From NCBI GenBank assembly GCA_001789965.1, contig MGBA01000021.1, positions 28,507 through 92,506 of the forward strand: 64,000 nucleotides of DNA. The letters run 5' to 3'. A program made the translations under genes and the position numbers. This document shows positions 1-64,000 of this stretch, piece after piece. The DNA comes from Candidatus Roizmanbacteria bacterium RIFCSPLOWO2_02_FULL_40_13 (lineage in GTDB: Bacteria > Patescibacteriota > Microgenomatia > UBA1406 > GWC2-37-13). Under the pieces are notes generated by a model. It ran no database searches. It worked only from the letters and a program-made list of their open reading frames with translations, and was not told the DNA's origin. How positions within the stretch are numbered: the first letter of the stretch is position 1; the number at the start of each line of letters is the position of its first letter.

Positions 1-17
1 AAATAATAGGAAATAAT

Positions 18-695
18 ATGTCAGGATTTATACTCGGAGAGAAGACAGACCAATCCCAAAGATTCACCGAAGACGGTGACAGAATTCCCGTTACATTTGT
101 GAGGACAAATCCCTGTTATCTTATTGGTATTAAAACCAAGGATAAGGACGGATACCAAGCCCTTAAACTCGGATTCGGCTCTGTCAAAAATATTAAAAAA
201 CCAACAGCCGGAGAATTAAAAAAGGCGGGGATAGAAGCCCCGCTTCATTTTTTATCAGAGATTCGACTTGATGGATACGAAGGACAGTTTGAATTTATTG
301 AAGAGAATGGAAAACGCGGAGTTAAACTAGGAGAAACTACAGTTTACACGGGTCAGGAAATGAAACCTTCCCAGTTATTTCAAAAAGGAGAATTAGTTGA
401 TGTAACAGGGACCTCTAAAGGTAAAGGATTTCAGGGCGTTGTAAAAAGACATGGATTTGCTGGTGGACCAAAAACTCACGGTCAATCAGATCGGTGGCGA
501 GCACCAGGTTCTATTGGTCAATCTGCTACTCCCGGGCGCGTCTACAAAGGGAAAAAAATGGCCGGGCGTATGGGTAGCGCGACAGTTACTGTTAGAAAAC
601 TTCAGGTTGTGGAGACTGCTGACGATCATATCGTTTTGAAAGGGACGTTGCCCGGAGGAAAAAAAGGTTTGTTAGAAGTTCGTACTTCCCGATAA
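18..695 (+). CDS. rplC: 50S ribosomal protein L3
   Basis: 225-aa ORF with the L3 signature KGKGFQGVVKRHGFAGGPKTHGQSDRWRAPGSIG. It heads the conserved L3-L4-L23-L2 order. Confidence 0.97.
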   Translation: MSGFILGEKTDQSQRFTEDGDRIPVTFVRTNPCYLIGIKTKDKDGYQALKLGFGSVKNIKKPTAGELKKAGIEAPLHFLSEIRLDGYEGQFEFIEENGKRGVKLGETTVYTGQEMKPSQLFQKGELVDVTGTSKGKGFQGVVKRHGFAGGPKTHGQSDRWRAPGSIGQSATPGRVYKGKKMAGRMGSATVTVRKLQVVETADDHIVLKGTLPGGKKGLLEVRTSR

Positions 696-697
696 CT

Positions 698-1429
698 ATG
701 TCTAAAGCGCAGGATTCAAAAAAAACCACGGAGTCTCCAAAAAGCAAAGAAGCTGTAAAGAATAAGAAAACTTCGAGCACTCCTCTTGAGATGTTAGCCT
801 ACGACATTACTGGGACAAGAAAACCTTCAATGAAGGTTTCATCTGAGATTTTTGACAAAAAGGTAAGCGAAAAACTTCTCGCACAATATGTAAGAGTATA
901 TTTGGCAAATCAACGGCAGGGAAACGCCTCCACGAAAAGCCGGGCAGATGTTAATTTGTCAAAACATAAAATTTACAGACAAAAAGGAACAGGAAAAGCA
1001 AGACACGGAGCAAAAAGCGCTCCAATTTTTGTTGGAGGAGGAATCACGTTTGGTCCAAAACCCAGAGACTTTTCGCTTAATTTTAATAAAAAACAAAAGA
1101 AAAGCGCGCTTTTCGGAGCGTTAACCTTGGCATTTCAAAAACAAAATATCTTAGGGTTAGTAGATAGCGCCACTGAAGTAAAACCAAAGACAAAAGAAGT
1201 CGCCGCGTTCTTTAAGAAGTTAAATCTAGAGAACAAGCGAGTGCTTTTCGTTTTGCCAAAGTTAGAAAAAAACAATCTCGTACTTGCCGCCCGTAACATT
1301 TCAAATGTTAAGCTCATGGATGCAAGATCGCTTAACACATTTGAAGTGATGAAGCAGGAAAAAATTATTTTTCTGAAAAACGCAATAACAGTTTTCGAAG
1401 AACATTTCTTAAAGAAAAATGAAAATTGA
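698..1429 (+). CDS. rplD: 50S ribosomal protein L4 with a Lys/Ser-rich N-terminal extension
   Basis: 243-aa ORF with the L4 core KIYRQKGTGKARHGAKSAPIFVGGGITFGPKPRDF. It starts 2 nt after L3. Confidence 0.93.
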   Translation: MSKAQDSKKTTESPKSKEAVKNKKTSSTPLEMLAYDITGTRKPSMKVSSEIFDKKVSEKLLAQYVRVYLANQRQGNASTKSRADVNLSKHKIYRQKGTGKARHGAKSAPIFVGGGITFGPKPRDFSLNFNKKQKKSALFGALTLAFQKQNILGLVDSATEVKPKTKEVAAFFKKLNLENKRVLFVLPKLEKNNLVLAARNISNVKLMDARSLNTFEVMKQEKIIFLKNAITVFEEHFLKKNEN

Positions 1430-1706
1430 AGGAGTAATTCTCGGACCGGTCTTAACAGAAAAAGCGACAAATCTTGCAACGGGTAAGGTATACATGTTTC
1501 TTATTCATAAAGACGCAACCAAATTTAAAGTCAAAGACGCCTTAGAGAAATTGTATCAGGTAAAGATTTCTCAGGTTTCTATTATGACAAGAAAAGGAAA
1601 AGAAAGAAGAACAGGAAGACGCATGATGAAAAAAACACTTCCAAATAGAAAAATAGCATATGTAAAAGTTACCGAGGGAAAGATAGACCTCTTCCCACAA
1701 GTCTAA
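1419..1706 (+). CDS. rplW: 50S ribosomal protein L23
   Basis: 95-aa ORF in the canonical slot between L4 and L2. L23-like LTEKAT and KVKDALEKLYQVKI motifs. Overlaps the L4 end by 11 nt. Confidence 0.9.
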   Translation: MKIEGVILGPVLTEKATNLATGKVYMFLIHKDATKFKVKDALEKLYQVKISQVSIMTRKGKERRTGRRMMKKTLPNRKIAYVKVTEGKIDLFPQV

Positions 1707-1715
1707 TAAGGCAAT

Positions 1716-2489
1716 ATGAAACAATCGATCATTCAATCAACCAGCGAGCCGGAAAAAAATCTGATAACAATCCTAAAAAAACATTCAGGACGCAATCACT
1801 CCGGAAAAATAACAGTGCGTCATCAGGGCGGAAGACAGAAGAGATATTATCGAGCCATTGATTTCAAAAGAGACAAAAAAGACGTAGAGGGAACCGTTAT
1901 GAGTCTTGAATATGACCCAAACAGAAATGCCCATATCGCACTGATTGAGTATAAAGATGGCGAAAAGCGGTATATCTTGCATCCAAAAGATCTAAAAGTG
2001 GGCGAGAAGGTTGTCTCTTCTGACGAGGGAGACGCAAAGATCGGAAACGCTCTTTTGCTAAAAAACATCCCAATCGGAACTCAGGTTCACAATGTTGAGT
2101 TGTATGCAGGGCAGGGCGGAAAAATGATCCGTGGAGCAGGAACGTTTGCGTCGGTTGTCGCAAAAGATGGTGAGTATGTCCATCTAAAACTGCCATCAGG
2201 AGAGATGAGAAAATTTCTGAAAGATTGCAGAGCGACAATAGGCATGGTAGGGAACGTCGCGCAAAAAGAAGAAATAATAGGAAAAGCGGGAAGAAAAATC
2301 CTTATGGGGATACGGCCGACGGTCCGCGGAACAGCACAAAATCCGCGAAGTCATCCTCACGGGGGAGGAGAAGGCCGCTCTGGAGAAGGCATGCACCCAA
2401 AAACTCCATGGGGTAAGTCTGCAAGAGGTACGAGAACGCGCAAAAAAAACAAATGGAGTAGTAAACTCATTATTTCAAGACGCAAATAA
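1716..2489 (+). CDS. rplB: 50S ribosomal protein L2
   Basis: 257-aa ORF with L2 motifs [19 protein letters not shown] and [19 protein letters not shown]. Confidence 0.97.
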
Positions 2490-2492
2490 TCT

Positions 2493-2954
2493 ATGGAAGC
2501 TCAAGCATATATAAGAAATGTAAAGATAACGCCTAAAAAACTGAGGTTTTTACTGGCTGGTGTAAAAAGTCTAACACCACGACAGGCAATGGACAGGTTG
2601 TTTTATCTTGAAAAAAGATCGGCTAGGATATTGCATAAAGCGATTCAATCGGCTGTCCATAACGCAAAGACAACTCTGAAGGTTAATGAAGAAGGTTTGG
2701 TTTTTAAAACTCTGGCGATTGAAGAAGGACAAAAATTAAAACGGTATAAAGCCGGAGGAAGAGGCAACGTAAAACCATTCTCGAGAAAATATGCGCATAT
2801 AAAAGTTATTTTACAGGCAAAACAGGTTCCCGCCCTTGCAAAAACTTCTATGAAAACAGAGTCGAAAAAAACAGAACAAGTACCGGCATTAGTAGGAAAG
2901 ACAAACATGAAAAAAACACCGCAAAAAAAAGTTACAAATAAGACAAGTAAATAA
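2493..2954 (+). CDS. rplV: 50S ribosomal protein L22 with a repeated Lys-rich C-terminal tail
   Basis: 153-aa ORF with an L22 core (ITPKKLRFLLAGVKS, GRGNVKPFSRKYAHIKV). Starts 3 nt after L2, with no S19 in between. Confidence 0.92.
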   Translation: MEAQAYIRNVKITPKKLRFLLAGVKSLTPRQAMDRLFYLEKRSARILHKAIQSAVHNAKTTLKVNEEGLVFKTLAIEEGQKLKRYKAGGRGNVKPFSRKYAHIKVILQAKQVPALAKTSMKTESKKTEQVPALVGKTNMKKTPQKKVTNKTSK

Positions 2955-2955
2955 T

Positions 2956-3594
2956 ATGGGGCAAAAAGTACATCCAAAAGGACTAAGGCTTGGAATTTTA
3001 TACAACTGGAGTTCCCGGTGGTTTTTTTCAAACAAAAAAGTTTTTAGAGAAACATTACTGTCAGATATCAATATCAGAAAAAAACTCATGGATCAGTTTA
3101 GATTTGCATCGGTAACCGACGTGGATATCGAGCGGGCCATTAATAAAATAACCGTAATTATTCATTCGGTAAAGCCCGGAATGATTATCGGAAGAGGAGG
3201 AAAGGGACTGGAAGATGTTAAACGATCAGTAATGAGCGACTTAAATCTTACGAAAAAAAATAAAGAGACCAAAGTTGATCTGAAAATTGAACCGGTTAAA
3301 AAACCGTACCTTAATGCATATTTTGTAGGTCAGTCAATCGCGGAAAAATTAGCAAGAGGATTTCCTCATCGTTCGGTCGTGCACAACACCATGAACCGGG
3401 TTACAGAAGCCGGAGCAAAAGGAGTAAAGGTCCAGTTAGGCGGAAGAATCGCAGGAGCAGAGATTTCCCGACGTGAAAAATATTTTCAGGGAACCGTTCC
3501 TACATCTACAATCCGTGAGGATGTAGAGTTTGCTCGATTTCCAGCACTTACGAAGTCAGGATATGTAGGGGTAAAAATTTGGATTTGTAAATAA
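2956..3594 (+). CDS. rpsC: 30S ribosomal protein S3
   Basis: 212-aa ORF. MGQKVHPKGLRLGI N-terminus, KH-domain GMIIGRGGKG, and LGGRIAGAEISRRE. Confidence 0.96.
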   Translation: MGQKVHPKGLRLGILYNWSSRWFFSNKKVFRETLLSDINIRKKLMDQFRFASVTDVDIERAINKITVIIHSVKPGMIIGRGGKGLEDVKRSVMSDLNLTKKNKETKVDLKIEPVKKPYLNAYFVGQSIAEKLARGFPHRSVVHNTMNRVTEAGAKGVKVQLGGRIAGAEISRREKYFQGTVPTSTIREDVEFARFPALTKSGYVGVKIWICK

Positions 3595-3595
3595 C

Positions 3596-4006
3596 ATGTT
3601 AGCACCAAAAAGACAAAAATACAGAAAACAATTTCGTGGTTCCTGGCGGAGAATTGCGGTGAAAGGTGAAAAGCTCAACTTTGGAAATGTTGGCTTAAAG
3701 GCGATTACCCCTGGATGGATTAAAGACCGAGAAATCGAGGCGACTCGTGTCGTACTTGCCCGTGCAACCCGAAAAAGTGGTAAATATTGGATACGGATTT
3801 TTCCTGACAAACCGTTCACGAAAAAACCACCAGAGGTTACGATGGGATCTGGAAAGGGAGAAGTCTCACACTTTGTTGCGTCGGTTACGCCAGGGCGAGT
3901 TCTTTTTGAAATAGATGGATTAGATGAAGCTCAGGTAAAGAATGTTTTCCGCGTGGTTTCATCAAAATTATCAGTGCGGACAAAAATTATCCATAAAAAT
4001 ATATGA
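3596..4006 (+). CDS. rplP: 50S ribosomal protein L16
   Basis: 136-aa ORF. MLAPKRQKYRKQFRG N-terminus and KIWIRIFPDKPFTKKP-type core. Confidence 0.96.
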   Translation: MLAPKRQKYRKQFRGSWRRIAVKGEKLNFGNVGLKAITPGWIKDREIEATRVVLARATRKSGKYWIRIFPDKPFTKKPPEVTMGSGKGEVSHFVASVTPGRVLFEIDGLDEAQVKNVFRVVSSKLSVRTKIIHKNI

Positions 4007-4221
4007 AAAAACTTTATAAAAAGATAAACAGTCAATCAACAAAGGATCTGGAAAAAGAAATAGTCAAATTAAGAGGCGATATCGCAAAAGAAGCGCTAAC
4101 CATGAAGGTTAATCCGCCAAAAGATTCAAACAGTGTATTTAAGAAAAGAAAGACCTTAGCGGTTTATCTTACTGTTCTTTCTGAAAAGAGGGAATTGGAG
4201 ACATTACAAAAAAGTAAATAA
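4003..4221 (+). CDS. rpmC: 50S ribosomal protein L29
   Basis: 72-aa helical Lys-rich ORF in the canonical slot between L16 and S17. ATGA overlap with L16. Confidence 0.85.
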   Translation: MKKLYKKINSQSTKDLEKEIVKLRGDIAKEALTMKVNPPKDSNSVFKKRKTLAVYLTVLSEKRELETLQKSK

Positions 4222-4226
4222 TCAAT

Positions 4227-4511
4227 ATGGCAAAAATATTAACTGGACAGGTAATTTCGACCAAAATGCAGAAAACTCTGGTGGTTTTAGTCGAGAGAAA
4301 ATTAAGACATCCACAATACAGAAAAGTTATTACGCGGAGAAAGAAATATAAGGCTCATTATGAAAACGAAGGAGTCGCAGTGGGAGATATAGTCCAAATA
4401 AAAGAAACCAGACCTATATCAAAAGATAAGCATTTTATGCTTGTCACAAAAGAAGATATGAAAAAAACAGCCATGAAACCTAAAGAAGTTACTGAAAAAA
4501 TAAAAGTTTAA
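4227..4511 (+). CDS. rpsQ: 30S ribosomal protein S17
   Basis: 94-aa ORF with S17 motifs GQVISTKMQKTLVV, HPQYRKV and GDIVQIKETRPISKDK. Confidence 0.93.
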   Translation: MAKILTGQVISTKMQKTLVVLVERKLRHPQYRKVITRRKKYKAHYENEGVAVGDIVQIKETRPISKDKHFMLVTKEDMKKTAMKPKEVTEKIKV

Positions 4512-4520
4512 GACAGTTAT

Positions 4521-4895
4521 ATGTTGCAACTAAGAAGCATGCTGGGTGTCGCCGACAACACAGGTGCAAAAAAAGTACAGATGATAGGAATGCCAAAGCG
4601 AGGAAACAAAAAATTCGCGGCAATAGGAGATGTCATAATCGTCGTGATAAAAGAAGCAATTCCTTATGCGCAGGTAAAAAAAAGTGAAGTTGTTCCGGTG
4701 GTAATAGTTCGCTCAAGAAAAGAAAAACGCAGAAAAGATGGAAGCTATATCAGATTTGACGACAATGCATGCGTGATCCTTCAAGCCAAGGATAGTAAGG
4801 AGCCAAGGGGAACGCGTATCTTTGGTCCAATTGCAAAAGAGATTAAAGACTCAGGATTTAACAAGATTGCATCGCTTGCCGAAGAAGTTTATTAA
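4521..4895 (+). CDS. rplN: 50S ribosomal protein L14
   Basis: 124-aa ORF with L14 motifs VADNTGAKK, DGSYIRFDDNACV and PRGTRIFGP. Confidence 0.96.
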   Translation: MLQLRSMLGVADNTGAKKVQMIGMPKRGNKKFAAIGDVIIVVIKEAIPYAQVKKSEVVPVVIVRSRKEKRRKDGSYIRFDDNACVILQAKDSKEPRGTRIFGPIAKEIKDSGFNKIASLAEEVY

Positions 4896-4900
4896 ATAGT

Positions 4901-5206
4901 ATGAAAATTAAAAAAGGAGATAAAATCATTGTTTCAGCCGGAAAAGATAAGGGAAGAAAAGGAACAGTTGACCGAACATATTCAAATCAGAAAAAAGTCG
5001 TCGTTGGTGGAGTAAATATGGTTAAAAAACACATCACAAAGTCAGAACAAACTCCACAAGGGGGAGTAGTAGAAGTACCAAGATCATTTCATGTTTCAAA
5101 TGTGCTTTTGGTATGTCCAAAATGCGGAAAGGCAACAAAAGTAGCTTACAGCATAGAAAAAAAAGGAAAAAAGCGAATGTGTAAAAAATGCAAAAGCAAG
5201 TTTTAA
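4901..5206 (+). CDS. rplX: 50S ribosomal protein L24, zinc-ribbon (C+) form
   Basis: 101-aa ORF with the KOW motif KKGDKIIVSAGKDKGRKG. The C-terminus carries CPKCGK...CKKC, as in Cys-containing L24 variants. Confidence 0.93.
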   Translation: MKIKKGDKIIVSAGKDKGRKGTVDRTYSNQKKVVVGGVNMVKKHITKSEQTPQGGVVEVPRSFHVSNVLLVCPKCGKATKVAYSIEKKGKKRMCKKCKSKF

Positions 5207-5215
5207 ATAAATATC

Positions 5216-5755
5216 ATGTCAGATTTTAAAAAATATTGTGAACAGGAAGTCTATAAAAAACTTAAGGAAGAGCTTAAGCTTGATAATCCAATGGCAGTAC
5301 CACGAATTAAAAAAATAGTATTAAACGTCGGCGCAGGAGAAGCGGTTACCAACAAGGGAGTTCTTGAAAAAATTCAAGAGCAAGTTAGTTGGATTGCTAG
5401 CCAAAAGCCGGTAATAACAAAAGCGAGATCATCAGTGTCTGCTTTTAAAATCAGGAAGGGATTACCTATTGGAGTAAAGGTAACCCTGAGAGGCAAAAAT
5501 ATGTATTTTTTTCTTGAAAAACTGATTAAGATTGTTATCCCGCGGTTCAGAGACTTTCGTGGGATCTCCGATTCAAATATCGATCAACACGGAAATCTTA
5601 ATCTTGGACTTACCGAGCAGACCATTTTTCCGGAGATTGAATATGACAAGGTGGACAAAATGAGAGGTTTGCAGGTAACCGTTGTAACCAACGCAAAAGA
5701 TAAAATAAAAGGAAAAAAATTATTTGAAACATTAGGAATTCCCTTTAAAGCATAA
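5216..5755 (+). CDS. rplE: 50S ribosomal protein L5
   Basis: 179-aa ORF with L5 motifs [21 protein letters not shown] and [13 protein letters not shown]. Confidence 0.96.
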
Positions 5756-5757
5756 CT

Positions 5758-5943
5758 ATGGCTAAAACATCAGATGAGGTAAAGTTCAAAAAAAAGCAGA
5801 AGTTTGTGGTGAGGATGCGCAACCGATGTCAGCTTTGTGGAAGATCACGTGGATACATGCGTCGATTCGGATTGTGCCGTATTTGTTTCCGCGACAAGGC
5901 GCTAGTGGGTGAAATTCCAGGAGTTAGAAAAGTTTCTTGGTAA
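5758..5943 (+). CDS. rpsZ: 30S ribosomal protein S14, type Z (zinc-binding)
   Basis: 61-aa ORF with CQLCGR...CRICFR and a C-terminal GVRKVSW. Confidence 0.95.
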
Positions 5944-5949
5944 TACAAT

Positions 5950-6234
5950 ATGAGTAGATCACTAAAAAAAGGACCATACATAGATCAAAGACTTTTTGAA
6001 AAAGTTACAAAACAAAAAGGATCGAGCGACAGAAGCCCTATAAGAACATGGGCGAGAGCGTCTCAGATACCGCCTGAATTTGTAGGGCACAGGATCGCAG
6101 TACATAACGGAAGAAAACATATAGAACTTTTGATAACCGAAGGAATGGTCGGGCACCGGCTTGGCGAGTTTGCACCGACACGAACATTCAGAACACACGG
6201 AAAAGTTACCAAAAAAGTAATTTCAGCAACATAA
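5950..6234 (+). CDS. rpsS: 30S ribosomal protein S19 in a non-canonical position
   Basis: 94-aa [23 protein letters not shown] and [13 protein letters not shown] closely match the S19 consensus. Confidence 0.96.
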
Positions 6235-6235
6235 T

Positions 6236-6625
6236 ATGAACAACTCAATCATCGATCTAATAATCCGGATAAAAAACGCATATCTTGCACGAAAAGAGAA
6301 AATTTCCAGTCCACATAGTGGATTCAAGGAAGATGTAACGAAAAAACTAAAGGAATTAGGATATTTGAAGTCATACCAAATTCAAAAAGACGGGAGTAAA
6401 AAAAATATACTGTTGGAGCTCATATATGAAGATGGAGTTCCCGCTTTAACAGATGTAAAAATTATTTCACGACCGGGTCGAAGATGGTATGTCGGAAAAA
6501 AAGAACTAAAACCGGTTTTAGGAGGATTGGGGTATGCAATAGTATCTACTCCGCAAGGAATCCTAACAAGTATCGAGGCAAAAAAGAACCAAACCGGTGG
6601 AGAATTATTATTTGAAATTTGGTAA
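6236..6625 (+). CDS. rpsH: 30S ribosomal protein S8
   Basis: 129-aa ORF. IIRIKNAYLARKE, SRPGRRWY and GGLGYAIVSTPQGILT are S8 motifs. Confidence 0.95.
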   Translation: MNNSIIDLIIRIKNAYLARKEKISSPHSGFKEDVTKKLKELGYLKSYQIQKDGSKKNILLELIYEDGVPALTDVKIISRPGRRWYVGKKELKPVLGGLGYAIVSTPQGILTSIEAKKNQTGGELLFEIW

Positions 6626-6627
6626 TT

Positions 6628-7179
6628 ATGTCAAAAATAGGAGAAAAACCAATAATTATTACAGAGGGAGTAAATGTGGCCATGGTCGGAGCTGCAGTAT
6701 CAGTAAAAGGAAAAGAAGGGGAATTGTCGATAGATATACCAAGAGAACTGGAAGTAAAGTTGGAAAAAGAACAGGTGAACGTAAGACGAAAAAACGAAGT
6801 AAAAAAAGTAAAAGCTCTTCACGGACTTTATAGGACGTTGATTTCAAATGCAATGCAAGGAGTCGTGACACCATGGCAAAAGAGACTCGAGATAGTAGGG
6901 ACCGGGTACAACGCAAAGATGCAGGGAGAAGATCTTGCTTTAAAAGTGGGATATTCACACCCGATCGTCTTTAAAAAAGTCACAGGAATTAAGTTTCAAG
7001 TTGACGGAAACAATATAATCATTATCTCAGGAGTTGATAAGCAATTAGTAGGGCAGGTTGCTCATCAGATAAAAACTAATAAAAAACCAGATCCATACAA
7101 AGGAAAAGGTATTAGGTATGAAGGTGAACGGTTAAAACTTAAGCCGGGGAAAAAGGCAAAAACAGCAGGAGCTGCGTAA
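6628..7179 (+). CDS. rplF: 50S ribosomal protein L6
   Basis: MSKIGEKPI N-terminus, YSHPIVF and KKPDPYKGKGIRYEGE. I prefer the ATG at 6628 over the track's TTG at 6619, which overlaps S8. Confidence 0.94.
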   Translation: MSKIGEKPIIITEGVNVAMVGAAVSVKGKEGELSIDIPRELEVKLEKEQVNVRRKNEVKKVKALHGLYRTLISNAMQGVVTPWQKRLEIVGTGYNAKMQGEDLALKVGYSHPIVFKKVTGIKFQVDGNNIIIISGVDKQLVGQVAHQIKTNKKPDPYKGKGIRYEGERLKLKPGKKAKTAGAA

Positions 7180-7182
7180 CAT

Positions 7183-7539
7183 ATGAAAAAAGTACAGACA
7201 GACAGAGTTTTGAGAAAAAAAAAGCGAGTGAGAGGGAAGCTTTTTGGGACGCATGAAGTTCCAAAGATTTCTGTGTTCCGCTCTAATAGATATGTATACG
7301 CTCAGGCAATCGATGATGGCAAGCGGGTAACAATCGCTTCCTCATCCAGTTATACCAAAACGAAAAGTAATGAAAAAATATCAAAAGCAGATCAATCAAA
7401 AAAAGTTGGAAAAGATTTGGCACAAAAACTCATTAAAAAAGGTATTAAAAAAGCAATTTTCGATCGAGGACCTTATAAATATCTTGGAAGAGTGAAGTCG
7501 CTCGCAGAAGGTTTGCGAGAAGGAGGACTACAAGTTTAA
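7183..7539 (+). CDS. rplR: 50S ribosomal protein L18
   Basis: 118-aa ORF. ISVFRSNRYVYAQAIDD and FDRGPYKYLGRVKSLAEGLREGGL are L18 motifs. Confidence 0.93.
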   Translation: MKKVQTDRVLRKKKRVRGKLFGTHEVPKISVFRSNRYVYAQAIDDGKRVTIASSSSYTKTKSNEKISKADQSKKVGKDLAQKLIKKGIKKAIFDRGPYKYLGRVKSLAEGLREGGLQV

Positions 7540-7545
7540 ACATTT

Positions 7546-8001
7546 ATGGATAGAAACACAGAGGAGAAAAAAATAGAAGAGAGAGTGCTTCTTATTCGGC
7601 GCGTCTCAAAAAAAACAACTGGAGGAAACTATATTACGTTTTCCGCACTCGTTGTGGTGGGGGACAGAAAAGGATCTGTAGGGATCGGTATCGGCCGTTC
7701 TCAAGAAGTTCCGCCTGCTATTAAAAAAGCAATTTCATACGCAAAAAAACATATGTTTTTGATTCCTCTTCACAAATCAACGATTCCGCATCAAGTCAAG
7801 TTGAAGTATAAAGCGGCAAAGATTCTTTTGAAACCTGCGCCCGAAGGAACAGGATTAAAGGTTGGAAGTGTGGTACGTGCGCTTCTTGAACTTGCCGGCG
7901 TAGAGAATGCATCAGGAAAAATAATCGGATCCCGCAATCAGATCGTTAATACATATGCAGTTCTTCGTGCTCTAAGAAGTTTAAAAGCGCGTAAAAAATA
8001 A
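7546..8001 (+). CDS. rpsE: 30S ribosomal protein S5
   Basis: 151-aa ORF with S5 motifs RRVSKKTTGG, VVVGDRKGSVGIG and GTGLKVGSVVRALLELAGV. Confidence 0.95.
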   Translation: MDRNTEEKKIEERVLLIRRVSKKTTGGNYITFSALVVVGDRKGSVGIGIGRSQEVPPAIKKAISYAKKHMFLIPLHKSTIPHQVKLKYKAAKILLKPAPEGTGLKVGSVVRALLELAGVENASGKIIGSRNQIVNTYAVLRALRSLKARKK

Positions 8002-8003
8002 CT

Positions 8004-8462
8004 ATGGGAGTTTTATTGTCTCAATTGCCAAAAATGGTAAATCGTAAAAAAAAGCGAGTCGGAAGAGGAAGCGGTAGCGGACGGGGCGCAAAATCAGGAA
8101 GAGGAACCACCAGACATCAAAAAGCACGGTCAAACATCCCTTTACATTTTGAAGGAGGCCAGGCGAAAATGGTTAAAAAATATCCTCTTTTGAGAGGAAA
8201 AGGTAAAAATAAATCGGTTAAGAGGGAGGAACAATCCATTTCTTTAACCTCTCTTAATAAATTAAAGGTAAACGAAGTGGTTGATTTAGCAAATCTTTTG
8301 AAATACGGTATTATAGATACGCAAAGGAAAACGACCAGAGTAAGAATAGTTGCAACTGGCACGTTAGATAAAAAACTCATAGTCCGACTGCCAGTTTCCA
8401 AAAAAGCAGGAAAATTAATAGAAAAGGTTGGTGGCAAAATAGAAACTCCATGGAAAAAATAA
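8004..8462 (+). CDS. rplO: 50S ribosomal protein L15
   Basis: 152-aa ORF with a Gly/Arg-rich N-terminus ([25 protein letters not shown]). It follows S5 directly, with no L30 gene. Confidence 0.92.
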
Positions 8463-9736
8463 AGCAGAAGATACAACTTTTTTTGAAGGATCCGGAATTA
8501 AAACGTAAAGCTACGTTTACGCTTTTTATTTTTTTTATATTCCGAGTATTCGCCTTTCTTCCGGTTCCGACGATAGATCTTACCCGTCTTCAAAATCTTT
8601 TTGCGCAAAATCAATTCCTTTCACTTCTTGATATTTTCTCAGGAGGGACGCTTATCAATTTTTCTGTAATGGCATTAGGGTTAAATCCTTTCATAAACGC
8701 TTCGATAATTTTTCAACTCTTAACGATCGTCGTACCCAGATTCGAAAAACTTGCAAAAGAAGGAGAGTACGGCAGATTTAAGATAAATCAATATACGAGA
8801 TTTCTTACGGTACCTCTGACATTGATGCAAGCTATAGGAATTTATTTTCTTTTAAAAAGTCAACAGATTATTGGATTCTTGAGTCCGATTGAATTTTTCT
8901 CGTTTATTTTTACGCTTGTTGCAGGGACATTTATCCTGATCTGGTTTGGCGAGCTCATTTCAGAATTCGGAATGGGAAATGGGATATCGCTTCTTATTTT
9001 TGCAGGAATCGTAGGACGGATTCCTATCACGCTAACCCAGACAATAAAAACGATTAATTCCGAACTCATATTTAATGCAATTATTTTTCTAGCACTTGCT
9101 GTATTTGTTATCGCATCCGTGGTATTTGTAAACGAAGCAATACGAAAAATACCCGTATATTATGCCAAACGAATCCGTGGAAACAGAGTCTATCAAGGGG
9201 CCACCAACTTTCTTCCATTAAAACTTAATCAGGCGGGTGTTATTCCTATAATATTTGCGGTTTCATTCGTATTATTTCCCCAACTCATTGGAAACTTCTT
9301 AGTTTCCTCAAGTAATCAAGCGACCGCCCAAGTGGCACGTTTCTTGGTGACCGCTTTCAATCCTTCGGGCTTTTTTTACAACTTCTTTTACTTTTTCCTC
9401 GTCGTAGGATTTACATTTTTCTATACAATAGTAGTATTCAATCCTCAGAAAATCGCAGAAGAGATACAAAAAAATGGAGGTTTTATTCCGGGCATAAGGC
9501 CGGGTACACCTACGAAATCTTATTTAGAGAAAATTTTATATAGAATTACATCAGTGGGCGCGATATTTTTAGGACTTATTGCAATATCGCCGGCAATTGT
9601 CTCAAAAATAACAGGAATAGAGAACTTATTGATTGGAGGAACAGGAATTCTTATCGTTGTTTCGGTTATATTAGAAACATTCAAAACGATAGAAGCTCAG
9701 CTCGTCATGAGAAGTTACGACAAATTTGTAAACTAA
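8450..9736 (+). CDS. secY: Preprotein translocase subunit SecY
   Basis: 428-aa multi-TM ORF in the canonical post-L15 position. SecY motifs [23 protein letters not shown] and GNGISLLIF. Confidence 0.96.
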
Positions 9737-9737
9737 T

Positions 9738-9911
9738 ATGGCAAAAAAAGGATCACGAGTCTTGTTTGGGTTGGTCTGCGAGGTTTGTAATAAGCAGAAC
9801 TATGTGACGCAAAAAAACAAAGTCAATACAACCGAACCGCTCAAGCTAAAAAAATACTGTAATAAGTGCCGCAAGCGCACCGTCCACAAGGAAAAAAAGA
9901 AATTAGGATAA
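9738..9911 (+). CDS. rpmG: 50S ribosomal protein L33 (zinc-ribbon form)
   Basis: 57-aa ORF below the track cutoff, translated by hand: MAKKGSRVLFGLVCEVCNKQNYVTQKNKVNTTEPLKLKKYCNKCRKRTVHKEKKKLG. It has the CxxC...CxxC L33 pattern and the ATG is 1 nt after the secY stop. Confidence 0.85.
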   Translation: MAKKGSRVLFGLVCEVCNKQNYVTQKNKVNTTEPLKLKKYCNKCRKRTVHKEKKKLG

Positions 9912-9914
9912 TAT

Positions 9915-11045
9915 ATGAAAATTGTTCTGACAGGAATTCAGGGATCAGGAAAATCAACTCAGGGAAATCTACTATCGAAACAATTAAATCTTCCATATCT
10001 TTCAACTGGTCATATTTTCCGTCAACTTGCCAAAAAGAAAACACAGTTAGGCCGCTATATAAAAACCGTTATGAACTCGGGTCTTTTGATTCCCGATAGT
10101 AAAACAATCCAGATCGTAAATAACTACCTGTCAAGAAAGGAATATAAAAGAGGGTATATTCTTGATGGATTTCCTCGAACGATCGAACAAGCTAAAAAGT
10201 TTAAAAACGACATCGATAAGTTTATTTTCCTTGAGATTCCTGATAAAGAAGCATTGTGGAGAATTTCCCACCGGAACGACAGCGGTCGAGATGACGAAAC
10301 CGTCGAGGCGGTCAGGATGAGAATAGAGGAATTTAATAAACACACAAAGCCTGTTATCGAGCACTATGACAAACTTGGAAAGTTAGAGACTGTTGACGGC
10401 ACTCAGAAAATCGAAGATGTAAACGAAGATATCCTAAAAAGTCTTGGAAAACAGCTTATTAAAAATCAAGTACAGTCATGGAGTCAAAAAACAAAGTCGA
10501 TAATTGCGATTGTTGGATTGCCGGGAGTGGGAAAGACTGAAGCAGCTGATTATTTCGCCAAAGAGGAAAAGTTGCCGGTAATATCTTTTGGAAAAATCAT
10601 AAACGACTATGTTGATTCACACGGTTTAAAGCATTCGATCGAGACTCACGAGAAACTCCGCGTTGATTTTAGAAAAAAGCACGGCATGGAAGCAATGGCG
10701 TACTTAAGTAAAGATAAAATACGAGAACTTCTTGAAAAACACATGATCATAGTCATTGATGGATTATATTCATGGGAAGAGTTTAAGTTTTTAAAAAAAG
10801 AGTTTCCGGAAGTGAAGGTGTATCTTTTAGCCTTATTCGCAGACAAAAAAACAAGGTATAGCCGAATATCCAAAAGAACTTATAGATCAGATCTTCATGG
10901 AGAAGACCGCGACATTCACGAACTAGAAGAGACAAACAAAGGGAATCCTATTGCTTTTGCTGACTTTATGGTGAAAAATAACTTCTCCATTCAGGACTTT
11001 CATGACAAGCTGGAAGACGTATATCGCGAAATCTACTATTCATAA
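9915..11045 (+). CDS. adk: Adenylate kinase (short LID) fused to a second P-loop NMP-kinase-like domain (UPF0200 / dephospho-CoA-kinase-like)
   Basis: The N-terminal ~185 aa carry GIQGSGKSTQ, ILDGFPRT and a short LID (HRNDSGRDDE). The C-terminal ~190 aa carry a second Walker A (GLPGVGKT), VIDGLYSWEEFKFLKKEF and RDIHELE. Confidence 0.85.
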   Translation: MKIVLTGIQGSGKSTQGNLLSKQLNLPYLSTGHIFRQLAKKKTQLGRYIKTVMNSGLLIPDSKTIQIVNNYLSRKEYKRGYILDGFPRTIEQAKKFKNDIDKFIFLEIPDKEALWRISHRNDSGRDDETVEAVRMRIEEFNKHTKPVIEHYDKLGKLETVDGTQKIEDVNEDILKSLGKQLIKNQVQSWSQKTKSIIAIVGLPGVGKTEAADYFAKEEKLPVISFGKIINDYVDSHGLKHSIETHEKLRVDFRKKHGMEAMAYLSKDKIRELLEKHMIIVIDGLYSWEEFKFLKKEFPEVKVYLLALFADKKTRYSRISKRTYRSDLHGEDRDIHELEETNKGNPIAFADFMVKNNFSIQDFHDKLEDVYREIYYS

Positions 11046-11053
11046 AAATCCCC

Positions 11054-11806
11054 ATGGTTAAGCTCAAAACTCCGGAAGAAATAGAGATAATGAAGACTGG
11101 AGGAGAAAAGCTTAGGAATGTTGTGGCAGAGCTTACCCCTCGCATTACAGAGGGAGTAAGCACAAACGACATTGACAAATGGGCAGAGGAATTGATTAAG
11201 GGGCAAGGCGGAGAATCTTCCTTTAAAAGAGTTCCGGGATATCACTGGACCATATGTTGTCCTATAAATGAACAGGTAGTCCATACCCCACCGTCAACAC
11301 GTAAGTTGAAAGACGGAGACGTTTTTACCCTTGATATCGGAATGTATTACAAAGGCTTTCATACAGATTTTGCAAAAAGCTGGGTTATAGGAAAGCCAAA
11401 AAGTCCCGAGTATATATCTTTTCTGGAAACAGGGAAGGATATCCTCACGAGAGCACTTTCTCAGATCCGGACAGAAAAATATCTAGGAGAGATATCAGAC
11501 TTTATCCATGAGGAGATTACAAAGCGTCATTATTTTATACTGCGGGAACTGACAGGGCATGGAATCGGACGGGATCTTCATGAAGACCCATCTGTGCCAA
11601 ACTATCTTGACCGGCCGGTTCAAAAAACCATGAAAATAGTTCCGGGACTTGTGGTTGCGATTGAGGTGATTTACTCTATGGGAACCGAAGAGATTGCCTA
11701 TGAAAAAGACAGTGAGTGGTCGATCCGCACACAAGATAATAGCATGTCGGCATGCTTTGAGCATACGATCGCGGTGACCGATACAAACACTATCATTTTA
11801 ACCTAG
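11054..11806 (+). CDS. map: Type I methionine aminopeptidase
   Basis: 250-aa ORF. Metal-ligand motifs DVFTLDIG, GHGIG, AIEV and FEHT, in the canonical post-adk position. Confidence 0.95.
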   Translation: MVKLKTPEEIEIMKTGGEKLRNVVAELTPRITEGVSTNDIDKWAEELIKGQGGESSFKRVPGYHWTICCPINEQVVHTPPSTRKLKDGDVFTLDIGMYYKGFHTDFAKSWVIGKPKSPEYISFLETGKDILTRALSQIRTEKYLGEISDFIHEEITKRHYFILRELTGHGIGRDLHEDPSVPNYLDRPVQKTMKIVPGLVVAIEVIYSMGTEEIAYEKDSEWSIRTQDNSMSACFEHTIAVTDTNTIILT

Positions 11807-11829
11807 TTTTGTGGTAAAATTATATCTTT

Positions 11830-12045
11830 ATGAAGGACAACGTAATCGTTGTGGAAGGTGAGGTAATAGAAAACCTTCCAAACACGCTCTTTCGCGTCCG
11901 AGTATCCGATTCAGAACAAATGCTTTTATGTTATTTGTCAGGTAAGATGAGGAAGCACTACATCAAGATCTTACCCGGAGACAAGGTACGCGTTGAGATG
12001 ACAGAGTACGATCTCACCAGAGGTCGTATTGTTTACAGGATCTAA
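11830..12045 (+). CDS. infA: Translation initiation factor IF-1
   Basis: 71-aa S1-like OB ORF ([34 protein letters not shown]). Confidence 0.95.
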
Positions 12046-12049
12046 TAGT

Positions 12050-12163
12050 ATGCGCGTACAATCATCGGTTAAAAAAATCTGTGCTAAGTGTAAGTTAGTA
12101 AAACGAAAGGGAATGCTGTATATTATTTGTTCCAATCCAAAACACAAACAACGTCAAGGATAA
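12050..12163 (+). CDS. rpmJ: 50S ribosomal protein L36
   Basis: 37-aa ORF missed by the track, translated by hand: [37 protein letters not shown]. It sits between infA and S13. Confidence 0.9.
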
Positions 12164-12175
12164 TTATTTTATAGA

Positions 12176-12586
12176 ATGGCTAGACTTTTAGGATTAAATC
12201 TGCAACCAGAACACCGCGTAGAGTACGCTCTTACCAATTTTTACGGAATCGGTTGGAGAAAATCATCCGAGATCTTAAAAAAACTGGAGATTGATACGAA
12301 AAAAAGAGTAAAGCAGCTGAATGAAGACGAACTGCGAAAAATCGGCGTAGAACTCGAAAAGAATCAAACGGTAGAGGGTAATCTACGTGAAGAAGTGACA
12401 GAAAACATAAAAAGACTGCGGGAGATCGGATCATACCGAGGGGGTCGACATGCAAAGGGTCTACCTGTTCGTGGACAGAGAACTAAATCAAATTCCCGCA
12501 CCAAAAGAGGAAAGCGAAAGACAGTAGGAGCTCTTAAGAAAGAAGCATGGGCAAAGTTGGAACAGCAAAAACCTAAAAAGGAATAA
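12176..12586 (+). CDS. rpsM: 30S ribosomal protein S13
   Basis: 136-aa ORF with S13 motifs YGIGWRKSSEIL, IGSYRGGRHAKGLPVRGQRTKSN. Confidence 0.94.
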   Translation: MARLLGLNLQPEHRVEYALTNFYGIGWRKSSEILKKLEIDTKKRVKQLNEDELRKIGVELEKNQTVEGNLREEVTENIKRLREIGSYRGGRHAKGLPVRGQRTKSNSRTKRGKRKTVGALKKEAWAKLEQQKPKKE

Positions 12587-12589
12587 TCT

Positions 12590-12964
12590 ATGAAAAAGAA
12601 AAAACAAGCACAAACAACTGAAAAAGGCCGGATTTACATAACCGCAACATTCAACAACACAATGATTACGGTTACGGATTCAGCTGGCAACCCAATCGTG
12701 CTGGGTTCATGCGGTATGCACGGATTTAATGGGACAAGAAAATCTACTCCCTATGCTGCAACCATTACTACCGAAGCAACCTTGCGAAAGGCAACCCACG
12801 ATCATGGAATGAAAGAAGCGGTGATTTACGTTAAAGGGATTGGGCCAGGAAGAGAGGCAGCGTTACGAGTTTTGCGTGGAACTAGCATCGAGGTCAATAA
12901 GATCATTGATATCACCCCTGTTCCTCACAATGGAGTGCGACCTCCAAAAATCCGCAGAGTCTAA
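12590..12964 (+). CDS. rpsK: 30S ribosomal protein S11
   Basis: 124-aa ORF with S11 motifs FNNTMITVTD, GTRKSTPYAA and DITPVPHNGVRPPKIRR. Confidence 0.95.
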   Translation: MKKKKQAQTTEKGRIYITATFNNTMITVTDSAGNPIVLGSCGMHGFNGTRKSTPYAATITTEATLRKATHDHGMKEAVIYVKGIGPGREAALRVLRGTSIEVNKIIDITPVPHNGVRPPKIRRV

Positions 12965-12975
12965 TTTGACACATT

Positions 12976-13596
12976 ATGAGACACACCGGACCAAAAAATA
13001 AGATATCCCGAAGAGAAGCAATGGATCTTGGACTGAAGACTCCAGGGTCAAAAAGCCAAGCGTCATTACTGAGACGTCTAAACGTTCTTCCTGGACAGCA
13101 CGGCACCAGAGGCAGAAGAAAACAATCCGAGAGAAGCAAACAGTTGAGAGAGAAACAAAAATTAAGATTTATCTTTGGAATTACAGAAAAACAGCTCAAA
13201 GGATACTTTCAAAAGGCGATGAATATAAAAGGAAATACCGGAGTTCTTTTAGGACAGCTTCTGGAAAAACGTCTTGATAATGTTGTCTACCGGCTTGGTT
13301 TTGCGCCAACCAGAGCAAGCGCCAGGCAATTAGTCAATCATGGGCATTTTACGGTAAACGGGCGACTTATGAATATTCCCTCGTATAAAGTCGAAATTAA
13401 TGATAAAATAGGGTTTCGCAAACAGAAGACGGCTAAGATTCCCTACGTGGAAACAAGTCTGTCCTCTAAAGATACGCTCATTCCAGCATGGGTCGCAAAA
13501 GAAGGAATCGCGGGAAAATTATTAGCTGAACCGACGAGTGAAGATATAGAAAAGCAGGTAAATTTGCGCTCAGTAGTAGAGTATTATTCAAGATAA
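12976..13596 (+). CDS. rpsD: 30S ribosomal protein S4
   Basis: 206-aa ORF with S4 motifs LEKRLDNVVYRLGFAPTRASARQLVNHGHFTVNG. Confidence 0.95.
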   Translation: MRHTGPKNKISRREAMDLGLKTPGSKSQASLLRRLNVLPGQHGTRGRRKQSERSKQLREKQKLRFIFGITEKQLKGYFQKAMNIKGNTGVLLGQLLEKRLDNVVYRLGFAPTRASARQLVNHGHFTVNGRLMNIPSYKVEINDKIGFRKQKTAKIPYVETSLSSKDTLIPAWVAKEGIAGKLLAEPTSEDIEKQVNLRSVVEYYSR

Positions 13597-13602
13597 ATAT
13601 TT

Positions 13603-14520
13603 ATGCAACCACAGTTTATAACTAAAAAACAGGACGTTTCTCCCTCATACGGAAAATTTGTAATGGAGCCATTACCATTGAGTTTTGGCAATAGCCTCGG
13701 TAATGCTTTGCGCAGGACGCTTCTTTCCTCTTTAAAGGGAGCTGCAATTACTCAGGTTAAGATAGGTGGAGCTGTCCACCAATTTACAACCATTAAGGGA
13801 ATTAAGGAGTCCGTTCTTGAAATTATTCTTAATCTTAAAAAGCTCCGATTTGAGACTCCAAACGAAGGACAGTTTAAAGTACACCTTGACGTAAAGGGAA
13901 AACAAAAAATAACCGGTAAAGAGGTAAAAGGAGAAGCAAAGGTCACCAATAGCGATCTTTATATTGCCGAAATCACTGATGACAAGACTAAACTTGAGGT
14001 TGAGGCGATCGTTGAAACCGGCACCGGACTTCTCGGTGAAGACAGTATTGAAAGTCAGACCGGGTATATTGCAGTTGATGCCTTTTTCTCTCCAGTTAAA
14101 AAAGTCACGTTTAAAGTTGAAGAAGCACGAGTGGGTAGAAAAACAAACTTCGATAGGCTTGTTTTAGAAGTATGGACAGATGAATCAGTCTCACCAGAGG
14201 AATCAGTAAAACAAGCAACACTAATTCTTAAGAATCATTTTGACCATGTACTTTCAGGAAAAGATAGTCCTCAGTCAAAGTCTGTTGATGAGAAAAAAGA
14301 AGAGGATGCAAAAGAAGTAGACGCTCGATTAAACGATATTATTATCGACGAACTAAATCTTCCTTCCCGCGTTATTAACGCGCTCCTTCGAGAAAATATA
14401 GAGACGGTTGCTGATTTGGTAAGAGTAGGAAAAGAAAAGCTCATTGGTGTCAAGGGGTTGGGGAAAAAGTCCTTCGTACTGATCGAGGAGGAACTTAAGA
14501 AAATGGACGTGGACATTTAA
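13603..14520 (+). CDS. rpoA: DNA-directed RNA polymerase subunit alpha
   Basis: 305-aa ORF. NTD motif GNSLGNALRRTLLSS and CTD helix-hairpin-helix LNLPSRVINALLRENIETVADL. Confidence 0.95.
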   Translation: MQPQFITKKQDVSPSYGKFVMEPLPLSFGNSLGNALRRTLLSSLKGAAITQVKIGGAVHQFTTIKGIKESVLEIILNLKKLRFETPNEGQFKVHLDVKGKQKITGKEVKGEAKVTNSDLYIAEITDDKTKLEVEAIVETGTGLLGEDSIESQTGYIAVDAFFSPVKKVTFKVEEARVGRKTNFDRLVLEVWTDESVSPEESVKQATLILKNHFDHVLSGKDSPQSKSVDEKKEEDAKEVDARLNDIIIDELNLPSRVINALLRENIETVADLVRVGKEKLIGVKGLGKKSFVLIEEELKKMDVDI

Positions 14521-14535
14521 CCCAAACTAAAAGCC

Positions 14536-15009
14536 ATGAGACACCAGCAACGCACCAAAAGATTCAGACACGGTAAAGACGCAAATAGAATGCTCCTCAG
14601 GAAGCTCTCAAGAAACTTCTTTTTAAAAGGCAGTCTCACTACAACTATCACAAAGGTAAAGGTATTACGGCCGCGGGTTGAACATATGGTAAGCCTTGCT
14701 AAAAGGAAGACAGAGGGTGGTAAGAATATGCTTTTGAGATATACAGGCGACAAATTGTTAGTTTCTCTACTTACACAGCAGATAGCTCCTGTTTTTCAAG
14801 AAAAAACCGGAGGATTTGTACGCGTTGTGAGAATAGGTTCCCGATCCTCTGACGGATCAGAAATCGCAAGACTTGAATGGACACTTCCCGTTGTAATAGA
14901 AAAAAAAGCCGCCGTTAAAAAAAGTGTAACAGTAGTTACAGAGGAAAAACCGGTAAAAGTTTCAGCAAAAAAGAGCAAGGCAGCTCCCAAAAGCTCAAAA
15001 AAAGTTTAG
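14536..15009 (+). CDS. rplQ: 50S ribosomal protein L17 with a Lys-rich C-terminal extension
   Basis: 157-aa ORF. MRHQQRTKRFRHGKDANRMLLRKL N-terminus and GGFVRVVRIG core, in the post-rpoA position. Confidence 0.92.
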   Translation: MRHQQRTKRFRHGKDANRMLLRKLSRNFFLKGSLTTTITKVKVLRPRVEHMVSLAKRKTEGGKNMLLRYTGDKLLVSLLTQQIAPVFQEKTGGFVRVVRIGSRSSDGSEIARLEWTLPVVIEKKAAVKKSVTVVTEEKPVKVSAKKSKAAPKSSKKV

Positions 15010-15016
15010 AGACTAT

Positions 15017-15466
15017 ATGGTAACCCTTACTAAATCCACCAAGCCTCAAAAAGAAGCCGATATTAAAAGATCATGGCATCTTATAGACCTCAAAGGTAAG
15101 GTTCTCGGAAGAGCGGCGGTTTCAATCGCGGGTCTTATCCAGGGAAAGCATAAAACTGCGAGATCGTTCCATTTTGACGGAGGGGACTACGTCGTTGCCA
15201 TAAACGCAAAAGATATTGTAATGACAGGTAGAAAATTGTCTGATAAAGTTTACACGCGTTATTCAGGTTATCCTGGTGGTTTGAGAACTAATACTGCAGG
15301 AGAAATATTATCAAAAAATCCAAAAGAGTTAGTCAGACATGCAGTTTCTGGAATGCTCCCAAAAAATAAATTGAGAAAACCGCGTCTCACAAGATTGTTT
15401 ATTTTTCCGGATGCAAAACATCCCTATGAAGAAAAACTTGCGTCAAAAGGTGAAGTTAAAAAATAA
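15017..15466 (+). CDS. rplM: 50S ribosomal protein L13
   Basis: 149-aa ORF with L13 motifs WHLIDLKGKVLGRAA, GDYVVAINA and YSGYPGGL. Confidence 0.95.
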   Translation: MVTLTKSTKPQKEADIKRSWHLIDLKGKVLGRAAVSIAGLIQGKHKTARSFHFDGGDYVVAINAKDIVMTGRKLSDKVYTRYSGYPGGLRTNTAGEILSKNPKELVRHAVSGMLPKNKLRKPRLTRLFIFPDAKHPYEEKLASKGEVKK

Positions 15467-15468
15467 CT

Positions 15469-15924
15469 ATGGTAAAAAAAGCAAATAGCACAAACTATTT
15501 TGAATCAATCGGAAAAAGAAAAGAAGCGGTTGCTCGCATTCGCTTATATGCAGTTAAGTCAAAAGAAGGAGTAACGGTAGGCGGAGTAAAGATCAAACAG
15601 GGCGAAATTTTTGTAAACAAAAAACCAATCACCTCAGTTTTTCCATCTAAAGCTCAAAAGGTTTTATACCTGAGACCATTAAAACTCGTTAATGCAGAAG
15701 AGAAGTTTGCAATTTCAGCACTTATCAAAGGCGGAGGACAGACCGGCCAGCTCGGTGCGTTTATTCATGGACTTTCTCGAGCGCTTGAAAAAACAGATAA
15801 AGAAACGCTTCGGCCAATCCTCAAAAAAGCAAATCTCCTAACACGAGACGCACGTATAAAAGAACGAAGAAAAGTAGGAACCGGCGGAAAAGCGCGAAGG
15901 AAGAAGCAGTCTCCAAAGCGATAA
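15469..15924 (+). CDS. rpsI: 30S ribosomal protein S9
   Basis: 151-aa ORF. GKRKEAVARIRL, GGGQTGQLGAFIHGLSRAL and DARIKERRKVGTGGKARRKKQSPKR are S9 motifs. Confidence 0.95.
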   Translation: MVKKANSTNYFESIGKRKEAVARIRLYAVKSKEGVTVGGVKIKQGEIFVNKKPITSVFPSKAQKVLYLRPLKLVNAEEKFAISALIKGGGQTGQLGAFIHGLSRALEKTDKETLRPILKKANLLTRDARIKERRKVGTGGKARRKKQSPKR

Positions 15925-15943
15925 GATCGACTATACTGTAATC

Positions 15944-16840
15944 ATGGTAGATCTCTCCATCATAATCGTCACATACAACACCTCTGAAATGACCGGTAAA
16001 TGTCTTAAGATTCTTCAGAAGTGTCTTTCTAAAGAAGAGGATCTAAGCTCGGAAGTTGTGGTAGTTGACAATGCATCAAAAGATAATACGTTAATCACCC
16101 TTAAAAATATCGAACAATTATTTAATGAACAGAAAATCGGTCTCACCGTTGTCCACAATTCTCAAAATCTCGGCTATTCAAAAGCCAACAATAAAGGGGC
16201 TTCGATATCGAAAGGGAAATATCTCCTCTTCTTAAATTCGGACGTTCTTATTGAGGATATTTCTTTCAAAAACCTTCTCGCCCAACTACAAAACGATTCA
16301 AAACTTGCCGGCTTAACAGTAAAAGTAGTTTTGCCAGATGGTAATCTTGACCCCGCCAGTCATAGAGGATTTCCTACCATATGGAGGTCGTTCAGTTATT
16401 TTTCAGGTCTGGAAAAAATCTTCGGAAAAATTCCAGGACTCAATCGTCTCTTTGGAGGATATCATCTTACCTCACGGAGCCTCAAGAATATTCATGAAAT
16501 CGATTCTCCCACCGGAGCTTTTTATCTTATAAAAAGAGACGTATTTGAAGAAGTGGGGGGATTTGATGAGGACTTTTTTATGTATGGTGAAGATATTGAT
16601 CTTTCATATCGAATAAAGAGTCTTGGGTATAAGATAATCTACACACCCTCTTACAAAGTAACTCATCTAAAGTATCAGAGCGGATTACAAAGCGAAGATC
16701 GACAAACAAAATCAAAAACCAAACAGCATTTTTATGACGCGATGAAGATCTTTTACAGGAAGCACTATGAGAGAAAAACTCCGAAAATTATAACCAATAT
16801 TATTTTTTCGGTTATCAATAAAAAAGCCGGCACAGCATGA
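15944..16840 (+). CDS. Family 2 glycosyltransferase
   Basis: 298-aa ORF with GT-A motifs SIIIVTYNT, VVVDNASKDNT, LFLNSDV and MYGEDIDLSYR. Confidence 0.85.
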   Translation: MVDLSIIIVTYNTSEMTGKCLKILQKCLSKEEDLSSEVVVVDNASKDNTLITLKNIEQLFNEQKIGLTVVHNSQNLGYSKANNKGASISKGKYLLFLNSDVLIEDISFKNLLAQLQNDSKLAGLTVKVVLPDGNLDPASHRGFPTIWRSFSYFSGLEKIFGKIPGLNRLFGGYHLTSRSLKNIHEIDSPTGAFYLIKRDVFEEVGGFDEDFFMYGEDIDLSYRIKSLGYKIIYTPSYKVTHLKYQSGLQSEDRQTKSKTKQHFYDAMKIFYRKHYERKTPKIITNIIFSVINKKAGTA

Positions 16841-17937
16841 AAAAATTGGGAATAGATGCTCGTCTATATAGGCAAACAGGAGTTGGAGTATACGTCCGAA
16901 ACTTACTTTATTACTTAGGATCCAATCTCCCTTCTGATGTTCAGGTCTATATATATCTCACGGAACGGGATTTTGATACGGCTTCGTTTAAAGAAAAAAA
17001 TTTCATCAAGCGGAAAGCAAATTTTCAATGGCATACATTTTCCGAACAAACCGGTTTCCTGAAAACCATCCTTGCGGATAATCTGGATCTAATGCACTTC
17101 ACCTACTTCAGTTACCCGATTTTATATCGAAGAAGTTTTATCTCGACGGTTCATGATCTAACGCCATACCTTTTTAAAACAGGGAGATCATCAACGAAAA
17201 ATATTTTACTGTACAAACTAAAACACTTTTTCTTTACCAGAATTCTCAAAAGTCAGATCAAAAATGCAAAAGCAATAATTACTCCGACACAAGCAGTAAA
17301 AAATCAGATACTCAAACACTTTAGTAATAAATATGAGAAAAAAATACACGCAATCTACGAAGGCTTAAATGAAGAATTGTTACAGATAAAGGAAAATACC
17401 GATCTTAAAAAGTCTTTCAGCGAAGACTTTATGGTCTATATCGGCAATTTTTACCCACATAAAAACGTTGAACGGCTTATAAAAGCTTTTACAAGAATCA
17501 ACAAAGACATCCAATTAGTACTTGCGGGACCTGATGATTTTTTTGCAAGAAGAATCCAAAGGCTGATCATAGAATTTGGTCAGACTAAACGAATCATTTT
17601 TTACAAAAATCCAACTCTCTCTGATCTAGTATTTTTTTATAAACATGCAAAGGCACTTATCAATCCCTCTCTGTCAGAAGGTTTTGGTCTGCCCATGATA
17701 GAAGCATTGTATTACAACTGTCCTATACTCGGCTCAGATATCGAAGTTTTTCAGGAGGTTTTGAATAAAAATTATCGGTCTTTTGATCCGTATAATGACG
17801 CGAGTATGTCATACGCCATTTCTTCATTTTTAGAAAAGCCAACTAATAATTCAAATAAAGAACTTCTTAAAAAATATTCTTTTGAAAAAATGACAAAAGA
17901 GACAACAGATCTTTATAAAGTCCATCTTAATTTGTAA
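16837..17937 (+). CDS. Family 4 (GT-B fold) glycosyltransferase
   Basis: 366-aa ORF with the C-terminal EGFGLPMIEALYYNCPILGSD motif typical of GT4. ATGA overlap with the GT2 gene. Confidence 0.82.
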   Translation: MKKLGIDARLYRQTGVGVYVRNLLYYLGSNLPSDVQVYIYLTERDFDTASFKEKNFIKRKANFQWHTFSEQTGFLKTILADNLDLMHFTYFSYPILYRRSFISTVHDLTPYLFKTGRSSTKNILLYKLKHFFFTRILKSQIKNAKAIITPTQAVKNQILKHFSNKYEKKIHAIYEGLNEELLQIKENTDLKKSFSEDFMVYIGNFYPHKNVERLIKAFTRINKDIQLVLAGPDDFFARRIQRLIIEFGQTKRIIFYKNPTLSDLVFFYKHAKALINPSLSEGFGLPMIEALYYNCPILGSDIEVFQEVLNKNYRSFDPYNDASMSYAISSFLEKPTNNSNKELLKKYSFEKMTKETTDLYKVHLNL

Positions 17938-17952
17938 GTTATAATTGAGGTT

Positions 17953-18546
17953 ATGAAAGACAAGGATGGAAATGAATTATCAGCTGGAGAGGCAGCCGGG
18001 AAAGTAGGAAACCGCGTCGTAAATACCGGACTTGAAGCGGGTGTTTTCTTTCTTCATCTTGCAGGATATATACCTTCTCACAATATTCGCAAGCTTATTT
18101 ATCGTCTCGGAGGAGTAAAAATAGGCAAAGGTTCAACCATTCACATGGGCGCCGTATTCTACGATCCAAAAGGTATTGAAATAGGGGAGGATACGATAGT
18201 TGGTGAGAAATCAGTACTGGACGGAAGAACCAATTTAAGGATCGGAAATCATGTTGATATTGCATCTGAAGTAATGATTTACACATCGCAGCACAATGTG
18301 CACGATCCAAAATTCACTGCAGAGAGTAAGCCGGTTACTATCGGAGACTACGTTTTCATAGGTCCCCGCGCAATTATTATTCCAGGAGTAAGGATTGGCA
18401 AAGGAGCTGTTGTGGCCGCAGGAGCTGTAGTTACTAATGACGTTCCCGAATACGCGATAGTCGGTGGAGTACCTGCGAAACAGATAGGGGAGCGAAAAGC
18501 AAAAGACTTAAATTACCGCCTTGGCCGCCCAAGACTATTCAGATAG
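17953..18546 (+). CDS. Hexapeptide-repeat (left-handed beta-helix) O-acetyltransferase
   Basis: 197-aa ORF with tandem [LIV]-G-x4 repeats ([54 protein letters not shown]). Confidence 0.82.
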
Positions 18547-19662
18547 AGGATATTCATTAGGGATCTGACGCACAGCTCTCTCAACAATATCCAGATCAAA
18601 TCTAGCATCATCAAGCGTTCCAAATCCCATATGTCCAAATCTAAAAATCTCGCTCACTAACGCTCCTTGGCCTCCGGCAAGCTCTACTCCATACTGAAGT
18701 GCGAGGTTTACCACGTCTTGCGGATTTGCATGCAGTACGGCTGTAATTGTATCCGATGCGCATCTTTCGTCAGCCGCATATAATTCGAGGCCCATTTCCT
18801 TAAACCTTTTTCGCACATAGTTTCCAACTTCCTCATGTCTTCTTAAAAAATTTTCGTAACCTTCTTCTAAAATAAGCTCAATTGCGGTATCAAGCGCTCT
18901 AATCTCTTGAACTGCAGGAGTCCATGGGGTCTCATTCTTTCCATCCAGAAATTCTTTTGCATGGTAAAAGTCAAAATAAAATTTAGGAGAAGTAGAACGA
19001 GTCTGAAGCGCGAGTTCGCTGACGCTAACGATAGCTAACGCGGGAGCAACGCCCCATCCTTTTTGAGATCCGGAAATGTTTATATCAATTTCCCATTCAT
19101 CAGTTTTTGTTTCAATTGATGGAATGCTACTAATAGAATCTACTATAAGTAGAGTCTCAGGATCCATTTTTTTTACAAGTTTTGCTATTCCTTCCATGTC
19201 ATTTGTGACGCCAGTTGAGGTTTCGTTATGAGTAACGAGAACCGCATCAAAATATCTTTCTCCCTCGTCGTTTTCGGCGATCTCATTAAATGCATTTTCG
19301 ATACGATCAAGACTCGCAGCCCTTCCAGGAAGTTCTCGAAGGACTACTGTTTTGACTCCAAATGCATTGGCTATTTTTTCGAAACGGGTACCAAAATCAC
19401 CTATGTTTATAACTAACGCTTGACTACCTGGTCCTAATGTATTTGCGATTGCTGCTTCCATTCCGGCAGTCCCTGACCCAGTTAAAATAAAAACATCATT
19501 TTGTGTTTGAAAAAACATTTTTAATCTTTCTGTAACTCTTGGAAGAAGATCATGAAACTCTACTCCACGATGATTTATCATCTGTTCTCCCATTGTTTGC
19601 CGAACAGGATCTGGTAGCGGAGTTGGACCTGGAATCCTTAATGAACGATTTCTTTCTGGCAT
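18535..19662 (-). CDS. Class V PLP-dependent aminotransferase (serine/alanine-glyoxylate or phosphoserine aminotransferase type)
   Basis: 375-aa [12 protein letters not shown]-terminus, [17 protein letters not shown] and the PLP-lysine motif SGSQKGWG. Confidence 0.85.
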
Positions 19663-19694
19663 ATTCGTTGCCTATTGTAACAAATTTTAGAGGG

Positions 19695-21107
19695 TTAGTC
19701 TGAGGTGCCGACGAGATATACTGCCTGCCACGGTCGAAAGTTTGAGAAGAATGTTTTTTCAAAGTTAACATCGCCGGAGCCGGTTACTTTATAAGAAAAA
19801 TTTGCCTTACCACCCCACGCTGCAAAATCCACCTGTTTGGTTACTCCTTTTTTAAGAGTCGGATCATCCTGATATTTTGGATCAGGAGGAGGGGAGACAT
19901 CTGTCAGAGTTCCCGGTGATATGTATATCTGTCTTCCATCCTTTTTTCCATAAAATCTAAAATAGACATTGCCTGTCCCATGATCAACCTCTGTCTGAAT
20001 CAATAAATATCCAGGCGTGTTGTTTTTTATTTTCAGATCAACTGTTGGTCCATAAACAGTTGCGTCAAAACCAGGCTTAGAGTCGTTTTCATAATATCCC
20101 ACCCTATATGCATGAGCCGTCCTCTCGATTATCGGGAGCCCTGCCTGAAGAGCTGCGCGGAAAAGTGTAGTAGAGACCTGACATACGCCTCCTCCATCAC
20201 CTAAAACAGTTTTTCCTCCCTTGATTATGTACGCAGGTTTATAGCCTGTGGTTGAAGAAATATCTCCGACAATATCATTAAACGAAACAACTCCGTCCTT
20301 GGGCACAAGTATTCCGTTAAATCTTGAAGTTGCGAGTGTTAAGTTATGAACGCGCTCCGGAATAGAACCGGCATAATTCGATTTTCCTTCAGAGACCAAT
20401 TCTTCAATTCCGAATTGATTTGATTTGGCGAGTGTTATCTGAGGTTTGATAATTTGATCCGCAAGAACAACGGTTTCATTCTTCGGATTTTTCTTCCAGA
20501 AAATGATTTTATTTTCCATGTCAGAAATTAATTTTTCAGAATTAATTTTTGCCCCCTCTTCTTCTATCCTAAAATTAACTACCCTGTCATTTTCAAACTT
20601 AAAGAGTGCGTCTTTTGCCGGTTTGTTATATTTATCTTCCTGCAACGAAATAAAGTCGGAAAGAGAATTTTTGTCATACGTAAGCTGGGTCGCAAAATCA
20701 AAACGGTCACGATTAAATAATGTTTTTAATTTTTGAGAAACTCGAGAAGGAAGATGGCTTACTCGACCAATAAGATATGCACGTTCTACAACATCATCAA
20801 CATTTCTGTGTACTCCCATTTGTTTGCCCGAAACTGTGGCAATCGGAGTGTCCTTATAAAGAACGGTAATGGTGAGATTGTCCAAATCTCCTGCCCGTTT
20901 CGAAAAAAGCATCGCTGCCTCTTTTTTCGTCTTTCGACCGACAGAAACATGATCAATGTAAACGTTAGGGTAGATGTGATTCTGAAGACGTTTTTCCTCC
21001 CGGATGATGTAGCCCGTAATCGAGACACCGATTACCAAGAGGAGCGCTATAAGAAAGATTAAACTATACAAAACAACAACCTCTTTCGTTCTTGTTTTTG
21101 GTATCAT
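19695..21107 (-). CDS. VanW-family membrane-anchored protein
   Basis: VanW core GGGVCQVSTTLFRAALQAGLPIIERTAHAYRVGYY behind an N-terminal TM segment. I prefer the ATG at 21107; the track start at 21149 is a TTG. Confidence 0.85.
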   Translation of the reverse strand: MIPKTRTKEVVVLYSLIFLIALLLVIGVSITGYIIREEKRLQNHIYPNVYIDHVSVGRKTKKEAAMLFSKRAGDLDNLTITVLYKDTPIATVSGKQMGVHRNVDDVVERAYLIGRVSHLPSRVSQKLKTLFNRDRFDFATQLTYDKNSLSDFISLQEDKYNKPAKDALFKFENDRVVNFRIEEEGAKINSEKLISDMENKIIFWKKNPKNETVVLADQIIKPQITLAKSNQFGIEELVSEGKSNYAGSIPERVHNLTLATSRFNGILVPKDGVVSFNDIVGDISSTTGYKPAYIIKGGKTVLGDGGGVCQVSTTLFRAALQAGLPIIERTAHAYRVGYYENDSKPGFDATVYGPTVDLKIKNNTPGYLLIQTEVDHGTGNVYFRFYGKKDGRQIYISPGTLTDVSPPPDPKYQDDPTLKKGVTKQVDFAAWGGKANFSYKVTGSGDVNFEKTFFSNFRPWQAVYLVGTSD

Positions 21108-21113
21108 AAACGT

Positions 21114-22688
21114 ATGGATGATGATAAAACAAACTTGAACGAAAATCAATCAAAACGCCAAGAAGAAGAGAAGAACGATAAGGGGCCGACTCCCATTTTC
21201 CAAGCGGTTCCCGAGGAACATTCAAATCCACTGCCAGAGTCTCTGGATCAAAAAGAAGAGGAGCATTATAACCCTCTGCCGGAAGGTCCGGAGTTACAGC
21301 CAGAAGAGATATCTCCTGAACTGACTGCACCCCCAAACTTACAGCCTCCTGACGAACCGCCTCCACCTGATTCTTCAGAGCCAAGTTCTTTTGAACAAAA
21401 TCGTTCAAAATACCTGATTATAGGAGCCGCAGCTGTTTTCTTTGTCTTCATCCTTATTCTCATATTGCGTCTTGTTTTCGGAGGAGGAAAAAAGGAAGTA
21501 ATATCGCTTACATACTGGGGACTATGGGATGATGCTGAAGTCATGCAGCCCCTCATAGATCAGTATCAAAAAAGTCATGAAAACGTAAAAATTCAATATC
21601 AAAAAATGACCCCTGACGACTACAAAGACAAACTCCTTGCTAGAAGTAAAAACAGCCAGGGACCGGATATTTTCCGCTTTCACAATACATGGGTACCTGA
21701 GATAAAGGAGGTCCTCACGGCGATGCCTGAATCGGTTATGAGCAATGGTGAATATGAGAGGACTTTTTACAAGATTCACCAAAAAGATTTGAAGGTCGAC
21801 GAGCGTTATTATGGGATACCGCTTATGGTTGATGGATTGGTTCTGGTTTACAACGAAAATCTCTTTAAAAAAGCAGGAATAACCAATGCGCCGACCAGTT
21901 GGGAAGACATTTTGGACTATGTAGGTAAATTAACGGTAAAGACAAAGGACAATCAGATCGTTACATCCGGAATAGCCTTAGGAACGACAAACAACATCGA
22001 GCACTTTTCCGATGTTTTCGGACTATTTCTCGCCCAAAACGGTGGAAACATAAAAAATCTTGACAGCGGTGAGGCTGTCGGGGCGCTTCAAAGTTATAGA
22101 AAGTTTGCAGAGCCTCCTGATAGCTTTTGGGATGAGAATATGCCTAATTCGACATCCGCTTTCGTACAGGAAAAGGTCGCAATGATCATTGTTCCTTCTT
22201 GGGAAATACTAACGATTCAAAAAGCAAATCCTGATCTGGCATTAAAAACCGTACCCGTACCTCTCTTGCCAGGTTCAAAACCGGTATCCATAGCTACCTA
22301 TTGGGTAGAAGGCGTCTCCAAGTTCAGTACTCATCAGACAGAATCATGGGAGTTTCTCCGTTTTCTTTCAGAACGAGACCAGATGGCTAAGTTATACGAA
22401 CTACAGGCAAAAACGCGAAGATTCGGCGCACCGTATTCTCGGGTTGATTTAGCTTCAACTTTATCCCAAAATGAATATATAGGAGCCGTTATAAAGCAGG
22501 CAGAAGCAGATTCGTACGTTTCGATGCCGGTAATTGCAAGAACGTATGACAATGGGCTCAATGATGACATCATCAAGTATATTGAAAATGCAATTAACGC
22601 GGCGTCGCAAGGTGTATCCTACCAAGAGGCCATGTCGACCGCAAAGCAGGGCGTTGATCAAGTTTTCTCCCGCTATCAAATCGAGTAG
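21114..22688 (+). CDS. TM-anchored ABC-type extracellular solute-binding protein (family 1, sugar type) with an acidic/Pro-rich N-terminal tail
   Basis: 524-aa ORF. Residues ~1-105 are low complexity with a repeated EEH-x-NPLPE. A TM segment (YLIIGAAAVFFVFILILILRLVF) follows, then an SBP fold (ISLTYWGLWDD, GPDIFRFHNTWVPE, YGIPLMVDGLVLVYN). Confidence 0.8.
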   Translation: MDDDKTNLNENQSKRQEEEKNDKGPTPIFQAVPEEHSNPLPESLDQKEEEHYNPLPEGPELQPEEISPELTAPPNLQPPDEPPPPDSSEPSSFEQNRSKYLIIGAAAVFFVFILILILRLVFGGGKKEVISLTYWGLWDDAEVMQPLIDQYQKSHENVKIQYQKMTPDDYKDKLLARSKNSQGPDIFRFHNTWVPEIKEVLTAMPESVMSNGEYERTFYKIHQKDLKVDERYYGIPLMVDGLVLVYNENLFKKAGITNAPTSWEDILDYVGKLTVKTKDNQIVTSGIALGTTNNIEHFSDVFGLFLAQNGGNIKNLDSGEAVGALQSYRKFAEPPDSFWDENMPNSTSAFVQEKVAMIIVPSWEILTIQKANPDLALKTVPVPLLPGSKPVSIATYWVEGVSKFSTHQTESWEFLRFLSERDQMAKLYELQAKTRRFGAPYSRVDLASTLSQNEYIGAVIKQAEADSYVSMPVIARTYDNGLNDDIIKYIENAINAASQGVSYQEAMSTAKQGVDQVFSRYQIE

Positions 22689-22697
22689 AGATTTATC

Positions 22698-24776
22698 ATG
22701 AAATTTTCTTTAGACTTTTTAAAAAAGCAGCCTTCTGACGAGAGCTATCTCGGATTATTCTTAAAAGAAAAAAAAGGAGAGGTTATTTTTCTTGAAAAAA
22801 AGGGAAATAGACTAGACGTAATTACTAAAGAGCATTTTTCATATACGAACGGATGGGATAACATCGTCGAAGATGTTGATGATGTTTTATACAAGCTTGA
22901 GACCCACACTAAAAAATCTCCGGAGAAAGCGATTTTTTTTATTTACTCTCATCTCGTGGACGAATCGTCACGTGAAATAAAAGGACCGTTTCTTCACAAA
23001 ATAAAGGATCTGTCTAAAAAGCTCGAACTTAAACCGATGGGATACATTGAAAGTCATGAAGGAGTTGCGGGAATTCTGCAAGACAGGGAAGGAGTTGGGT
23101 TGACCGCTACATTGATTGAGCTCGACAGTTCATTTCTTTCTGTTTTTATCTACAAGAGCGGAAAAGTAATTTTTAAAGAGACCGTGCAGAGAACCCATGA
23201 GATCATTGATGATCTTATTCCGGTGTTTGAAAAAGTAAAACATATCGCAATGATGCCTACAAGAGTGATTCTGTATGACTCCCATAATACGAGCATGGAA
23301 GCTGAGAAAATACTCAGCCACCGATGGAGCGCAGAACTCTTCGTACAGCTCCCCAAAGTAGAGGTGGTGTCAGAGCAAGACATACTTGAAGGTCTTATAA
23401 ATCTTTTTTCGACTCAGGTTGCGCCTAGTGCAAAAGCAGAAACTTCTATCCCGGAAAAAAAAGAGACGCTTGGTTTTGTGATCGGTGGAGACGTTGGACC
23501 TAAAAAAGAAGTGGAGAAGGAACCAGAGCAGGAAGAGTTTGCAAACGAGCTTGAGTCAAAGCCAAATCCCTTCCAAGGCGTCCTCGCATCAATAATTGTT
23601 TTTTCAAAGAAAATAGCAAATGAAATAAAAAGCAAAAGCGGACGTTTAAAAACCGTACCGATTCCGGTGCTTGCCATAATTGGCGTTTGTTTGATTGCCC
23701 TCGCAGTGTTTTTGATGGAGTTTTATTTTCATAAGGCAGAGTTGACCATTTTTTTTCCAGCCAAAAAAATCGAAAAGTCTTTGACGCTTACCGGATCTAC
23801 CTCAAAAGAAGCGCAAGTTCTCGCATTAAATTCCGCAACTACTGCGACTCAGTTTACCGACTCTAAAAATGCAACAGGCAAAAAAGAGATCGGGGAAAAA
23901 GCAAAGGGAACCGTTACGATCTATAACAGTAGTCTTACGGAAGGAAAAAGTTTTTCTAAGGGGACTACGCTTACCTCTCCGAATTCAATAGAGTTAGTAT
24001 TAAATTCTGACGTGAAAGTCGCCTCAGCTTCAGGCGACGCCGCATCTGTGAAGCCAAGCACTACAAAGGTTGAGGTAACCGCGGCTGCAATCGGTCCAGA
24101 GGGCAATTTGGCATCTGATACTAAGTTTAGTGTTGAGGGAGAGTCGGCAGTGGTTATTGCAAAAAACGATTCAGCTCTTACCGGAGGAGTAAAGCGCTCG
24201 GTTCAAACCATTGCAAAACAAGACATAGACGACCTGAGAAAAAGAGCAATGGATAAAGCGAAAGACTTTAACAATAAAGAGGTCGAGTCAAAACTACAGG
24301 ACGATGTAAAAATTCTGAAAGACCTGAGTGAGATTCAGCTTAAAAATCCACAATTCTCTGGAGAGGTTGGAGAAGAAGCGGGTACTGTTTCCCTCAAGTC
24401 AAACATTACCATTACCTATTTCAGCTATAAACAAAATAACCTTCTCGATCTCATACAAGAAGACTTAAAAAAAGATATTAAAGCAGGAGAGGAAATACCA
24501 AAAGACTCACTTGAGTATTCAATTAAGAAAATTACAGAAAATAAAACCGATTACGACATTCTCGTAAGCGTTCAGGCAAAGGAGGTTAGGAAAATTGCCA
24601 AGGATGAGCTGGAAAATATAGCAACCGGTAAGAAAGACAAGGACATAGAAAAAATCCTTAAAGATAAATATGGAGCATCAGGACTTGAATTACAGGTGTC
24701 TGATCCATTACCATTATTTAAGAACAGGTTGCCGTTTTTCAAAAAAAATATTAACTTGAAAATTTCATATTTGTAA
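22698..24776 (+). CDS. Bitopic membrane protein: degenerate actin-like (FtsA/PilM-like) cytoplasmic domain, TM segment, Baseplate_J-like ectodomain. Function unknown.
   Basis: 692-aa ORF. The N-terminal ~245 aa show an ASKHA-like strand/helix pattern (YLGLFLKEKKGEV, LKPMGYIESHEGVAGIL, ATLIELDSSFLSVFIYKSGKV) without Gly-rich phosphate loops. TM segment is VPIPVLAIIGVCLIALAVFLMEFYF. The ectodomain motifs KAKGTVTIYNSS and VEVTAAAIGPEGN resemble Baseplate_J/gp47-family proteins from memory, with no search run. Confidence 0.45.
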   Translation: MKFSLDFLKKQPSDESYLGLFLKEKKGEVIFLEKKGNRLDVITKEHFSYTNGWDNIVEDVDDVLYKLETHTKKSPEKAIFFIYSHLVDESSREIKGPFLHKIKDLSKKLELKPMGYIESHEGVAGILQDREGVGLTATLIELDSSFLSVFIYKSGKVIFKETVQRTHEIIDDLIPVFEKVKHIAMMPTRVILYDSHNTSMEAEKILSHRWSAELFVQLPKVEVVSEQDILEGLINLFSTQVAPSAKAETSIPEKKETLGFVIGGDVGPKKEVEKEPEQEEFANELESKPNPFQGVLASIIVFSKKIANEIKSKSGRLKTVPIPVLAIIGVCLIALAVFLMEFYFHKAELTIFFPAKKIEKSLTLTGSTSKEAQVLALNSATTATQFTDSKNATGKKEIGEKAKGTVTIYNSSLTEGKSFSKGTTLTSPNSIELVLNSDVKVASASGDAASVKPSTTKVEVTAAAIGPEGNLASDTKFSVEGESAVVIAKNDSALTGGVKRSVQTIAKQDIDDLRKRAMDKAKDFNNKEVESKLQDDVKILKDLSEIQLKNPQFSGEVGEEAGTVSLKSNITITYFSYKQNNLLDLIQEDLKKDIKAGEEIPKDSLEYSIKKITENKTDYDILVSVQAKEVRKIAKDELENIATGKKDKDIEKILKDKYGASGLELQVSDPLPLFKNRLPFFKKNINLKISYL

Positions 24777-24777
24777 G

Positions 24778-25536
24778 ATGTCGTTATACGTATACGTCAG
24801 AGAGAAACAATCGGTTAAAAAAAAGGTAGTAAACTATGCTTCGTACGCGACTCTAACATTGGGATCGCTACTTCTGTTTTGGGCATTTTACCCCGTTATT
24901 TCGTTTGAGATCTATTCAAGACTGTTTATTCAGAGGCAGACCGCAACACCCGTACCTTCACCTCTTACCTCATCCCTCTCGATAGCAGACACCGTTATAG
25001 GCTCAAATAACGGCATTTTTTCCAATAATCTCCGGGATTTTACCCAGGCCAGCCTGTGGTTTCCTACATCGAAAAATCAGGCGCCTACGAGTACATTTAA
25101 GGCTAAAGAATACTCACTTTCTATCCCTAAGCTAAATATCGATAGAGCGCGGGTAATCGTGGGTGGAGAAGACCTCACAAAAGGTCTGGTACACTACCTT
25201 CCGGTAACACCTCCGGGGGAGCACGGAAACGTAGTTATTTTTGGTCATTCGACCTTACCCCAGCTTTATAATACAAAAGACTACAAGACTATTTTTACCT
25301 ATCTTCCTTCCTTGGAAAAAGGGGATAAGGTTCTGGTAAATAGCGATGGTGGAACTCTCGAATACCAAGTCTACGAGATGTTTGTCGTGAAACCGGATCA
25401 GATCTCTGTTTTGGAGCAAAAATTTGACGCATCCTACCTGACATTGGTAACCTGTGTTCCACCCGGGACTTACTGGAACAGACTCGTTGTGCGGGCGAAA
25501 TTATCTAAACTACCCGACCAGCTTTCATTGAAATAA
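24778..25536 (+). CDS. Sortase-family transpeptidase
   Basis: 252-aa ORF with an N-terminal TM segment and the catalytic triad context VIFGHS (His), LTLVTC (Cys) and NRLVVRA (Arg). Starts 1 nt after the preceding gene. Confidence 0.85.
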   Translation: MSLYVYVREKQSVKKKVVNYASYATLTLGSLLLFWAFYPVISFEIYSRLFIQRQTATPVPSPLTSSLSIADTVIGSNNGIFSNNLRDFTQASLWFPTSKNQAPTSTFKAKEYSLSIPKLNIDRARVIVGGEDLTKGLVHYLPVTPPGEHGNVVIFGHSTLPQLYNTKDYKTIFTYLPSLEKGDKVLVNSDGGTLEYQVYEMFVVKPDQISVLEQKFDASYLTLVTCVPPGTYWNRLVVRAKLSKLPDQLSLK

Positions 25537-25562
25537 CCTATAATATCTGCTAAAATTACGGG

Positions 25563-28010
25563 ATGCCCAAGAAGGAGGAAAAACCTCTCGTTTTGTCTGT
25601 TATTGAAAAAGCACTCTACAGCAGTCTTTTTGCCTTAGTTAACTTCTTTATTTTTATAGGAGAGGTTACTACAAATGCATTTTTCGGGCCATTTCGTTTT
25701 CTCTCATTTCTTTCCCAGACGTTTCTTAATCTTCTCGTACTCATAGGACAGATCATAGAAAAAGTATATTCGTTTACACAAAATTTTTTTGTCAATACTC
25801 TTCCCGCATATATAAAAAGCGTATCTAAAATATCTCTTCCAAAGCCTCAGTTTAAGATGCCTAAGGTTTCTATAAAAAAACCAAAATTTAAACTTCCCAA
25901 GTTTACGTTACCAAGAATCAAACTCCGTTTTAAAATACCACACGTGGCTCTTCCTAAATTTCCGACCATTCAGAGAACACTAGAGCCTAAACAACTTAAA
26001 ATTACAAAAGAAAGAAAGGCAAAATTACTAAAAGAGAAAAAGGAACCTGCGCCGCGTGTCCGTTATTTTATTGTAGGATTTGCTACCGCATCGATCATAA
26101 TATTGATTCAGCAGTCATACGTATTTGTAGAATCTTTACCTTCACCTAAAAATATCGGAAAAGTAAATTACTCACTCACCACTCATATTTTTGATAGAAA
26201 CGGGAGACTCTTGTATGAAGTATACCGCGATCAAAACAGAACTCCTATCAAGTTAAAAGATCTTCCACCGTACGTATGGCAAGCATCGGTCGCAATAGAA
26301 GATAAAGATTTTTTCAGACACAATGGAGTCTCTCTTATAGGAGGGATAGTAAGAGCTGCGAAAGAAACATTTTTTACAAAAAATCTTCAAGGAGGGTCAA
26401 CTATTACCCAACAGCTTGTTAAGTCAGCTCTTCTTTCACCAGAACGAACCATAGAAAGAAAATTGCGAGAAATCGTTCTTGCACTTTGGGCAGAAAGACT
26501 TTATACCAAGCAAAGAATTCTAGAGATGTATTTAAATCAAGTTCCATACGGAGGTTCCTCCTATGGTATAGAAGAAGCATCAAAAACGTACTTTACCAAA
26601 TCGGCAAAAGACTTAACTATCTCAGAAGCAGCGCTCCTTGCAGGGTTGCCACAGGCACCTTCAATCTATTCACCGTTTACAAATCCACAATTTGCACAGG
26701 TACGACGAGATGATGTTCTTAAAAAAATGTATGAACAAAGATATATCACCGAGCAACAATACATGAAAGCAAAAAAAAACCCGCTTATTGTAGCTGCGCC
26801 AAAGACTAACATCAAAGCACCTCACTTTGTCTTTTATGTAAAAGGAGAACTTGAACGCCTCTTCGGAATACGTACTGTAGAAGAAGGAGGACTGAGAGTT
26901 CATTCCAGCTTAGATCTTAGTCTTCAGGAAAAAATTCAGGAAATTCTCGCAGATGAACTGGCAAAAATCAAAGGTTTAAACGTCAGCAATGGAGCAGTGC
27001 TGGTGACCAAGCCTTCGACTGGAGAGATTCTTGCGATGGTGGGGTCGGTTGACTATTTCGCAGCCCCTTCAGGCGCTTTCAATGTCACCACGGCCCTCAG
27101 GCAGCCGGGATCATCGATAAAACCGCTTATGTATTCGCTTGCACTATCCAGGGACTTTACTGCGGCTTCGATTTTGGATGATAGTCCCGTTACATTTGCG
27201 CTCCCCGGAGAAACATATAAGCCGGTGAATTATGACGGCAAATTTCATGGTAGGTTGCCGCTTCGGTACGCACTTGCCAATTCTTACAACATTCCCGCAG
27301 TACGAACGCTCAATGCGGTAGGTGTAGACAACTTCGTTAATCATGCAAGAAGCATGGGAATCTCTACGTGGTATGATCCTTCACGGTTTGGTCTATCCTT
27401 GACTTTGGGAGGGGGAGAGGTAAAGATGACCGACATGGCAAAGGCATTTGGAGTATTTGCTAATTTGGGAAACAAAGTAGAAGAGACTCCGGTACTCTGG
27501 GTACAAAATTATTCGGACGAGACGATATATGAAAGAAAACCTGAATCTCAAAAAGTTCTCAGTCCGGGAGTGGGTTACATAATCTCAGACATTTTGTCCG
27601 ACAATGCCGCGCGGCAGCAGGCATTTGGTGCGCGTTCAACTCTTGAAATACCGGGATACAAGGTTGCGGTGAAAACCGGAACTACGGATAGTAAAAAAGA
27701 CAACTGGACGATAGGTTATACGCCAGAATACATGGTAGTTGTGTGGGTTGGAAATAATGATAATACGCCTATGAATCCAGCGCTTACCTCTGGTATCACC
27801 GGAGCAGCGCCTATCTGGAGCAAGGTCATGACCTATCTTTTGACCAATTACAGTAATAAAAACTCATGGTTTAATAAGCCTGAGGATGTGGTCGAGAAGA
27901 GTTGTTATGGAGGACGAACAGAAGTATTTTTAAAAGGAACTGAGAATGTTTATTGCTCCACGCTACCCGTACAAAGACCTTCGGTTTCTCCAACACCGCA
28001 GCCAAACTAA
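25563..28010 (+). CDS. Class A penicillin-binding protein (PBP1A: GT51 transglycosylase plus transpeptidase) with a long N-terminal extension
   Basis: 815-aa ORF. GT51 motifs AIEDKDFFRHNG, GGSTITQQLVK and RKLREI. Transpeptidase motifs SSIKP, SYN and KTGTT. Confidence 0.92.
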   Translation: MPKKEEKPLVLSVIEKALYSSLFALVNFFIFIGEVTTNAFFGPFRFLSFLSQTFLNLLVLIGQIIEKVYSFTQNFFVNTLPAYIKSVSKISLPKPQFKMPKVSIKKPKFKLPKFTLPRIKLRFKIPHVALPKFPTIQRTLEPKQLKITKERKAKLLKEKKEPAPRVRYFIVGFATASIIILIQQSYVFVESLPSPKNIGKVNYSLTTHIFDRNGRLLYEVYRDQNRTPIKLKDLPPYVWQASVAIEDKDFFRHNGVSLIGGIVRAAKETFFTKNLQGGSTITQQLVKSALLSPERTIERKLREIVLALWAERLYTKQRILEMYLNQVPYGGSSYGIEEASKTYFTKSAKDLTISEAALLAGLPQAPSIYSPFTNPQFAQVRRDDVLKKMYEQRYITEQQYMKAKKNPLIVAAPKTNIKAPHFVFYVKGELERLFGIRTVEEGGLRVHSSLDLSLQEKIQEILADELAKIKGLNVSNGAVLVTKPSTGEILAMVGSVDYFAAPSGAFNVTTALRQPGSSIKPLMYSLALSRDFTAASILDDSPVTFALPGETYKPVNYDGKFHGRLPLRYALANSYNIPAVRTLNAVGVDNFVNHARSMGISTWYDPSRFGLSLTLGGGEVKMTDMAKAFGVFANLGNKVEETPVLWVQNYSDETIYERKPESQKVLSPGVGYIISDILSDNAARQQAFGARSTLEIPGYKVAVKTGTTDSKKDNWTIGYTPEYMVVVWVGNNDNTPMNPALTSGITGAAPIWSKVMTYLLTNYSNKNSWFNKPEDVVEKSCYGGRTEVFLKGTENVYCSTLPVQRPSVSPTPQPN

Positions 28011-29239
28011 CTCTTTGGTTTTATCTCCTTAAACCCCGTATATTTTTGAAGAGCTTGAGGGATTCTAACAGATCCGTCTTTTTCCTGAAAGTTTTCTAGT
28101 ATCGCGATTAACGGCCTTCCTGAAAACGCTGTACCGTTTAAAATGTGAACAAATTTCTTTTCGTTGCCATCTTGATATTTAATATTCAATCTTCGCGATT
28201 GAAAGTCAGTGGTGGTGGAAGTTGACGTTACTTCTCTGTATTTATTTTGTGAAGGCATCCATGCTTCAATATCATATTTTCGCGCAGCTGGAAATCCCAG
28301 ATCTCCTGTGCACATTTTGACTACTTGATAAGGAATTTCAAGCATCTGAAACAGTTTTTCCTCTAGCGATAAAAGATATTCGTGCTCTTTGTCGCCTTCT
28401 TCTGGAGCAACAAAAGATACCATCTCTACTTTATTAAATTGGTGGAGACGAAGGATTCCTTTCACATCTTTTCCATACGATCCTGACTCGCGGCGAAAGC
28501 TGGTGGAGTATCCGACATAACGCTTAGGGAGATTTTTCTTTTGTAAAACTTCGTCTCTATGTATGGGGACAATAGATTGCTCTGCTGTTCCAACAAGAAA
28601 CAACTTATCTTTTTCCAAAAAAAACATATCGTCTCCTCCTTCATTTTCTAAATACCCAAGTCTAGACATCGTATCTTCTGTTACAAGAACTGGTGGTATC
28701 ACTGGAACAAATCCCTCCTTGATGAGAGTTTCCATTGCAAGTTGCACTAAAGCAAGTTCAAGAAGCGCGCCTTCATTTTTCAAATATCCAAATCGAGAGC
28801 CGGATACTTTTGCGGCACGTTTTACATCAATGACGTCTAACGACTCTCCGAGTTGAAGATGATCTTTGAGTTCAAAAGAGAACTTTGTTGGATCGCCATA
28901 CTTTTTAATTACCTCGTTTTCCTGTTCGCTTTTTCCAACTTTAACGTCTTTTGCCCCAATATTTGGAATTTGATAGAGAACTTCATTAAGTTTTGATTCG
29001 AGATTCCTCAATTCGATCTCTTTTTTTCTAAGCTCTTCTTTGATTTTTTTTCCTTCTTCTACATTTTTCTCTTTGGCTGTTCTATTTTTTTTTGATTGCA
29101 ATTCCTGAACATTAGTCAGAAGTTTTTTATACTTCTCATCTAATTCAAGAACACTTTTGATGTCAACTGTGATCCCTTTATCTTTAGAGGCTTTTTCGAC
29201 TACTTTTGAATTTTCACGAATGAATTTTATGTCGAGCAT
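28007..29239 (-). CDS. serS: Seryl-tRNA synthetase
   Basis: 410-aa ORF. MLDIKFIREN start, coiled-coil arm, and class II motifs FRRESGSYGKD and GTAFSGRPLIAILENFQ. Confidence 0.95.
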   Translation of the reverse strand: MLDIKFIRENSKVVEKASKDKGITVDIKSVLELDEKYKKLLTNVQELQSKKNRTAKEKNVEEGKKIKEELRKKEIELRNLESKLNEVLYQIPNIGAKDVKVGKSEQENEVIKKYGDPTKFSFELKDHLQLGESLDVIDVKRAAKVSGSRFGYLKNEGALLELALVQLAMETLIKEGFVPVIPPVLVTEDTMSRLGYLENEGGDDMFFLEKDKLFLVGTAEQSIVPIHRDEVLQKKNLPKRYVGYSTSFRRESGSYGKDVKGILRLHQFNKVEMVSFVAPEEGDKEHEYLLSLEEKLFQMLEIPYQVVKMCTGDLGFPAARKYDIEAWMPSQNKYREVTSTSTTTDFQSRRLNIKYQDGNEKKFVHILNGTAFSGRPLIAILENFQEKDGSVRIPQALQKYTGFKEIKPKS

Positions 29240-29240
29240 A

Positions 29241-29855
29241 TTATTTAAGATTGAGAGTTTCTATGATGGTGGGTTTTAATTTTTGGATTGCGTTATATCT
29301 GTGATTATACAATTTTTCTTCTTCTTCGGTAAGTTCATTTGTATGATAGTACTTTCCAACTTCTGGAAGAAAAAAGAAAGATCGGTACGGTAGTCCTTCA
29401 AGTAATGTGTTTAGCGGCTTTTTAGCGATAATTCCATCAATTCTTCCTTCTACGGTCGTAATTACTTTTTTTGGTAACACAAAAGATATGACTGCTCTAA
29501 AACATGCGCGACGGTTTTCGTTTGGGAGATTTTTCGAAACCTTAATCATATTTTCAAGTAGCTCTTTATCTTCTCCTTTGGGGCCGAGCCATCTGTTGCT
29601 TTTTACTCCCGGAGCTCCACCAAGGGCTTCGATCTCGATTCCACCGTCATCAGCAAGTGTGGGCAAGTTACTTAATCCTGCGTAAAATAATGCTTTCTTT
29701 TTCGAATTCTCTTCGTACGTATCACCGTCTTCTGCAACATCATCAGTAATCCCAACATCCTCAAGCGAGAGTAGTTCAAGAGGCAGGTCGGAAAGATATT
29801 CTTTCAACTCTTTCAGCTTCCCTTTGTTTTTAGTTGCGATTAGTAGTTTTTGCAT
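29241..29855 (-). CDS. rdgB: Non-canonical purine NTP pyrophosphatase (RdgB/HAM1 family)
   Basis: 204-aa ORF with ATKNKGKLKE, EDGDTYEENSKKKA, DDGGIEIEALGGAPGV and a C-terminal HRYNAIQK. Confidence 0.88.
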   Translation of the reverse strand: MQKLLIATKNKGKLKELKEYLSDLPLELLSLEDVGITDDVAEDGDTYEENSKKKALFYAGLSNLPTLADDGGIEIEALGGAPGVKSNRWLGPKGEDKELLENMIKVSKNLPNENRRACFRAVISFVLPKKVITTVEGRIDGIIAKKPLNTLLEGLPYRSFFFLPEVGKYYHTNELTEEEEKLYNHRYNAIQKLKPTIIETLNLK

Positions 29856-29864
29856 GAAGTTTCT

Positions 29865-29873
29865 ATTTTAACA
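29865..29873 (-). promoter_or_regulatory. Candidate extended -10 promoter (TGTTAAAAT) for rdgB, 9 nt from the ATG
   Basis: The minus strand reads TGTTAAAAT-agaaacttc-ATG. No Shine-Dalgarno motif is present. Confidence 0.35.
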
Positions 29874-29882
29874 TGATAAGAT
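29874..29882 (+). promoter_or_regulatory. Candidate extended -10 promoter (TGATAAGAT) for pyrF, 13 nt from the ATG
   Basis: The plus strand reads TGATAAGAT-atatgaaatattc-ATG. It abuts the rdgB element back to back. Confidence 0.3.
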
Positions 29883-29895
29883 ATATGAAATATTC

Positions 29896-30711
29896 ATGAA
29901 TTTCCAGCAAAAACTTAAGAAAATCGTTAAGAAAAACAACTCTCTGGTTTGTCTGGGACTTGATCCTGAGATTGAAAAAATACCAAGTATATTTAGAAAA
30001 AGAAGAAACCCTCTCTTCTCCTTTAATAAGGAAATTATCGACTCTACATATTTTCTGGTTGGAGCATACAAACCAAATATCGCATTTTATGAAGCGTATG
30101 GATTGGAAGGACTCAAAGAATTAAAGCTTACGATGACGTATTTGCAGGAAAAATATTCTGAAGTTCCCGTGATACTTGATGCAAAAAGAGGAGATATCGG
30201 AAATACGGCAAAGATGTATGCAAAAGCAGTTTTTGAATACTGGAACGCTGACGCTGTTACCGTATATCCTCATCTGGGTCTTGACTCATTACTACCTTTT
30301 TTCGCCTATAAAGACAAGTTGACAATTCTTTTGATCAAAACCTCAAATCCCGACTCAAAAGTTTTTCAAGATATGAAGACAAACGGAGAGCCCTATTATT
30401 ACGCCCTGGCTAAAAAAATTAGCAAGTGGAACTATAAAAACTACGGAATCTTTGTTGGTGCAACATATCCTAAGGAACTGAAGGCGATACGGAAACTTTT
30501 CCCTGACAAATCAATGCTTTCTGCCGGGCTTGGAGCTCAAAAAGCAGCAATTGGCGAAGCAGTTAAAGCGGGGATAGATAAAAACGGAGAAAATATCGTA
30601 TTCAATGCCAGTAGAAGTATCCTCTACGCCTCATCTGGAAAGGATTTTGCAAAAGCCGCGCAGAAGGAAACAAAAAAATTAAAAGAACTCATAAACTCTT
30701 TTCGTAGATAA
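29896..30711 (+). CDS. pyrF: Orotidine 5'-phosphate decarboxylase, type 2
   Basis: 271-aa ORF with CLGLDPE, KPNIAFYE and the catalytic DAKRGDIGNT. Confidence 0.9.
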   Translation: MNFQQKLKKIVKKNNSLVCLGLDPEIEKIPSIFRKRRNPLFSFNKEIIDSTYFLVGAYKPNIAFYEAYGLEGLKELKLTMTYLQEKYSEVPVILDAKRGDIGNTAKMYAKAVFEYWNADAVTVYPHLGLDSLLPFFAYKDKLTILLIKTSNPDSKVFQDMKTNGEPYYYALAKKISKWNYKNYGIFVGATYPKELKAIRKLFPDKSMLSAGLGAQKAAIGEAVKAGIDKNGENIVFNASRSILYASSGKDFAKAAQKETKKLKELINSFRR

Positions 30712-30713
30712 AA

Positions 30714-32231
30714 CTACTCCCACTCCATTGTTGCAGGAGGTTTGGTCGTAATATCATATACTACACGTGAGATTCTAGGAACTTCATTGACGATTCTAGA
30801 GGAGATCTTTTGAAGGAGGTCGTAGGGGAGTCTGGCCCAGTCAGTAGTCATGACATCTTTAGATTCAATGATTCTTAAAGCGATTACTTCCAGCAGTTCA
30901 CGCGCATCACCTTTTACAGCAGTACTTACCGTATTTGTCATAACCGGAAAGCTCATATAAATTTTATCGTACAATCCTGCTTTTGTTATTTCCTCAATTA
31001 CTATAGAATCCGCTTTTTGTAGCTGCTCAAGTCTTTCAGGAGTTACTTCGCCGACAATTCTTATCGCCTGACCAGGTCCAGGAAAAACCTGTTTGTTTAC
31101 AACGCTTTTTGGCAATCCGAGTCTTAATCCGATCTTTCTCACCTCGTCCTTATAAAAATGCCTCAGCGGCTCTAAGAGCTGTAGATTCATTTTCGTTGGC
31201 AAGCCACCGACATTGTGGTGAGATTTGATTTTATCCGCATTTTTGCTTCCCTTGCTTTCTATAACATCTGAATAAATAGTACCTTGAGCAAGATATCTGA
31301 CACCTGTTATTTTCTTTGCTTCTTTTTCAAAAAGATCAATATAAAGTTTTCCGATGATTTTACGTTTAACTTCGGCATCTTTTGCCCCCCTCAGTTTTTT
31401 AAGAAAAAGTTTCTGCGCCTCGACGACAACCGGCTTAATCTTCAAGTGCTTTTTAAATATTCTCTTCACCTCTTCTTTAGTTCCGATTCTCATGAGACCG
31501 CTCTCAATGTAGATAGGATGAAGTTTCTTACCGATGGCCTTTCCGATAAGAGTAGCCGCAACAGATGAGTCTACTCCTCCTGAGACCGCGCAGATTACTT
31601 TTTGATCTTTTACGACGTTTTTTATTTGTTTAATGAGATCATTGACCGAAATGTTGTAGGTTTTTAAATTGAGCTTGCAGATTTTTGTCGCAAAGTTTTT
31701 TAAAATTTCGACACCAAAAACTGTGTGTTCGACTTCAGGATGAAACTGGATACCAAATATTTTTTTATCGAGATTTGCAGCAGCGGCAAATTTTACACTT
31801 TCAGTTTCTGCTAGCGGTCTATAACCCTTGGGAAGTTTAGTAACTGTAGTCCCATGGCTAACCCAAACTTTGGAATAGCTCTCAACATTAGAAAACAACG
31901 GTTCAGTCCGGTCGATTCTTAGATTTGCAGGTCCATATTCCTTGTGACCGGAAATTACCTTTCCTCCGAGTAAATAGGCGGTAAGTTGCCAGCCGTAACA
32001 TATCCCCAGAATTGGAAGTCCGAGTTGAAAAACCTTTTTGTTTATTCTGGGAGCGCCTTTTTCAAATACGGATGAAGGACCACCGGAAAAGATCAAGCCG
32101 GCAGGCTTCAGTTTTTTAATTTCGTAGATTGCATTTTCAGGGTCGATTATCTGTGTTTTGATTCCTATATCGCGCAGTCGTCTTGCAATAAGATGGGCAG
32201 TTTGGGAGCCGAAATCTACAACGAGAATCAT
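30714..32231 (-). CDS. guaA: GMP synthase (glutamine-hydrolysing)
   Basis: 505-aa ORF. GATase ICYGWQ/FHPE, PP-loop SGGVDSSVAA, and a C-terminal KPPATMEWE. Confidence 0.96.
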   Translation of the reverse strand: MILVVDFGSQTAHLIARRLRDIGIKTQIIDPENAIYEIKKLKPAGLIFSGGPSSVFEKGAPRINKKVFQLGLPILGICYGWQLTAYLLGGKVISGHKEYGPANLRIDRTEPLFSNVESYSKVWVSHGTTVTKLPKGYRPLAETESVKFAAAANLDKKIFGIQFHPEVEHTVFGVEILKNFATKICKLNLKTYNISVNDLIKQIKNVVKDQKVICAVSGGVDSSVAATLIGKAIGKKLHPIYIESGLMRIGTKEEVKRIFKKHLKIKPVVVEAQKLFLKKLRGAKDAEVKRKIIGKLYIDLFEKEAKKITGVRYLAQGTIYSDVIESKGSKNADKIKSHHNVGGLPTKMNLQLLEPLRHFYKDEVRKIGLRLGLPKSVVNKQVFPGPGQAIRIVGEVTPERLEQLQKADSIVIEEITKAGLYDKIYMSFPVMTNTVSTAVKGDARELLEVIALRIIESKDVMTTDWARLPYDLLQKISSRIVNEVPRISRVVYDITTKPPATMEWE

Positions 32232-32235
32232 ACGG

Positions 32236-33381
32236 TCAGCTTAAATAATTATCTCCGGGATCTTCAACAATGATGCTATGTGGATGACTTTCAGCAAATC
32301 CTGCGCTCGATATTCTTATAAATCTCGCTTTTTTGAAGAACTCTGAGAGATTTTTCGATCCAAGATAATAAAAGGAACTTTGCAAACTACCACGGACCTG
32401 ATGCATAAAATCGCTCGTTTTCCCCTTGTACGGCACAAAACCTTCGACCCCTTCTGGAATCAGTTTTCTTTTTTCATTTCTTTCTTGTCCGTATCGCTCG
32501 GCAGATCCCTTACGCATTGCGGTTGTTGAGCCCATTCCCCGATACGCCTTGTATTTTTTCCCTTTTATCGTAACAACTCTTCCGGGTGATTCTTTAAGCC
32601 GCGCAAGAAGACTTCCGAGCATTACAGCCTTTGCTCCAAATCCCAACGCTTTTGCAATGTCACCGATTTGTTTAATCCCACCGTCAGCGATTACTGTTAC
32701 ACGGGATCCAACTGTCGCACGCATTGCTTCCCGCACTGCCGTTACCTGAGGCGTCCCCATGCCGGTTATAACCCGAGTCGAACAAATACTTCCCGGACCC
32801 ATGCCAACTCGCAAAATATCAGCCTTTTCTTTCACCAGTGCTTTTGCGCCTTCGTACGTGGAAACGTTTCCGGCCATTACAATTTTTTTAGGAAATGTTT
32901 TTTTAATATAGCGGAGAATGTCGATGATGGATTTGGAATGTCCGTGACCCGAATCGATAAGAATTACATCTATCTCACTGGAAACAAGCTTTTCAGCTCT
33001 TTCTTTCAGATCTTTACCCGAACCTACAGCAGCCGCGACAAGCAGTCGCCCTTTTTTATCAGTGGCAGCTTTTGCTTTGTCGGTGACCCTAGTTTTTTTT
33101 ACTTGCTTGACCATTACTATCTGTTTTTCTATTGACAGATTTCTGTGTATTACTCCCAGACCTCCACTTTGAGCCATAGCAATTGCCATTGCGTCTTCTG
33201 TTACCGTATCCATCGGAGATGAAATCAAAGGAAGTTTTAATTCAATATCAGGATGGAGGGAAGTGTTTAAATTTATATCCCGACGCCGAGTGTCGCTGTA
33301 ATTGGGAAGAAGAAGTACGTCGTCAAAACTGAGACCCTCGAAAGAAACTATCTTGTTTCGGAGAATTTTGAGGTCGTCCAT
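32236..33381 (-). CDS. guaB: IMP dehydrogenase, short form lacking the CBS/Bateman subdomain
   Basis: 381-aa ORF with LSFDDVLLLP, the catalytic loop GMGPGSICSTR, and ADGGIK, GSLLA, YRGMGS. A ~25-aa linker sits where the CBS pair normally is. Confidence 0.88.
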   Translation of the reverse strand: MDDLKILRNKIVSFEGLSFDDVLLLPNYSDTRRRDINLNTSLHPDIELKLPLISSPMDTVTEDAMAIAMAQSGGLGVIHRNLSIEKQIVMVKQVKKTRVTDKAKAATDKKGRLLVAAAVGSGKDLKERAEKLVSSEIDVILIDSGHGHSKSIIDILRYIKKTFPKKIVMAGNVSTYEGAKALVKEKADILRVGMGPGSICSTRVITGMGTPQVTAVREAMRATVGSRVTVIADGGIKQIGDIAKALGFGAKAVMLGSLLARLKESPGRVVTIKGKKYKAYRGMGSTTAMRKGSAERYGQERNEKRKLIPEGVEGFVPYKGKTSDFMHQVRGSLQSSFYYLGSKNLSEFFKKARFIRISSAGFAESHPHSIIVEDPGDNYLS

Positions 33382-33429
33382 ATATTATTATAAAGGATCA
33401 AAAACTTATTTCAAGTGATTCTTGGGCAC

Positions 33430-33458
33430 ATAGTAGTAGTTTTGCTTTAAGAAGTCAA
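33430..33458 (-). promoter_or_regulatory. Candidate sigma-70-type promoter for guaB-guaA (TTGACT-17-TACTAT)
   Basis: The minus strand reads TTGACT, a 17-nt spacer, then TACTAT, about 48 nt upstream of the guaB ATG. Confidence 0.35.
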
Positions 33459-33474
33459 CAGTCGTGGATTGTTG

Positions 33475-35790
33475 TTAGATTACTGCCACAGTCTCCACTG
33501 TGCCGCCAGCGTATTGAAGAATTTGCCGGATTGAGTCCTGAAGAGCATTTTCAACCTGGCGCTTTGTGATATCAAAAACTCCGTCAACATTTATATAAAG
33601 ACTTTTTGTCTTTTCGGTGACTGCGGTTCTTTGCGCGTCTCGGTAATTGAAATCGATATTATAACCGCCCTTCTTATCAAAATATGCGATCTCTCCTTCT
33701 TTATATGTTGTTTCTACTTTATCTCCAAGCAAAAGAATTTTTTCATCTTTTTTTGCAAAGCGTAAAATAGTGGGAAAAGAGATGTTGTCAAGATCAAAAG
33801 CGCCAACAGAAACTTTACTGTTCATAACGACAAGGTTATACGCGTCAACAACATTATTAACAGAATACAATCCTTTTTTTAGAGCAATTCTTCGAAGTAA
33901 TGCTTCCGGTGAAGGCCTGCGTGAATGCCAGTCAATTCCCGTTGCCTTGTAAAGTTTTCGGTAACTTTGAATTTCCGGATAAGCGCTGAGGATTTCATTA
34001 GTGAGATTGCCATGTTGTTTAATAAACGCATCCGTTCTTTTTTTTAACTCCGCAGAAGCTTTCTCTATCCTGACGTTTTTAATGATCGCGACTCCTATGT
34101 GGATAGAGGGGTAGGTTTTCTTTAATCGAGAGTCAATAGAAAAAATCTTCTTGCTTATTTTATTTGTAAAGCTTGATTTCGATGTAGTTGTCGAATTATT
34201 TTTTGCAATGTTTATATCCTTAAGTCTTGCGACCACTTTATCGATTCCAAACTCTAAGATCAGGTCTGCAGCTTTCGGTCCATGCTCTCTTCCTAGAAGA
34301 GCTTTATAAAATGCAGAAAATACTTCTTTTGCCTGAAAACTATTTCTCTTCAGCGTATCGAAAACAATTTGTTGTAGGTCTTCTCTCGAAGGATCTTTCT
34401 TTTTTTCAATATTTTCCGCAAGCTTATTCAGAAAATCCTTTTGCTTGATGGTTAAATCTTTTGGTGAATCCTTGGTCAATTGTATTTTATCTTCAGGATT
34501 TGCATAATTTTTGAGATAAACTTGTGCGTAAACGACTCTCTCTTCTAATATTTCTCGTTCTTCTGCTGTTAATTTTGAGCCCTTTTGTTCTTCAAAAAAA
34601 GTAAGTACGTCTCCTTTTGTTCTTGCGTGACTCGCTACCGTTCGAAATCGGGGAAGGAATAATCTTTTTTTAGGTAAAGGCCTGACTTCTGAAAGTTCGG
34701 CGATTCTTGCAAAATCATTTAAAACTTCTCCCGTCTTACCTTCTGGAATCTTATTTTCTAATTTGTCGAAGTATGCAGCAAGACAACGGTCGTATTCGTC
34801 AAATAAACTTGGAATCGTATCTCCTTCAGGCTGGAAATCAATAGTTCTTTCGATTGGCGTGCGAACCATAAGAAATCGTAGTAATTCAGGGGGAAGTATT
34901 TGGGAAACTTCTTTTGAAGACGACCCGAGTCCTTTAGAAGAAGACATTTTTTTTCCACCGATAATGAAAAATTCATAGGTAACCGGATGGGGAATAGGGT
35001 AATGAAGTACCTTGCGGCAGATTTCAGATGCAATATCATGTGAGCCGCCAGCTGACATATGGTCTTTTCCGGCTCCTTCTACTGTTATACCGATAACCTT
35101 CCATTTTGCGGCCCACTCAACCTTCCATGTTAACTTTCCGTTTCCATCGAAAGGAGATATTTTTCCTTCATGACCGCAGCCTTTTGCCCACACAACCATA
35201 TCCAGCTCACAGCGGTAGTGAACGTATTTACCATCCCACTTGAAAACCTTTGTGGTTCCGATTTTTTTACAATTCTCACAGACTGGATTAAACGGATACC
35301 AATCTTTCGGAAGCTTTTTCTTATACATTTTTTCATAGATCGTTTTTACGAAATTAACATTATTAAGTATTTCGGTGATGACGTCATTCATTTTTCCTGA
35401 TTTGTATAAATCCGATCCCCATATAATTTCAGGGTGGCAGTTTATAGAATTAAATACGCTTATAAACTCTTTGGCATAGTAATCTGCAAAACTTTTAAAT
35501 CCCGGCTCTGGTGAAGGTACGTTAAAAAGCTGAAGTCCTGAGTATTTCTCCCACTTTTTTTTATCAAGATATGACGGAATTGCATCCATCGGATCATGAT
35601 CGTCAAAGACATACGTAAATTTAGTTTTTGCTCCCGCATCAAGAAGCGCTTTATATAGAAGATCGTGTATCACGACACCACGGAGAGAGCCGACGTGGAT
35701 ACGGCCCGATGGCGTTTTCATGTCATCTACCCACTCAAGAGGAAGTTCTCTTTTTGCAATTCGATTTGCTTCTCTGTCGACCCAGATCAT
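33475..35790 (-). CDS. lysK: Class I lysyl-tRNA synthetase fused to a C-terminal B3/4 (PheRS-beta editing-like) domain
   Basis: 771-aa ORF. Residues ~1-530 carry the class I signatures SGRIHVGSLRG (HIGH-like) and KMSSSKG (KMSKS). Residues ~550-771 carry the B3/4 motif RRPSPEALLRRI...NNVVDAYNLVVMNSKVSVGAFDLD. Confidence 0.85.
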   Translation of the reverse strand: MIWVDREANRIAKRELPLEWVDDMKTPSGRIHVGSLRGVVIHDLLYKALLDAGAKTKFTYVFDDHDPMDAIPSYLDKKKWEKYSGLQLFNVPSPEPGFKSFADYYAKEFISVFNSINCHPEIIWGSDLYKSGKMNDVITEILNNVNFVKTIYEKMYKKKLPKDWYPFNPVCENCKKIGTTKVFKWDGKYVHYRCELDMVVWAKGCGHEGKISPFDGNGKLTWKVEWAAKWKVIGITVEGAGKDHMSAGGSHDIASEICRKVLHYPIPHPVTYEFFIIGGKKMSSSKGLGSSSKEVSQILPPELLRFLMVRTPIERTIDFQPEGDTIPSLFDEYDRCLAAYFDKLENKIPEGKTGEVLNDFARIAELSEVRPLPKKRLFLPRFRTVASHARTKGDVLTFFEEQKGSKLTAEEREILEERVVYAQVYLKNYANPEDKIQLTKDSPKDLTIKQKDFLNKLAENIEKKKDPSREDLQQIVFDTLKRNSFQAKEVFSAFYKALLGREHGPKAADLILEFGIDKVVARLKDINIAKNNSTTTSKSSFTNKISKKIFSIDSRLKKTYPSIHIGVAIIKNVRIEKASAELKKRTDAFIKQHGNLTNEILSAYPEIQSYRKLYKATGIDWHSRRPSPEALLRRIALKKGLYSVNNVVDAYNLVVMNSKVSVGAFDLDNISFPTILRFAKKDEKILLLGDKVETTYKEGEIAYFDKKGGYNIDFNYRDAQRTAVTEKTKSLYINVDGVFDITKRQVENALQDSIRQILQYAGGTVETVAVI

Positions 35791-35839
35791 AGGAAATTTA
35801 TGTAAGAACTAATTTCAAATGAATATAATTGTAGCAGAC

Positions 35840-36298
35840 TTATCGGATCTGAAGGACTTTGTAGATGATTTTTCCTGAAGGAATTTCTACTTCTACGGTG
35901 TCATGTGTTCTTTTGCCGATAAGGGCTTTCCCGATAGGGGAAGTAGAGGAGAGTTTTTTAGCCATTGGGTCTGCTTCAAATTCTCCAACGATAGTAAACA
36001 AGTCTTTCTCGCCATTTGCTTCCACCATGACTTGTGACCCCAGAGAAATTTCCGTACCATTGGCGCGATTTTCGACAACCTCTGCATTTTTCAATATTTC
36101 CTCAATCTCTTTGATTCTTCCTTCAACAAAAGCGAGTTCTTCTTTTGCCGCCGAGTATTCACTATTTTCAGATAGATCACCCATTGCGCGGGCTTTTTGT
36201 AATCTCTCGATCGTCGAGGGACGCTTTGTTTGCATAAGAAGAGATAGCTCTTTTTTCAGATTATTTAAGCCGTCTTTGGTCAGCTGGGTCTGTTTCAT
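35840..36298 (-). CDS. greA: Transcription elongation factor GreA
   Basis: 152-aa ORF. Coiled-coil NTD with GDLSENSEYSAAKEE and a CTD with SPIGKALIGK. Confidence 0.94.
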   Translation of the reverse strand: MKQTQLTKDGLNNLKKELSLLMQTKRPSTIERLQKARAMGDLSENSEYSAAKEELAFVEGRIKEIEEILKNAEVVENRANGTEISLGSQVMVEANGEKDLFTIVGEFEADPMAKKLSSTSPIGKALIGKRTHDTVEVEIPSGKIIYKVLQIR

Positions 36299-36334
36299 AG
36301 AATAAAAAATATCCCCTAAGACATCTGGGGATTA

Positions 36335-36343
36335 TGTTAAAAT
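36335..36343 (+). promoter_or_regulatory. Candidate extended -10 promoter (TGTTAAAAT) upstream of tRNA-Glu
   Basis: TGTTAAAAT lies 46 nt upstream of the tRNA 5' end, in the greA/tRNA divergent spacer. Confidence 0.3.
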
Positions 36344-36389
36344 AGTACTACATTTTGGTCGTTCTGTCAATCTAGATTAGTACGACCTT

Positions 36390-36462
36390 GGCCCTATCGT
36401 CTAGAGGCCTAGGACGGCAGGTTCTCATCCTGCAAACCGGGGTTCGAATCCCCGTAGGGTCA
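36390..36462 (+). tRNA. tRNA-Glu (anticodon CUC), CCA not encoded
   Basis: Hand-folded cloverleaf. Acceptor GGCCCTA/TAGGGTC (one G-U), D arm GTCT/GGAC, anticodon stem GCAGG/CCTGC with loop TTCTCAT, 4-nt variable loop, T arm CGGGG-TTCGAAT-CCCCG, discriminator A. Confidence 0.9.
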
Positions 36463-36485
36463 CAAGGTAGAGCTTGGTTTCACCA

Positions 36486-36707
36486 TTAAGTCCTAATTTC
36501 AAAAAGTTTATTTTTTGATTTCGCACCCGAAATTAGTCGTATAGCTGAATGCCGAATCTTAAAGTACTTCGCCAACGCGGTAATCACCGCGCTATTTGCT
36601 TTTCCCTCAAGGGGTGGTTGATTAACATAAATATGTAATGTTTCCAAAAGATCTTTCTCAATCCTTGGCCTTTTTGAATTAGGGTGGACAATAGCCGAGA
36701 TTTTCAT
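36486..36707 (-). CDS. DUF167 (YggU-like) family protein
   Basis: 73-aa ORF with the family pattern VHPNSKR...LHIYVNQPPLEGKANSAVITALAKYF...ISGAKSKNKLFEI. Confidence 0.75.
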   Translation of the reverse strand: MKISAIVHPNSKRPRIEKDLLETLHIYVNQPPLEGKANSAVITALAKYFKIRHSAIRLISGAKSKNKLFEIRT

Positions 36708-36728
36708 GCTGATAGTATAAAATAAGAA

Positions 36729-37406
36729 ATGATGGATTCGGAAACAAAAGAATTACCCCATACTCCAAAAATAGAAGACTTATCAGGAGGTTATGTGGAA
36801 CTGGCTAATAGAGATTCGGTTCTAGTTAGTGCTGAAGCGCTTGGAGTAGATCAATGGAGGGAGATGATAGATGCAACTCAGAAAGACTTTAGAGAAAGAG
36901 GACTTGTCGTATCTCGAAAAAGAAAAGGCACTCTTGTTAGGAGCAAGGTCTTCATAGGTGAAGGAGAAGATGCTGAAATAGAAATTAGAGCTCCTATTTC
37001 TCATGAACTAAAGAGTCTTATACCGGGAAGACAAAATCTTGTTTTTATCCATACTCACGCTATGACTCCAAAGGATGACCATCTTCGAACAAGTTCATTT
37101 TCTGATGACGATATCCAGAAATTTCTTACCAGTGATTATAAAGCATTGGTAATGTTATGTCGTGGAGGAGCGCACTTTCTTGTTCCGACGAGTGGATTTC
37201 CAAGAGCTCATCAATCGCTAGATAAAGATCTTGTGATGAGTGTAGTAGAAAACGTAAAGAAAAATTCAGGGAGGACATGGGATATTGTTAAAGGTGTCTC
37301 CAAAAAATTAGCTCAACGGGGATTTGGCTATTTCTATACACCGGAGCTAGATCATACAGGTAAGGATTCTGTTAGATTTTATAATCCCGAAAACTTTCAA
37401 GCGTAG
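36729..37406 (+). CDS. Hypothetical protein, possible divergent JAB/MPN-like metalloprotease fold
   Basis: 225-aa ORF with no confident family. It contains H-x-H (FIHTHA) followed 12-13 residues later by S-x-x-D (SFSDDD). This resembles the JAMM motif but with longer spacing. Confidence 0.3.
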   Translation: MMDSETKELPHTPKIEDLSGGYVELANRDSVLVSAEALGVDQWREMIDATQKDFRERGLVVSRKRKGTLVRSKVFIGEGEDAEIEIRAPISHELKSLIPGRQNLVFIHTHAMTPKDDHLRTSSFSDDDIQKFLTSDYKALVMLCRGGAHFLVPTSGFPRAHQSLDKDLVMSVVENVKKNSGRTWDIVKGVSKKLAQRGFGYFYTPELDHTGKDSVRFYNPENFQA

Positions 37407-37460
37407 GCTCGAGTAAAATAAGGCTTGTGCTCAGGAGATTCAAACACCATTCTCCAAATC

Positions 37461-37489
37461 TTGATTGTCTCCAAAAATTCATCTATACT
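37461..37489 (+). promoter_or_regulatory. Candidate sigma-70-type promoter for the NUDIX gene (TTGATT-17-TATACT)
   Basis: TTGATT, a 17-nt spacer, then TATACT, ending 33 nt upstream of the ATG at 37523. Confidence 0.4.
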
Positions 37490-37522
37490 TTGGTTTGAAA
37501 TAATAAATTAACTGCTCACCGC

Positions 37523-37933
37523 ATGATGGATAAACCAAAAATCATTTACAAGGTTGGATTAGCTCACTTTAAAGACGGGAAAATACTCATGACCAGAAGT
37601 ATTGGTAAAGACGTGTTTTATTGTGCAGGTGGAAAGTTTGAAGAGGGTGAGTCAGATATCGCATGTCTTAAAAGGGAAGTAAAGGAAGAACTTGGAGTAG
37701 AGCTGGACGACGCAAGTATTAAATTTCTCAAAACATTTGAAGACGTTGCTCATGGAAAAGTTGACATGAGAGTTAATATAAAAATGTATTCCGCCAATTT
37801 ACTTAGTGAGCCAAAACCGTCTCAAGAGATAGAAGAGATACGGTATCTGGATTCTACCGCGGAACCGAAAATACTTGCACCAATTGATATTCAGATTTTC
37901 GCATGGCTAAAAGAAAACAACTTCATTGACTAA
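37523..37933 (+). CDS. NUDIX hydrolase (MutT-like)
   Basis: 136-aa ORF with an intact Nudix box GGKFEEGESDIACLKREVKEELGV. Confidence 0.88.
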   Translation: MMDKPKIIYKVGLAHFKDGKILMTRSIGKDVFYCAGGKFEEGESDIACLKREVKEELGVELDDASIKFLKTFEDVAHGKVDMRVNIKMYSANLLSEPKPSQEIEEIRYLDSTAEPKILAPIDIQIFAWLKENNFID

Positions 37934-37971
37934 TGAATAAATAGAGCTAAGAAAGAAGAGAGAGTGGATTA

Positions 37972-38751
37972 TTATTCAGCTGCGAGCGCTTTGTCAATGG
38001 CCTGTTTGAGCTGGTCATAAGGAACAGCTCCTTCGACCGTTGTAGTCTTTCCGGTTTTTGTATCAAAGATAACGCTAGTTGGTGTAGCTTGGACTCCTGC
38101 TTTCACACCTTCAGCAAGTTGATCTTTTACTTTTTTCTCATTCTTTCCAGAATCCAAACATTGCTTAAGCGCAGCCGAATCAAGACCTGCTTCTTTTGCA
38201 ACTTGTGGAAGTTGACTCAGTTCAAGATCAGGCATCTTCTCAAATATCGCGTCAACCATCTTCCAGAATGCATCGTCGCCTCCCTGTTCTGCTGCACACT
38301 CTACTGCTTCTGCAGTTTTTTGTGCTTTGGGATGAAAACTCAATGGATAGTGTCTGTAGATCCATGCAAACTTTCCAGGATAGTCTGCTTGTAGCTTCAC
38401 AAGATTTGGATGGATTGTTTTACAGAATGGACATTCCAAATCAGAATACTCTACCCATACATAACGAGCGTCTTTTGGACCTCTCCAGTGATCCGAATTA
38501 GCCGATGGTTTAGCTGCTTTGACATCTGCGGGCGCTTGCTGGGGGAGTTGCGCTTGGTTGGGGAGTCCTCCTCCTTGTTCAAGATTTTTTAGTTTAAAAA
38601 ATAAATATCCGCTAAAAAATGAAACAACAATTAATAAGATGACGAGTAATGTTTGCGTTCTGGATTGAGAAAGGGGAGAGATCTGAGATTGATTTGCTTG
38701 TCTTGAGGGGGCTTTTCGTGCAGTTGCTCTTTTTCTTGTCGCTTTAGCCAT
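37972..38751 (-). CDS. Membrane-anchored DsbA-family thiol:disulfide oxidoreductase
   Basis: 259-aa ORF with a basic N-terminus, a TM segment (LLVILLIVVSFFSGYLFF), and a thioredoxin fold with the CPFC active site. Confidence 0.85.
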   Translation of the reverse strand: MAKATRKRATARKAPSRQANQSQISPLSQSRTQTLLVILLIVVSFFSGYLFFKLKNLEQGGGLPNQAQLPQQAPADVKAAKPSANSDHWRGPKDARYVWVEYSDLECPFCKTIHPNLVKLQADYPGKFAWIYRHYPLSFHPKAQKTAEAVECAAEQGGDDAFWKMVDAIFEKMPDLELSQLPQVAKEAGLDSAALKQCLDSGKNEKKVKDQLAEGVKAGVQATPTSVIFDTKTGKTTTVEGAVPYDQLKQAIDKALAAE

Positions 38752-38759
38752 ATTCTAGC

Positions 38760-38788
38760 AATATAAAAGAATTAAAAAAGAATGTCAA
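38760..38788 (-). promoter_or_regulatory. Candidate sigma-70-type promoter for the DsbA-like gene (TTGACA-17-TATATT), 8 nt from the ATG
   Basis: The minus strand reads TTGACA-ttcttttttaattcttt-TATATT-gctagaat-ATG. The -35 is perfect and the geometry predicts a leaderless or near-leaderless mRNA. Confidence 0.45.
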
Positions 38789-38810
38789 CCGCGATTATCG
38801 GGGTTAAGGT

Positions 38811-40631
38811 TTATTTCGCATATAAGCGATATAAATTGCTTCCGATGTTTTCAAATTTGTAGATTTTGATCTTTCCTATCTCTTTTGTATTTTTAACATG
38901 AGGACCACCACAGAACTCTTTTGAGTATGCAGTTTCGGGTTTATCGTCTTCTCCTCCCAGATAATATACTTTTACTTTGTCCGGATATTTTTCACGAAAG
39001 AAAGACCGCGCTCCGATTTCGTATGCTTCGTCTTTCGTCATAATTTTAAATCTCATGGGAAGTTCTTCCTTTACCTTTTTGTTTATTATGTCTTCTGTTT
39101 TTTGCACGTCTTCCTTTGTGAATTTTTTTAAAGATGAAAAATCAAAACGAAAACGGTCTTTTGTGATATTTGATCCTTCCTGTTTGACACCTTCTCCCAG
39201 AACGTCAAAAAGCGCTTGATGCATCAAGTGTGTGGCGGTGTGGTATTTTAGTACTTGATCGCTGTGATCTGCGAGACCTCCTTTAAATTTTCCTGCCGAA
39301 GCAGAGCGGGATAAGTTTTTATGATTCTCAAATTCTTTTTGAAACTGTTCATGATTGACACTTTGTCCTCTTTCCCGAAATAACTCTTCAGTCAATTCTA
39401 AGGGAAATCCATAGGTCTGATAAAAATCAAAAGCAACTTTTCCGTTTATATCTTTTACTTTTTGAACTTCACGGAGACCCCTCTCAAGACTTTTTTGAAA
39501 TTTTGTAATTTCGTCTTCAATCACTCCCGCGATAATTTTAAGATCCTTTGCCTTTGAAAAGTAAACTTCTCCATAGGTTTCCAGAACGCTTTCGCTAATC
39601 CGACGAAAATCCTCACCTTTTCCAAGGGATCCCTTTAGAGATCTCATCTTTACCGCAGCTCTGCGTAAAAGTCTTCTTAACACATATCCTTGTTCTTTAT
39701 TTGAAGGAGTTACACCGTCCACGATTAGAAATACGGAAGCTTTCAGATGGTCCGCGATTATACGGATAGCTTGCTTATTGGATTCCTCATCATATTTTTT
39801 TCCGCTCACATCTACGATGGTTGCAATAATCGCCTCGTACAGGTCCGACTTAAAAACATCAGGGTCGTCATAAATAGCAGCCAGGATCCTTTCAAAGCCT
39901 CCACCAAAGTCCACATTTTTTTTAGGGAGTTCCTTAAACGATCCGTCCTTTTGTTTTTGATACTGCATGAAGACCGAATTGCCGATTTCGATAAATCTTC
40001 CGCAGTCGCAGTTAGGATGGCATTTCTTATCTTTAAAACTGGAATTTTCATGAATTTTTCTTTCTTCTCCAAAATCATAAAAAACTTCAGTGTCCGGTCC
40101 ACCGGGTTCTCCTGCAGGCATTCCTTCGGGTTTTCCACTTCTCGACCACCAATTCTTTTCGGTACCGTAAAAATAAATCCTTTCCTTTGGAATACCAAGT
40201 GATCTCCAGAGTTTTGCAGATTCTTCATCTTTTGGAATATCTCTTGATCCTTCAAAAACCGTAACATGTAATTTTGAAGGATCAAGTTTGATAATCCGGG
40301 TTAAAAACGTATGAAACCATGTGATCTGCTCTTTTTTAAAATAGGTTCCTAGAGACCAATTACCCATCATTTCAAATGCTGTTGTATGTCGGTTGTTTCC
40401 AACCTCCTCAATATCTTGCGCTCTAAAACAGGGTTGAATGTTGTACAGTTTTTCACCAAGAGGATGCGGCTCCCCCAAGAGATAAGGGACAAGCGGCTGC
40501 ATGCCCGACCCTGTAAAAAGAGTGGTGGGGTCGTTTTGGGGAACAAGCGGGATAGGAGGGACTTCCTTGTGACCTTTGGATTCCCAAAAGTCTGCGAAGA
40601 GGCTCCGTAGCGCTTGATGCGTGACTTTCAT
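38811..40631 (-). CDS. alaS: Alanyl-tRNA synthetase, short form lacking the C-Ala domain
   Basis: 606-aa ORF. N-terminal FADFWESKGHKEVPPIPLVPQNDPTTLFTGSGMQ and RFIEIGNSVFMQY. Editing-domain HTATHLMHQAL and CGGPHV motifs lie near the C-terminus. Confidence 0.92.
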   Translation of the reverse strand: MKVTHQALRSLFADFWESKGHKEVPPIPLVPQNDPTTLFTGSGMQPLVPYLLGEPHPLGEKLYNIQPCFRAQDIEEVGNNRHTTAFEMMGNWSLGTYFKKEQITWFHTFLTRIIKLDPSKLHVTVFEGSRDIPKDEESAKLWRSLGIPKERIYFYGTEKNWWSRSGKPEGMPAGEPGGPDTEVFYDFGEERKIHENSSFKDKKCHPNCDCGRFIEIGNSVFMQYQKQKDGSFKELPKKNVDFGGGFERILAAIYDDPDVFKSDLYEAIIATIVDVSGKKYDEESNKQAIRIIADHLKASVFLIVDGVTPSNKEQGYVLRRLLRRAAVKMRSLKGSLGKGEDFRRISESVLETYGEVYFSKAKDLKIIAGVIEDEITKFQKSLERGLREVQKVKDINGKVAFDFYQTYGFPLELTEELFRERGQSVNHEQFQKEFENHKNLSRSASAGKFKGGLADHSDQVLKYHTATHLMHQALFDVLGEGVKQEGSNITKDRFRFDFSSLKKFTKEDVQKTEDIINKKVKEELPMRFKIMTKDEAYEIGARSFFREKYPDKVKVYYLGGEDDKPETAYSKEFCGGPHVKNTKEIGKIKIYKFENIGSNLYRLYAK

Positions 40632-40639
40632 ACTGTAAA

Positions 40640-40648
40640 ATTATATCA
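40640..40648 (-). promoter_or_regulatory. Candidate extended -10 promoter (TGATATAAT) for alaS, 8 nt from the ATG
   Basis: The minus strand reads TGATATAAT-tttacagt-ATG. This is a consensus extended -10 with no Shine-Dalgarno motif. Confidence 0.45.
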
Positions 40649-40659
40649 CGTATATCTTT

Positions 40660-41571
40660 ATGCTTATACAATCGTCTAATAAGAAATCTATCAAGCCCCT
40701 TTTAAAGGACTTTTATATCCCTCCGAAGATTTCTCACAAAGGACAAAATGGAAAGTTGTTGGTTATAGGAGGCTCATCTCTCTTTCATGCAGCATCTATC
40801 TGGGCAGCTGAGACGGCTTCGCACTTTGTCGATATGGTTCATTATTCCTCAATAAAGGAGAACAACAAATTAGTGATGACCATAAAGAAAAAATTCCGAA
40901 ATGGTATAGTAGTTCCTCAAAAAGATATTCCTTACTACGCGGAGGAAGATGATGCGATCCTCGTTGGACCCGGCTTAGTACGCGGAAAGCATTCTTCAAA
41001 AAAAATAGATGATTTTAAAAAAATTCTTTCATTAGTCAATGAAGCAGATTTTACTTATCATCTTACACGATACCTTCTTCATGAATTTCCACAAAAGAAA
41101 ATAGTTCTTGATGCAGGATCTTTACAGATGATGGATAGAAAGTGGTTAAAAAGAAAAAAAGGGTTAACGCTGCTTACACCTCATCAAGGGGAGTTTAAAA
41201 AACTCTTCGGCTTAGATCTTTCTTCTTTATCGCAGGAAGAAAGAAAGCAAATAGTAACAAAAACCGCGCAAAAGTTTTCATGCACGATCCTTTTTAAAAG
41301 TATTGTCGACATCGTCTCAGACGGCACTGAGACATATGAAATAAAAGGGGGAAACGCAGGATTAACAAAAGGCGGAAGCGGCGACGTACTTGCGGCGACA
41401 GCGGCATCTTTTTTTACAAAAAACGATTCGATAAAAAGTGGAGTTCTCGCCTCCTATTTGATAAAAAGCGCGGCAGACAGGCTTTCTTTACGTAGCGGAT
41501 ATTGGTATAATAGTTCTAATATCATCGAGACGATACCCGAGATCCTAAACGAAATCTACGGAAGCGCCTGA
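40660..41571 (+). CDS. nnrD: ADP-dependent NAD(P)H-hydrate dehydratase (YjeF C-terminal type), stand-alone
   Basis: 303-aa ORF with KGQNGKLLVIGGS, LTPHQGEF and GLTKGGSGDVLAATAASF. Confidence 0.85.
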   Translation: MLIQSSNKKSIKPLLKDFYIPPKISHKGQNGKLLVIGGSSLFHAASIWAAETASHFVDMVHYSSIKENNKLVMTIKKKFRNGIVVPQKDIPYYAEEDDAILVGPGLVRGKHSSKKIDDFKKILSLVNEADFTYHLTRYLLHEFPQKKIVLDAGSLQMMDRKWLKRKKGLTLLTPHQGEFKKLFGLDLSSLSQEERKQIVTKTAQKFSCTILFKSIVDIVSDGTETYEIKGGNAGLTKGGSGDVLAATAASFFTKNDSIKSGVLASYLIKSAADRLSLRSGYWYNSSNIIETIPEILNEIYGSA

Positions 41572-41579
41572 AAAGTCAT

Positions 41580-42008
41580 ATGAAAAAAGAAGTCGGAATT
41601 GCAATTTTTTTTGGAGTGCTTTTGGGTTTGATCGTTGCAGTGGTTATCATCTCACGAATCAGACTGCTCGAAAATCAAAAAGTAAAGCTTCCTTCCAATG
41701 TGCAAATCTCTCCAGCAGTTAAAAATCTAAATTCTCAAGTTCAAACTCTTGAGGTTACCGAACCCAAAGATCAGGCTGTTGTCTCTAAAAACAGTGTAAA
41801 GGTTAAAGGAAAAACCGTCAAAGGCTCGCTTGTTATAATTCAAACGCCGATTAAAGATATTGTGGTAAACAGTAAGGAAGAATCGTTTTCCGCAGATGTT
41901 CCGCTTGCACTTGGAGAAAACATTATCACGATCGCTTCTTATCCAAAAGGCAGTCAACAAAGATCTCAGGAAAAAGTAGTAAAAGTTTATTATTTAGATG
42001 AACAATGA
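41580..42008 (+). CDS. TM-anchored protein with a single Ig-like extracellular domain
   Basis: 142-aa ORF. N-terminal TM segment, then LEVTEPKDQAVVSKNSVKVKGKT...LALGENIITIASY, a bacterial Ig-like pattern. Confidence 0.5.
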   Translation: MKKEVGIAIFFGVLLGLIVAVVIISRIRLLENQKVKLPSNVQISPAVKNLNSQVQTLEVTEPKDQAVVSKNSVKVKGKTVKGSLVIIQTPIKDIVVNSKEESFSADVPLALGENIITIASYPKGSQQRSQEKVVKVYYLDEQ

Positions 42009-42685
42009 AAAAAATAGTTAGTTTTTTTGCAATTTTTATTTTGGTTTCGCAGATGTCATTATTTGCGCAGGGGAAAGTGGCGACACCAACTGCTCAAGAA
42101 AATGGCATACAACAGCTGAAGGATAAACTGGAAGAAAAAGTAGTCGAACTTCAAAAAAAAGATCAAAAAGCTATAACGGGAATAGTCTCTGAAAACAAGA
42201 AAAGTACGGTTACTATTAAATCTGCCGACGGAACCGTTTATAGAATTAAGATAGACAACGTAATAACCAAATTATATGATGTTGCCTCAGGTGATAAAAA
42301 AGAGTTTAAGATTGACGATCTTGAAAAAGGCGACTTCATCATAGTTTCTGGCCCTGTGAGCGATCAAGTCGCAACTGCTAACAATATTTACAGGGACGTC
42401 CAGTATCTTATGGGTTCAGGGAAAATAACAGAAGCTAATGCTACTGATTTTTTCTTGAAGGTGTTGACGCCTGAAAAAGAAACTCTCACGCTTGACGTGG
42501 AGGACAGCACGAAAAGATTCTTGATAGATGTTAAGACTTTTGAGGCGGAAACAATAGGGTTTGCCAAAATTAAAGAAGGGGACACTATTCACTACGTTGT
42601 TAAAAGGACAGGAACTGAGCGGGAAAAAAACAGGTATTCTGCAACTAAAATTCTTATCATTCCGCAGGAATATTTTCAGAAATAG
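42005..42685 (+). CDS. Secreted protein with two tandem beta-rich domains, function unknown
   Basis: 226-aa ORF with a signal-peptide-like N-terminus (FAIFILVSQMSLFAQG). Two ~80-aa segments each end in [KE][KE]GD-hhh-V. ATGA overlap with the upstream gene. Confidence 0.45.
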   Translation: MKKIVSFFAIFILVSQMSLFAQGKVATPTAQENGIQQLKDKLEEKVVELQKKDQKAITGIVSENKKSTVTIKSADGTVYRIKIDNVITKLYDVASGDKKEFKIDDLEKGDFIIVSGPVSDQVATANNIYRDVQYLMGSGKITEANATDFFLKVLTPEKETLTLDVEDSTKRFLIDVKTFEAETIGFAKIKEGDTIHYVVKRTGTEREKNRYSATKILIIPQEYFQK

Positions 42686-42698
42686 GATAACGCGCAAC

Positions 42699-42769
42699 AT
42701 GGAGCGTGGAACACGTAACATGTGCTAGACTTAATACGCTCTATGCTCCACGTTCTAAGTTCCATTTTT
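42699..42769 (+). promoter_or_regulatory. Structured element upstream of secA with alternative hairpins, one followed by a T-run
   Basis: ATGGAGCGTGGAAC (42699-42712) can pair with 42740-42750 (11 bp, 2 G-U). Alternatively it can pair with GTTCTAAGTTCCAT (42752-42765; 14 positions, 1 mismatch, 2 G-U), which is followed by TTTT. Folded by eye only. Confidence 0.2.
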
Positions 42770-42773
42770 GCCT

Positions 42774-45557
42774 ATGTTCAACTTTTTTAAAAAACTACTG
42801 GATCTCAATGAAAAGGAAGTAACCCGATATCAAAAAAAAGTATCGGAGATAAACGACTTAGAAGACAAAGCCCGAAAACTCAAAGACAGTGATTTTAAAA
42901 GAGAAACCGAAAAGCTAAAGAAACAAGCTCAAACCGAAGGACAGGATCTCCATGAGATTTTGCCATGGGCCTTTGCCTTAGTAAGAGAAGCAGCACGTAG
43001 AACTCTCGGACTGCGACATTTTGACGTGCAACTTGTAGCAGGACAGGCACTTTTTGAGGGAAAGATTACCGAACAAAAAACAGGAGAGGGAAAAACATTA
43101 TCTGCAACAACCGCTCTATATCTTCATGCATTAAAAGGAAAAGGAGCTCATCTGGTCACGGTCAATGATTATCTTGCAAGGCGTGACGCTGGATGGATGG
43201 GGGGGATCTTTCATTTCCTCGGACTTACGACGTCAGCAATGATTTCAGAGAGTTCTTATATCTATGATCCTTCGTATAAGGATAAAGAAGCTTCTGATTG
43301 GAGACTATTTCATTTGAAGCCCATCTCAAGAAAGGAAACATATGAGGCTGACATAACATATGGCATTAACAGTGAATTCGGATTTGATTATCTCCGTGAT
43401 AATATGGCTAATCGTCTTACTGATATCGCACAGCGAGAATATTATTTTGCGATTATAGACGAGGCAGACTCGGTTCTTATCGATGAGGCGAGAACTCCAC
43501 ATATCATCTCGGCTCCGTTTGAACAGGATGTGAGTAAGTACTATCAATATGCGCAAATCGTGAAGCAACTTGCAGCAGAAACAGATTATGTAATTGATGA
43601 AAAAGCACGTACTGCAAATCTTACCGAGTCCGGGATAGGAAAAATCGAAGCAGCGCTTGGAGTGGAAAATATTTATGAAAAAGATTTCAATACCTTGTTT
43701 CACGTAGAGGCCGCACTAAAAGCTGAAACTTTATTTAAAATCGATAAAGACTATATCGTGCGGGAAAACGAGGTTGTAATCGTTGATGAGTTTACCGGGA
43801 GACTTCTGCAGGGGAGGCGTTTTTCCGAAGGAATTCATCAGGCGCTTGAAGCAAAAGAAAATGTCGAAATTCAAAAAGAATCAAAAACTCTCGCCACGAT
43901 ATCCCTTCAAAATTACTTTCGTAAGTATAAAGTATTATCCGGGATGACCGGTACCGCAGCAACCGAAGCAGAGGAGTTTAACAAAATCTACAAGACAGAC
44001 GTGGTTGTAGTTCCGACTCACCGCAACATGATACGAAAAGACGAATCGGACATGATTTATAAAACAGAGAGGGCAAAGTATAACGCGGTGATAGAAGAAG
44101 CAACGGAAAATTATAAAAAGGGAAGACCCGTACTAATAGGCACCACATCTATTGAAAAAAACGAATTGGTTTCACGTCTCTTCAAAGAAAAAAATGTTCC
44201 ACATCAGCTATTGAATGCAAAAAATCATGAGGGGGAGGCGCAGATAATCGCAAAAGCAGGGGAGAAGGGGATGATTACTGTTGCAACCAATATGGCAGGA
44301 CGGGGAGTCGATATCATACTGGGAGGCATGCCGCCAAATGAGGACGAGACAGACACCAAGAAAAATAAAGAAAAAATTCAAAAGGAAAAACAAGCATGGC
44401 AGAAGAAGCACGATGAAGTTGTTGAACTCGGCGGACTGTATGTAATCGGAACAGAAAGACATGAGTCAAGAAGAATTGATAACCAGCTCCGAGGTCGATC
44501 AGGAAGGCAGGGAGATCCTGGTGAGACGCGTTTCTTTGTTTCACTTGAAGATGACCTGATGAGGATTTTCGGAGGAGAGCAGATCGCCAAACTCATGAAC
44601 TTTTTCAATCTTCCGGAAGATCAACCTTTGACGCATTCTATGGTAACAAAAGCAATTGAACAGGCGCAGGTGAAGGTTGAAGGCTACAACTTTGATATCC
44701 GCAAACACCTCGTTGAATTCGACGATGTTTTAAATAAACAAAGAGAGATTATCTATGATCTTCGAAGAAAAATTCTTTATTCTTTTGATGGAAAAGACAA
44801 TACGTTTCAAGATGTGGTCTTTGAGATTTTTGATGAGGAGGTAAACATTCTCGTTAATAGTCACATGATTGATGAACCCACAACCGATGACATTAAAATT
44901 ACGAATCTTATCGTTTCCGAAGCGCACCTTATCGTTCCTGTCGAACCACCCAAAATAAAAACTTTTATTACAAAAAAAGACACAGAGGGTTTAATTGAAT
45001 ACTTAAGCAAAAAGATTCGCGATGAGTATGCCCAAAAAGAAAAGAAGCTAGGGAAATCAGTCTGGAACGAGATAGTTCAGGTGGTATTTCTCTCAACAAT
45101 AGATACGTACATCACCGAACATCTTACATCCATCGCAGATCTGAGAGAGGGTATTAACTTAAGGGGGTACGCGCAGATGGATCCACTGGTTGAGTACAAG
45201 AATGAAGCCTATAAGATGTTTGAGAAGCTGATGGGGGATATAAAGTTTGAAATCACAAGGCGCATCTTTAAGGTTGAGGTTCAGCATCATCATCACGACG
45301 AGAAGAAAGAATTAATTCTTGATAAGCCTGCGGTAAATGCATTTGAGGTCTCCCCCATTCCAGAAAAACCAGAAGTACATTTACCGACGTCTGAGGAAGT
45401 AGTAGCTCCTCCGGTTGAAGAAATTCCACAAGAAGAACAAACAGTTGCAGGTTTCAAACTCACTCCTCCGGGTACAAAATCGCGAAAAATCGGTCGAAAT
45501 GACCCATGTTGGTGTGGCTCCGGCAAAAAGTACAAAAAATGCCACTACCCAGACTAA
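42774..45557 (+). CDS. secA: Preprotein translocase ATPase SecA
   Basis: DEAD-motor motifs (TGEGKTL, DEADSVLIDEARTP, TNMAGRGVDI, GRSGRQGDPG) and a C-terminal zinc motif CWCGSGKKYKKCH. I prefer the ATG at 42774; the track start at 42768 is a TTG. Confidence 0.96.
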   Translation: MFNFFKKLLDLNEKEVTRYQKKVSEINDLEDKARKLKDSDFKRETEKLKKQAQTEGQDLHEILPWAFALVREAARRTLGLRHFDVQLVAGQALFEGKITEQKTGEGKTLSATTALYLHALKGKGAHLVTVNDYLARRDAGWMGGIFHFLGLTTSAMISESSYIYDPSYKDKEASDWRLFHLKPISRKETYEADITYGINSEFGFDYLRDNMANRLTDIAQREYYFAIIDEADSVLIDEARTPHIISAPFEQDVSKYYQYAQIVKQLAAETDYVIDEKARTANLTESGIGKIEAALGVENIYEKDFNTLFHVEAALKAETLFKIDKDYIVRENEVVIVDEFTGRLLQGRRFSEGIHQALEAKENVEIQKESKTLATISLQNYFRKYKVLSGMTGTAATEAEEFNKIYKTDVVVVPTHRNMIRKDESDMIYKTERAKYNAVIEEATENYKKGRPVLIGTTSIEKNELVSRLFKEKNVPHQLLNAKNHEGEAQIIAKAGEKGMITVATNMAGRGVDIILGGMPPNEDETDTKKNKEKIQKEKQAWQKKHDEVVELGGLYVIGTERHESRRIDNQLRGRSGRQGDPGETRFFVSLEDDLMRIFGGEQIAKLMNFFNLPEDQPLTHSMVTKAIEQAQVKVEGYNFDIRKHLVEFDDVLNKQREIIYDLRRKILYSFDGKDNTFQDVVFEIFDEEVNILVNSHMIDEPTTDDIKITNLIVSEAHLIVPVEPPKIKTFITKKDTEGLIEYLSKKIRDEYAQKEKKLGKSVWNEIVQVVFLSTIDTYITEHLTSIADLREGINLRGYAQMDPLVEYKNEAYKMFEKLMGDIKFEITRRIFKVEVQHHHHDEKKELILDKPAVNAFEVSPIPEKPEVHLPTSEEVVAPPVEEIPQEEQTVAGFKLTPPGTKSRKIGRNDPCWCGSGKKYKKCHYPD

Positions 45558-45583
45558 GAATTTTTCACTAGTATAATCAAAAT

Positions 45584-45979
45584 ATGGACTACACAGGAGT
45601 TATTATTGAGGAAAGCCTAGACGATAAGGAAGTACTTAAACATGTAAGAATAACTAACACTAATATTGAAGAAGCTACCCCTAAACATCGGACTCCATGG
45701 ATAAATCAATGGACCTTACATACCGTCGAAATAACAGAAGATAAAGCAAAAGAAATCGCCGAACAATTGAGTCGATCCTTGGATAAAGATCATGCTAATG
45801 CGTGGTATGCAGACTTTAAAAACGAGAATTATCATTACATAATTTATCGAGGAAAAATATTTCAAATTGATCTGAAGAATCCTGTTCTCTACAAAGAGGC
45901 AAGTAAATACGGAGTTTCTATTGGCATTCCTGATTATCAAGTAGATTTTGCACCGGATGATAAAGTTTGGGAAAGATGA
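45584..45979 (+). CDS. Hypothetical cytoplasmic protein
   Basis: 131-aa ORF with normal composition, 27 nt downstream of secA. I recognise no family. Confidence 0.4.
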   Translation: MDYTGVIIEESLDDKEVLKHVRITNTNIEEATPKHRTPWINQWTLHTVEITEDKAKEIAEQLSRSLDKDHANAWYADFKNENYHYIIYRGKIFQIDLKNPVLYKEASKYGVSIGIPDYQVDFAPDDKVWER

Positions 45980-45984
45980 TTATT

Positions 45985-47757
45985 TTAACTGACGTAGTCT
46001 TCAGATTCGAAGAGGAAGCGGGATTTGAGGGCTTCACCGCGTCGTCCAAAAATAGTCCTTCTTTTCGTGTAGGTAATATATAGTCTCTTTCGGGCGCGAG
46101 TTATTCCCACATAAAATAGTCGTCTTTCTTCCTCAAGCTGGAAGTAGTCATCTATAGAGCGTGAATGGGGTAGTATCCCCTCTTCAACTCCCACGATAAA
46201 GACAACGTCAAACTCCAGTCCTTTTGCCTGATGAAGCGTCATGAGCTTTACCCCATCTTTTGGTCCCCTCTTCTCTTTTTCAAAATACTCGGATTCAACA
46301 AGTGCAACCTGTTCTAAAAACTCCACCACGTTCGGAAAACTAATCGCGACCGATTTAAGTTCTTTTATATTCTCTATCCGCATGGCATCTTCCGGATCAA
46401 TAACGCTATAAAGATCAAGATAATTAGTTGACTCAAAAACCTTCTCCATCAGAATCTCTGTCGAGAAATCTTCGTAAGATTCTTTGATTTCGTTATAAAG
46501 TTTTGCAAATCCTTCAAACCGTTTCTTTCCTATTTTTACTGCCCGGTCTCTTGCCACAGAGTCTTTAGGGTTTACTAAAAGCTTTAGATAGGCGAGTATG
46601 TCTTTTATCTCTTTTCTTTCGTAAAATCGGGTGCCACCGACTAAAACATAGGGAGTTCCCACGTGAAGAAATGCTTCTTCGATGATGCGCGATTGAGCAT
46701 TAGTCCGGTACAAAACGGCAAAGGAGCTGTAGGGATATTCATCTTTCATCTTTTCAATCTCCTGTGTTATGTAAACCGCTTCTTCTTGCTCATTATCACT
46801 CTCAAAGAAAACAATTTCTTCGCCCTGTATGTTTTCAGACATGAGGTGGAGGATTGGATGACTTTTATTTTTCGAGATGATTTTATAAGCAAAGTCTAAA
46901 ATCGTTTGAGAAGATCGGTAATTCCGTTCAAGGTTAAAAACTTTCGCCTTCTCAAAATCTTTTTGGAACTTTTCAAGATTCGTTATATCCGCTCCACGAA
47001 ATGAGTAAATACTTTGGGAGAAGTCCCCTACTATCGTTATATTTTTGTATTTGTCTGCAAGGAGTCTAGTAATTGCGTACTGTGCAAGATTGGTATCTTG
47101 AAATTCATCAACGAGTATATATCTGTGGCGATTTTGATATTTTTCCAGAATCTCGGGGTGAAACGTAAAAAGTTCGACAACCTTAACCAGAAGATCGTCA
47201 AAGTCCAGAGCATCACTTTTCCTTAGCTCTTTTTGATAGGCGTCATAGATTTTATGAACCTCTTTTGCCTGATAATCGGTAAAAACTTCAAGATAACGGG
47301 ATGGAGGAATAAGCTCATTTTTTGCAAGAGATATCCTATAAAGGAAGTAAGAAGGGCTAAATTTGGAACTGCCCTTTTCCTTTATTATCTTGCGGATGAG
47401 CGCCAGTTGATCCCCGTCGTCATAGATAACAAATTTATTAGAGAAACCAAGTAAGGCGCCGTTAATTCTCAAGAGCTTTGCGCAAAATGCATGAAAGGTG
47501 CCGATATAGCCAAGAGACTCACCCGTGGGATTGAATGCTTGTATCCGGTTTTTCATCTCAGAAGCCGCTTTATTGGTAAAGGTGATCATTACGATCGAAT
47601 AGGGACTTATATCGTTTTCGATAAGATTTTGTACCTTATGGACTAATACGCGTGTTTTTCCCGATCCTGCACCTGCAAGGATGAGGGAAGGGCCTTTTAT
47701 ATGGGAAACTGCGTCATGTTGGTGTTGATTTAGGTTCTTGAAGATCTTTGTATTCAT
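45985..47757 (-). CDS. UvrD/PcrA-family superfamily 1 DNA helicase (compact)
   Basis: 590-aa ORF. Walker A AGAGSGKT, DEFQDTN, motif VI VGITRARKRLYITY. Confidence 0.9.
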   Translation of the reverse strand: MNTKIFKNLNQHQHDAVSHIKGPSLILAGAGSGKTRVLVHKVQNLIENDISPYSIVMITFTNKAASEMKNRIQAFNPTGESLGYIGTFHAFCAKLLRINGALLGFSNKFVIYDDGDQLALIRKIIKEKGSSKFSPSYFLYRISLAKNELIPPSRYLEVFTDYQAKEVHKIYDAYQKELRKSDALDFDDLLVKVVELFTFHPEILEKYQNRHRYILVDEFQDTNLAQYAITRLLADKYKNITIVGDFSQSIYSFRGADITNLEKFQKDFEKAKVFNLERNYRSSQTILDFAYKIISKNKSHPILHLMSENIQGEEIVFFESDNEQEEAVYITQEIEKMKDEYPYSSFAVLYRTNAQSRIIEEAFLHVGTPYVLVGGTRFYERKEIKDILAYLKLLVNPKDSVARDRAVKIGKKRFEGFAKLYNEIKESYEDFSTEILMEKVFESTNYLDLYSVIDPEDAMRIENIKELKSVAISFPNVVEFLEQVALVESEYFEKEKRGPKDGVKLMTLHQAKGLEFDVVFIVGVEEGILPHSRSIDDYFQLEEERRLFYVGITRARKRLYITYTKRRTIFGRRGEALKSRFLFESEDYVS

Positions 47758-47767
47758 ACCATATAAT
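47738..47767 (+). promoter_or_regulatory. Candidate promoter for tpiA (TTGAAG-18-TATAAT)
   Basis: A consensus TATAAT lies 19 nt upstream of the ATG at 47787. The -35-like TTGAAG lies inside the 5' end of the divergent helicase gene. Confidence 0.35.
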
Positions 47768-47786
47768 AAATAAACGACACTTTTGT

Positions 47787-48458
47787 ATGAAATACATTAT
47801 AGCGAATTGGAAAGCTCATAAAACTCTGGAGGAAGCGTCAGCTTGGGTGGACTCAGTAAATAAACAAATTTCTCAAACTCCAGACGTACAGCGGAAACTG
47901 GAAGATGACGAATTGATAATTCTAATTGCTGCGCCATTCCCCTTTCTGGTTCCACTTTCTCAGAAGATCTCGCAAAAAAATCTAGCTGTTGCCGCTCAAG
48001 ACGTTTCTGTTTATGGCGAGGGAGCATATACCGGCGAAGTTACTGCAAAAATGCTCAAGGGAGTCACGACCCATGTTTTAATCGGACACAGCGAACGAAA
48101 GGATTATTTCCACGAGACTGACGAGGTGGTGTTAAAAAAATCAGAACAGGTACTGTCACAAGGACTTTCGCCCATCTTCTGTATTCAAAACGAATCCAAT
48201 AAAATACCCGAGGGAGCAAACATTATCGCCTATGACCCAAAAGAAGCAATTGGTACTGGAAAAAATGTTCCGGGAGAAGAGACTGCAACATTCAGAAAAA
48301 AATTAAATCTTTTTCCGGATGCGGTATTTCTCTATGGCGGTAGCGTTAACCCAGAAAGTATTGATGAGTATCTATCACATCCTGAGATAAATGGTTTTCT
48401 GGTGGGCGGTTCATCTCTTGATCCTGAGGAGTTTTTCGAACTGGTGAAAAAACTATGA
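47787..48458 (+). CDS. tpiA: Triosephosphate isomerase (short, with Asp at the catalytic Glu position)
   Basis: IANWKAHK (catalytic Lys), IGHSERK (His), AYDPKEAIGTG (loop 6) and YGGSV. I prefer the ATG at 47787; the track start at 47748 is a TTG overlapping the helicase start. Confidence 0.85.
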   Translation: MKYIIANWKAHKTLEEASAWVDSVNKQISQTPDVQRKLEDDELIILIAAPFPFLVPLSQKISQKNLAVAAQDVSVYGEGAYTGEVTAKMLKGVTTHVLIGHSERKDYFHETDEVVLKKSEQVLSQGLSPIFCIQNESNKIPEGANIIAYDPKEAIGTGKNVPGEETATFRKKLNLFPDAVFLYGGSVNPESIDEYLSHPEINGFLVGGSSLDPEEFFELVKKL

Positions 48459-49501
48459 AGGGTCCAGTATCTTCAAAAAAAGTAAAAATCTGGATCATCG
48501 GAATCGCAATTTTACTTTTCGTACTAATTTTCTTTGGCCCTTATTATCTTTTCCTCACAAGGGATCTTAAAATTTCTCCATTTCAAACTCTTTTTCTCTC
48601 AGGTGGTCTAAGAAAAGTAAACGATCAGGTAAATGTGCTCATTTTGGGAATTCCCGGTGGAAATCATGACGGTCCTTTGTTATCCGATTCTATGATTGTT
48701 CTCAACTATGACTTTAATAAAAGGAGAGCCGTGACCATAGGAATGCCCAGAGATGTGTGGAGCGCGACCTTGCAGGATCGTTTAAATTCAGCATACGCCT
48801 ACGGAGAAGCGAAAAAACCCGGTGGCGGACTCACTCTTGCAAAGGCAGAAGTCGGCGCGGTCGTAGGAATGCCGATTCAGTATGTGGTTGTAATGAATTT
48901 TAGCGAATTTAAAGATATTATTGATTACTTCGGAGGTATAGACATCGAAGTAAAGAATTCATTTACCGATAAAAAATTTCCTCTTGAAGGTAAGGAGAGC
49001 GACGAATGTAATGGTGATGCGGAGTATCGTTGTAGATATGAAACGGTTCACTTCACCCAAGGAAAACAACATATGGATGGTAATACAGCACTGAAATTTG
49101 TGAGATCGCGAAATGCAATCGGAAAAGAAGGAAGTGATTTTGCACGTAGTCTCCGTCAGCAAGCAGTTACCGAAGAAATGAAAGGAAAAATAGTAAAAAC
49201 AGCCTTTACCTTTAACCTCGGAAAAATAAAAGAAATGTATTCAATTCTTGACAAATCTGTTCAAAGAGACATTAGCAATCAACAGGCAGCCGCTCTCGGC
49301 AAGAAATTGATATTTGATGGGAAGTTTTATGAAAAAAACTTTGGACTTCCGCGGGAGTTATTTACTATACCCGACGGAAGTGATTATGAGGGGAAATACG
49401 TGCTCATACCAGCTGTAAGTTTCCAGAATGTCTACGATTACACCCATTGTCTTTTATCAAAAGAAGATGAAGTGAAATGCAGTTCTTTAGTAAAGAATTG
49501 A
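48455..49501 (+). CDS. LytR-CpsA-Psr (LCP) family cell-wall glycopolymer transferase
   Basis: 348-aa ORF. N-terminal TM segment and LCP motifs LILGIPGG...LSDSMIVLNYD...GMPRDVW, ALKFVRSR. Confidence 0.85.
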   Translation: MKGPVSSKKVKIWIIGIAILLFVLIFFGPYYLFLTRDLKISPFQTLFLSGGLRKVNDQVNVLILGIPGGNHDGPLLSDSMIVLNYDFNKRRAVTIGMPRDVWSATLQDRLNSAYAYGEAKKPGGGLTLAKAEVGAVVGMPIQYVVVMNFSEFKDIIDYFGGIDIEVKNSFTDKKFPLEGKESDECNGDAEYRCRYETVHFTQGKQHMDGNTALKFVRSRNAIGKEGSDFARSLRQQAVTEEMKGKIVKTAFTFNLGKIKEMYSILDKSVQRDISNQQAAALGKKLIFDGKFYEKNFGLPRELFTIPDGSDYEGKYVLIPAVSFQNVYDYTHCLLSKEDEVKCSSLVKN

Positions 49502-50197
49502 GAAGAAAACCGTTAAAGCTCCTAGAAGTAAGATAAATAACTGAGGTTGAACTGTTGCCGCAACCGGCAAAGTCTGAGGAGTTGTAGGTGTAGGACTACT
49601 CACAGAGGCTACCGCAGCTTTTGTAGGAGTAAGTGTCGCGCTTGCGGATGTTGAAATTAACGTTACGGTTGGTGTACCCGTGGTCGTCTCAGGTCCGCCT
49701 ACGGGAGGAGTTGTGGGCGTGATACTTTCTATAGGTACGCCCGTAACAGTAGGTGTTACATTTTCAGCAAGCACCACATCTGTTGGAGTTGGCGTGACGA
49801 AAAGAGCTTCTTGAGTAATTTCCGGAGATGGGCCTTCAGTTACATTCACATCTGCACGTGTTCTTATCGGAGGAGGAACTTCTTCGGGAGTTTGAGTGCT
49901 TTGAATTGTGACAAATAAAATGACGCCAAGAAAAGCAATAAGGGTAACAGCTATCATCACGGCAAGATTCTTATGCTTTTTTAGCGTTTTCGGTTTTTCA
50001 TTTTCAGAACTGGGTGCTGGAGTATAGTTATGAGCTTGTACTACGCGTGAGGGATTAAACGTCGGAATTTTGGGTTTTTCCTTTTTCTTTTTTTCCTTTT
50101 GAAATAAGTAAAATTCATATCCCAAAACTCCAAGAGTTAAAATAAAGAAAAAAATACTGACTTTATTGACTGAACCTAACAACTCAAGTACATCCAT
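49487..50197 (-). CDS. Thr/Pro-rich surface protein with N- and C-terminal TM segments
   Basis: 236-aa ORF. Two N-terminal TM segments flank a Lys-rich loop. A ~100-aa mucin-like T/P/V region follows, then a C-terminal LPVAATVQPQ and a hydrophobic tail. Confidence 0.5.
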   Translation of the reverse strand: MDVLELLGSVNKVSIFFFILTLGVLGYEFYLFQKEKKKKEKPKIPTFNPSRVVQAHNYTPAPSSENEKPKTLKKHKNLAVMIAVTLIAFLGVILFVTIQSTQTPEEVPPPIRTRADVNVTEGPSPEITQEALFVTPTPTDVVLAENVTPTVTGVPIESITPTTPPVGGPETTTGTPTVTLISTSASATLTPTKAAVASVSSPTPTTPQTLPVAATVQPQLFILLLGALTVFFSILY

Positions 50198-50200
50198 ACC

Positions 50201-51454
50201 TTACAACGCAAATACTAAAAGCCACATTCCAATAGTAACAAGACTCAGTGATGAGAAAACAAGTAGCGAAGTATTTACTCCGCTCACAGGAGGCGTAGGA
50301 GTAGTATTAGCAATAATTGTTGGTGAGGGAGACGCTGTGGGAATAGCTGCACCCGTTGCTTCTCCAAGGACCTGTTCTCCGCTTTTTGCAATTGAAAAGT
50401 TCCGCGTAAGAAGGGTTTCTTTTCCATTTGTGTCCGGCGTGCGGACAGTAAGAGTGTGTTTGCCGGCAGAAAGAGGACTCGCCAGACTTATACTCCAAAA
50501 TCCATCACCACCTATTTTTGTTTTTACTGTTGCGTCCTTTTTTGTATCGGTGACCACTGCTGAGAGATTGCTGTTTGGGATACCGGTTCCCCGTATAAGA
50601 GGGGTTGAACCCGGAACAATTGCGTTTTCCCGCGGAAAAAGAATCTCGATTTTTACTCTTTTATCATCGGTTACAGATAAAACATTTTCTTTTTTATTCA
50701 GATTGTAATTTTTTCCTAATATTATAGTTTCAGGTAAGGGACTCAGATTTGAGATGTTGGTTTGGACGCTGGAGCGGTTTCCATTATCCGAAAAAAGTTC
50801 AATTTTAATCACCTCATCTTTAGAAAGGACCTTGAGTGCTCCTGTTTTTTTATCAATTATATAGTTAAGAGGAATCAGCCACTCGCCGGAAGCTTTTGAA
50901 AGAGCTGATAGTAAATACGCATTGTTTGCCGACAAAAGAACGATAACATTATCAAGAGGCGCTCCGTTTGAATCCGTCACCTTGCCATATGCAGGTTTCA
51001 GATTGCTCACCCTTGAAGTTCGTGGCAAAGTGGATAAGGAGAAAGCTCTTCCCTCCGGATTTGCAATAAGCTCCTTATTATTAACAAGCTTAAAAAAATA
51101 CTCGTTTGAAGGAGTTAGATTCTTCAATATTACATAATGAGTAAGCCTTGCCGTTTTACTATCCTGAAAATCGCGCTCATCAAGCGCTATTTGGTTGAGC
51201 TTATTTTCTTGAGATCCGTATGCAATCCAACCGGGTTCCTTTTGCTCTGTTTGCCAAAATATGGCGACTTGGCTCGAAGATAGATTGGTTACTTCGACGT
51301 TTTTTATTACTTTTTTTGTCGCTCTTGAAGAAGGAGGTTCGCTTCTAAAGAAAACAATACTTACAAATACCACAACGACTATCACCACTGCAAAAGACAA
51401 CCATGTGGGAATCTGAACTTCTTTTCGAGAATATATATCGGTGAAGGAGGTCAT
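50201..51454 (-). CDS. Surface protein with FN3-like and Ig-like domains, anchored at both termini
   Basis: 417-aa ORF. N-terminal TM, an FN3-like segment (VEVTNLSSSQVAIFWQTEQKEPGWIAYG...THYVILKNLTPSNEYFFK), an Ig-like segment (PLIRGTGIPNSNLSAVV...GFWSISLASPLSAGKHTLTVRT), and a C-terminal hydrophobic tail. Confidence 0.5.
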   Translation of the reverse strand: MTSFTDIYSRKEVQIPTWLSFAVVIVVVVFVSIVFFRSEPPSSRATKKVIKNVEVTNLSSSQVAIFWQTEQKEPGWIAYGSQENKLNQIALDERDFQDSKTARLTHYVILKNLTPSNEYFFKLVNNKELIANPEGRAFSLSTLPRTSRVSNLKPAYGKVTDSNGAPLDNVIVLLSANNAYLLSALSKASGEWLIPLNYIIDKKTGALKVLSKDEVIKIELFSDNGNRSSVQTNISNLSPLPETIILGKNYNLNKKENVLSVTDDKRVKIEILFPRENAIVPGSTPLIRGTGIPNSNLSAVVTDTKKDATVKTKIGGDGFWSISLASPLSAGKHTLTVRTPDTNGKETLLTRNFSIAKSGEQVLGEATGAAIPTASPSPTIIANTTPTPPVSGVNTSLLVFSSLSLVTIGMWLLVFAL

Positions 51455-51455
51455 C

Positions 51456-51641
51456 TTAGTGATTTTTTGACTTAAGAACTTCTACCATCTCTTTGCTTAT
51501 CGCTGTTTCTTTTATAAGAGGAAGACTCACATTGTCTTTTTCATATTCCCGCGCCGCCGCATGATAAATATCTGCCATAAGCCATGCGATTACCGTACAA
51601 AATACTCCGATTGAGATCAGCAAAAATTCCTTTCTATTCAT
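51456..51641 (-). CDS. Small single-pass membrane protein
   Basis: 61-aa ORF with one TM segment (FLLISIGVFCTVIAWLMADIY). ATGA overlap with the upstream gene and a 1-nt gap to the downstream gene. Confidence 0.5.
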   Translation of the reverse strand: MNRKEFLLISIGVFCTVIAWLMADIYHAAAREYEKDNVSLPLIKETAISKEMVEVLKSKNH

Positions 51642-52225
51642 AAGTAATATCCTTCAATTTCAAGTTGAAATTTAAGACCGGCACTTCCAGTCGCTTCGCT
51701 TTTTTGTCTTGTGATTTCAAACTTTCTAATTTTTTTAAGACGTCTTTGATTATAAACTTCCTCTATTGATTTTAATAAATTTTCAAAAGAAGATGTTGCC
51801 TCAATGTTAAAGGTAGTGGATTGTAATTTTCCCTTCGTCTTATCTACGAGATTAACTTCTCCTGAGTTAAATTTTTCGATTGTCACTGAGTTGGTCGCAG
51901 TCGCATTCTCAACGTCTCCAATCAACTCGTTCATATTAGGGCGTCGAGGGATAGCTTCTCCAAAAAGATGGAGATCGTCTCTATATGTTTCAAAAGAAGA
52001 TTGTATATCGACTATTTTGGAGATAACCGATTCGTACCGTGAATTAAGTGCGAAAAGCTGCTCTTCCTCTTGTTTAAGAGAAAAGGCCGTGACAAGTGAA
52101 GGGCGGATTGCAAAAAAAACAAAGATTGAAAATACCAGAAAGAACAACGATGCAAAAGTATAATCTTTTGCCTTTTTTGAAGAGATTTGTTTTAAGAGTT
52201 GTTTTAACAGATTTTGTTTATCCAT
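51638..52225 (-). CDS. PilO-like type IV pilus assembly protein
   Basis: 195-aa ORF with the PilO architecture: a short cytoplasmic N-terminus, TM segment (FASLFFLVFSIFVFFAI), coiled coil, then an alpha/beta C-terminal domain. It directly follows the PilN-like gene. Confidence 0.5.
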   Translation of the reverse strand: MDKQNLLKQLLKQISSKKAKDYTFASLFFLVFSIFVFFAIRPSLVTAFSLKQEEEQLFALNSRYESVISKIVDIQSSFETYRDDLHLFGEAIPRRPNMNELIGDVENATATNSVTIEKFNSGEVNLVDKTKGKLQSTTFNIEATSSFENLLKSIEEVYNQRRLKKIRKFEITRQKSEATGSAGLKFQLEIEGYYL

Positions 52226-52226
52226 A

Positions 52227-52769
52227 TTATTTTTTTGCTTTTGAAACTTTTATTCCGGTATCAAGCTCGATAGTAAATGAATATCCACTTTCCCCACGTT
52301 TCACATTGACAAGCGCAACAGAAGGAAATTTATTCTCTTTTTTCAATCTGTTATAAAAAAGCTGGAGGTGTTGAGGGTTGAGGGCAACGCCGGTGAGTGT
52401 CAATTTTCCCTCGTCAAATACCATATGGTCAAGAACAAGAGCCTCGGGAAATATAGACAATATATATCTAACAGAAGAAAGCAGGTTGTCTTGGTCCTTC
52501 AGGATTTGTTTTGATTCCGCTGCCTGGTCGTTTATCTTTTTTGCTTCTGCAAGAATTGGTTGAACGACCTCTATGATCGCTCTTTTTTGTCCGATTGAAT
52601 CTCGAAGATCAATTATTGTCTCATCTACACTGAAACGAAAGAAGAAAACCACGAGAACAATGAGCTGTGTAAAAACCAGGATATAACGTAAATAATGGAG
52701 AAAGAAATAAACAATCTTGTCGACTATATTTGGCTGCTTTTTCCCTGCAAGATTGATGTTATATTTCAT
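52227..52769 (-). CDS. PilN-like type IV pilus assembly protein
   Basis: 180-aa ORF. N-terminal YNINL (the PilN INLLP-type PilM-binding motif), a TM segment, a coiled coil, and a C-terminal LTLTGVALNPQHLQLFYNRLKK pattern. Confidence 0.55.
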   Translation of the reverse strand: MKYNINLAGKKQPNIVDKIVYFFLHYLRYILVFTQLIVLVVFFFRFSVDETIIDLRDSIGQKRAIIEVVQPILAEAKKINDQAAESKQILKDQDNLLSSVRYILSIFPEALVLDHMVFDEGKLTLTGVALNPQHLQLFYNRLKKENKFPSVALVNVKRGESGYSFTIELDTGIKVSKAKK

Positions 52770-53026
52770 TTGGCCGATTTCGTCTTAATATGTACCGTAC
52801 GAGAAGCTTTTGACTTTAATCGGCTCGCCTTTTTTTTATGAATGACGCCACGTTTTGCTGCTTTATCAATCGCCTTGTATGCTTTTGAAAGAACATCCCT
52901 TTTGTCTTTAGCAGTTCCTTTGAGCTGTTTTAAGGCTTTTTTATAAGACTTTTCATACAGCTTATTTCGTACTAATCTTTTTTTTGTTTGTCTGAGACGT
53001 TTTTTTGCGGACTTTATGATAGGCAT
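52766..53026 (-). CDS. rpsT: 30S ribosomal protein S20
   Basis: 86-aa ORF with MPIIKSAKKRLRQTKKRLVRNK and IDKAAKRGVIHKKKASRLKS. Preceded by a perfect AAGGAGGT. Confidence 0.93.
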   Translation of the reverse strand: MPIIKSAKKRLRQTKKRLVRNKLYEKSYKKALKQLKGTAKDKRDVLSKAYKAIDKAAKRGVIHKKKASRLKSKASRTVHIKTKSAK

Positions 53027-53030
53027 AAGT

Positions 53031-53038
53031 ACCTCCTT
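53031..53038 (-). promoter_or_regulatory. Canonical Shine-Dalgarno sequence (AAGGAGGT) of rpsT
   Basis: The minus strand reads AAGGAGGT-actt-ATG. It is the only full-length SD I found in front of a called start in this window. Confidence 0.6.
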
Positions 53039-53067
53039 ATCTTTTTACTACCTGACTTTAAGCTTTT

Positions 53068-53541
53068 TTAGAGATCATATTCCTTCTCAAAGATCCGTTG
53101 TCCGTAACCTCCGTTAAATATAAGCGAAAGTCTGACCGGTCCGACTACAGTATGGTAGACACAGGTGCCGGAAGAACAGGTGCCCAATGTCACTGTTTTG
53201 GAGAAAAAACTTTCTCTAGATTTCAGTTCAACGGTACCTATTGCTCCCTGAGGTCCTTGTCCTTGGGCATCATACGATAGTTCGTACTCTACGGATTTTG
53301 TTCCAGAAGGCATATTTTTTACAGAAAGCTCCACTTCTTTTTTATTGGGTTTTGCTTTTAGGCTGATCTGTACGGATGCATCAACGGTCGGAATCGCTTC
53401 CTCATTGTTCAAGACATCTTCCATCTGACTTTTTTTCGATTGGTTAGATGAAATAAAGAAAAAAATTCCTCCTAAAACAACCAAAACAACAACTACAAGA
53501 GCAGCTGCAACAGCTTTCTTATTCTTCAAAAATGCTTCCAT
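53068..53541 (-). CDS. TM-anchored extracellular beta-rich protein, function unknown
   Basis: 157-aa ORF. N-terminal TM segment (AAALVVVVLVVLGGIFFFI) followed by a beta-rich domain with CSSGTC. Confidence 0.45.
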   Translation of the reverse strand: MEAFLKNKKAVAAALVVVVLVVLGGIFFFISSNQSKKSQMEDVLNNEEAIPTVDASVQISLKAKPNKKEVELSVKNMPSGTKSVEYELSYDAQGQGPQGAIGTVELKSRESFFSKTVTLGTCSSGTCVYHTVVGPVRLSLIFNGGYGQRIFEKEYDL

Positions 53542-53558
53542 AGTTTATCCAGGTAAAC

Positions 53559-54830
53559 TTATAACAGTTGATCTTTAATTAACGATAGAACAGTATCTTT
53601 CGGGATTCTTTTTTGTTCGGCGCTATCACGGTCCCGGAGGGTTACTGTTCCATCCTCCAGACTTTGATAGTCTACAGTTATGCAATACGGCGTCCCGATT
53701 TCATCCTGGGCGGCATATCGCTTTCCGATGTTTCCTCTATCATCCCATGCTACCATAATCTCACCTCTTACATTATCGTAGATTTTACGCGCAACATCAA
53801 CCATTTCTTCCTTATTGGCAAGAAGGGGGAAGACAGCTGCTTTGTACGGAGCGAGTTTTGGATGCAACTTCAGGATGAGCCGTTTATCATCTTCATGATA
53901 GGCATTCAGAAGGAAAAATAAGGTTGAGCGGTCAACACCTCCTGAAGTCTCGATGACCCATGGAGTATATTCGGTATTATCTTCATCTTTATAGGTCAAT
54001 TTGTGACGGGAAAGGTCCCATTCTCCCCGGTGATGAATTCCCTCAAATTCACTCCAACCAATCGGAGCGTGAAACTCTATGTCGGTTGCAGAGCGGGCAT
54101 AGTGGGCACGCTCGTCATCGTGGTGATCGCGAAAGCGGAGGTTGGCTTTTTTCATGCCGAGTCCTGTATACCATTGCATCCGTTGCTCTTTCCAGTAATC
54201 AAACCATTTTTGGCCTTCGGTTTCATCAGGTTTGATGAAAAACTCAAGTTCCATCTGTTCAAACTCACGGCTTCTGTAGGTGAAATTCCCCGGCGTAATC
54301 TCATTTCTAAAAGCTTTTCCAACCTGCGCAATACCAAAGGGGATCTTAACCCGAGTTGAATCAACAACGTTCTTAAAGTTCACAAAAACTCCTTGCGTTA
54401 TCTCACCGCGTAAGTATGTTTTCAACTTTGGCTCTGTTACGCCAAGATAAACTTCAGTTAAGAGATTAAAGTGCTTTGCTTCAGTCCATTCGGTTTTTTT
54501 CCCAGCATGTTCTTTTTCGTGTTCTTTTACCTCTTCTTTTTTGTCGGCGCGGAATCTTTTATGACAAACTTTACATTCAATTAGAGGGTCAGTAAAGGCC
54601 TCCAAGTGACCTGAGGCTTTCCAGACCTCAGGATTCATAATAACCGAAGCGTCTAAGCCAACCACGTCATCACGAAGCTGAACCATGGACTTCCACCACT
54701 CATTTTTAATATTTCGTTTCAGTTCGGTTCCAAGCGGTCCGTAGTCCCAGAAGCCTGCAATTCCTCCGTAGATCTCTGATGAAGGGTAAATAAAACCTCT
54801 TCTTTTTGCGAGTGCGACAACCTTATCCAT
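53559..54830 (-). CDS. glyQS: Glycyl-tRNA synthetase, dimeric (GlyQS) type
   Basis: 423-aa ORF with RRGFIYPSSEIYGGIAGFWDYGPLG, FRNEITPG and GGVDRS. Confidence 0.94.
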   Translation of the reverse strand: MDKVVALAKRRGFIYPSSEIYGGIAGFWDYGPLGTELKRNIKNEWWKSMVQLRDDVVGLDASVIMNPEVWKASGHLEAFTDPLIECKVCHKRFRADKKEEVKEHEKEHAGKKTEWTEAKHFNLLTEVYLGVTEPKLKTYLRGEITQGVFVNFKNVVDSTRVKIPFGIAQVGKAFRNEITPGNFTYRSREFEQMELEFFIKPDETEGQKWFDYWKEQRMQWYTGLGMKKANLRFRDHHDDERAHYARSATDIEFHAPIGWSEFEGIHHRGEWDLSRHKLTYKDEDNTEYTPWVIETSGGVDRSTLFFLLNAYHEDDKRLILKLHPKLAPYKAAVFPLLANKEEMVDVARKIYDNVRGEIMVAWDDRGNIGKRYAAQDEIGTPYCITVDYQSLEDGTVTLRDRDSAEQKRIPKDTVLSLIKDQLL

Positions 54831-54837
54831 AGAAGAA

Positions 54838-55377
54838 TTATATAATAAAAAAGGGTAGTTTTTCGTTTATCAGTTGTTCAATTGTGACGCGCAATTCCTC
54901 AATATCTTTTTCCTTATCATCTTCGTGTAGATACCCCAGTTGAGCAAGAAGTGTATTGAGTACATGTTCAAGATCCTTTAGATTCGGTTCTTTCTTTTTT
55001 TGAGCGAGAGCGGAAATGTACCGCTTAACCAAGACATACTCAGAAAGCTCCATCTGGGCTTCTGGGAGGAGACGATCAACCACAAAGAATAAAAAATACA
55101 TGTAGCTGAGCTTCACCGGATCTTTTTTTATCTCAGAAAACGCACTTAAAAGAACGGTTTCTTGGAGATAATAGCGCTCTTTGCTTTTTGCAAGGGTAGC
55201 GGTGACCAGATTACCGGTTTGGAGATGAGGAAGGCGCCTGCTGGTGAAGGTTCTGACGCCCTTTGCAAAGACCGACAGCTTCCCGTGATCCTTTGAGAAT
55301 ATGGTGATAATACTGTCTTTTGTGGGCAGATTTTTCTTCTTGAGAATGAAGGCGTCTGTTTGTATATTCCTTGGCAT
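54838..55377 (-). CDS. recO: DNA repair protein RecO, short form
   Basis: 179-aa ORF. N-terminal OB-fold pattern DAFILKKKNLPTKDSIITIFSKDHGKLSVFAKGVR and a helical C-terminal part. I see no zinc-finger cysteines. Confidence 0.6.
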   Translation of the reverse strand: MPRNIQTDAFILKKKNLPTKDSIITIFSKDHGKLSVFAKGVRTFTSRRLPHLQTGNLVTATLAKSKERYYLQETVLLSAFSEIKKDPVKLSYMYFLFFVVDRLLPEAQMELSEYVLVKRYISALAQKKKEPNLKDLEHVLNTLLAQLGYLHEDDKEKDIEELRVTIEQLINEKLPFFII

Positions 55378-55385
55378 ACAGCGTA

Positions 55386-57218
55386 TTAGTCTGTAATGAC
55401 CACGTCTTTGTCAAGAAGTTGATTATATACAGTTTTTCCTTTGATTAGAGCCTTGAGAGTGAGAGTGTCTACGCTTGGCTGTTTCTGCACCAGAAGTTCG
55501 TAATTATTCGCTGAAATCCCATCAGGAAGGGTATAAGTGACCTGAACGGTAGCTTTTCCAAGAGGATTGACTCTCAGGAATCCCTCGAACACTGTTTTTC
55601 CGAGCTCATCATAGGTTTTAACAGGAGTTTCTGAGCCGATAAATTCTACGAGTTTTGAACCTTTGGGGACATATATACGAATCCAGTTTCTCAGCTGGGC
55701 GTTAAGACAGAGTCCTCCTCGCTCAAGATTGCAGTCTGAGTGGGGATATGGATTTCTCCAGTCGATCAGAACCTCTCTTTCTACAGTGTTTCCCTTAAAT
55801 GTAGTCTTAGACTCAACTGTTTCATTTACAAAAAGGTTGGATTTTGCGCCGGCAAAGTTCACGTTATTAATGTGAAGATAATCACCATTAAATTGTCTTA
55901 TTCTTCCCCCATAATTAAGCTTTTCAATGGACTCTTGAAGGGTTTTATCAGGGAAATGGACAAGAATATGTTTGGTGTCCAGATTATGGATAGAGTTTTC
56001 AATAAATGGTCCCCAGTAGCGTGAGGGAGAAAACCCAAGGACTTTCAAAAGGAGTGCCTGCATGAGTTGTCCAAGAATACCTTTTCGGTCTTCTTTTACA
56101 TAATTTACCGGCCTATCGACAATGTCAAAGAGAGTGTAGATAACCTGCGGACAGTCACATCGTTTATCTTCTTTTGCTGAAAAAACTACTCCACCGGCTT
56201 CCGTGTCACCGAAGATTGTAAGCATATCGACCAGTACTTTGGAATCAAGCGTGATGATTCCGTCATAGTCAACTTTTTTAGGACTCTTTTGATAGAGAGA
56301 ATTAAAAAGCTTTATAGACTCGACAAAGTCAGGAGACAGATTACTGTCTCTTATGACAAACTGGGACACGCCCTTATGGTAGGCAAGAATTTCACGGGGG
56401 GCACGTGGATGAGACGACAAAGAATTATCAAGTTGATAGATATCGTCAGAAGACTCTTTCTTGATTCTTCCTTTGTCGATATTAAATACCGCATATGAAG
56501 TTAGAAATCCACCTGTTGCTCTTCGTTCCTTATCATTTTGAAAAAGAATCAAATATGTTTTTGGCTCGTCTTTACCTAAGATATCCGGAAGCTGCTTAAG
56601 AAGCGGTTTTGCATCCACAAAAAGAGTAGTAACTCCAAGCGCCGAGTTTCTCAGATTCGCCACTTTATCCTGAGCTTTAAATCCGAGGAAATTTTTTGGA
56701 TATCGGTGAGGGTTGATTTTGTTAAGTCTGATTTCCGCCTGCTCAAAATTTTTCGATATTGGATCAATTCTATCAACGATTTTATCAAGGGTGAGGACCG
56801 CGGTTTGTAGTCTATCCTCTGCTGATTTCTCCACAAAAGACGCTTCTCCTTTTTTAAATCCAATAAGATCTGCATAAGGACTGATTGCTACGACAGACTC
56901 TTTTGCTGCGCGGATCATGTAGTTTCCTGCCTCAAGCCCGTTTTTCATATCGCCTACGTATGGAATGAATGCGAAAAGATAAAGAGGTTTTGCCTCGCGC
57001 TCTAAAGCAGCGTATTTTACAGAAAAGTCATCAAGGTCTTTTTTTACCAGATCAAGATCATTTTTCGCAAAATCCTTTTTAAGTTGTTGGGCAGATTTTT
57101 TAAGAGCGCCACCGCGGACGTTTATCAGTTTGAAAGGTTTATATACGAAAAAGTAGAGCAGGATAAAAACGATAAATCCGACGACGTATGGGTTTCGCTT
57201 TTTTCTGTTTTTTCTCAT
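55386..57218 (-). CDS. DUF4012 domain-containing membrane protein
   Basis: N-terminal TM segment and the DUF4012-type motif LILFQNDKERRATGGFLTSYAVF. I prefer the ATG at 57218 (MRKNRKK). The track start at 57329 would overlap the upstream gene by 67 nt. Confidence 0.7.
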   Translation of the reverse strand: MRKNRKKRNPYVVGFIVFILLYFFVYKPFKLINVRGGALKKSAQQLKKDFAKNDLDLVKKDLDDFSVKYAALEREAKPLYLFAFIPYVGDMKNGLEAGNYMIRAAKESVVAISPYADLIGFKKGEASFVEKSAEDRLQTAVLTLDKIVDRIDPISKNFEQAEIRLNKINPHRYPKNFLGFKAQDKVANLRNSALGVTTLFVDAKPLLKQLPDILGKDEPKTYLILFQNDKERRATGGFLTSYAVFNIDKGRIKKESSDDIYQLDNSLSSHPRAPREILAYHKGVSQFVIRDSNLSPDFVESIKLFNSLYQKSPKKVDYDGIITLDSKVLVDMLTIFGDTEAGGVVFSAKEDKRCDCPQVIYTLFDIVDRPVNYVKEDRKGILGQLMQALLLKVLGFSPSRYWGPFIENSIHNLDTKHILVHFPDKTLQESIEKLNYGGRIRQFNGDYLHINNVNFAGAKSNLFVNETVESKTTFKGNTVEREVLIDWRNPYPHSDCNLERGGLCLNAQLRNWIRIYVPKGSKLVEFIGSETPVKTYDELGKTVFEGFLRVNPLGKATVQVTYTLPDGISANNYELLVQKQPSVDTLTLKALIKGKTVYNQLLDKDVVITD

Positions 57219-57262
57219 AATTCCATTTGGTTCTATCGTGCTTCTTTGTCTGTTTTGAGATC

Positions 57263-57925
57263 TCAGACTGCGCCTTTGCCAGTTAGCATTACCCAGGGAG
57301 TTCGAAAAATTATTTCTAAATCTTTCCATAGAGACATTGCATCTATATATTTTGCATCAAGAGCTATTCGTTTGTCAAAATTAATTTCCGATCTTCCGGA
57401 TACCTGCCATAATCCGGTAATTCCTGGTTTAACCGACAAAACTTTTGCAACTAATCTTTTTGTTTGCGGATATACCAGTTGTTGTCCCTCGAGCTCATCT
57501 TTGTAATAAGCCCTTGGTCCAACCAAACTCATTTCTCCCCGTAAAACATTTACAATTTGCGGAATTTCGTCAACCGAGTGTTTTCTAATAAACCTTCCAA
57601 CACTTGTTATCCTCGGGTCTTTTTTTAATTTGTAATTGCCTCGTTTGTATTCCTGATACAAACTTTTAAAACGTGGGTCGATGCGCAACATCTGATGAGC
57701 ATCGATAATCATGGACCGAAACTTGAACATTTTGAAACTTTCTCTTCCCTGTCCTACCCGTTCGGGAACATCGGCAAATATCGGTCCCTTAGAGTTTAAT
57801 TTTATCGCAATGGCGGCAATTAAGCAAATAGGAGAGAAGATCACAACAAGGATTACGGAAAGAATAATATCCAGAAGTCTTTTTAAGTATCGTTCGTACG
57901 CTTTTCCTGTAAAAGGATTTCCCAT
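57263..57925 (-). CDS. Small monotopic phosphoglycosyl transferase (Bac_transf / WbaP C-terminal type)
   Basis: 220-aa ORF with LKRLLDIILSVILVVIFSPI, KGPIF, FKMFKFRSM and DEIPQIVNVLRGEMSLVGPRA. Confidence 0.9.
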   Translation of the reverse strand: MGNPFTGKAYERYLKRLLDIILSVILVVIFSPICLIAAIAIKLNSKGPIFADVPERVGQGRESFKMFKFRSMIIDAHQMLRIDPRFKSLYQEYKRGNYKLKKDPRITSVGRFIRKHSVDEIPQIVNVLRGEMSLVGPRAYYKDELEGQQLVYPQTKRLVAKVLSVKPGITGLWQVSGRSEINFDKRIALDAKYIDAMSLWKDLEIIFRTPWVMLTGKGAV

Positions 57926-57937
57926 AAACTGTTTTTC

Positions 57938-59026
57938 TTAGGTTAACCTCTCGTTTTCTGTGCCCTCAAAACTCTCGACGATTTTTTTAATTTTGGAGAC
58001 TGATGTTTTTTTTGCAACTAAAGTGACGTCACCGGTATTGACAACCAGTAAATTTTCAAGATCGACGCCGACCACCAGCGTACCCTTTTCAAAGTTATAG
58101 ACAAGATTATCTTTAGAGTCTTTTAAAAGAACCTTACCTTCAACAATGTTATCATTCTTATGTTTTTCCAGTGCTTCTTTTAGTGCTTCCCAAGCTCCTA
58201 CATCGCTCCATCCAATATCTTCGACAATTACATATGCGCTTTCCTTTTCCAACTGTTCTAGAACGGCATTGTCAAAGTTTATTGACGGCATATCTTTATA
58301 TTCTTTTTCCAACACTTCTTCGAATGATGGCTTTCCAATACTTTCTTGAATAGCGAGAGTTCTTCTGGAGATCTCAGGAGTAAATCTTTCAAACAAGTTA
58401 AGAATAAATTCCGGAGTAGATACAAAATACCCCAGATTCCAACAGTGTTTTTTATCGGTAAAATATTTGTCGGCAAGCGCCTTATCGGGTTTATACTTAA
58501 AACCCTCAAAAGAGTAGAAATTGAGGTCTCCTTCCTTTTTTTTGGAATCTCCAAATTTAATCCATCCTAAATTATCAGATGCAAATCTCGGTTTTTGTCC
58601 TATAAACACGATTTTATTCTTTTCTTCTTTAATTACTTTTCCTGCAGTCGTTAGGATTTTTTTAAACACATCGAGTTTTTTTACCAGATGGTCGCTCCAC
58701 AAAATCACAACAGGCTCCACTTTGCCGAATTTATGCGAGATGCACGCTATGGCATATGCGACAGCAGGTCCCACGTCTTTTTTATACGGCTCTCCGATAA
58801 TGTTTTCTTTTGGGAGAAAGGGGAGCTGTTTGCGGATAGTGTCGACGTACTGTTTTCCTGTTGAGATAAATATATCCTCAGGTTTAAACTCGGGACGCAT
58901 CCTTTCCACCGTCAACTGAAGAGTGGACTTTTGATCAATCATCTTCTCGAATTGTTTTGGAGATTTTTTCCTCGAGAGAGGCCATAGTCTAGTTCCGACT
59001 CCTCCTGCAAAAATAACAGCCTTCAT
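57938..59026 (-). CDS. Sugar-1-phosphate nucleotidylyltransferase (mannose-1-phosphate guanylyltransferase-like)
   Basis: 362-aa ORF with the N-terminal AVIFAGGVGTRLWPLSRKKSPKQF signature. Confidence 0.82.
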   Translation of the reverse strand: MKAVIFAGGVGTRLWPLSRKKSPKQFEKMIDQKSTLQLTVERMRPEFKPEDIFISTGKQYVDTIRKQLPFLPKENIIGEPYKKDVGPAVAYAIACISHKFGKVEPVVILWSDHLVKKLDVFKKILTTAGKVIKEEKNKIVFIGQKPRFASDNLGWIKFGDSKKKEGDLNFYSFEGFKYKPDKALADKYFTDKKHCWNLGYFVSTPEFILNLFERFTPEISRRTLAIQESIGKPSFEEVLEKEYKDMPSINFDNAVLEQLEKESAYVIVEDIGWSDVGAWEALKEALEKHKNDNIVEGKVLLKDSKDNLVYNFEKGTLVVGVDLENLLVVNTGDVTLVAKKTSVSKIKKIVESFEGTENERLT

Positions 59027-59063
59027 AAGATTAGCTTAAAAGTTTAAAAAGAAAAAAGCAAAA

Positions 59064-60170
59064 TTACAATGTCTTTGACGTAATAAATTGCAATAAATTA
59101 TTAGAGAAATTCGCCTTATCGAATTGTTTTACTTGTTCCGGACCCTGAGTCTTCGTTGACCTCCTCAGATTGTATGAGATTCTCTCAAATCTTTCAAGAG
59201 CGTCCGCTAGTGATTTTTCATTCGGTCTGTCAAAAAACAATCCTGTTTTTCCCTCTATGACGGTCTCAAGAGAGCCCCCTTTCTTAAGAGATATGACGGG
59301 AAGTCCAAAAAACTGAGCTTCAAGCGCGACATATCCAAAATCTTCCTCTTGAGATATAATGAGCGCTTTGGCGCTCCTGTAAAGAGATACGAGTTCAGAA
59401 TCTGAAATGTTTTTGAGAAACTTGATATTTGGAGAAGCGATTGCTTTTAGTTTTTTTTCAAGCGTTCCCTGTCCGACGATGACCAGAGGGACCCCTCTTT
59501 TATTAAAAACATTAATTGCGAGTTCGACATTCTTATACGGTTCAAGTCGGGAGACAATTAGAAAAAACTTTTCTGATTTAGTTTCTTTTTTTTTGTTATT
59601 TTTTATTTCGGTCCAGTATGAAGTGTCAAATGGAGGGTAGATAACCTCAGAACTGCGTTTGTAATATTGTCGACTTCTTTTTTTTACAGCTTCTGATATA
59701 GAGATGATAAAGTCCGGTCGTTGAGCTGCAGCAAAATCCCACATTCGATAAAAGCGTGCGCTACGCCTAAAAAGCGAATTCGTAAGATATTGTTCTGGAT
59801 TAACCCATAAAAAGCGCGTAGGAGTAAGAAGATATAAAATATGCAGAGTATTGGGAGATGTAACTATTCCCTTTGCAAAAGAAGACGAAACCGAAATCAC
59901 CAAATCATATAAGGAAAAGTCAAATGACTCAAATGCATATGGGTAAAAGGGAGAGGATAAGACTCTGTTTCTTTTCACAATAGATGGGAGTTTCTGAATA
60001 AAAGAGGAAGTTATGGGCAGTTCGGATGCCCACTGTGCTTTCTTAAGGTCAACGTAGGAGGTGAAAAACTGCGCATTCGGAAACAATTCACGTAAAGAAA
60101 GAAGCACGCGTTCAACACCTCCCCACTTATCGATCCAATCATAGACAATCGCAACTTTTTTCTTTTTCAT
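59064..60170 (-). CDS. Family 4 (GT-B fold) glycosyltransferase
   Basis: 368-aa ORF with EDFGYVALEAQFFGLPVISLKKGGSLETV...GKTGLFF. Confidence 0.82.
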   Translation of the reverse strand: MKKKKVAIVYDWIDKWGGVERVLLSLRELFPNAQFFTSYVDLKKAQWASELPITSSFIQKLPSIVKRNRVLSSPFYPYAFESFDFSLYDLVISVSSSFAKGIVTSPNTLHILYLLTPTRFLWVNPEQYLTNSLFRRSARFYRMWDFAAAQRPDFIISISEAVKKRSRQYYKRSSEVIYPPFDTSYWTEIKNNKKKETKSEKFFLIVSRLEPYKNVELAINVFNKRGVPLVIVGQGTLEKKLKAIASPNIKFLKNISDSELVSLYRSAKALIISQEEDFGYVALEAQFFGLPVISLKKGGSLETVIEGKTGLFFDRPNEKSLADALERFERISYNLRRSTKTQGPEQVKQFDKANFSNNLLQFITSKTL

Positions 60171-60174
60171 ACTA

Positions 60175-61932
60175 TTACTTAACCGTAACGCTTTTTGCTA
60201 AGTTTCTTGGTCTGTCGGGATTTACTCCTTTTGCAAGCGCGGTGAAGTAGCCAAGAAGCTGTCCAACTACAGCATACGAGATGAGAGTCGCCTCTTTTGT
60301 ATCCTTTACATTGATAAATTCATCAAAGATGCTATTGTTTTTGCTTGATATTCCTATAACGTACGCTCCCCGAGCCTTTACTTCATAGGCAGAAGATAAA
60401 GTATCTTGGTAGGTCTCATCTTCAGGGTTAAGTACGAGAACAGGGGTTCCTGTTTCAATGAGAGCCATGACGCCGTGTTTAAGTTCTCCACCCGCAAACC
60501 CTTCAGCATGGACATACGAGGACTCCTTTAGTTTTAACGCGGTTTCGAGAGCGATCGGGTATGACGGTCCGCGTCCAAGGACATAGACATGGCTTTTTTT
60601 AGATAGTTTTTTTGCAATCTGTTTGTTTTGTTTTGAAGTAAGAATTTTTTTTATCTCTTCCACCGATTCTAGAACAAGTTTTTTACCTGTTTCAAATTCT
60701 CCCCTCAGTGTGTATGCGGTTAAAAGAAGAGCGGCAAGCTTGGTACTAAAGGCTTTGGTTGAAACAACAGCCTGTTCGGGTCCGGCAGAAAGCAGGAGTT
60801 GGTAGTCTGCTTGTCGGTAAAGAGTAGACCCGTAGACGTTGGTGAGCGCATAGATTTTAGCCTTTTTTTCTTTCGCGTGTTTTATAGAGGAGATAATGTC
60901 TATAGTTTCTCCTGATTGAGAAAGTGGAATTACCAGACTTTCTTTTTTTAGAAAATCTACAAGATATGAGAACTCGGATCCAATAGCAGGGTTAATGTGG
61001 CGTTTAGCGATAGTTGAAAAAAGATACGATCCCGCAAGACACGCATAAAATGCCGTACCGCATCCGATAAGATACGACCCGAAAGCTTTATCAATTTTTT
61101 GGGCAAGATTACGGATCTCTTTTTCTTTTGTCGCGACGAACTCCGAAAGGATTTTAGGTTGTTCGTGGATCTCCTTTTCCATGTAGTGCGAGTATGCTCC
61201 CATCTCCCGTCCCCTGACATCTTGAGAAAAGGCAGTAAGTGCCAGTTTGAGTTCTTTTCCCGATGAAGAGTTGAGGGAGTACGAATTTTTTCCAAACGAA
61301 AGAAGGGTTTCATCGTCAAGAAAGTATATTTTTTCAACATCTTTAGGAAAAGCGATGACGTCTGAAGAAAGGTAGAAAGACTTCTTTTTTTTGTCCGTTC
61401 CGAATATAAGCGGAGAACTGTTTTTAATAGCATAAAGTTCATTACTCTTTGGAAAGAAAACTATGATTGCATTTAGCCCTTTGAGTTTTTGAAACGTTTT
61501 TAGAACTGCTCGTTTAGAATCCTTACTTTTGCTCAACTCTTGTTCGATGAGGTGCGCAACGACCTCGGTGTCAGTTTTTGAAACAAATGAATGTTTTCGA
61601 AGAAATTTACTTGCGAGTTCCCGGTAATTTTCAATAATACCATTGTGAACAACGATAATATCGCCTGAACAATCGGTATGCGGGTGAGCGTTGATTTTAT
61701 TTACTCCGCCGTGCGTTGCCCATCTTGTGTGTCCGATTCCCGTAGAACCCGTGAGTTTTGGATCTTCAGCAAGATTTATTTTTCCCGGCTTTTTTTTAAT
61801 AGTAGTCTTTCCCTTGCTGGTTACTGCGATACCCCATGAATCATATCCACGGTATTCAAGCAATTTAAGTCCGGATAAGATAACAGAGCTAACGATGGTT
61901 TCTTTTCCTGAGTATCCAAATATGCCGCACAT
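60175..61932 (-). CDS. glmS: Glutamine--fructose-6-phosphate aminotransferase
   Basis: 585-aa ORF. MCGIFGY N-terminal nucleophile, two SIS domains, and a C-terminal NLAKSVTV. Confidence 0.95.
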   Translation of the reverse strand: MCGIFGYSGKETIVSSVILSGLKLLEYRGYDSWGIAVTSKGKTTIKKKPGKINLAEDPKLTGSTGIGHTRWATHGGVNKINAHPHTDCSGDIIVVHNGIIENYRELASKFLRKHSFVSKTDTEVVAHLIEQELSKSKDSKRAVLKTFQKLKGLNAIIVFFPKSNELYAIKNSSPLIFGTDKKKKSFYLSSDVIAFPKDVEKIYFLDDETLLSFGKNSYSLNSSSGKELKLALTAFSQDVRGREMGAYSHYMEKEIHEQPKILSEFVATKEKEIRNLAQKIDKAFGSYLIGCGTAFYACLAGSYLFSTIAKRHINPAIGSEFSYLVDFLKKESLVIPLSQSGETIDIISSIKHAKEKKAKIYALTNVYGSTLYRQADYQLLLSAGPEQAVVSTKAFSTKLAALLLTAYTLRGEFETGKKLVLESVEEIKKILTSKQNKQIAKKLSKKSHVYVLGRGPSYPIALETALKLKESSYVHAEGFAGGELKHGVMALIETGTPVLVLNPEDETYQDTLSSAYEVKARGAYVIGISSKNNSIFDEFINVKDTKEATLISYAVVGQLLGYFTALAKGVNPDRPRNLAKSVTVK

Positions 61933-61944
61933 AAGCGTAGCTAT

Positions 61945-61953
61945 ATTCTAACA
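61945..61953 (-). promoter_or_regulatory. Candidate extended -10 promoter (TGTTAGAAT) for glmS, 12 nt from the ATG
   Basis: The minus strand reads TGTTAGAAT-atagctacgctt-ATG, in the 36-nt gap after the exonuclease gene. Confidence 0.35.
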
Positions 61954-61968
61954 GAAGGAAACAAAAGC

Positions 61969-62889
61969 CTAGAATAAGTTAATCTGGTCGTCTGAAGTCT
62001 TTTTCTTTGGTTTTGGAGCCGGAACCGGTCTTTCATTAAAAAAACGTTGTATAAGCGAATTCATCTCAAGTTCTGAAAAACTTTTTTTTAGCTCAGGAGT
62101 GAATCCATCAAAACGTGCCTTTTTCATATCAAAAGAGATTTTAGCATCGGTTACTATCTCTGATAGTTGTTTGGCAAGAAGAATGTCTTTTTTGTGACCG
62201 AGCAAAATCTTTTTGATCTTTTCCTCCTTAATTTTTGGAAGGCTGGAAAAAATATTTTCTAAGGTTTTATATTGATCAACAAGTCTCGCCGCTGTTTTTG
62301 GACCGATTCCTTTTGCTCCTTTGTAGTTATCAGAGGGATCTCCTGCGAGCGCTTTCCAGTCTGGTATTTGAGATGGGTCGACAAATAACTTTTTTTTCAC
62401 CTCTTCAACGTTATAAATTTTTGTATTACTAAATCCAATCTGAGGACTGACTACAAAAACATTTTCATCCACTAACTGCATAATATCTTTATCTCCGGTT
62501 AAGATAAGAATTTTCGTATTTTTGTCCTTTGCTTTTACAACGATCGTTCCAATGATATCGTCTGCTTCTAATCCATCTTGTTCTTCGCGATAAATCTTGG
62601 TTTTATCGAGGAGATCTTTAAGAAGTGGAATTTGAGTCCTGAACTCATCTGCCATTTCCGGACGATGAGCCTGGTATTCCTTATGAAGTTTTTGCCGGAA
62701 CGTTTGAGCAGGAGTGTCAAAACAAACTACGATATACTTTGGATTAAAATCTTGAATTGCTTTATAGAGCATCGTGAAAAATCCATAGATAACATTGGTC
62801 GGTATTCCTTTTTTCGTTTTAAAGGGAGGGATGGCGTGAAACGCGCGGTGCATTATGGCATTGCCATCAATGACGAGCAGGGTGTTCAT
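61969..62889 (-). CDS. Stand-alone 5'-3' exonuclease (Pol I N-terminal / FEN-like domain only)
   Basis: 306-aa ORF with LLVIDGNAIMHRAFHA, FDTPAQTFR, GDKDIMQLV and the H3TH GIGPKTAARL. No polymerase domain follows. Confidence 0.88.
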   Translation of the reverse strand: MNTLLVIDGNAIMHRAFHAIPPFKTKKGIPTNVIYGFFTMLYKAIQDFNPKYIVVCFDTPAQTFRQKLHKEYQAHRPEMADEFRTQIPLLKDLLDKTKIYREEQDGLEADDIIGTIVVKAKDKNTKILILTGDKDIMQLVDENVFVVSPQIGFSNTKIYNVEEVKKKLFVDPSQIPDWKALAGDPSDNYKGAKGIGPKTAARLVDQYKTLENIFSSLPKIKEEKIKKILLGHKKDILLAKQLSEIVTDAKISFDMKKARFDGFTPELKKSFSELEMNSLIQRFFNERPVPAPKPKKKTSDDQINLF

Positions 62890-64000
62890 TTGAGTTTTTG
62901 CTTTAGTCCTACTATGCTTTCGAATTCGTCCTGATCAAGGCTCTCTTTTTTGACCAGCTCTTTTGCAACTTTTTCCAGAGCCACTTTATTTTTTCTTATA
63001 ATTGAAACCGCTTTATCATAGCACTCGGTAATGATTCTTTTTACTTCAGCGTCAATTTTTCCCAGTACTTCCTGCGAAACCACATTTTCCTGATAATATG
63101 CTTTTCCCATTTGGGTGATATCCATATTGGGTCCGAAATTAATAGGACCAAGATCACTCATTCCGTATTCTATGACCATTGCTTTTGCGATCGTAGTTGC
63201 CTGATCAAAGTCATTTGCCGCACCTGTCGTGATTTCACCAAAGAAAATGTCTTCTGCTGCACGTCCACCCATCATGACAGATATTCTTTCCAAAAGATGC
63301 GACTTGGTCTCATGGAGCTTGTCAGCAACAGGGGGGATTAGGGTAAACCCAAGAGCCATACCTCTTGAGACAATGGATATTCTATGAACAGGATCGGTGT
63401 GGGTCAAGAAATGGGAAACTACCGCGTGACCCGCCTCATGATATGCGGTAAGTTTTTTATCAAGATCAGACTGAAGTCTTTTTTTCTCAGGTCCAAGTTT
63501 TACCTTAGTCGCAGCTTCTTCAAGGTCCTGCATGAGTATTTTATCCCGCGCTTCGCGCGCAACAAGAATAGCCGCCTCGTTTAACATGTTTTCCAGATCA
63601 GCTCCTGAAAATCCGACGGTTCTTTTTGCGACTTTATCCCAGTTTATGCCGTCAGTAAATGGTTTGTTACGTGCATGAATTTTAAGTATTGCCTTTCTTC
63701 CCTCAAGATCCGGATAATCAACGATGATTCTTCGGTCAAAACGGCCTGGTCTTAATAGCGCAGGGTCAAGAAGATCTCCGCGATTTGTAGCAGCAATTAC
63801 AACAACTTGTTCGGTAGGAGTAAATCCATCCATCTCGACCAAGATCTGATTGAGCGTTTGTTCGCGCTCATCGTGAGAAGGCATGACGCCGACCGAACGA
63901 GCTCGTCCAATCGCATCAACCTCGTCGATAAAGATAATGGCTGGAGTATTTTTCTTCGCTGTTGCAAATAAATCCCGCGCTCGTGCAGCTCCAATTCCCA
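62886..64000 (-). CDS. ftsH: ATP-dependent zinc metalloprotease FtsH (C-terminal part; the 5' end lies beyond the window)
   Basis: The reading frame is open to the window edge ([32 protein letters not shown], Walker B / SRH region), followed by [18 protein letters not shown] and the zinc motif HEAGHAV. Confidence 0.95.

Follow-up and report, generated by a model that had tools for sequence, protein, structure and literature searches.

What does a 692-amino-acid membrane protein do when its gene lies between that of a solute-binding protein (SBP) and those of a sortase and a class A penicillin-binding protein (PBP), and when it appears to combine an actin-like domain inside the membrane with a phage baseplate-like domain outside it? 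The locus lies in a window of 64,000 nucleotides, the whole stretch of DNA that was analysed, and the first-pass annotation had described the protein as a three-part one to which, in this combination, no function is assigned. This remains the position in the literature, where we find no description of the family, and in the sources, which label its members 'hypothetical protein'. The protein (hereafter the target) is thus an uncharacterised membrane protein of the Microgenomates, within the candidate phyla radiation (CPR), whose function we infer below.

The locus and the protein family

The genes for the SBP, the target, the sortase and a PBP of the PBP1A family run head to tail on the plus strand, 9, 1 and 26 nt apart, in full agreement with the first annotation, and a VanW gene runs in the opposite direction upstream of them. 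The features concerned, with the clades defined further below, are:

19,695 to 21,149, minus strand: protein with PG_binding_4 and VanW domains, divergent, partner in clade 1 (VanW 3e-39, PG_binding_4 1e-13)
21,114 to 22,688, plus strand: SBP, membrane-anchored orphan, partner in clade 1 (SBP_bac_1 3e-30, SBP_bac_8)
22,698 to 24,776, plus strand: target, 692 aa, bitopic membrane protein with an ASKHA-like domain, a linker, a transmembrane (TM) helix and a Baseplate_J-like ectodomain (ORF, homologues)
24,778 to 25,536, plus strand: sortase, membrane-anchored (PF04203, E 9e-27)
24,784 to 24,801, plus strand: cytoplasmic N-terminal peptide of the sortase, L-Y-V-Y-V-R (consensus h-x-x-Y-h-K), conserved in orthologues
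25,563 to 28,010, plus strand: class A PBP (PBP1A family), partner in clade 1 (Transgly 5e-60, Transpeptidase 4e-21)

The sortase retains its catalytic residues, namely the His in FGHST, the Cys in TLVTC (TLxTC) and the Arg in NRLVVRA, all of which are conserved in 71 orthologues. It reaches none of the NCBIfam class cut-offs, the best score being that for class C (68 bits vs 160), and several class C sortases are found among its nearest solved structures. Its cytoplasmic N-terminal peptide, which reads MSLYVYVREKQSVKKK in the window, contains a Y-x-K/R motif that is present within the first 30 residues of 69/71 sortases from both clades, the other two having near variants. PBP1A scores 524 bits against TIGR02074, above the cut-off, and carries an unusual and conserved cytoplasmic N-terminal extension of about 170 aa with an FFIFIGE motif and basic KLP repeats. 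The SBP has an acidic, proline-rich cytoplasmic tail, and no ABC permease or ATPase was detected among the window ORFs scanned against Pfam. The divergent gene encodes a protein that combines PG_binding_4 with VanW, as VanW-type L,D-transpeptidases do; the VanW domain itself cross-links peptidoglycan as an L,D-transpeptidase (PMC11348318). Promoter and terminator scans gave sites no more frequent than expected by chance, and the operon is an apparent one only. Substrates for the sortase, sought as an LPXTG-like motif with a hydrophobic tail and basic residues behind it, gave no convincing candidate in the window or at about 85 loci, nor in the three genes inserted at one of these loci (L002, see below).

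The searches recovered 297 homologues of the target, the 120 listed being essentially all full length; there are more than 240 full-length homologues that are collinear with it, and a profile search with the N-terminal domain returned about 1,100 to 1,326 clusters at 50% identity. An earlier doubt, that the ORF might be an artefactual fusion of two genes, can be laid to rest because full-length collinear homologues, down to 27% identity, occur in two clades. A prophage remnant is likewise rejected, because phage neighbours are absent and the housekeeping position of the gene is conserved; the window neighbours to which Pfam assigns a family are cellular genes of ordinary kinds and a PHROGs search with the target gave no match, in agreement with the earlier statement that no phage genes are nearby.

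Fold of the cytoplasmic and extracellular domains

Separate Foldseek searches with AlphaFold2 (AF2) models of residues 1 to 245 and 345 to 692 recovered ASKHA-like and Baseplate_J-like similarity, respectively, backing the three-part architecture proposed at first pass, which is made up as follows:

22,698 to 23,432, plus strand: minimal ASKHA (actin-like) fold, cytoplasmic, aa 1 to 245, no glycine-rich nucleotide loops (AF2, Foldseek)
23,466 to 23,495, plus strand: conserved linear motif in the disordered linker, T-L-G259-F260-V-I-G-G-D265-V (family alignment)
23,667 to 23,729, plus strand: single TM helix, aa ~324 to 344, N-in/C-out (hydrophobic stretch after K/R residues)
23,730 to 24,773, plus strand: extracellular Baseplate_J/gp47-like module, aa 345 to 692 (AF2, Foldseek)
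23,880 to 24,212, plus strand: beta-barrel core, aa ~395 to 505 (most invariant residues of the ectodomain)

The model of residues 1 to 245 (pLDDT 89.5, pTM 0.84) shows, by DSSP, two tandem RNase-H-like halves of beta-beta-beta-alpha-beta-alpha-beta-alpha order, both complete, which is the ASKHA topology. Against the PDB, Foldseek gave 589 matches at E<=1e-3, the best 50 listed being all ASKHA proteins; Ppx/GppA, PilM, EutJ, FtsA, BT_3980 and sugar kinases are among the matches listed, and the TM-scores are modest (0.40 to 0.56), with FtsA highest (0.55 to 0.56). Only the fold search was informative here: Pfam found no family for this domain, whether in the window protein or among the 38 members checked, and PDB sequence searches with the whole protein and with the N-domain profile returned nothing significant for it. 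The glycine-rich phosphate loops, already reported missing by the first-pass annotation, are absent from the sequence and from the family alignment alike. In place of the Phosphate-1 loop (DxG[ST]xxxK), the first hairpin reads Y-L-G19-L-F-L-K23-E24-K-K-G, without Asp-x-Gly, K23 being invariant across clade 1; the same position in clade 2, A-I-E-I-S, is degenerate too. The Phosphate-2 loop (DxGGG[ST]) is absent from the second hairpin (I-E141-L-D143-S-S-F), and the position of the adenosine GG motif, which reads V-I-L-Y193-D-S-H in the sequence and was also checked in the family alignment, has no glycines. The loss of all three loops argues against nucleotide binding or hydrolysis, and the sequence makes it most likely that the domain is a non-catalytic binding or oligomerisation module, although it may bind a nucleotide through an atypical site.

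The actin-fold domains of FtsA and MreB position wall enzymes by holding bitopic envelope proteins through short peptides in the cytoplasm. The target is like FtsA (FtsN/FtsZ) and MreB (RodZ) in its actin-fold cytoplasmic domain, but differs from them in that the nucleotide loops are lost, there is neither a 1C domain nor a C-terminal amphipathic membrane helix, and the protein is itself transmembrane. Between this domain and the membrane lies a linker of low pLDDT in the AF2 model, charged and variable on both flanks of a G-F motif with the family consensus h-M-G-F-V-I-G-x-D, in which the G and F are present in 85/86 diverse family members. The TM helix that follows agrees with its earlier placement at 23,649 to 23,725 and leads into a conserved E-Y-F-F-H345-K-A, with H345 found in 83 of the 86 members.

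The ectodomain (AF2 pLDDT 90.9) is modelled as a beta sheet, a beta barrel, a long helix and two alpha/beta domains. Foldseek matched it at probability 1.0 to PDB wedge chains of phi812, XM1, A-1(L), Mu and diffocin, and against BFVD gave 30 matches at E<=1e-3, and nearly every one that has a name is a baseplate J or wedge protein. Whole-length TM-scores against baseplate wedge chains are only 0.22 to 0.25, so a domain arrangement in common with the wedge proteins is not established and the match is firm for the beta barrel alone, which fits that of Mu gp47 with an rmsd of about 5.5 A over about 115 columns. The best PDB match of the ectodomain (E 8e-7, about 145 columns) is GlxA of Streptomyces lividans, which is also a membrane-anchored extracellular envelope protein with the same small beta barrel; GlxA, however, has a beta-propeller catalytic domain and acts as a radical copper oxidase, whereas the target has no propeller and the likeness is confined to the barrel.

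Most of the invariant ectodomain columns of the family alignment fall in the beta barrel of the target (G399, G404, G466, N470 and G497, with D509 directly after it). Two motifs that had been linked to Baseplate_J/gp47-family proteins at first pass, KAKGTVTIYNSS at residues 401 to 412 and VEVTAAAIGPEGN at residues 458 to 470, are indeed present, and both lie within a sub-threshold match of the window protein to Pfam Baseplate_J (PF04865; aa 400 to 498, E 0.01, 15.6 bits vs a cut-off of 21.1) and within the stretch matched by the Pfam GlxA barrel (PF21110). The latter family is matched by 12/33 family members, and by the window protein over the motif region. Baseplate_J is matched at E<=0.1 by 26 of the 33 members (best 5e-10), with the distant members P0255 and P0237 exceeding the Pfam cut-off, and the family profile matches diffocin TRI-2 (CD1371) at E 3e-4. 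The target and the Baseplate_J/gp47 wedge proteins (Mu gp47, CD1371, phi812, XM1) have in common the barrel signature G-x-x-A-x-G-x-V ... A-x-x-I-G-x-x-x-N ... G-G, and the ectodomain is also as large as the small members of that family (about 350 aa), with an alignment of about 345 columns in Foldseek; T4 gp6 and T6SS TssF are established homologues in this wedge group. Unlike Baseplate_J proteins, the module of the target is joined in one polypeptide to a cytoplasmic domain and is predicted to be tethered to the outer side of the cytoplasmic membrane, and there is no sheath, tube, gp25/W, gp7/gpI or other tail gene in the loci examined.

Gene neighbourhood in two clades

Loci were located with the N-domain alignment in 75 species representatives of Roizmanbacteria/Woesebacteria type (clade 1), and the organism labels at target loci are mostly Roizmanbacteria, Microgenomates and Woesebacteria. 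The clade-1 cluster comes after the ribosomal operon and its order, VanW, SBP, target, sortase and PBP1A, is nearly invariant. In 65/66 loci the gene next after the target is that of the sortase, which PBP1A follows in 59/59; the SBP gene is directly upstream in 69/70 (70/70 if overlap is allowed) and the VanW gene is divergent from it in 62/62, with median intergenic gaps of 7, 3 and 27 nt. In one clade-1 genome (L002), three genes are inserted between the target and the sortase-PBP pair. Clade 2 was reached via P0272, one of 15 proteins found from a Woesebacteria-type member. Its target is more distant, with both domains homologous to those of clade 1, and the cluster lies within an alaS-ruvX-mltG block, where AlaRS, target and sortase stand in this order in 7/7 loci before variable genes. 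The clade-2 sortases share 35-44% identity with the window sortase, and no PBP, SBP or VanW gene is nearby in any of the seven loci.

As gene order tends to be stable in small CPR genomes, being neighbours in a single clade counts for little as evidence, and real weight comes only from setting the two clades side by side. Because clade 2 keeps the sortase but without PBP, SBP or VanW, the sortase is the constant, universal partner of the target and the link to PBP1A is specific to clade 1. The synteny with both enzymes implied at first pass therefore stands for the sortase in both clades and for PBP1A within clade 1 only, no PBP or SBP gene lying near the target in clade 2. This neighbourhood contrast, with a constant sortase and a clade-limited PBP1A, is what is new here.

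A candidate scaffold for sortase-mediated surface assembly

Its consistent placement directly upstream of the sortase makes the target a probable organiser, hitherto undescribed, of cell-surface assembly. The reading we prefer, at a probability of about 0.45 and thus somewhat short of even odds, is that the target is a transmembrane scaffold for sortase-mediated surface assembly and forms a two-gene module with the sortase across the Microgenomates. The actin-like domain would grip the sortase from inside, plausibly via the N-terminal Y-x-K peptide of the sortase, in the manner of PilM with the N-terminus of PilN or of the GspL cytoplasmic domain with GspE; such docking on the sortase tail could occur, and we infer it purely by analogy. 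The baseplate-like ectodomain would provide an extracellular platform beside the sortase catalytic domain, and the two proteins together would set where surface proteins are transferred, whether to lipid II or to the wall. It is established that a sortase forms its products on lipid II and that these must be polymerised into peptidoglycan. In clade 1 the scaffold may couple sorting to wall synthesis, given a class A PBP, an anchored SBP and a nearby VanW-type L,D-transpeptidase.

Precedents for actin-like cytoplasmic domains as adaptors of membrane platforms are found in GspL, BfpC and PilM, and GspL in particular is bitopic, with an actin-like cytoplasmic docking domain of ~240 aa that has no working ATPase, one TM segment and an outer domain (PMC4471445). 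The target resembles GspL/EpsL (as well as BfpC and PilM-PilN) in this layout only, as a cytoplasmic actin-like pseudo-ATPase joined by a single TM helix to an outer domain. Unlike GspL, it has a Baseplate_J/GlxA-like and not a ferredoxin-like outer domain, and its neighbours are SBP, sortase and PBP, or AlaRS and sortase, not GspE and GspM. Its cytoplasmic domain of ~245 aa contrasts with PilM chains of about 350 aa and lacks the SHS2/1C insertion, the subdomain that in PilM forms the groove binding the N-terminal peptide of PilN. Unlike PilM and T2SS-L, it gives no sequence-level family match and stands beside a sortase, not beside secretion or pilus genes, in the loci examined.

The target could instead be an organiser of wall synthesis, as suggested at first pass, with PBP1A at its centre. 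It would then position or regulate this class A PBP, and with it the VanW transpeptidase, much as FtsA/FtsN, MreB/RodZ or GpsB do, and the sortase would be incidental. We consider this unlikely. The invariable positions of PBP1A (59/59) and VanW (62/62) in clade 1 are consistent with it, as are the peptidoglycan cross-linking by VanW domains (PMC11348318) and the cytoplasmic extension of PBP1A, which would be a possible docking site, but all seven clade-2 loci keep the sortase with no PBP, SBP or VanW adjoining, and in L002 the inserted genes split the target from the sortase-PBP pair.

It is also unlikely that the target serves as the base, or assembly platform, for a surface fibre or attachment structure polymerised by the sortase, with the ectodomain oligomerising into a ring on which a class C-like sortase would build pilin-type subunits. 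Baseplate_J proteins oligomerise as wedge subunits in phage baseplates, and class C (pilus) sortases provide both close solved relatives and the best NCBIfam score; the sortase nevertheless stays under every class-specific cut-off, and no pilin-like or LPXTG-bearing gene occurs at any locus. A domesticated phage wedge protein could, improbably in our view, form a ring or hub outside the membrane that is wired to an oligomerising pseudo-actin; this trans-envelope machine, of a kind not known to have been described, would bring in the sortase, joined in some lineages by the class A PBP, and could build or anchor a structure for the attachment of Microgenomates cells to hosts.

Nor does an independent surface or host-interaction protein, with a domesticated baseplate domain serving as adhesin or receptor and the sortase synteny reflecting a stable backbone, seem a probable explanation. 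The relationship of the ectodomain to phage wedge proteins would suit such a role, and CPR genomes do have long syntenic blocks by housekeeping genes (the ribosomal operon; alaS-ruvX-mltG), but the target and sortase stay together in two unrelated neighbourhoods with gaps of a few nucleotides, and an extracellular role leaves the well-conserved 245-aa cytoplasmic domain unexplained. It is very unlikely indeed that the target is a GspL/PilM-PilN-type platform in a type IV filament system and, as suggested at first pass, the absent PilM-like partner for the PilN and PilO genes at 51.6-52.8 kb: the GspL-like layout without ATPase motifs (PMC4471445), the PilM structures among the best Foldseek matches and the lack of an adjoining PilM beside window PilN (which begins MKYNINL) and PilO speak for it, but the AF2 model has no 1C/SHS2 insertion, neither the window protein nor 38 members match a PilM or T2SS-L Pfam family, the ectodomain is not of the ferredoxin-like PilN/GspL fold, pil and gsp genes are absent from the 11 loci with gene lists and the clade-1 block has no room for them, PilN/PilO lie 27 kb away on the opposite strand, and another Microgenomates genome has a canonical PilM inside its type IV pilus locus (PMC7143001).

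The target family is among the widely conserved Microgenomates proteins of no assigned function that reside in housekeeping neighbourhoods. To our knowledge, the envelope organisation of the Microgenomates, a very large uncultivated part of the CPR, is almost undescribed, and sortase is reportedly near ubiquitous in them. The scaffold reading leads to a concrete and testable prediction, that the actin-like domain is the docking site for the Y-x-K peptide of the sortase. Should the pairing be functional, the target would be the first protein put forward as a dedicated partner of a sortase in the membrane; it would also put the actin fold to a new use, that of a pseudo-enzyme adaptor, and exemplify the recruitment of a phage baseplate module into cell-surface assembly.

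Locus and integrity of the gene

The 692-aa membrane protein is encoded second in a run of four co-directional ORFs, for which our ORF call returned exactly the positions and the gaps of 9, 1 and 26 nt (SBP/692-aa protein/sortase/PBP1A) reported in the first-pass annotation. Pfam and NCBIfam confirmed all three annotated neighbours (sortase, PBP1A and SBP).

Genes of the locus
19695-21149, minus strand: PG_binding_4 + VanW gene, divergent from the SBP gene (Pfam)
21114-22688, plus strand: family-1 solute-binding protein, SBP (ORF call, Pfam/NCBIfam)
22698-24776, plus strand: 692-aa protein (ORF call)
24778-25536, plus strand: sortase (PF04203, E 9e-27)
25563-28010, plus strand: class A penicillin-binding protein of the PBP1A family (Transgly and Transpeptidase; TIGR02074 above cut-off)

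A fusion artefact, the earlier caveat to this ORF, can be set aside. A first search returned 297 homologues, the 120 listed being essentially all full length, and members checked in detail are collinear with the protein almost from end to end, at identities as low as 27%; judged by these alignments, the ORF is therefore a genuine single gene. An exhaustive profile search with the N-terminal domain gave 1326 clusters at 50% identity (1102 at E<=1e-10, 210 at E<=1e-30), and the best 150 of these are nearly all 630-770 aa long, the shorter ones among them probably being fragments. The source annotations are hypothetical or occasionally 'baseplate J/gp47 family protein', and full-text searches gave no paper on the family, in keeping with the earlier statement that it has no assigned function. 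The name of one member from a distant clade (P0273), 'translation elongation factor EF-1beta', is an obvious misannotation.

The remaining neighbourhood consists of ordinary cellular genes, including GT2, GT4, a hexapeptide transferase, an aminotransferase, SerRS and Ham1, and a PHROGs search with the 692-aa protein gave no match, which agrees with the initial remark that no phage genes lie nearby. The PBP1A carries a ~170-aa N-terminal extension ahead of its transmembrane helix (25563-26100), in which a hydrophobic FFIFIGE(I/A)T motif is conserved and basic repeats (KPKFKLPKFTLPRIKLRFKIPHVALPKFP) occur, and this extension was found again in most related loci. The SBP (21114-22688) begins with a ~105-aa tail, acidic and rich in proline, and also has a transmembrane helix. 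It is an orphan protein anchored in the membrane: among the window ORFs compared with Pfam, none is an ABC permease or ATPase. The VanW ORF as listed begins at a TTG at 21149 and overlaps the SBP start on the opposite strand by 36 nt (21114-21149), but its true start is probably a Met about 15 codons further in, since its relatives are 465-470 aa long. Elsewhere in the window (48455-49501 and 55386-63884), genes for an LCP (LytR_cpsA_psr) protein, a DUF4012 protein, a Bac_transf sugar transferase, GT4, a nucleotidyl transferase and GlmS suggest a wall glycopolymer pathway.

Domains of the 692-aa protein

The N-terminal domains of 38 homologues (A1) and the ectodomains of 33 (A2) were aligned, and each part was predicted separately. 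The N-terminal model is confident (pLDDT 89.5, pTM 0.84) and shows two consecutive beta-beta-beta-alpha-beta-alpha-beta-alpha units without an inserted subdomain. Foldseek against the PDB returned 589 matches at E<=1e-3, of which the 50 listed were all actin-like (ASKHA), including Ppx/GppA (4e-9), PilM, EutJ, BT_3980, FtsA, sugar kinases and MreB; FtsA had the highest TM-scores among the matches listed (0.55-0.56). No Pfam model matched any of the 38 members. The nucleotide-binding signatures of the ASKHA fold were absent, in the protein sequence and the family alignment alike, from the first hairpin (G19-L-F-L-K23-E24), from the glycine-free second hairpin (E141-L-D143-S-S-F) and from the adenosine position (L-Y193-D-S, also glycine-free). 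Because of these matches and the missing signatures, the predicted domain is ASKHA-like and probably not an ATPase, as the first-pass annotation had proposed.

A charged linker of variable length follows, with an almost invariant motif, h-M-G259-F260-V-I-G-x-D (G and F in 85/86 sequences), then a basic juxtamembrane stretch and a single transmembrane helix, whose outer end is marked by a conserved E-Y-F-F-H345-K-A.

By sequence, the protein itself gave only sub-threshold Pfam matches (GlxA barrel, and Baseplate_J at aa 400-498) and no match in the PDB. The ectodomain model, likewise confident (pLDDT 90.9; pTM 0.65, so that the domain arrangement is less certain), matched first, and locally, the beta barrel of Streptomyces GlxA (8e-7), and next the baseplate wedge chains of phages phi812, XM1, A-1(L) and Mu and of diffocin, over ~345 aligned columns at probability 1.0. 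Against BFVD there were 30 matches at E<=1e-3, nearly every named one being a baseplate J or baseplate wedge protein. Across the family, Pfam Baseplate_J matched 26/33 members (best E 5e-10) and the GlxA barrel 12/33; two distant members of the family score above the Baseplate_J gathering cut-off. The family profile matched diffocin TRI-2 (CD1371) at E 3e-4 over exactly the two motifs that the first reading had linked to Baseplate_J/gp47 proteins. Taken together, the Foldseek, Pfam and profile matches firmly establish that the barrel (aa ~395-505) is homologous to Baseplate_J, upholding for this part the suggestion of a Baseplate_J-like ectodomain; the flanking domains may correspond to the baseplate wedge, as judged by Foldseek with TM-scores of 0.22-0.25 only.

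Conservation of the pairing with sortase

With each GTDB species represented by one genome, a scan gave 75 loci, labelled Roizmanbacteria, Microgenomates and Woesebacteria or carrying generic titles, on which the window neighbours were placed by tblastn; denominators are loci with enough flank. In this first clade the SBP lies directly upstream of the 692-aa protein's homologue in 69/70 loci (70/70 with overlap allowed), the sortase directly downstream in 65/66, PBP1A after the sortase in 59/59 and a divergent VanW gene in 62/62, with median intergenic gaps of 7, 3 and 27 nt. The pattern extends to loci whose N-terminal domain shares no more than 24-30% identity with the window protein. In the sole sortase exception (L002 10056-17393, Roizmanbacteria, on the same contig as locus L023), three large beta-propeller/dockerin genes lie between the two; their products are secreted and dockerin-ending, and none has an LPXTG-type C-terminus. 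Many third-party MAG records (L005, L007, L011 and others) titled 'uncultured Gammaproteobacteria bacterium' carry the Patescibacteria-type locus, the title being evidently a generic or mistaken label.

Searching with a Woesebacteria-type member uncovered a second clade with proteins of 714-818 aa, matched strongly by local HMMs from both A1 and A2. In all seven loci examined (L080-L086) the order is FtsK, a RodZ-like HTH_25 protein, small genes, AlaRS, the 692-aa homologue, sortase and variable genes (RuvX, YceG/MltG, NUDIX, nucleoside phosphorylase), and SBP, VanW and PBP are absent nearby in 7/7. The pair sits inside the widespread alaS-ruvX-mltG(YceG) block. The RodZ-like protein also has a Glucodextran_B domain in some loci, and the window holds a lone 142-aa Glucodextran_B ORF (41580-42008).

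The sortase (35-44% identical to that of the window, full length) is the only neighbour kept in both contexts, always directly downstream. Synteny with sortase and PBP1A had been expected in relatives; the sortase keeps it in both clades and PBP1A only in the first. The chief amendment to the first reading is that the module consists of the 692-aa protein plus sortase, with the wall-synthase association added in one clade, and this fits a published survey in which a sortase family was near ubiquitous in Microgenomates and patchy in other CPR groups (PMC6744442).

PilM and a proposed role at the sortase

The protein had also been suggested as the missing PilM-type partner of PilN (52227-52769, minus strand; N-terminus MKYNINL) and PilO (51638-52225, minus strand), which are both real and have no adjacent PilM. 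Against this, the 1C subdomain, from which PilM's peptide groove is built, is missing from the predicted N-terminal model, PilM models matched neither the protein nor the 38 N-terminal domains, no pil genes lie near it in the loci examined, and in another Microgenomates genome the pilus locus includes a canonical PilM (PMC7143001). Within 49487-52769 (minus strand), PilN and PilO are followed by two ORFs, one of 417 aa with Ig-like domains and one of 236 aa. At the C-terminus each has a Thr/Pro-rich region and a hydrophobic tail that lacks basic residues; this may serve as an unusual anchoring signal.

A partnership with the sortase is our preferred reading. The extreme cytoplasmic N-terminus of the sortase carries a conserved peptide (consensus h-x-x-Y-h-K; MSLYVYVREK in the window) in 69/71 orthologues from both clades, the other two being near variants. 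What actin-fold adaptors typically bind in a bitopic partner is a short cytoplasmic peptide of this kind; PilM does so with the N-terminus of PilN, and the cytoplasmic domain of GspL binds GspE (PMC4471445). By analogy, the pseudo-actin domain would hold the sortase tail inside the cell, the baseplate-like module would form an outside platform beside the sortase catalytic domain, and the invariant G-F motif of the linker may act as a strand for auto-inhibition or oligomerisation.

Neither the window nor any of the loci yielded an LPXTG-type sortase substrate. Sortases attach substrates to lipid II, and polymerisation and cross-linking must follow, so an apparent operon in which a class A PBP accompanies the pair makes functional sense. 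The VanW gene next door is consistent with this, since in Clostridioides difficile the PG_binding_4 + VanW architecture has been demonstrated to be that of an L,D-transpeptidase (PMC11348318).

The structural description, with its folds, lost nucleotide loops and membrane topology, is solid, and the conserved pairing with the sortase is likewise shown; the functional assignment is inferred, at a confidence of about 0.45. GspL, BfpC and the PilM-PilN pair share the layout of pseudo-actin domain, transmembrane helix and outer domain, but the 692-aa protein does not qualify as any of them, and its outer part is of the Baseplate_J fold family yet lies outside any tail gene cluster. We rate it as a variant of the actin-fold transmembrane adaptors.

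Follow-up and report, generated by a model that had tools for sequence, protein, structure and literature searches.

Gene content of the locus

The window analyzed here, 64,000 nt in all, is part of a Candidatus Roizmanbacteria MAG; the source organism is a tiny uncultured groundwater bacterium. Six genes follow one another on its minus strand: rpsT (52766..53026), which encodes ribosomal protein S20 (86 aa) and heads the block; pilN (52227..52769; 180 aa); pilO (51638..52225; 195 aa); and three ORFs of 61 aa (p61; 51456..51641), 417 aa (p417; 50201..51454), and 236 aa (p236; 49487..50197). From rpsT to p236, the junctions measure −4, +1, −4, +1, and +3 nt (minus denotes overlap). Both overlaps, rpsT/pilN and pilO/p61, are of the ATGA type; at the first, rpsT ends ...GCC AAA TGA, its stop codon overlapping the pilN start, whose frame reads ATG AAA TAT. 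We thereby confirm the six-gene layout described in an earlier note on this DNA, along with its observation that rpsT stands in the place of pilM, which is not adjacent at this locus.

On their own, junctions as tight as these are nothing unusual in this genome: of 61 co-directional junctions in the window, 29 span ≤5 nt, and seven are −4 overlaps. This would suit a block that arose as an accident of genome compaction, with an ordinary pilN-pilO pair sharing a transcript with functionally unrelated rpsT, p61, p417, and p236 genes. The arrangement is nevertheless kept in ∼165 related loci and is therefore a real feature.

PilN and PilO

PilN passes the gathering threshold of Pfam PF05137 (34.6 bits against a cut-off of 22.8; E = 1.9e-8), its top match in a PDB profile search is Myxococcus xanthus PilN (3jc8 chain N), and its homologs carry the name PilN in JGI and NCBI. 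Hydropathy indicates a single transmembrane (TM) segment. The AF2 model (pLDDT 86.9) predicts a disordered tail, which would be the cytoplasmic N terminus, one long helix (residues 15-106), and a beta-beta-alpha-beta-beta core, in which strands 111-119, 122-129, 150-158, and 163-170 surround helix 132-145. As modeled, PilN has the single TM helix, the coiled-coil helix, and the C-terminal alpha-beta-beta (ferredoxin-like) core of its family. The top Foldseek matches to the model were the periplasmic domains of the GspL proteins XcpY, PulL, and EpsL (target TM-score, 0.68-0.76; rmsd, 2.1-2.5 Å); the proposal that the 180-aa protein is PilN-like is thus borne out by Pfam, by the PDB profile search, and by this fold match.

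PilO, also read as PilO-like in the earlier note, exceeds the cut-off of Pfam PF04350 (29.6 versus 22 bits), covering model positions 5-141 of 145, and its top PDB profile match is M. xanthus PilO (3jc8 chain O; E = 2e-4). It is a predicted bitopic membrane protein with one TM segment by hydropathy (residues 22-40) and a conserved QRRLK motif close to the C terminus. Its profile also gave a weak, full-length alignment to GspM in NCBIfam; an hhalign comparison of the PilN profile with the PilO profile gave no signal. PilN and PilO are genuine members of their families and occur in the canonical N-then-O order.

The N terminus of PilN reads MKYNINL in the window. I5, N6, and L7 are invariant across 22 homologs with identity down to 30%, many of which have INLLPE, and all wider-clade PilN proteins inspected carry I-[NE]-[LF]-[LIV]-P. 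Canonical PilN uses an N-terminal I-N-L-(L-P) motif to bind PilM, and the suggestion that YNINL is a peptide of this PilM-binding type agrees with the near-invariance of the motif among relatives. Since PilN keeps this N terminus, a PilM-type partner encoded elsewhere would be expected: the motif argues for such a partner and against a PilM-less machine.

Downstream partners and sorting signals

p61 encodes a predicted single-pass membrane peptide, with one TM segment by hydropathy and a conserved (A/F)DIYHA motif where the TM helix ends; it belongs to no known family, as searches of Pfam and NCBIfam returned no match. The two larger proteins both have hydrophobic segments at their N- and C-terminal ends. 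In the 417-aa protein, an N-terminal hydrophobic anchor or signal is followed by FN3-like, CarboxypepD_reg-like, and Ig (Big_13) domains (Pfam matches Pur_ac_phosph_N, 53-127; CarboxypepD_reg, 157-195; and Big_13, 278-347), a Thr/Pro linker, the pentapeptide PPVSG, and a C-terminal hydrophobic tail. At its N terminus, the 236-aa protein has a conserved anchor made of two TM segments and a basic loop; a Thr/Pro-rich stalk (25% Thr and 17% Pro over residues 101-215), LPVAA (a degenerate LPxTG), and a hydrophobic tail follow. Its ectodomain is variable, and other genomes join the same N-terminal anchor to unrelated ectodomains.

Within the window, this sorting-signal-like C-terminal pattern is confined to these two ORFs. 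Of the orthologs of the 417-aa protein, 58 of 72 carry [LPQ]Px[ST]G and a hydrophobic tail, and LPxTG-type signals, most commonly LPETG, occur in 38 of 65 orthologs of the 236-aa protein. The window copies, PPVSG and LPVAA, are non-canonical, and a basic tail after the hydrophobic segment is absent from them (they end ...LLVFAL and ...FFSILY) and from most orthologs; one distant homolog ends ...LLTKRFS. The earlier description of both proteins as anchored at both ends stands for the N terminus, as an anchor or signal, whereas the C-terminal ends are better read, from their pentapeptide motifs, as putative sorting signals of the sortase type, in which LPxTG or PPV[ST]G precedes a hydrophobic tail. 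The only sortase gene seen in the window (24778..25536, plus strand; Pfam Sortase PF04203, 93.7 bits) may encode the enzyme that processes both.

Sortase-type signals on both downstream proteins would also suit a pilus-independent surface apparatus, in which PilN and PilO had been co-opted as a membrane scaffold where FN3/Ig and variable-ectodomain proteins are displayed or assembled with the help of sortase, with a cytoplasmic partner other than PilM.

Conservation of the module

We compared the locus with those of 80 species-level Roizmanbacteria/Microgenomates genomes and with 80 more distant metagenome loci (the wider clade). The order S20-PilN-PilO-p61-p417-p236 is common to the species-level genomes; because much of the surrounding housekeeping synteny (15 genes) is likewise conserved within Roizmanbacteria, as an accident of compaction would allow, gene order there carries less weight than it does in the wider clade. 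In the latter, pilO follows pilN in 55 of 56 loci, the 61-aa gene follows pilO in 48 of 54, and a 417-aa-type gene is present in all 34 loci having enough sequence, while the flanking genes vary (MurJ, UvrD/AddB-like, and others). The module is still intact, the 61-aa gene included, at 27% PilN identity, and the pilO/p61 ATGA overlap is kept in 67 of 80 loci. In loci L054 and L080, the block relocates as a unit and its upstream genes differ; unusual upstream ORFs encode MurJ, UvrD/AddB-like, cohesin-like, and other proteins. The 236-aa-type gene is missing from some loci. What stays together as a unit is PilN-PilO-61aa-FN3/Ig protein, usually joined by the two-TM anchor protein with variable ectodomain; the three downstream genes are partners conserved with PilN-PilO across related loci, as anticipated.

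By comparison, rpsT (Pfam PF01649; 61.7 bits against a cut-off of 29.5) is a looser companion. AAGGAGGT lies 6 nt upstream of its ATG. The rpsT/pilN ATGA overlap is present in 66 of 77 Roizmanbacteria loci; in the wider clade, rpsT adjoins pilN in only 29 of 56 loci, with gaps of 34-93 nt. The coupling is specific to the lineage, a tightened form of an adjacency that the wider clade can do without, and the translational coupling to a ribosomal gene proposed earlier holds to that extent: the overlap is frequent in Roizmanbacteria, but it is not a general property of the module. The adjacency is probably an expression arrangement rather than part of the apparatus. rpsT would provide a strong ribosome-binding site, and probably a promoter too, and the ATGA overlap would permit termination-reinitiation into pilN; such an arrangement most likely serves expression in a compact genome and does not tie the module functionally to the ribosome.

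These comparisons bear directly on the compaction explanation. About half of the wider-clade loci have lost rpsT adjacency, and some loci lack a 236-aa-type gene, both of which are in its favor. But PilO, the 61-aa peptide, and the FN3/Ig protein persist with PilN while the flanks change, the pilO/p61 overlap persists as well, and conservation where PilN identity has fallen so far is not easily accounted for unless linkage was selected. We consider it unlikely that the block is such an accident.

Search for other pilus genes

A Pfam scan of essentially all large ORFs in the window found no PilM, PilB, PilC, PilT, PilD, or secretin, and the genes downstream of pilO gave no Pfam match to PilP or a secretin. 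There is no prepilin-type N terminus in the window, and no prepilin-type gene accompanies the module. Extending the search by 10 kb beyond each window end revealed no pilus genes, so that the reported lack of pilin, PilB, PilC, and PilQ genes nearby is confirmed within the 84 kb examined, of a 393-kb contig. The same is true of relatives: neither PilM nor other pilus genes lie in the 8-10 kb on either side of the module in ∼165 related loci (86 + 81 loci were inspected for adjacent PilM), a consistent separation that speaks for a pilus-independent apparatus.

In opposition to that view, type IV pili are reported to be near-universal among CPR bacteria, and those with PilM to be widespread; these bacteria widely encode PilB, PilT, PilC, PilM, PilN, PilO, and PilD, and typically have no PilQ (PMC6744442). 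Most Patescibacteria classes conserve pilus machinery genes (PMC12206443). In a closed Microgenomates genome (Ch65), the single pilus locus lists pilins, PilD, PilB, PilT, PilC, and PilM, and neither PilN nor PilO (PMC7143001), which fits PilN and PilO being encoded separately.

An actin-like protein as a possible PilM stand-in

A possible partner other than PilM is the 692-aa ASKHA-TM protein encoded at 22698-24776, on the strand opposite to the module. Its gene is conserved beside the sortase gene and lies ∼10 kb or less from the module in several genomes (L056 and L093); it has no fixed place with respect to the module, however, and here it is 25 kb away. The AF2 model (pLDDT 83) has a confident actin-like N-terminal domain, in which residues 16-241 form two plain beta3-alpha-beta-alpha-beta-alpha lobes with no insertion. 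PilM is among the Foldseek matches to this domain, but only at rank 23, behind the top matches Ppx/GppA, BT_3980, and EutJ, and the protein has no match to Pfam PilM or T2SSL even at E values up to 10. Established structures of PilM:PilN complexes from Thermus and Pseudomonas place the PilN peptide between subdomains 1A and 1C. Because a 1C-type subdomain, half of the known PilN-peptide groove, is absent from this minimal two-lobe core as modeled, the protein appears to be a weak PilM surrogate. The earlier note suggested modeling the PilN peptide against this actin-like domain; its reading of the domain as actin-like is sustained by the ASKHA fold, while the modeled domain would offer the peptide an incomplete site.

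A proposed role for the module

The reading that we favor, and regard as fairly likely, is that the locus encodes the PilN-PilO pair of the host's type IV pilus machine, split from pilM and from the motor and pilin genes and equipped with lineage-specific envelope partners. We propose that PilN and PilO form a membrane heterodimer, and that the cytoplasmic tail of PilN docks a PilM encoded elsewhere, through which the PilB/PilC/PilT motor would be connected to the module. In this single-membrane cell, which has no secretin, the operon positions of diderm PilP and PilQ would be filled by the 61-aa peptide and the FN3/Ig protein; judging from gene order and conservation, these may connect the platform to the cell wall, hold it there, or help the fibre to cross the wall. 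On the same grounds, the 236-aa protein may display a variable surface domain, probably glycosylated.

A pilus-independent apparatus is quite improbable: the I-N-L-L-P signature of PilM binding is conserved here as in canonical PilN. The earlier view of a PilNO-scaffolded surface apparatus of unknown composition is retained in the identity of PilN and PilO and in their conserved partners; the PilN motif, by pointing to a pilus-type PilM elsewhere, argues against the rest. Rather than a new apparatus, the module is probably one part of the pilus machine, specific to this lineage.

Comparison with known systems

The two larger downstream families resemble the sortase-anchored LPXTG proteins of Gram-positive bacteria in their C-terminal pentapeptide and hydrophobic tail, their Ig-like and FN3-like domains, their Thr/Pro stalk, and the presence of a sortase gene in the window. 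They differ in their non-canonical motifs (PPV[ST]G and LPVAA) and in the missing basic tail of the window copies. Sortase substrates are not otherwise known to be linked genetically to PilN-PilO.

With the GspL-GspM assembly platform of type II secretion, the module has in common that the PilN model fits best on GspL periplasmic domains and also matches PulM, and that the PilO profile aligns weakly to GspM. In GspL, a PilM-like cytoplasmic domain is fused to its own chain, whereas the PilN of this locus bears the PilM-binding motif on a tail of only ∼20 residues. Other type II secretion genes are absent here, and the cell is without an outer membrane.

The module shares several features with the type IVa PilM-PilN-PilO(-PilP-PilQ) alignment subcomplex of M. 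xanthus, Pseudomonas aeruginosa, and Thermus thermophilus: the PilN and PilO families with PilN before PilO, an INLLP-type PilN N terminus, a bitopic layout predicted for PilN and PilO (in the PilN model, with a TM helix, coiled coil, and ferredoxin-like core), and further envelope proteins after pilO. Unlike the operon for that subcomplex, it has no pilM upstream of pilN, where rpsT usually lies, and neither a PilP lipoprotein nor a PilQ secretin downstream; in their stead are the 61-aa peptide, the FN3/Ig protein with its sortase-type signal, and the two-TM anchor, whose ectodomain varies. Nor are motor or pilin genes found nearby.

PilN and PilO are recognized CPR-enriched families (PMC12206443, PMC6744442), and the pilus loci of CPR/Patescibacteria such as Saccharibacteria TM7x come from the same superphylum and from cells with a monoderm-like envelope and no secretin (PMC12206443, PMC6744442). 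In TM7x, pilC-pilB-pilT-pilM-pilN-pilO-pilD and pilins are co-located (PMC12206443, PMC6744442); here, in contrast, pilN-pilO is detached from the motor and pilins and joined to lineage-specific surface proteins.

Layout of the gene block

The window matches, in reverse complement, positions 306592-370591 of the 393-kb contig MGBE01000011.1 (assembly GCA_001790035.1, a Candidatus Roizmanbacteria metagenome-assembled genome). In it, we found six minus-strand ORFs at 49487-53026, where the earlier note had placed them: rpsT (ribosomal protein S20), pilN (180 aa), pilO (195 aa), and the genes for p61 (a 61-aa membrane peptide), p417 (an FN3/Ig surface protein), and p236 (a Thr/Pro-rich anchor protein with two TM segments). 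Their junctions measure −4, +1, −4, +1, and +3 nt, as it had claimed, and the stop codon of rpsT overlaps the start codon of pilN in ATGA. Tight packing alone is unremarkable because close junctions are frequent throughout the window (29 of 61 co-directional junctions are ≤5 nt, and 7 of the 61 are −4 overlaps); the block counts as a feature because it is conserved, not because it is packed.

An LCP gene (48455-49501, plus strand) is convergent with the p236 gene (49487-50197, minus strand) and runs 15 nt into its 3′ end, a neighborhood that is kept in Roizmanbacteria. Because LCP (LytR-CpsA-Psr) enzymes link glycopolymers to the wall, it is conceivable that neighboring proteins are glycosylated or wall attached.

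Identity of PilN and PilO

The rpsT gene encodes an ordinary S20 (PF01649, 61.7 bits), and the next two genes encode PilN and PilO, as had been proposed from their architecture. The 180-aa protein scores 34.6 bits against Pfam PilN (gathering score, 22.8), and the top PDB match of a profile built from 22 homologs is Myxococcus xanthus PilN (3jc8 chain N). Its AlphaFold2 model (55 homologs; mean pLDDT, 86.9) has a disordered N-terminal tail, a single long helix (residues 15 to 106), and a beta-beta-alpha-beta-beta core. In a Foldseek search of the PDB, this model matched XcpY, PulL, and EpsL best, all through their periplasmic domains, with PulM next (target TM-scores, 0.68 to 0.76; rmsd, 2.1 to 2.5 Å); XcpY, PulL, and EpsL are GspL proteins, the counterparts of PilN in type II secretion. 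The 195-aa protein matches nearly the whole Pfam PilO model (29.6 bits; gathering score, 22), and M. xanthus PilO (3jc8 chain O) is the top PDB match of its profile. An hhalign comparison of the PilN profile with that of PilO returned no signal.

Conservation of the module

Scanning for close relatives at one genome per species yielded 171, of which we examined the best 80; all of these are Roizmanbacteria or Microgenomates. (Many species-representative metagenome-assembled genomes with a Roizmanbacteria-type locus, including L008 and L010 to L018, bear the title "uncultured Gammaproteobacteria bacterium"; they were evidently mislabeled or given a placeholder name.) Nearly all of the best 80 have the gene order DUF4012-RecO-GlyRS-p157-S20-PilN-PilO-p61-p417-p236, and they retain the rpsT/pilN ATGA overlap in 66 of 77 loci and the pilO/p61 overlap in 67 of 80. 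Two rearranged loci, L054 and L080, have a divergent murJ in place of the upstream genes, and the block from rpsT on stays together. In most Roizmanbacteria, the p157 gene (53068-53541, minus strand) is kept between rpsT and glyS. It encodes a 157-aa protein of no known family that combines an N-terminal TM helix with a beta-rich domain bearing an invariant LGTCSSGTCVYH motif; it is probably outside the module because it is absent from the two rearranged loci.

Farther afield, a profile search of 1.84 billion representatives returned 2,712 clusters at an E value of ≤1e-3 and 71 at ≤1e-30. A relative at 27% identity has MurJ in the opposite orientation, followed by S20, PilN, PilO, a 64-aa peptide, an FN3/Ig protein, and a p236-type anchor protein. 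We then used distant PilN sequences to seed a metagenome scan, which gave 80 further loci whose genes were labeled by HMMs. Downstream of pilN in this wider clade lie PilO in 55 of 56 loci, the 61-aa peptide in 48 of 54, the FN3/Ig protein in all 34 of 34, and a p236-type protein in 14 of 27, whereas S20 is immediately upstream in 29 of 56. Where S20 is present, it is separated from pilN by 34 to 93 nt, with no overlap; in the other loci, its place is taken by murJ, a UvrD/AddB-like gene, or a different gene. These counts indicate that the selected unit is PilN-PilO-p61-FN3/Ig, often with an anchor protein. The p61 and FN3/Ig genes are kept with PilN-PilO in close relatives and wider clade alike, while rpsT is a frequent neighbor that is firmly attached in Roizmanbacteria yet dispensable.

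Possible coupling to rpsT and expression signals

A frequent Shine-Dalgarno (SD) sequence was seen for rpsT alone; it is strong and found in 72% of species versus 5% for pilN. Because most starts in these genomes normally lack an SD, its absence at pilN is by itself no proof of coupling. The rpsT SD together with the ATGA overlap would let ribosomes reinitiate into pilN, although this is suggestive only. A scan for promoters and terminators found them no more often than it did in shuffled sequence. Upstream of the glyS, p157, and p236 genes (loci L003 to L086), we observed many TATAAT-like boxes 6 to 10 nt before the ATG, without an SD; such placement suggests leaderless or very-short-leader mRNAs, to which rpsT, with its strong SD, is an exception. 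The linkage would make a tidy case of a ribosomal gene driving an unrelated membrane module, but probably not a mechanism of much depth.

Other gene arrangements were seen in the window. The large ribosomal protein cluster has rpsS (S19; ∼5950-6234, plus strand; 15933-16217 in locus L090) between rpsN (S14) and rpsH (S8), and L2 is followed directly by L22; the usual place of rpsS is between rplB (L2) and rplV (L22). In the spc/secY region, 9915-11045 (plus strand) encodes a 376-aa protein that joins adenylate kinase to another P-loop kinase-like domain (AAA_18). At 33475-35790 (minus strand), the C terminus of a class I lysyl-tRNA synthetase (tRNA-synt_1f) is fused to a B3_4 domain, whose normal home is the phenylalanyl-tRNA synthetase beta subunit.

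Missing pilus genes and a predicted PilM partner

Pfam searches of almost every window ORF of ≥100 aa detected no PilM, PilB, PilC, PilT, PilD, or pilin, and no pilus genes were found in the 10 kb past either window end (84 kb of contig in all). A regular expression for prepilin N termini gave a single chance match in the window and 86 loci. The claim that no pilin, PilB, or PilC gene lies near the block is therefore borne out across 84 kb by Pfam and, for prepilins, in the window. No PilM-like gene is adjacent to the module in ∼165 related loci, in agreement with the absence of PilM noted earlier for the block. Three ORFs upstream of the block in L054 and L080 (544, 420, and 321 aa) have PilB-, PilC-, and PilM-like sizes but proved by Pfam to be MurJ, pyrimidine-nucleoside phosphorylase-like, and YceG; odd upstream ORFs of wider-clade loci, considered as PilM, turned out to be MurJ, a PD-(D/E)XK/UvrD_C nuclease, and a cohesin-like protein.

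PilN is most conserved at its N terminus: I5, N6, and L7 do not vary among 22 homologs, INLLPE occurs in many, and the wider clade has I-[NE]-[LF]-[LIV]-P. In established structures from Thermus and Pseudomonas in which PilM holds the N-terminal peptide of PilN (for example, PDB entry 5EOU), this INLLP-type motif docks PilN into PilM. Conservation of this sequence motif argues for a PilM-type partner elsewhere in the genome. The literature is in general agreement: pilus machinery genes are conserved in most classes of Patescibacteria (PMC12206443), and we found nothing in the literature specific to pili of Roizmanbacteria.

The earlier note had also pointed to the actin-like domain encoded at 22698-24776 (plus strand) as a possible PilN partner. 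The AlphaFold2 model of this 692-aa protein (48 homologs; pLDDT, 83) does have an ASKHA core (residues 16 to 241), with a TM helix (322 to 343) and a beta-rich ectodomain, which ends in a long helix and a beta-beta-alpha-beta-beta unit. Its likeness to PilM did not hold up: Foldseek ranked Ppx/GppA, BT_3980, and EutJ ahead of PilM (rank 23), and the modeled core is minimal, without the 1C-type insertion. In known PilM-PilN complexes, half of the groove for the PilN peptide is made by the 1C subdomain. Searches of PDB, Pfam, and NCBIfam with the sequence were empty, and an hhalign comparison of the C-terminal region with the profiles of PilN and PilO showed no signal. Given its minimal fold and these empty comparisons, we rejected the protein as a PilM/GspL surrogate and keep it as a low-probability alternative partner for PilN. 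The gene is conserved in Microgenomates, with a sortase gene directly downstream and genes for a solute-binding protein and VanW upstream, and in some genomes it lies ∼10 kb or less from the module.

Surface and membrane proteins

p61 has one TM helix with a conserved (A/F)DIYHA motif at its end and matched no known family. p417 consists of an N-terminal hydrophobic segment followed by FN3-like, CarboxypepD_reg-like, and Big_13 Ig domains; p236 has two N-terminal TM segments with a basic loop between them and then a stalk (25% Thr, 17% Pro). Both had been described as anchored at both ends, of which the C-terminal part did not stand: in alignments of ortholog C termini from 80 genomes, these ends are sortase-type sorting signals. 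LPETG, LPTTG, LPLTG, LPxAG, or similar plus a hydrophobic tail ends 38 of 65 p236 family members, and PPVSG, PPVTG, PPTSG, LPKTG, or similar plus such a tail ends 58 of 72 p417 family members. Within the window, the pattern is limited to the p417 and p236 ORFs, and a sortase gene is present at 24778-25536 (plus strand). Because the window copies are noncanonical (PPVSG in p417 and LPVAA in p236) and lack a basic tail, we only infer that p417 and p236 are processed by sortase.

In other genomes, the conserved two-TM N terminus of the p236 family bears very different ectodomains, which suggests that a constant membrane dock carries a diversifying part exposed at the surface. The 685-aa protein encoded after the FN3/Ig gene in L095, which we considered as a homolog of the 692-aa protein, is not homologous to it; it has its N-terminal anchor in common with the p236 family. 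In wider-clade loci (L112, 10200-13059; L167, 12762-15661; L095, 8184-12753), the module is followed by genes for an FAD amine-oxidase-like protein and for PMT_2 glycosyltransferases, which are protein mannosyltransferase-like. This neighborhood hints that the surface proteins are glycosylated.

A proposed split type IV pilus alignment complex

Genuine PilN and PilO form a conserved operon-like module with three lineage-specific membrane/surface proteins. The module is, we think, somewhat more probably than otherwise a type IV pilus alignment complex that has been separated from pilM and combined with surface proteins of the sortase type; with similar, measured confidence, we hold that it is not a categorically new apparatus. 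Of the earlier interpretation, the PilN/PilO identity and the conserved partners stand, and a separate surface apparatus is unlikely.

An unlikely alternative is a self-contained, pilus-independent Microgenomates envelope machine formed by the module, which would work with the sortase, and possibly the ASKHA-TM (692-aa) protein, in place of a type IV pilus motor, with PilN-PilO repurposed as a scaffold that assembles or displays wall-anchored surface proteins. The sorting signals and the lack of adjacent pilus genes in ∼165 loci fit such a machine; the PilM-docking motif at the PilN N terminus speaks for a pilus.

In a split alignment complex, PilN and PilO would pair in the membrane as their usual heterodimer, and PilM, recruited by the tail of PilN, would in turn bring in the motor. 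p61 and the FN3/Ig protein would hold the operon positions of PilP and PilQ and, in a cell without an outer membrane, may link the platform to the wall or line the path of the pilus through it. The last protein, p236, would expose a variable, probably glycosylated domain.

Bacteria without an outer membrane have no secretin or PilP, which raises the question of how their type IV pili pass through the cell wall and are braced there. Since their linkage to PilN-PilO is kept across Microgenomates, p61 and the FN3/Ig protein are candidates for the wall-spanning or anchoring parts of the CPR pilus, and testable ones for monoderm type IV pili as well.

The arrangement also implies that pilus genes can be split in these reduced genomes, and that surveys or annotation only around pilB, pilC, or pilM would overlook this lineage's PilN and PilO. 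In Ch65, a closed Microgenomates genome, pilins, PilD, PilB, PilT, PilC, and PilM are listed for the single pilus locus, but PilN and PilO are not (PMC7143001). That list is exactly what a detached PilNO module would give, and such a split may explain why PilN and PilO go missed at Microgenomates pilus loci.
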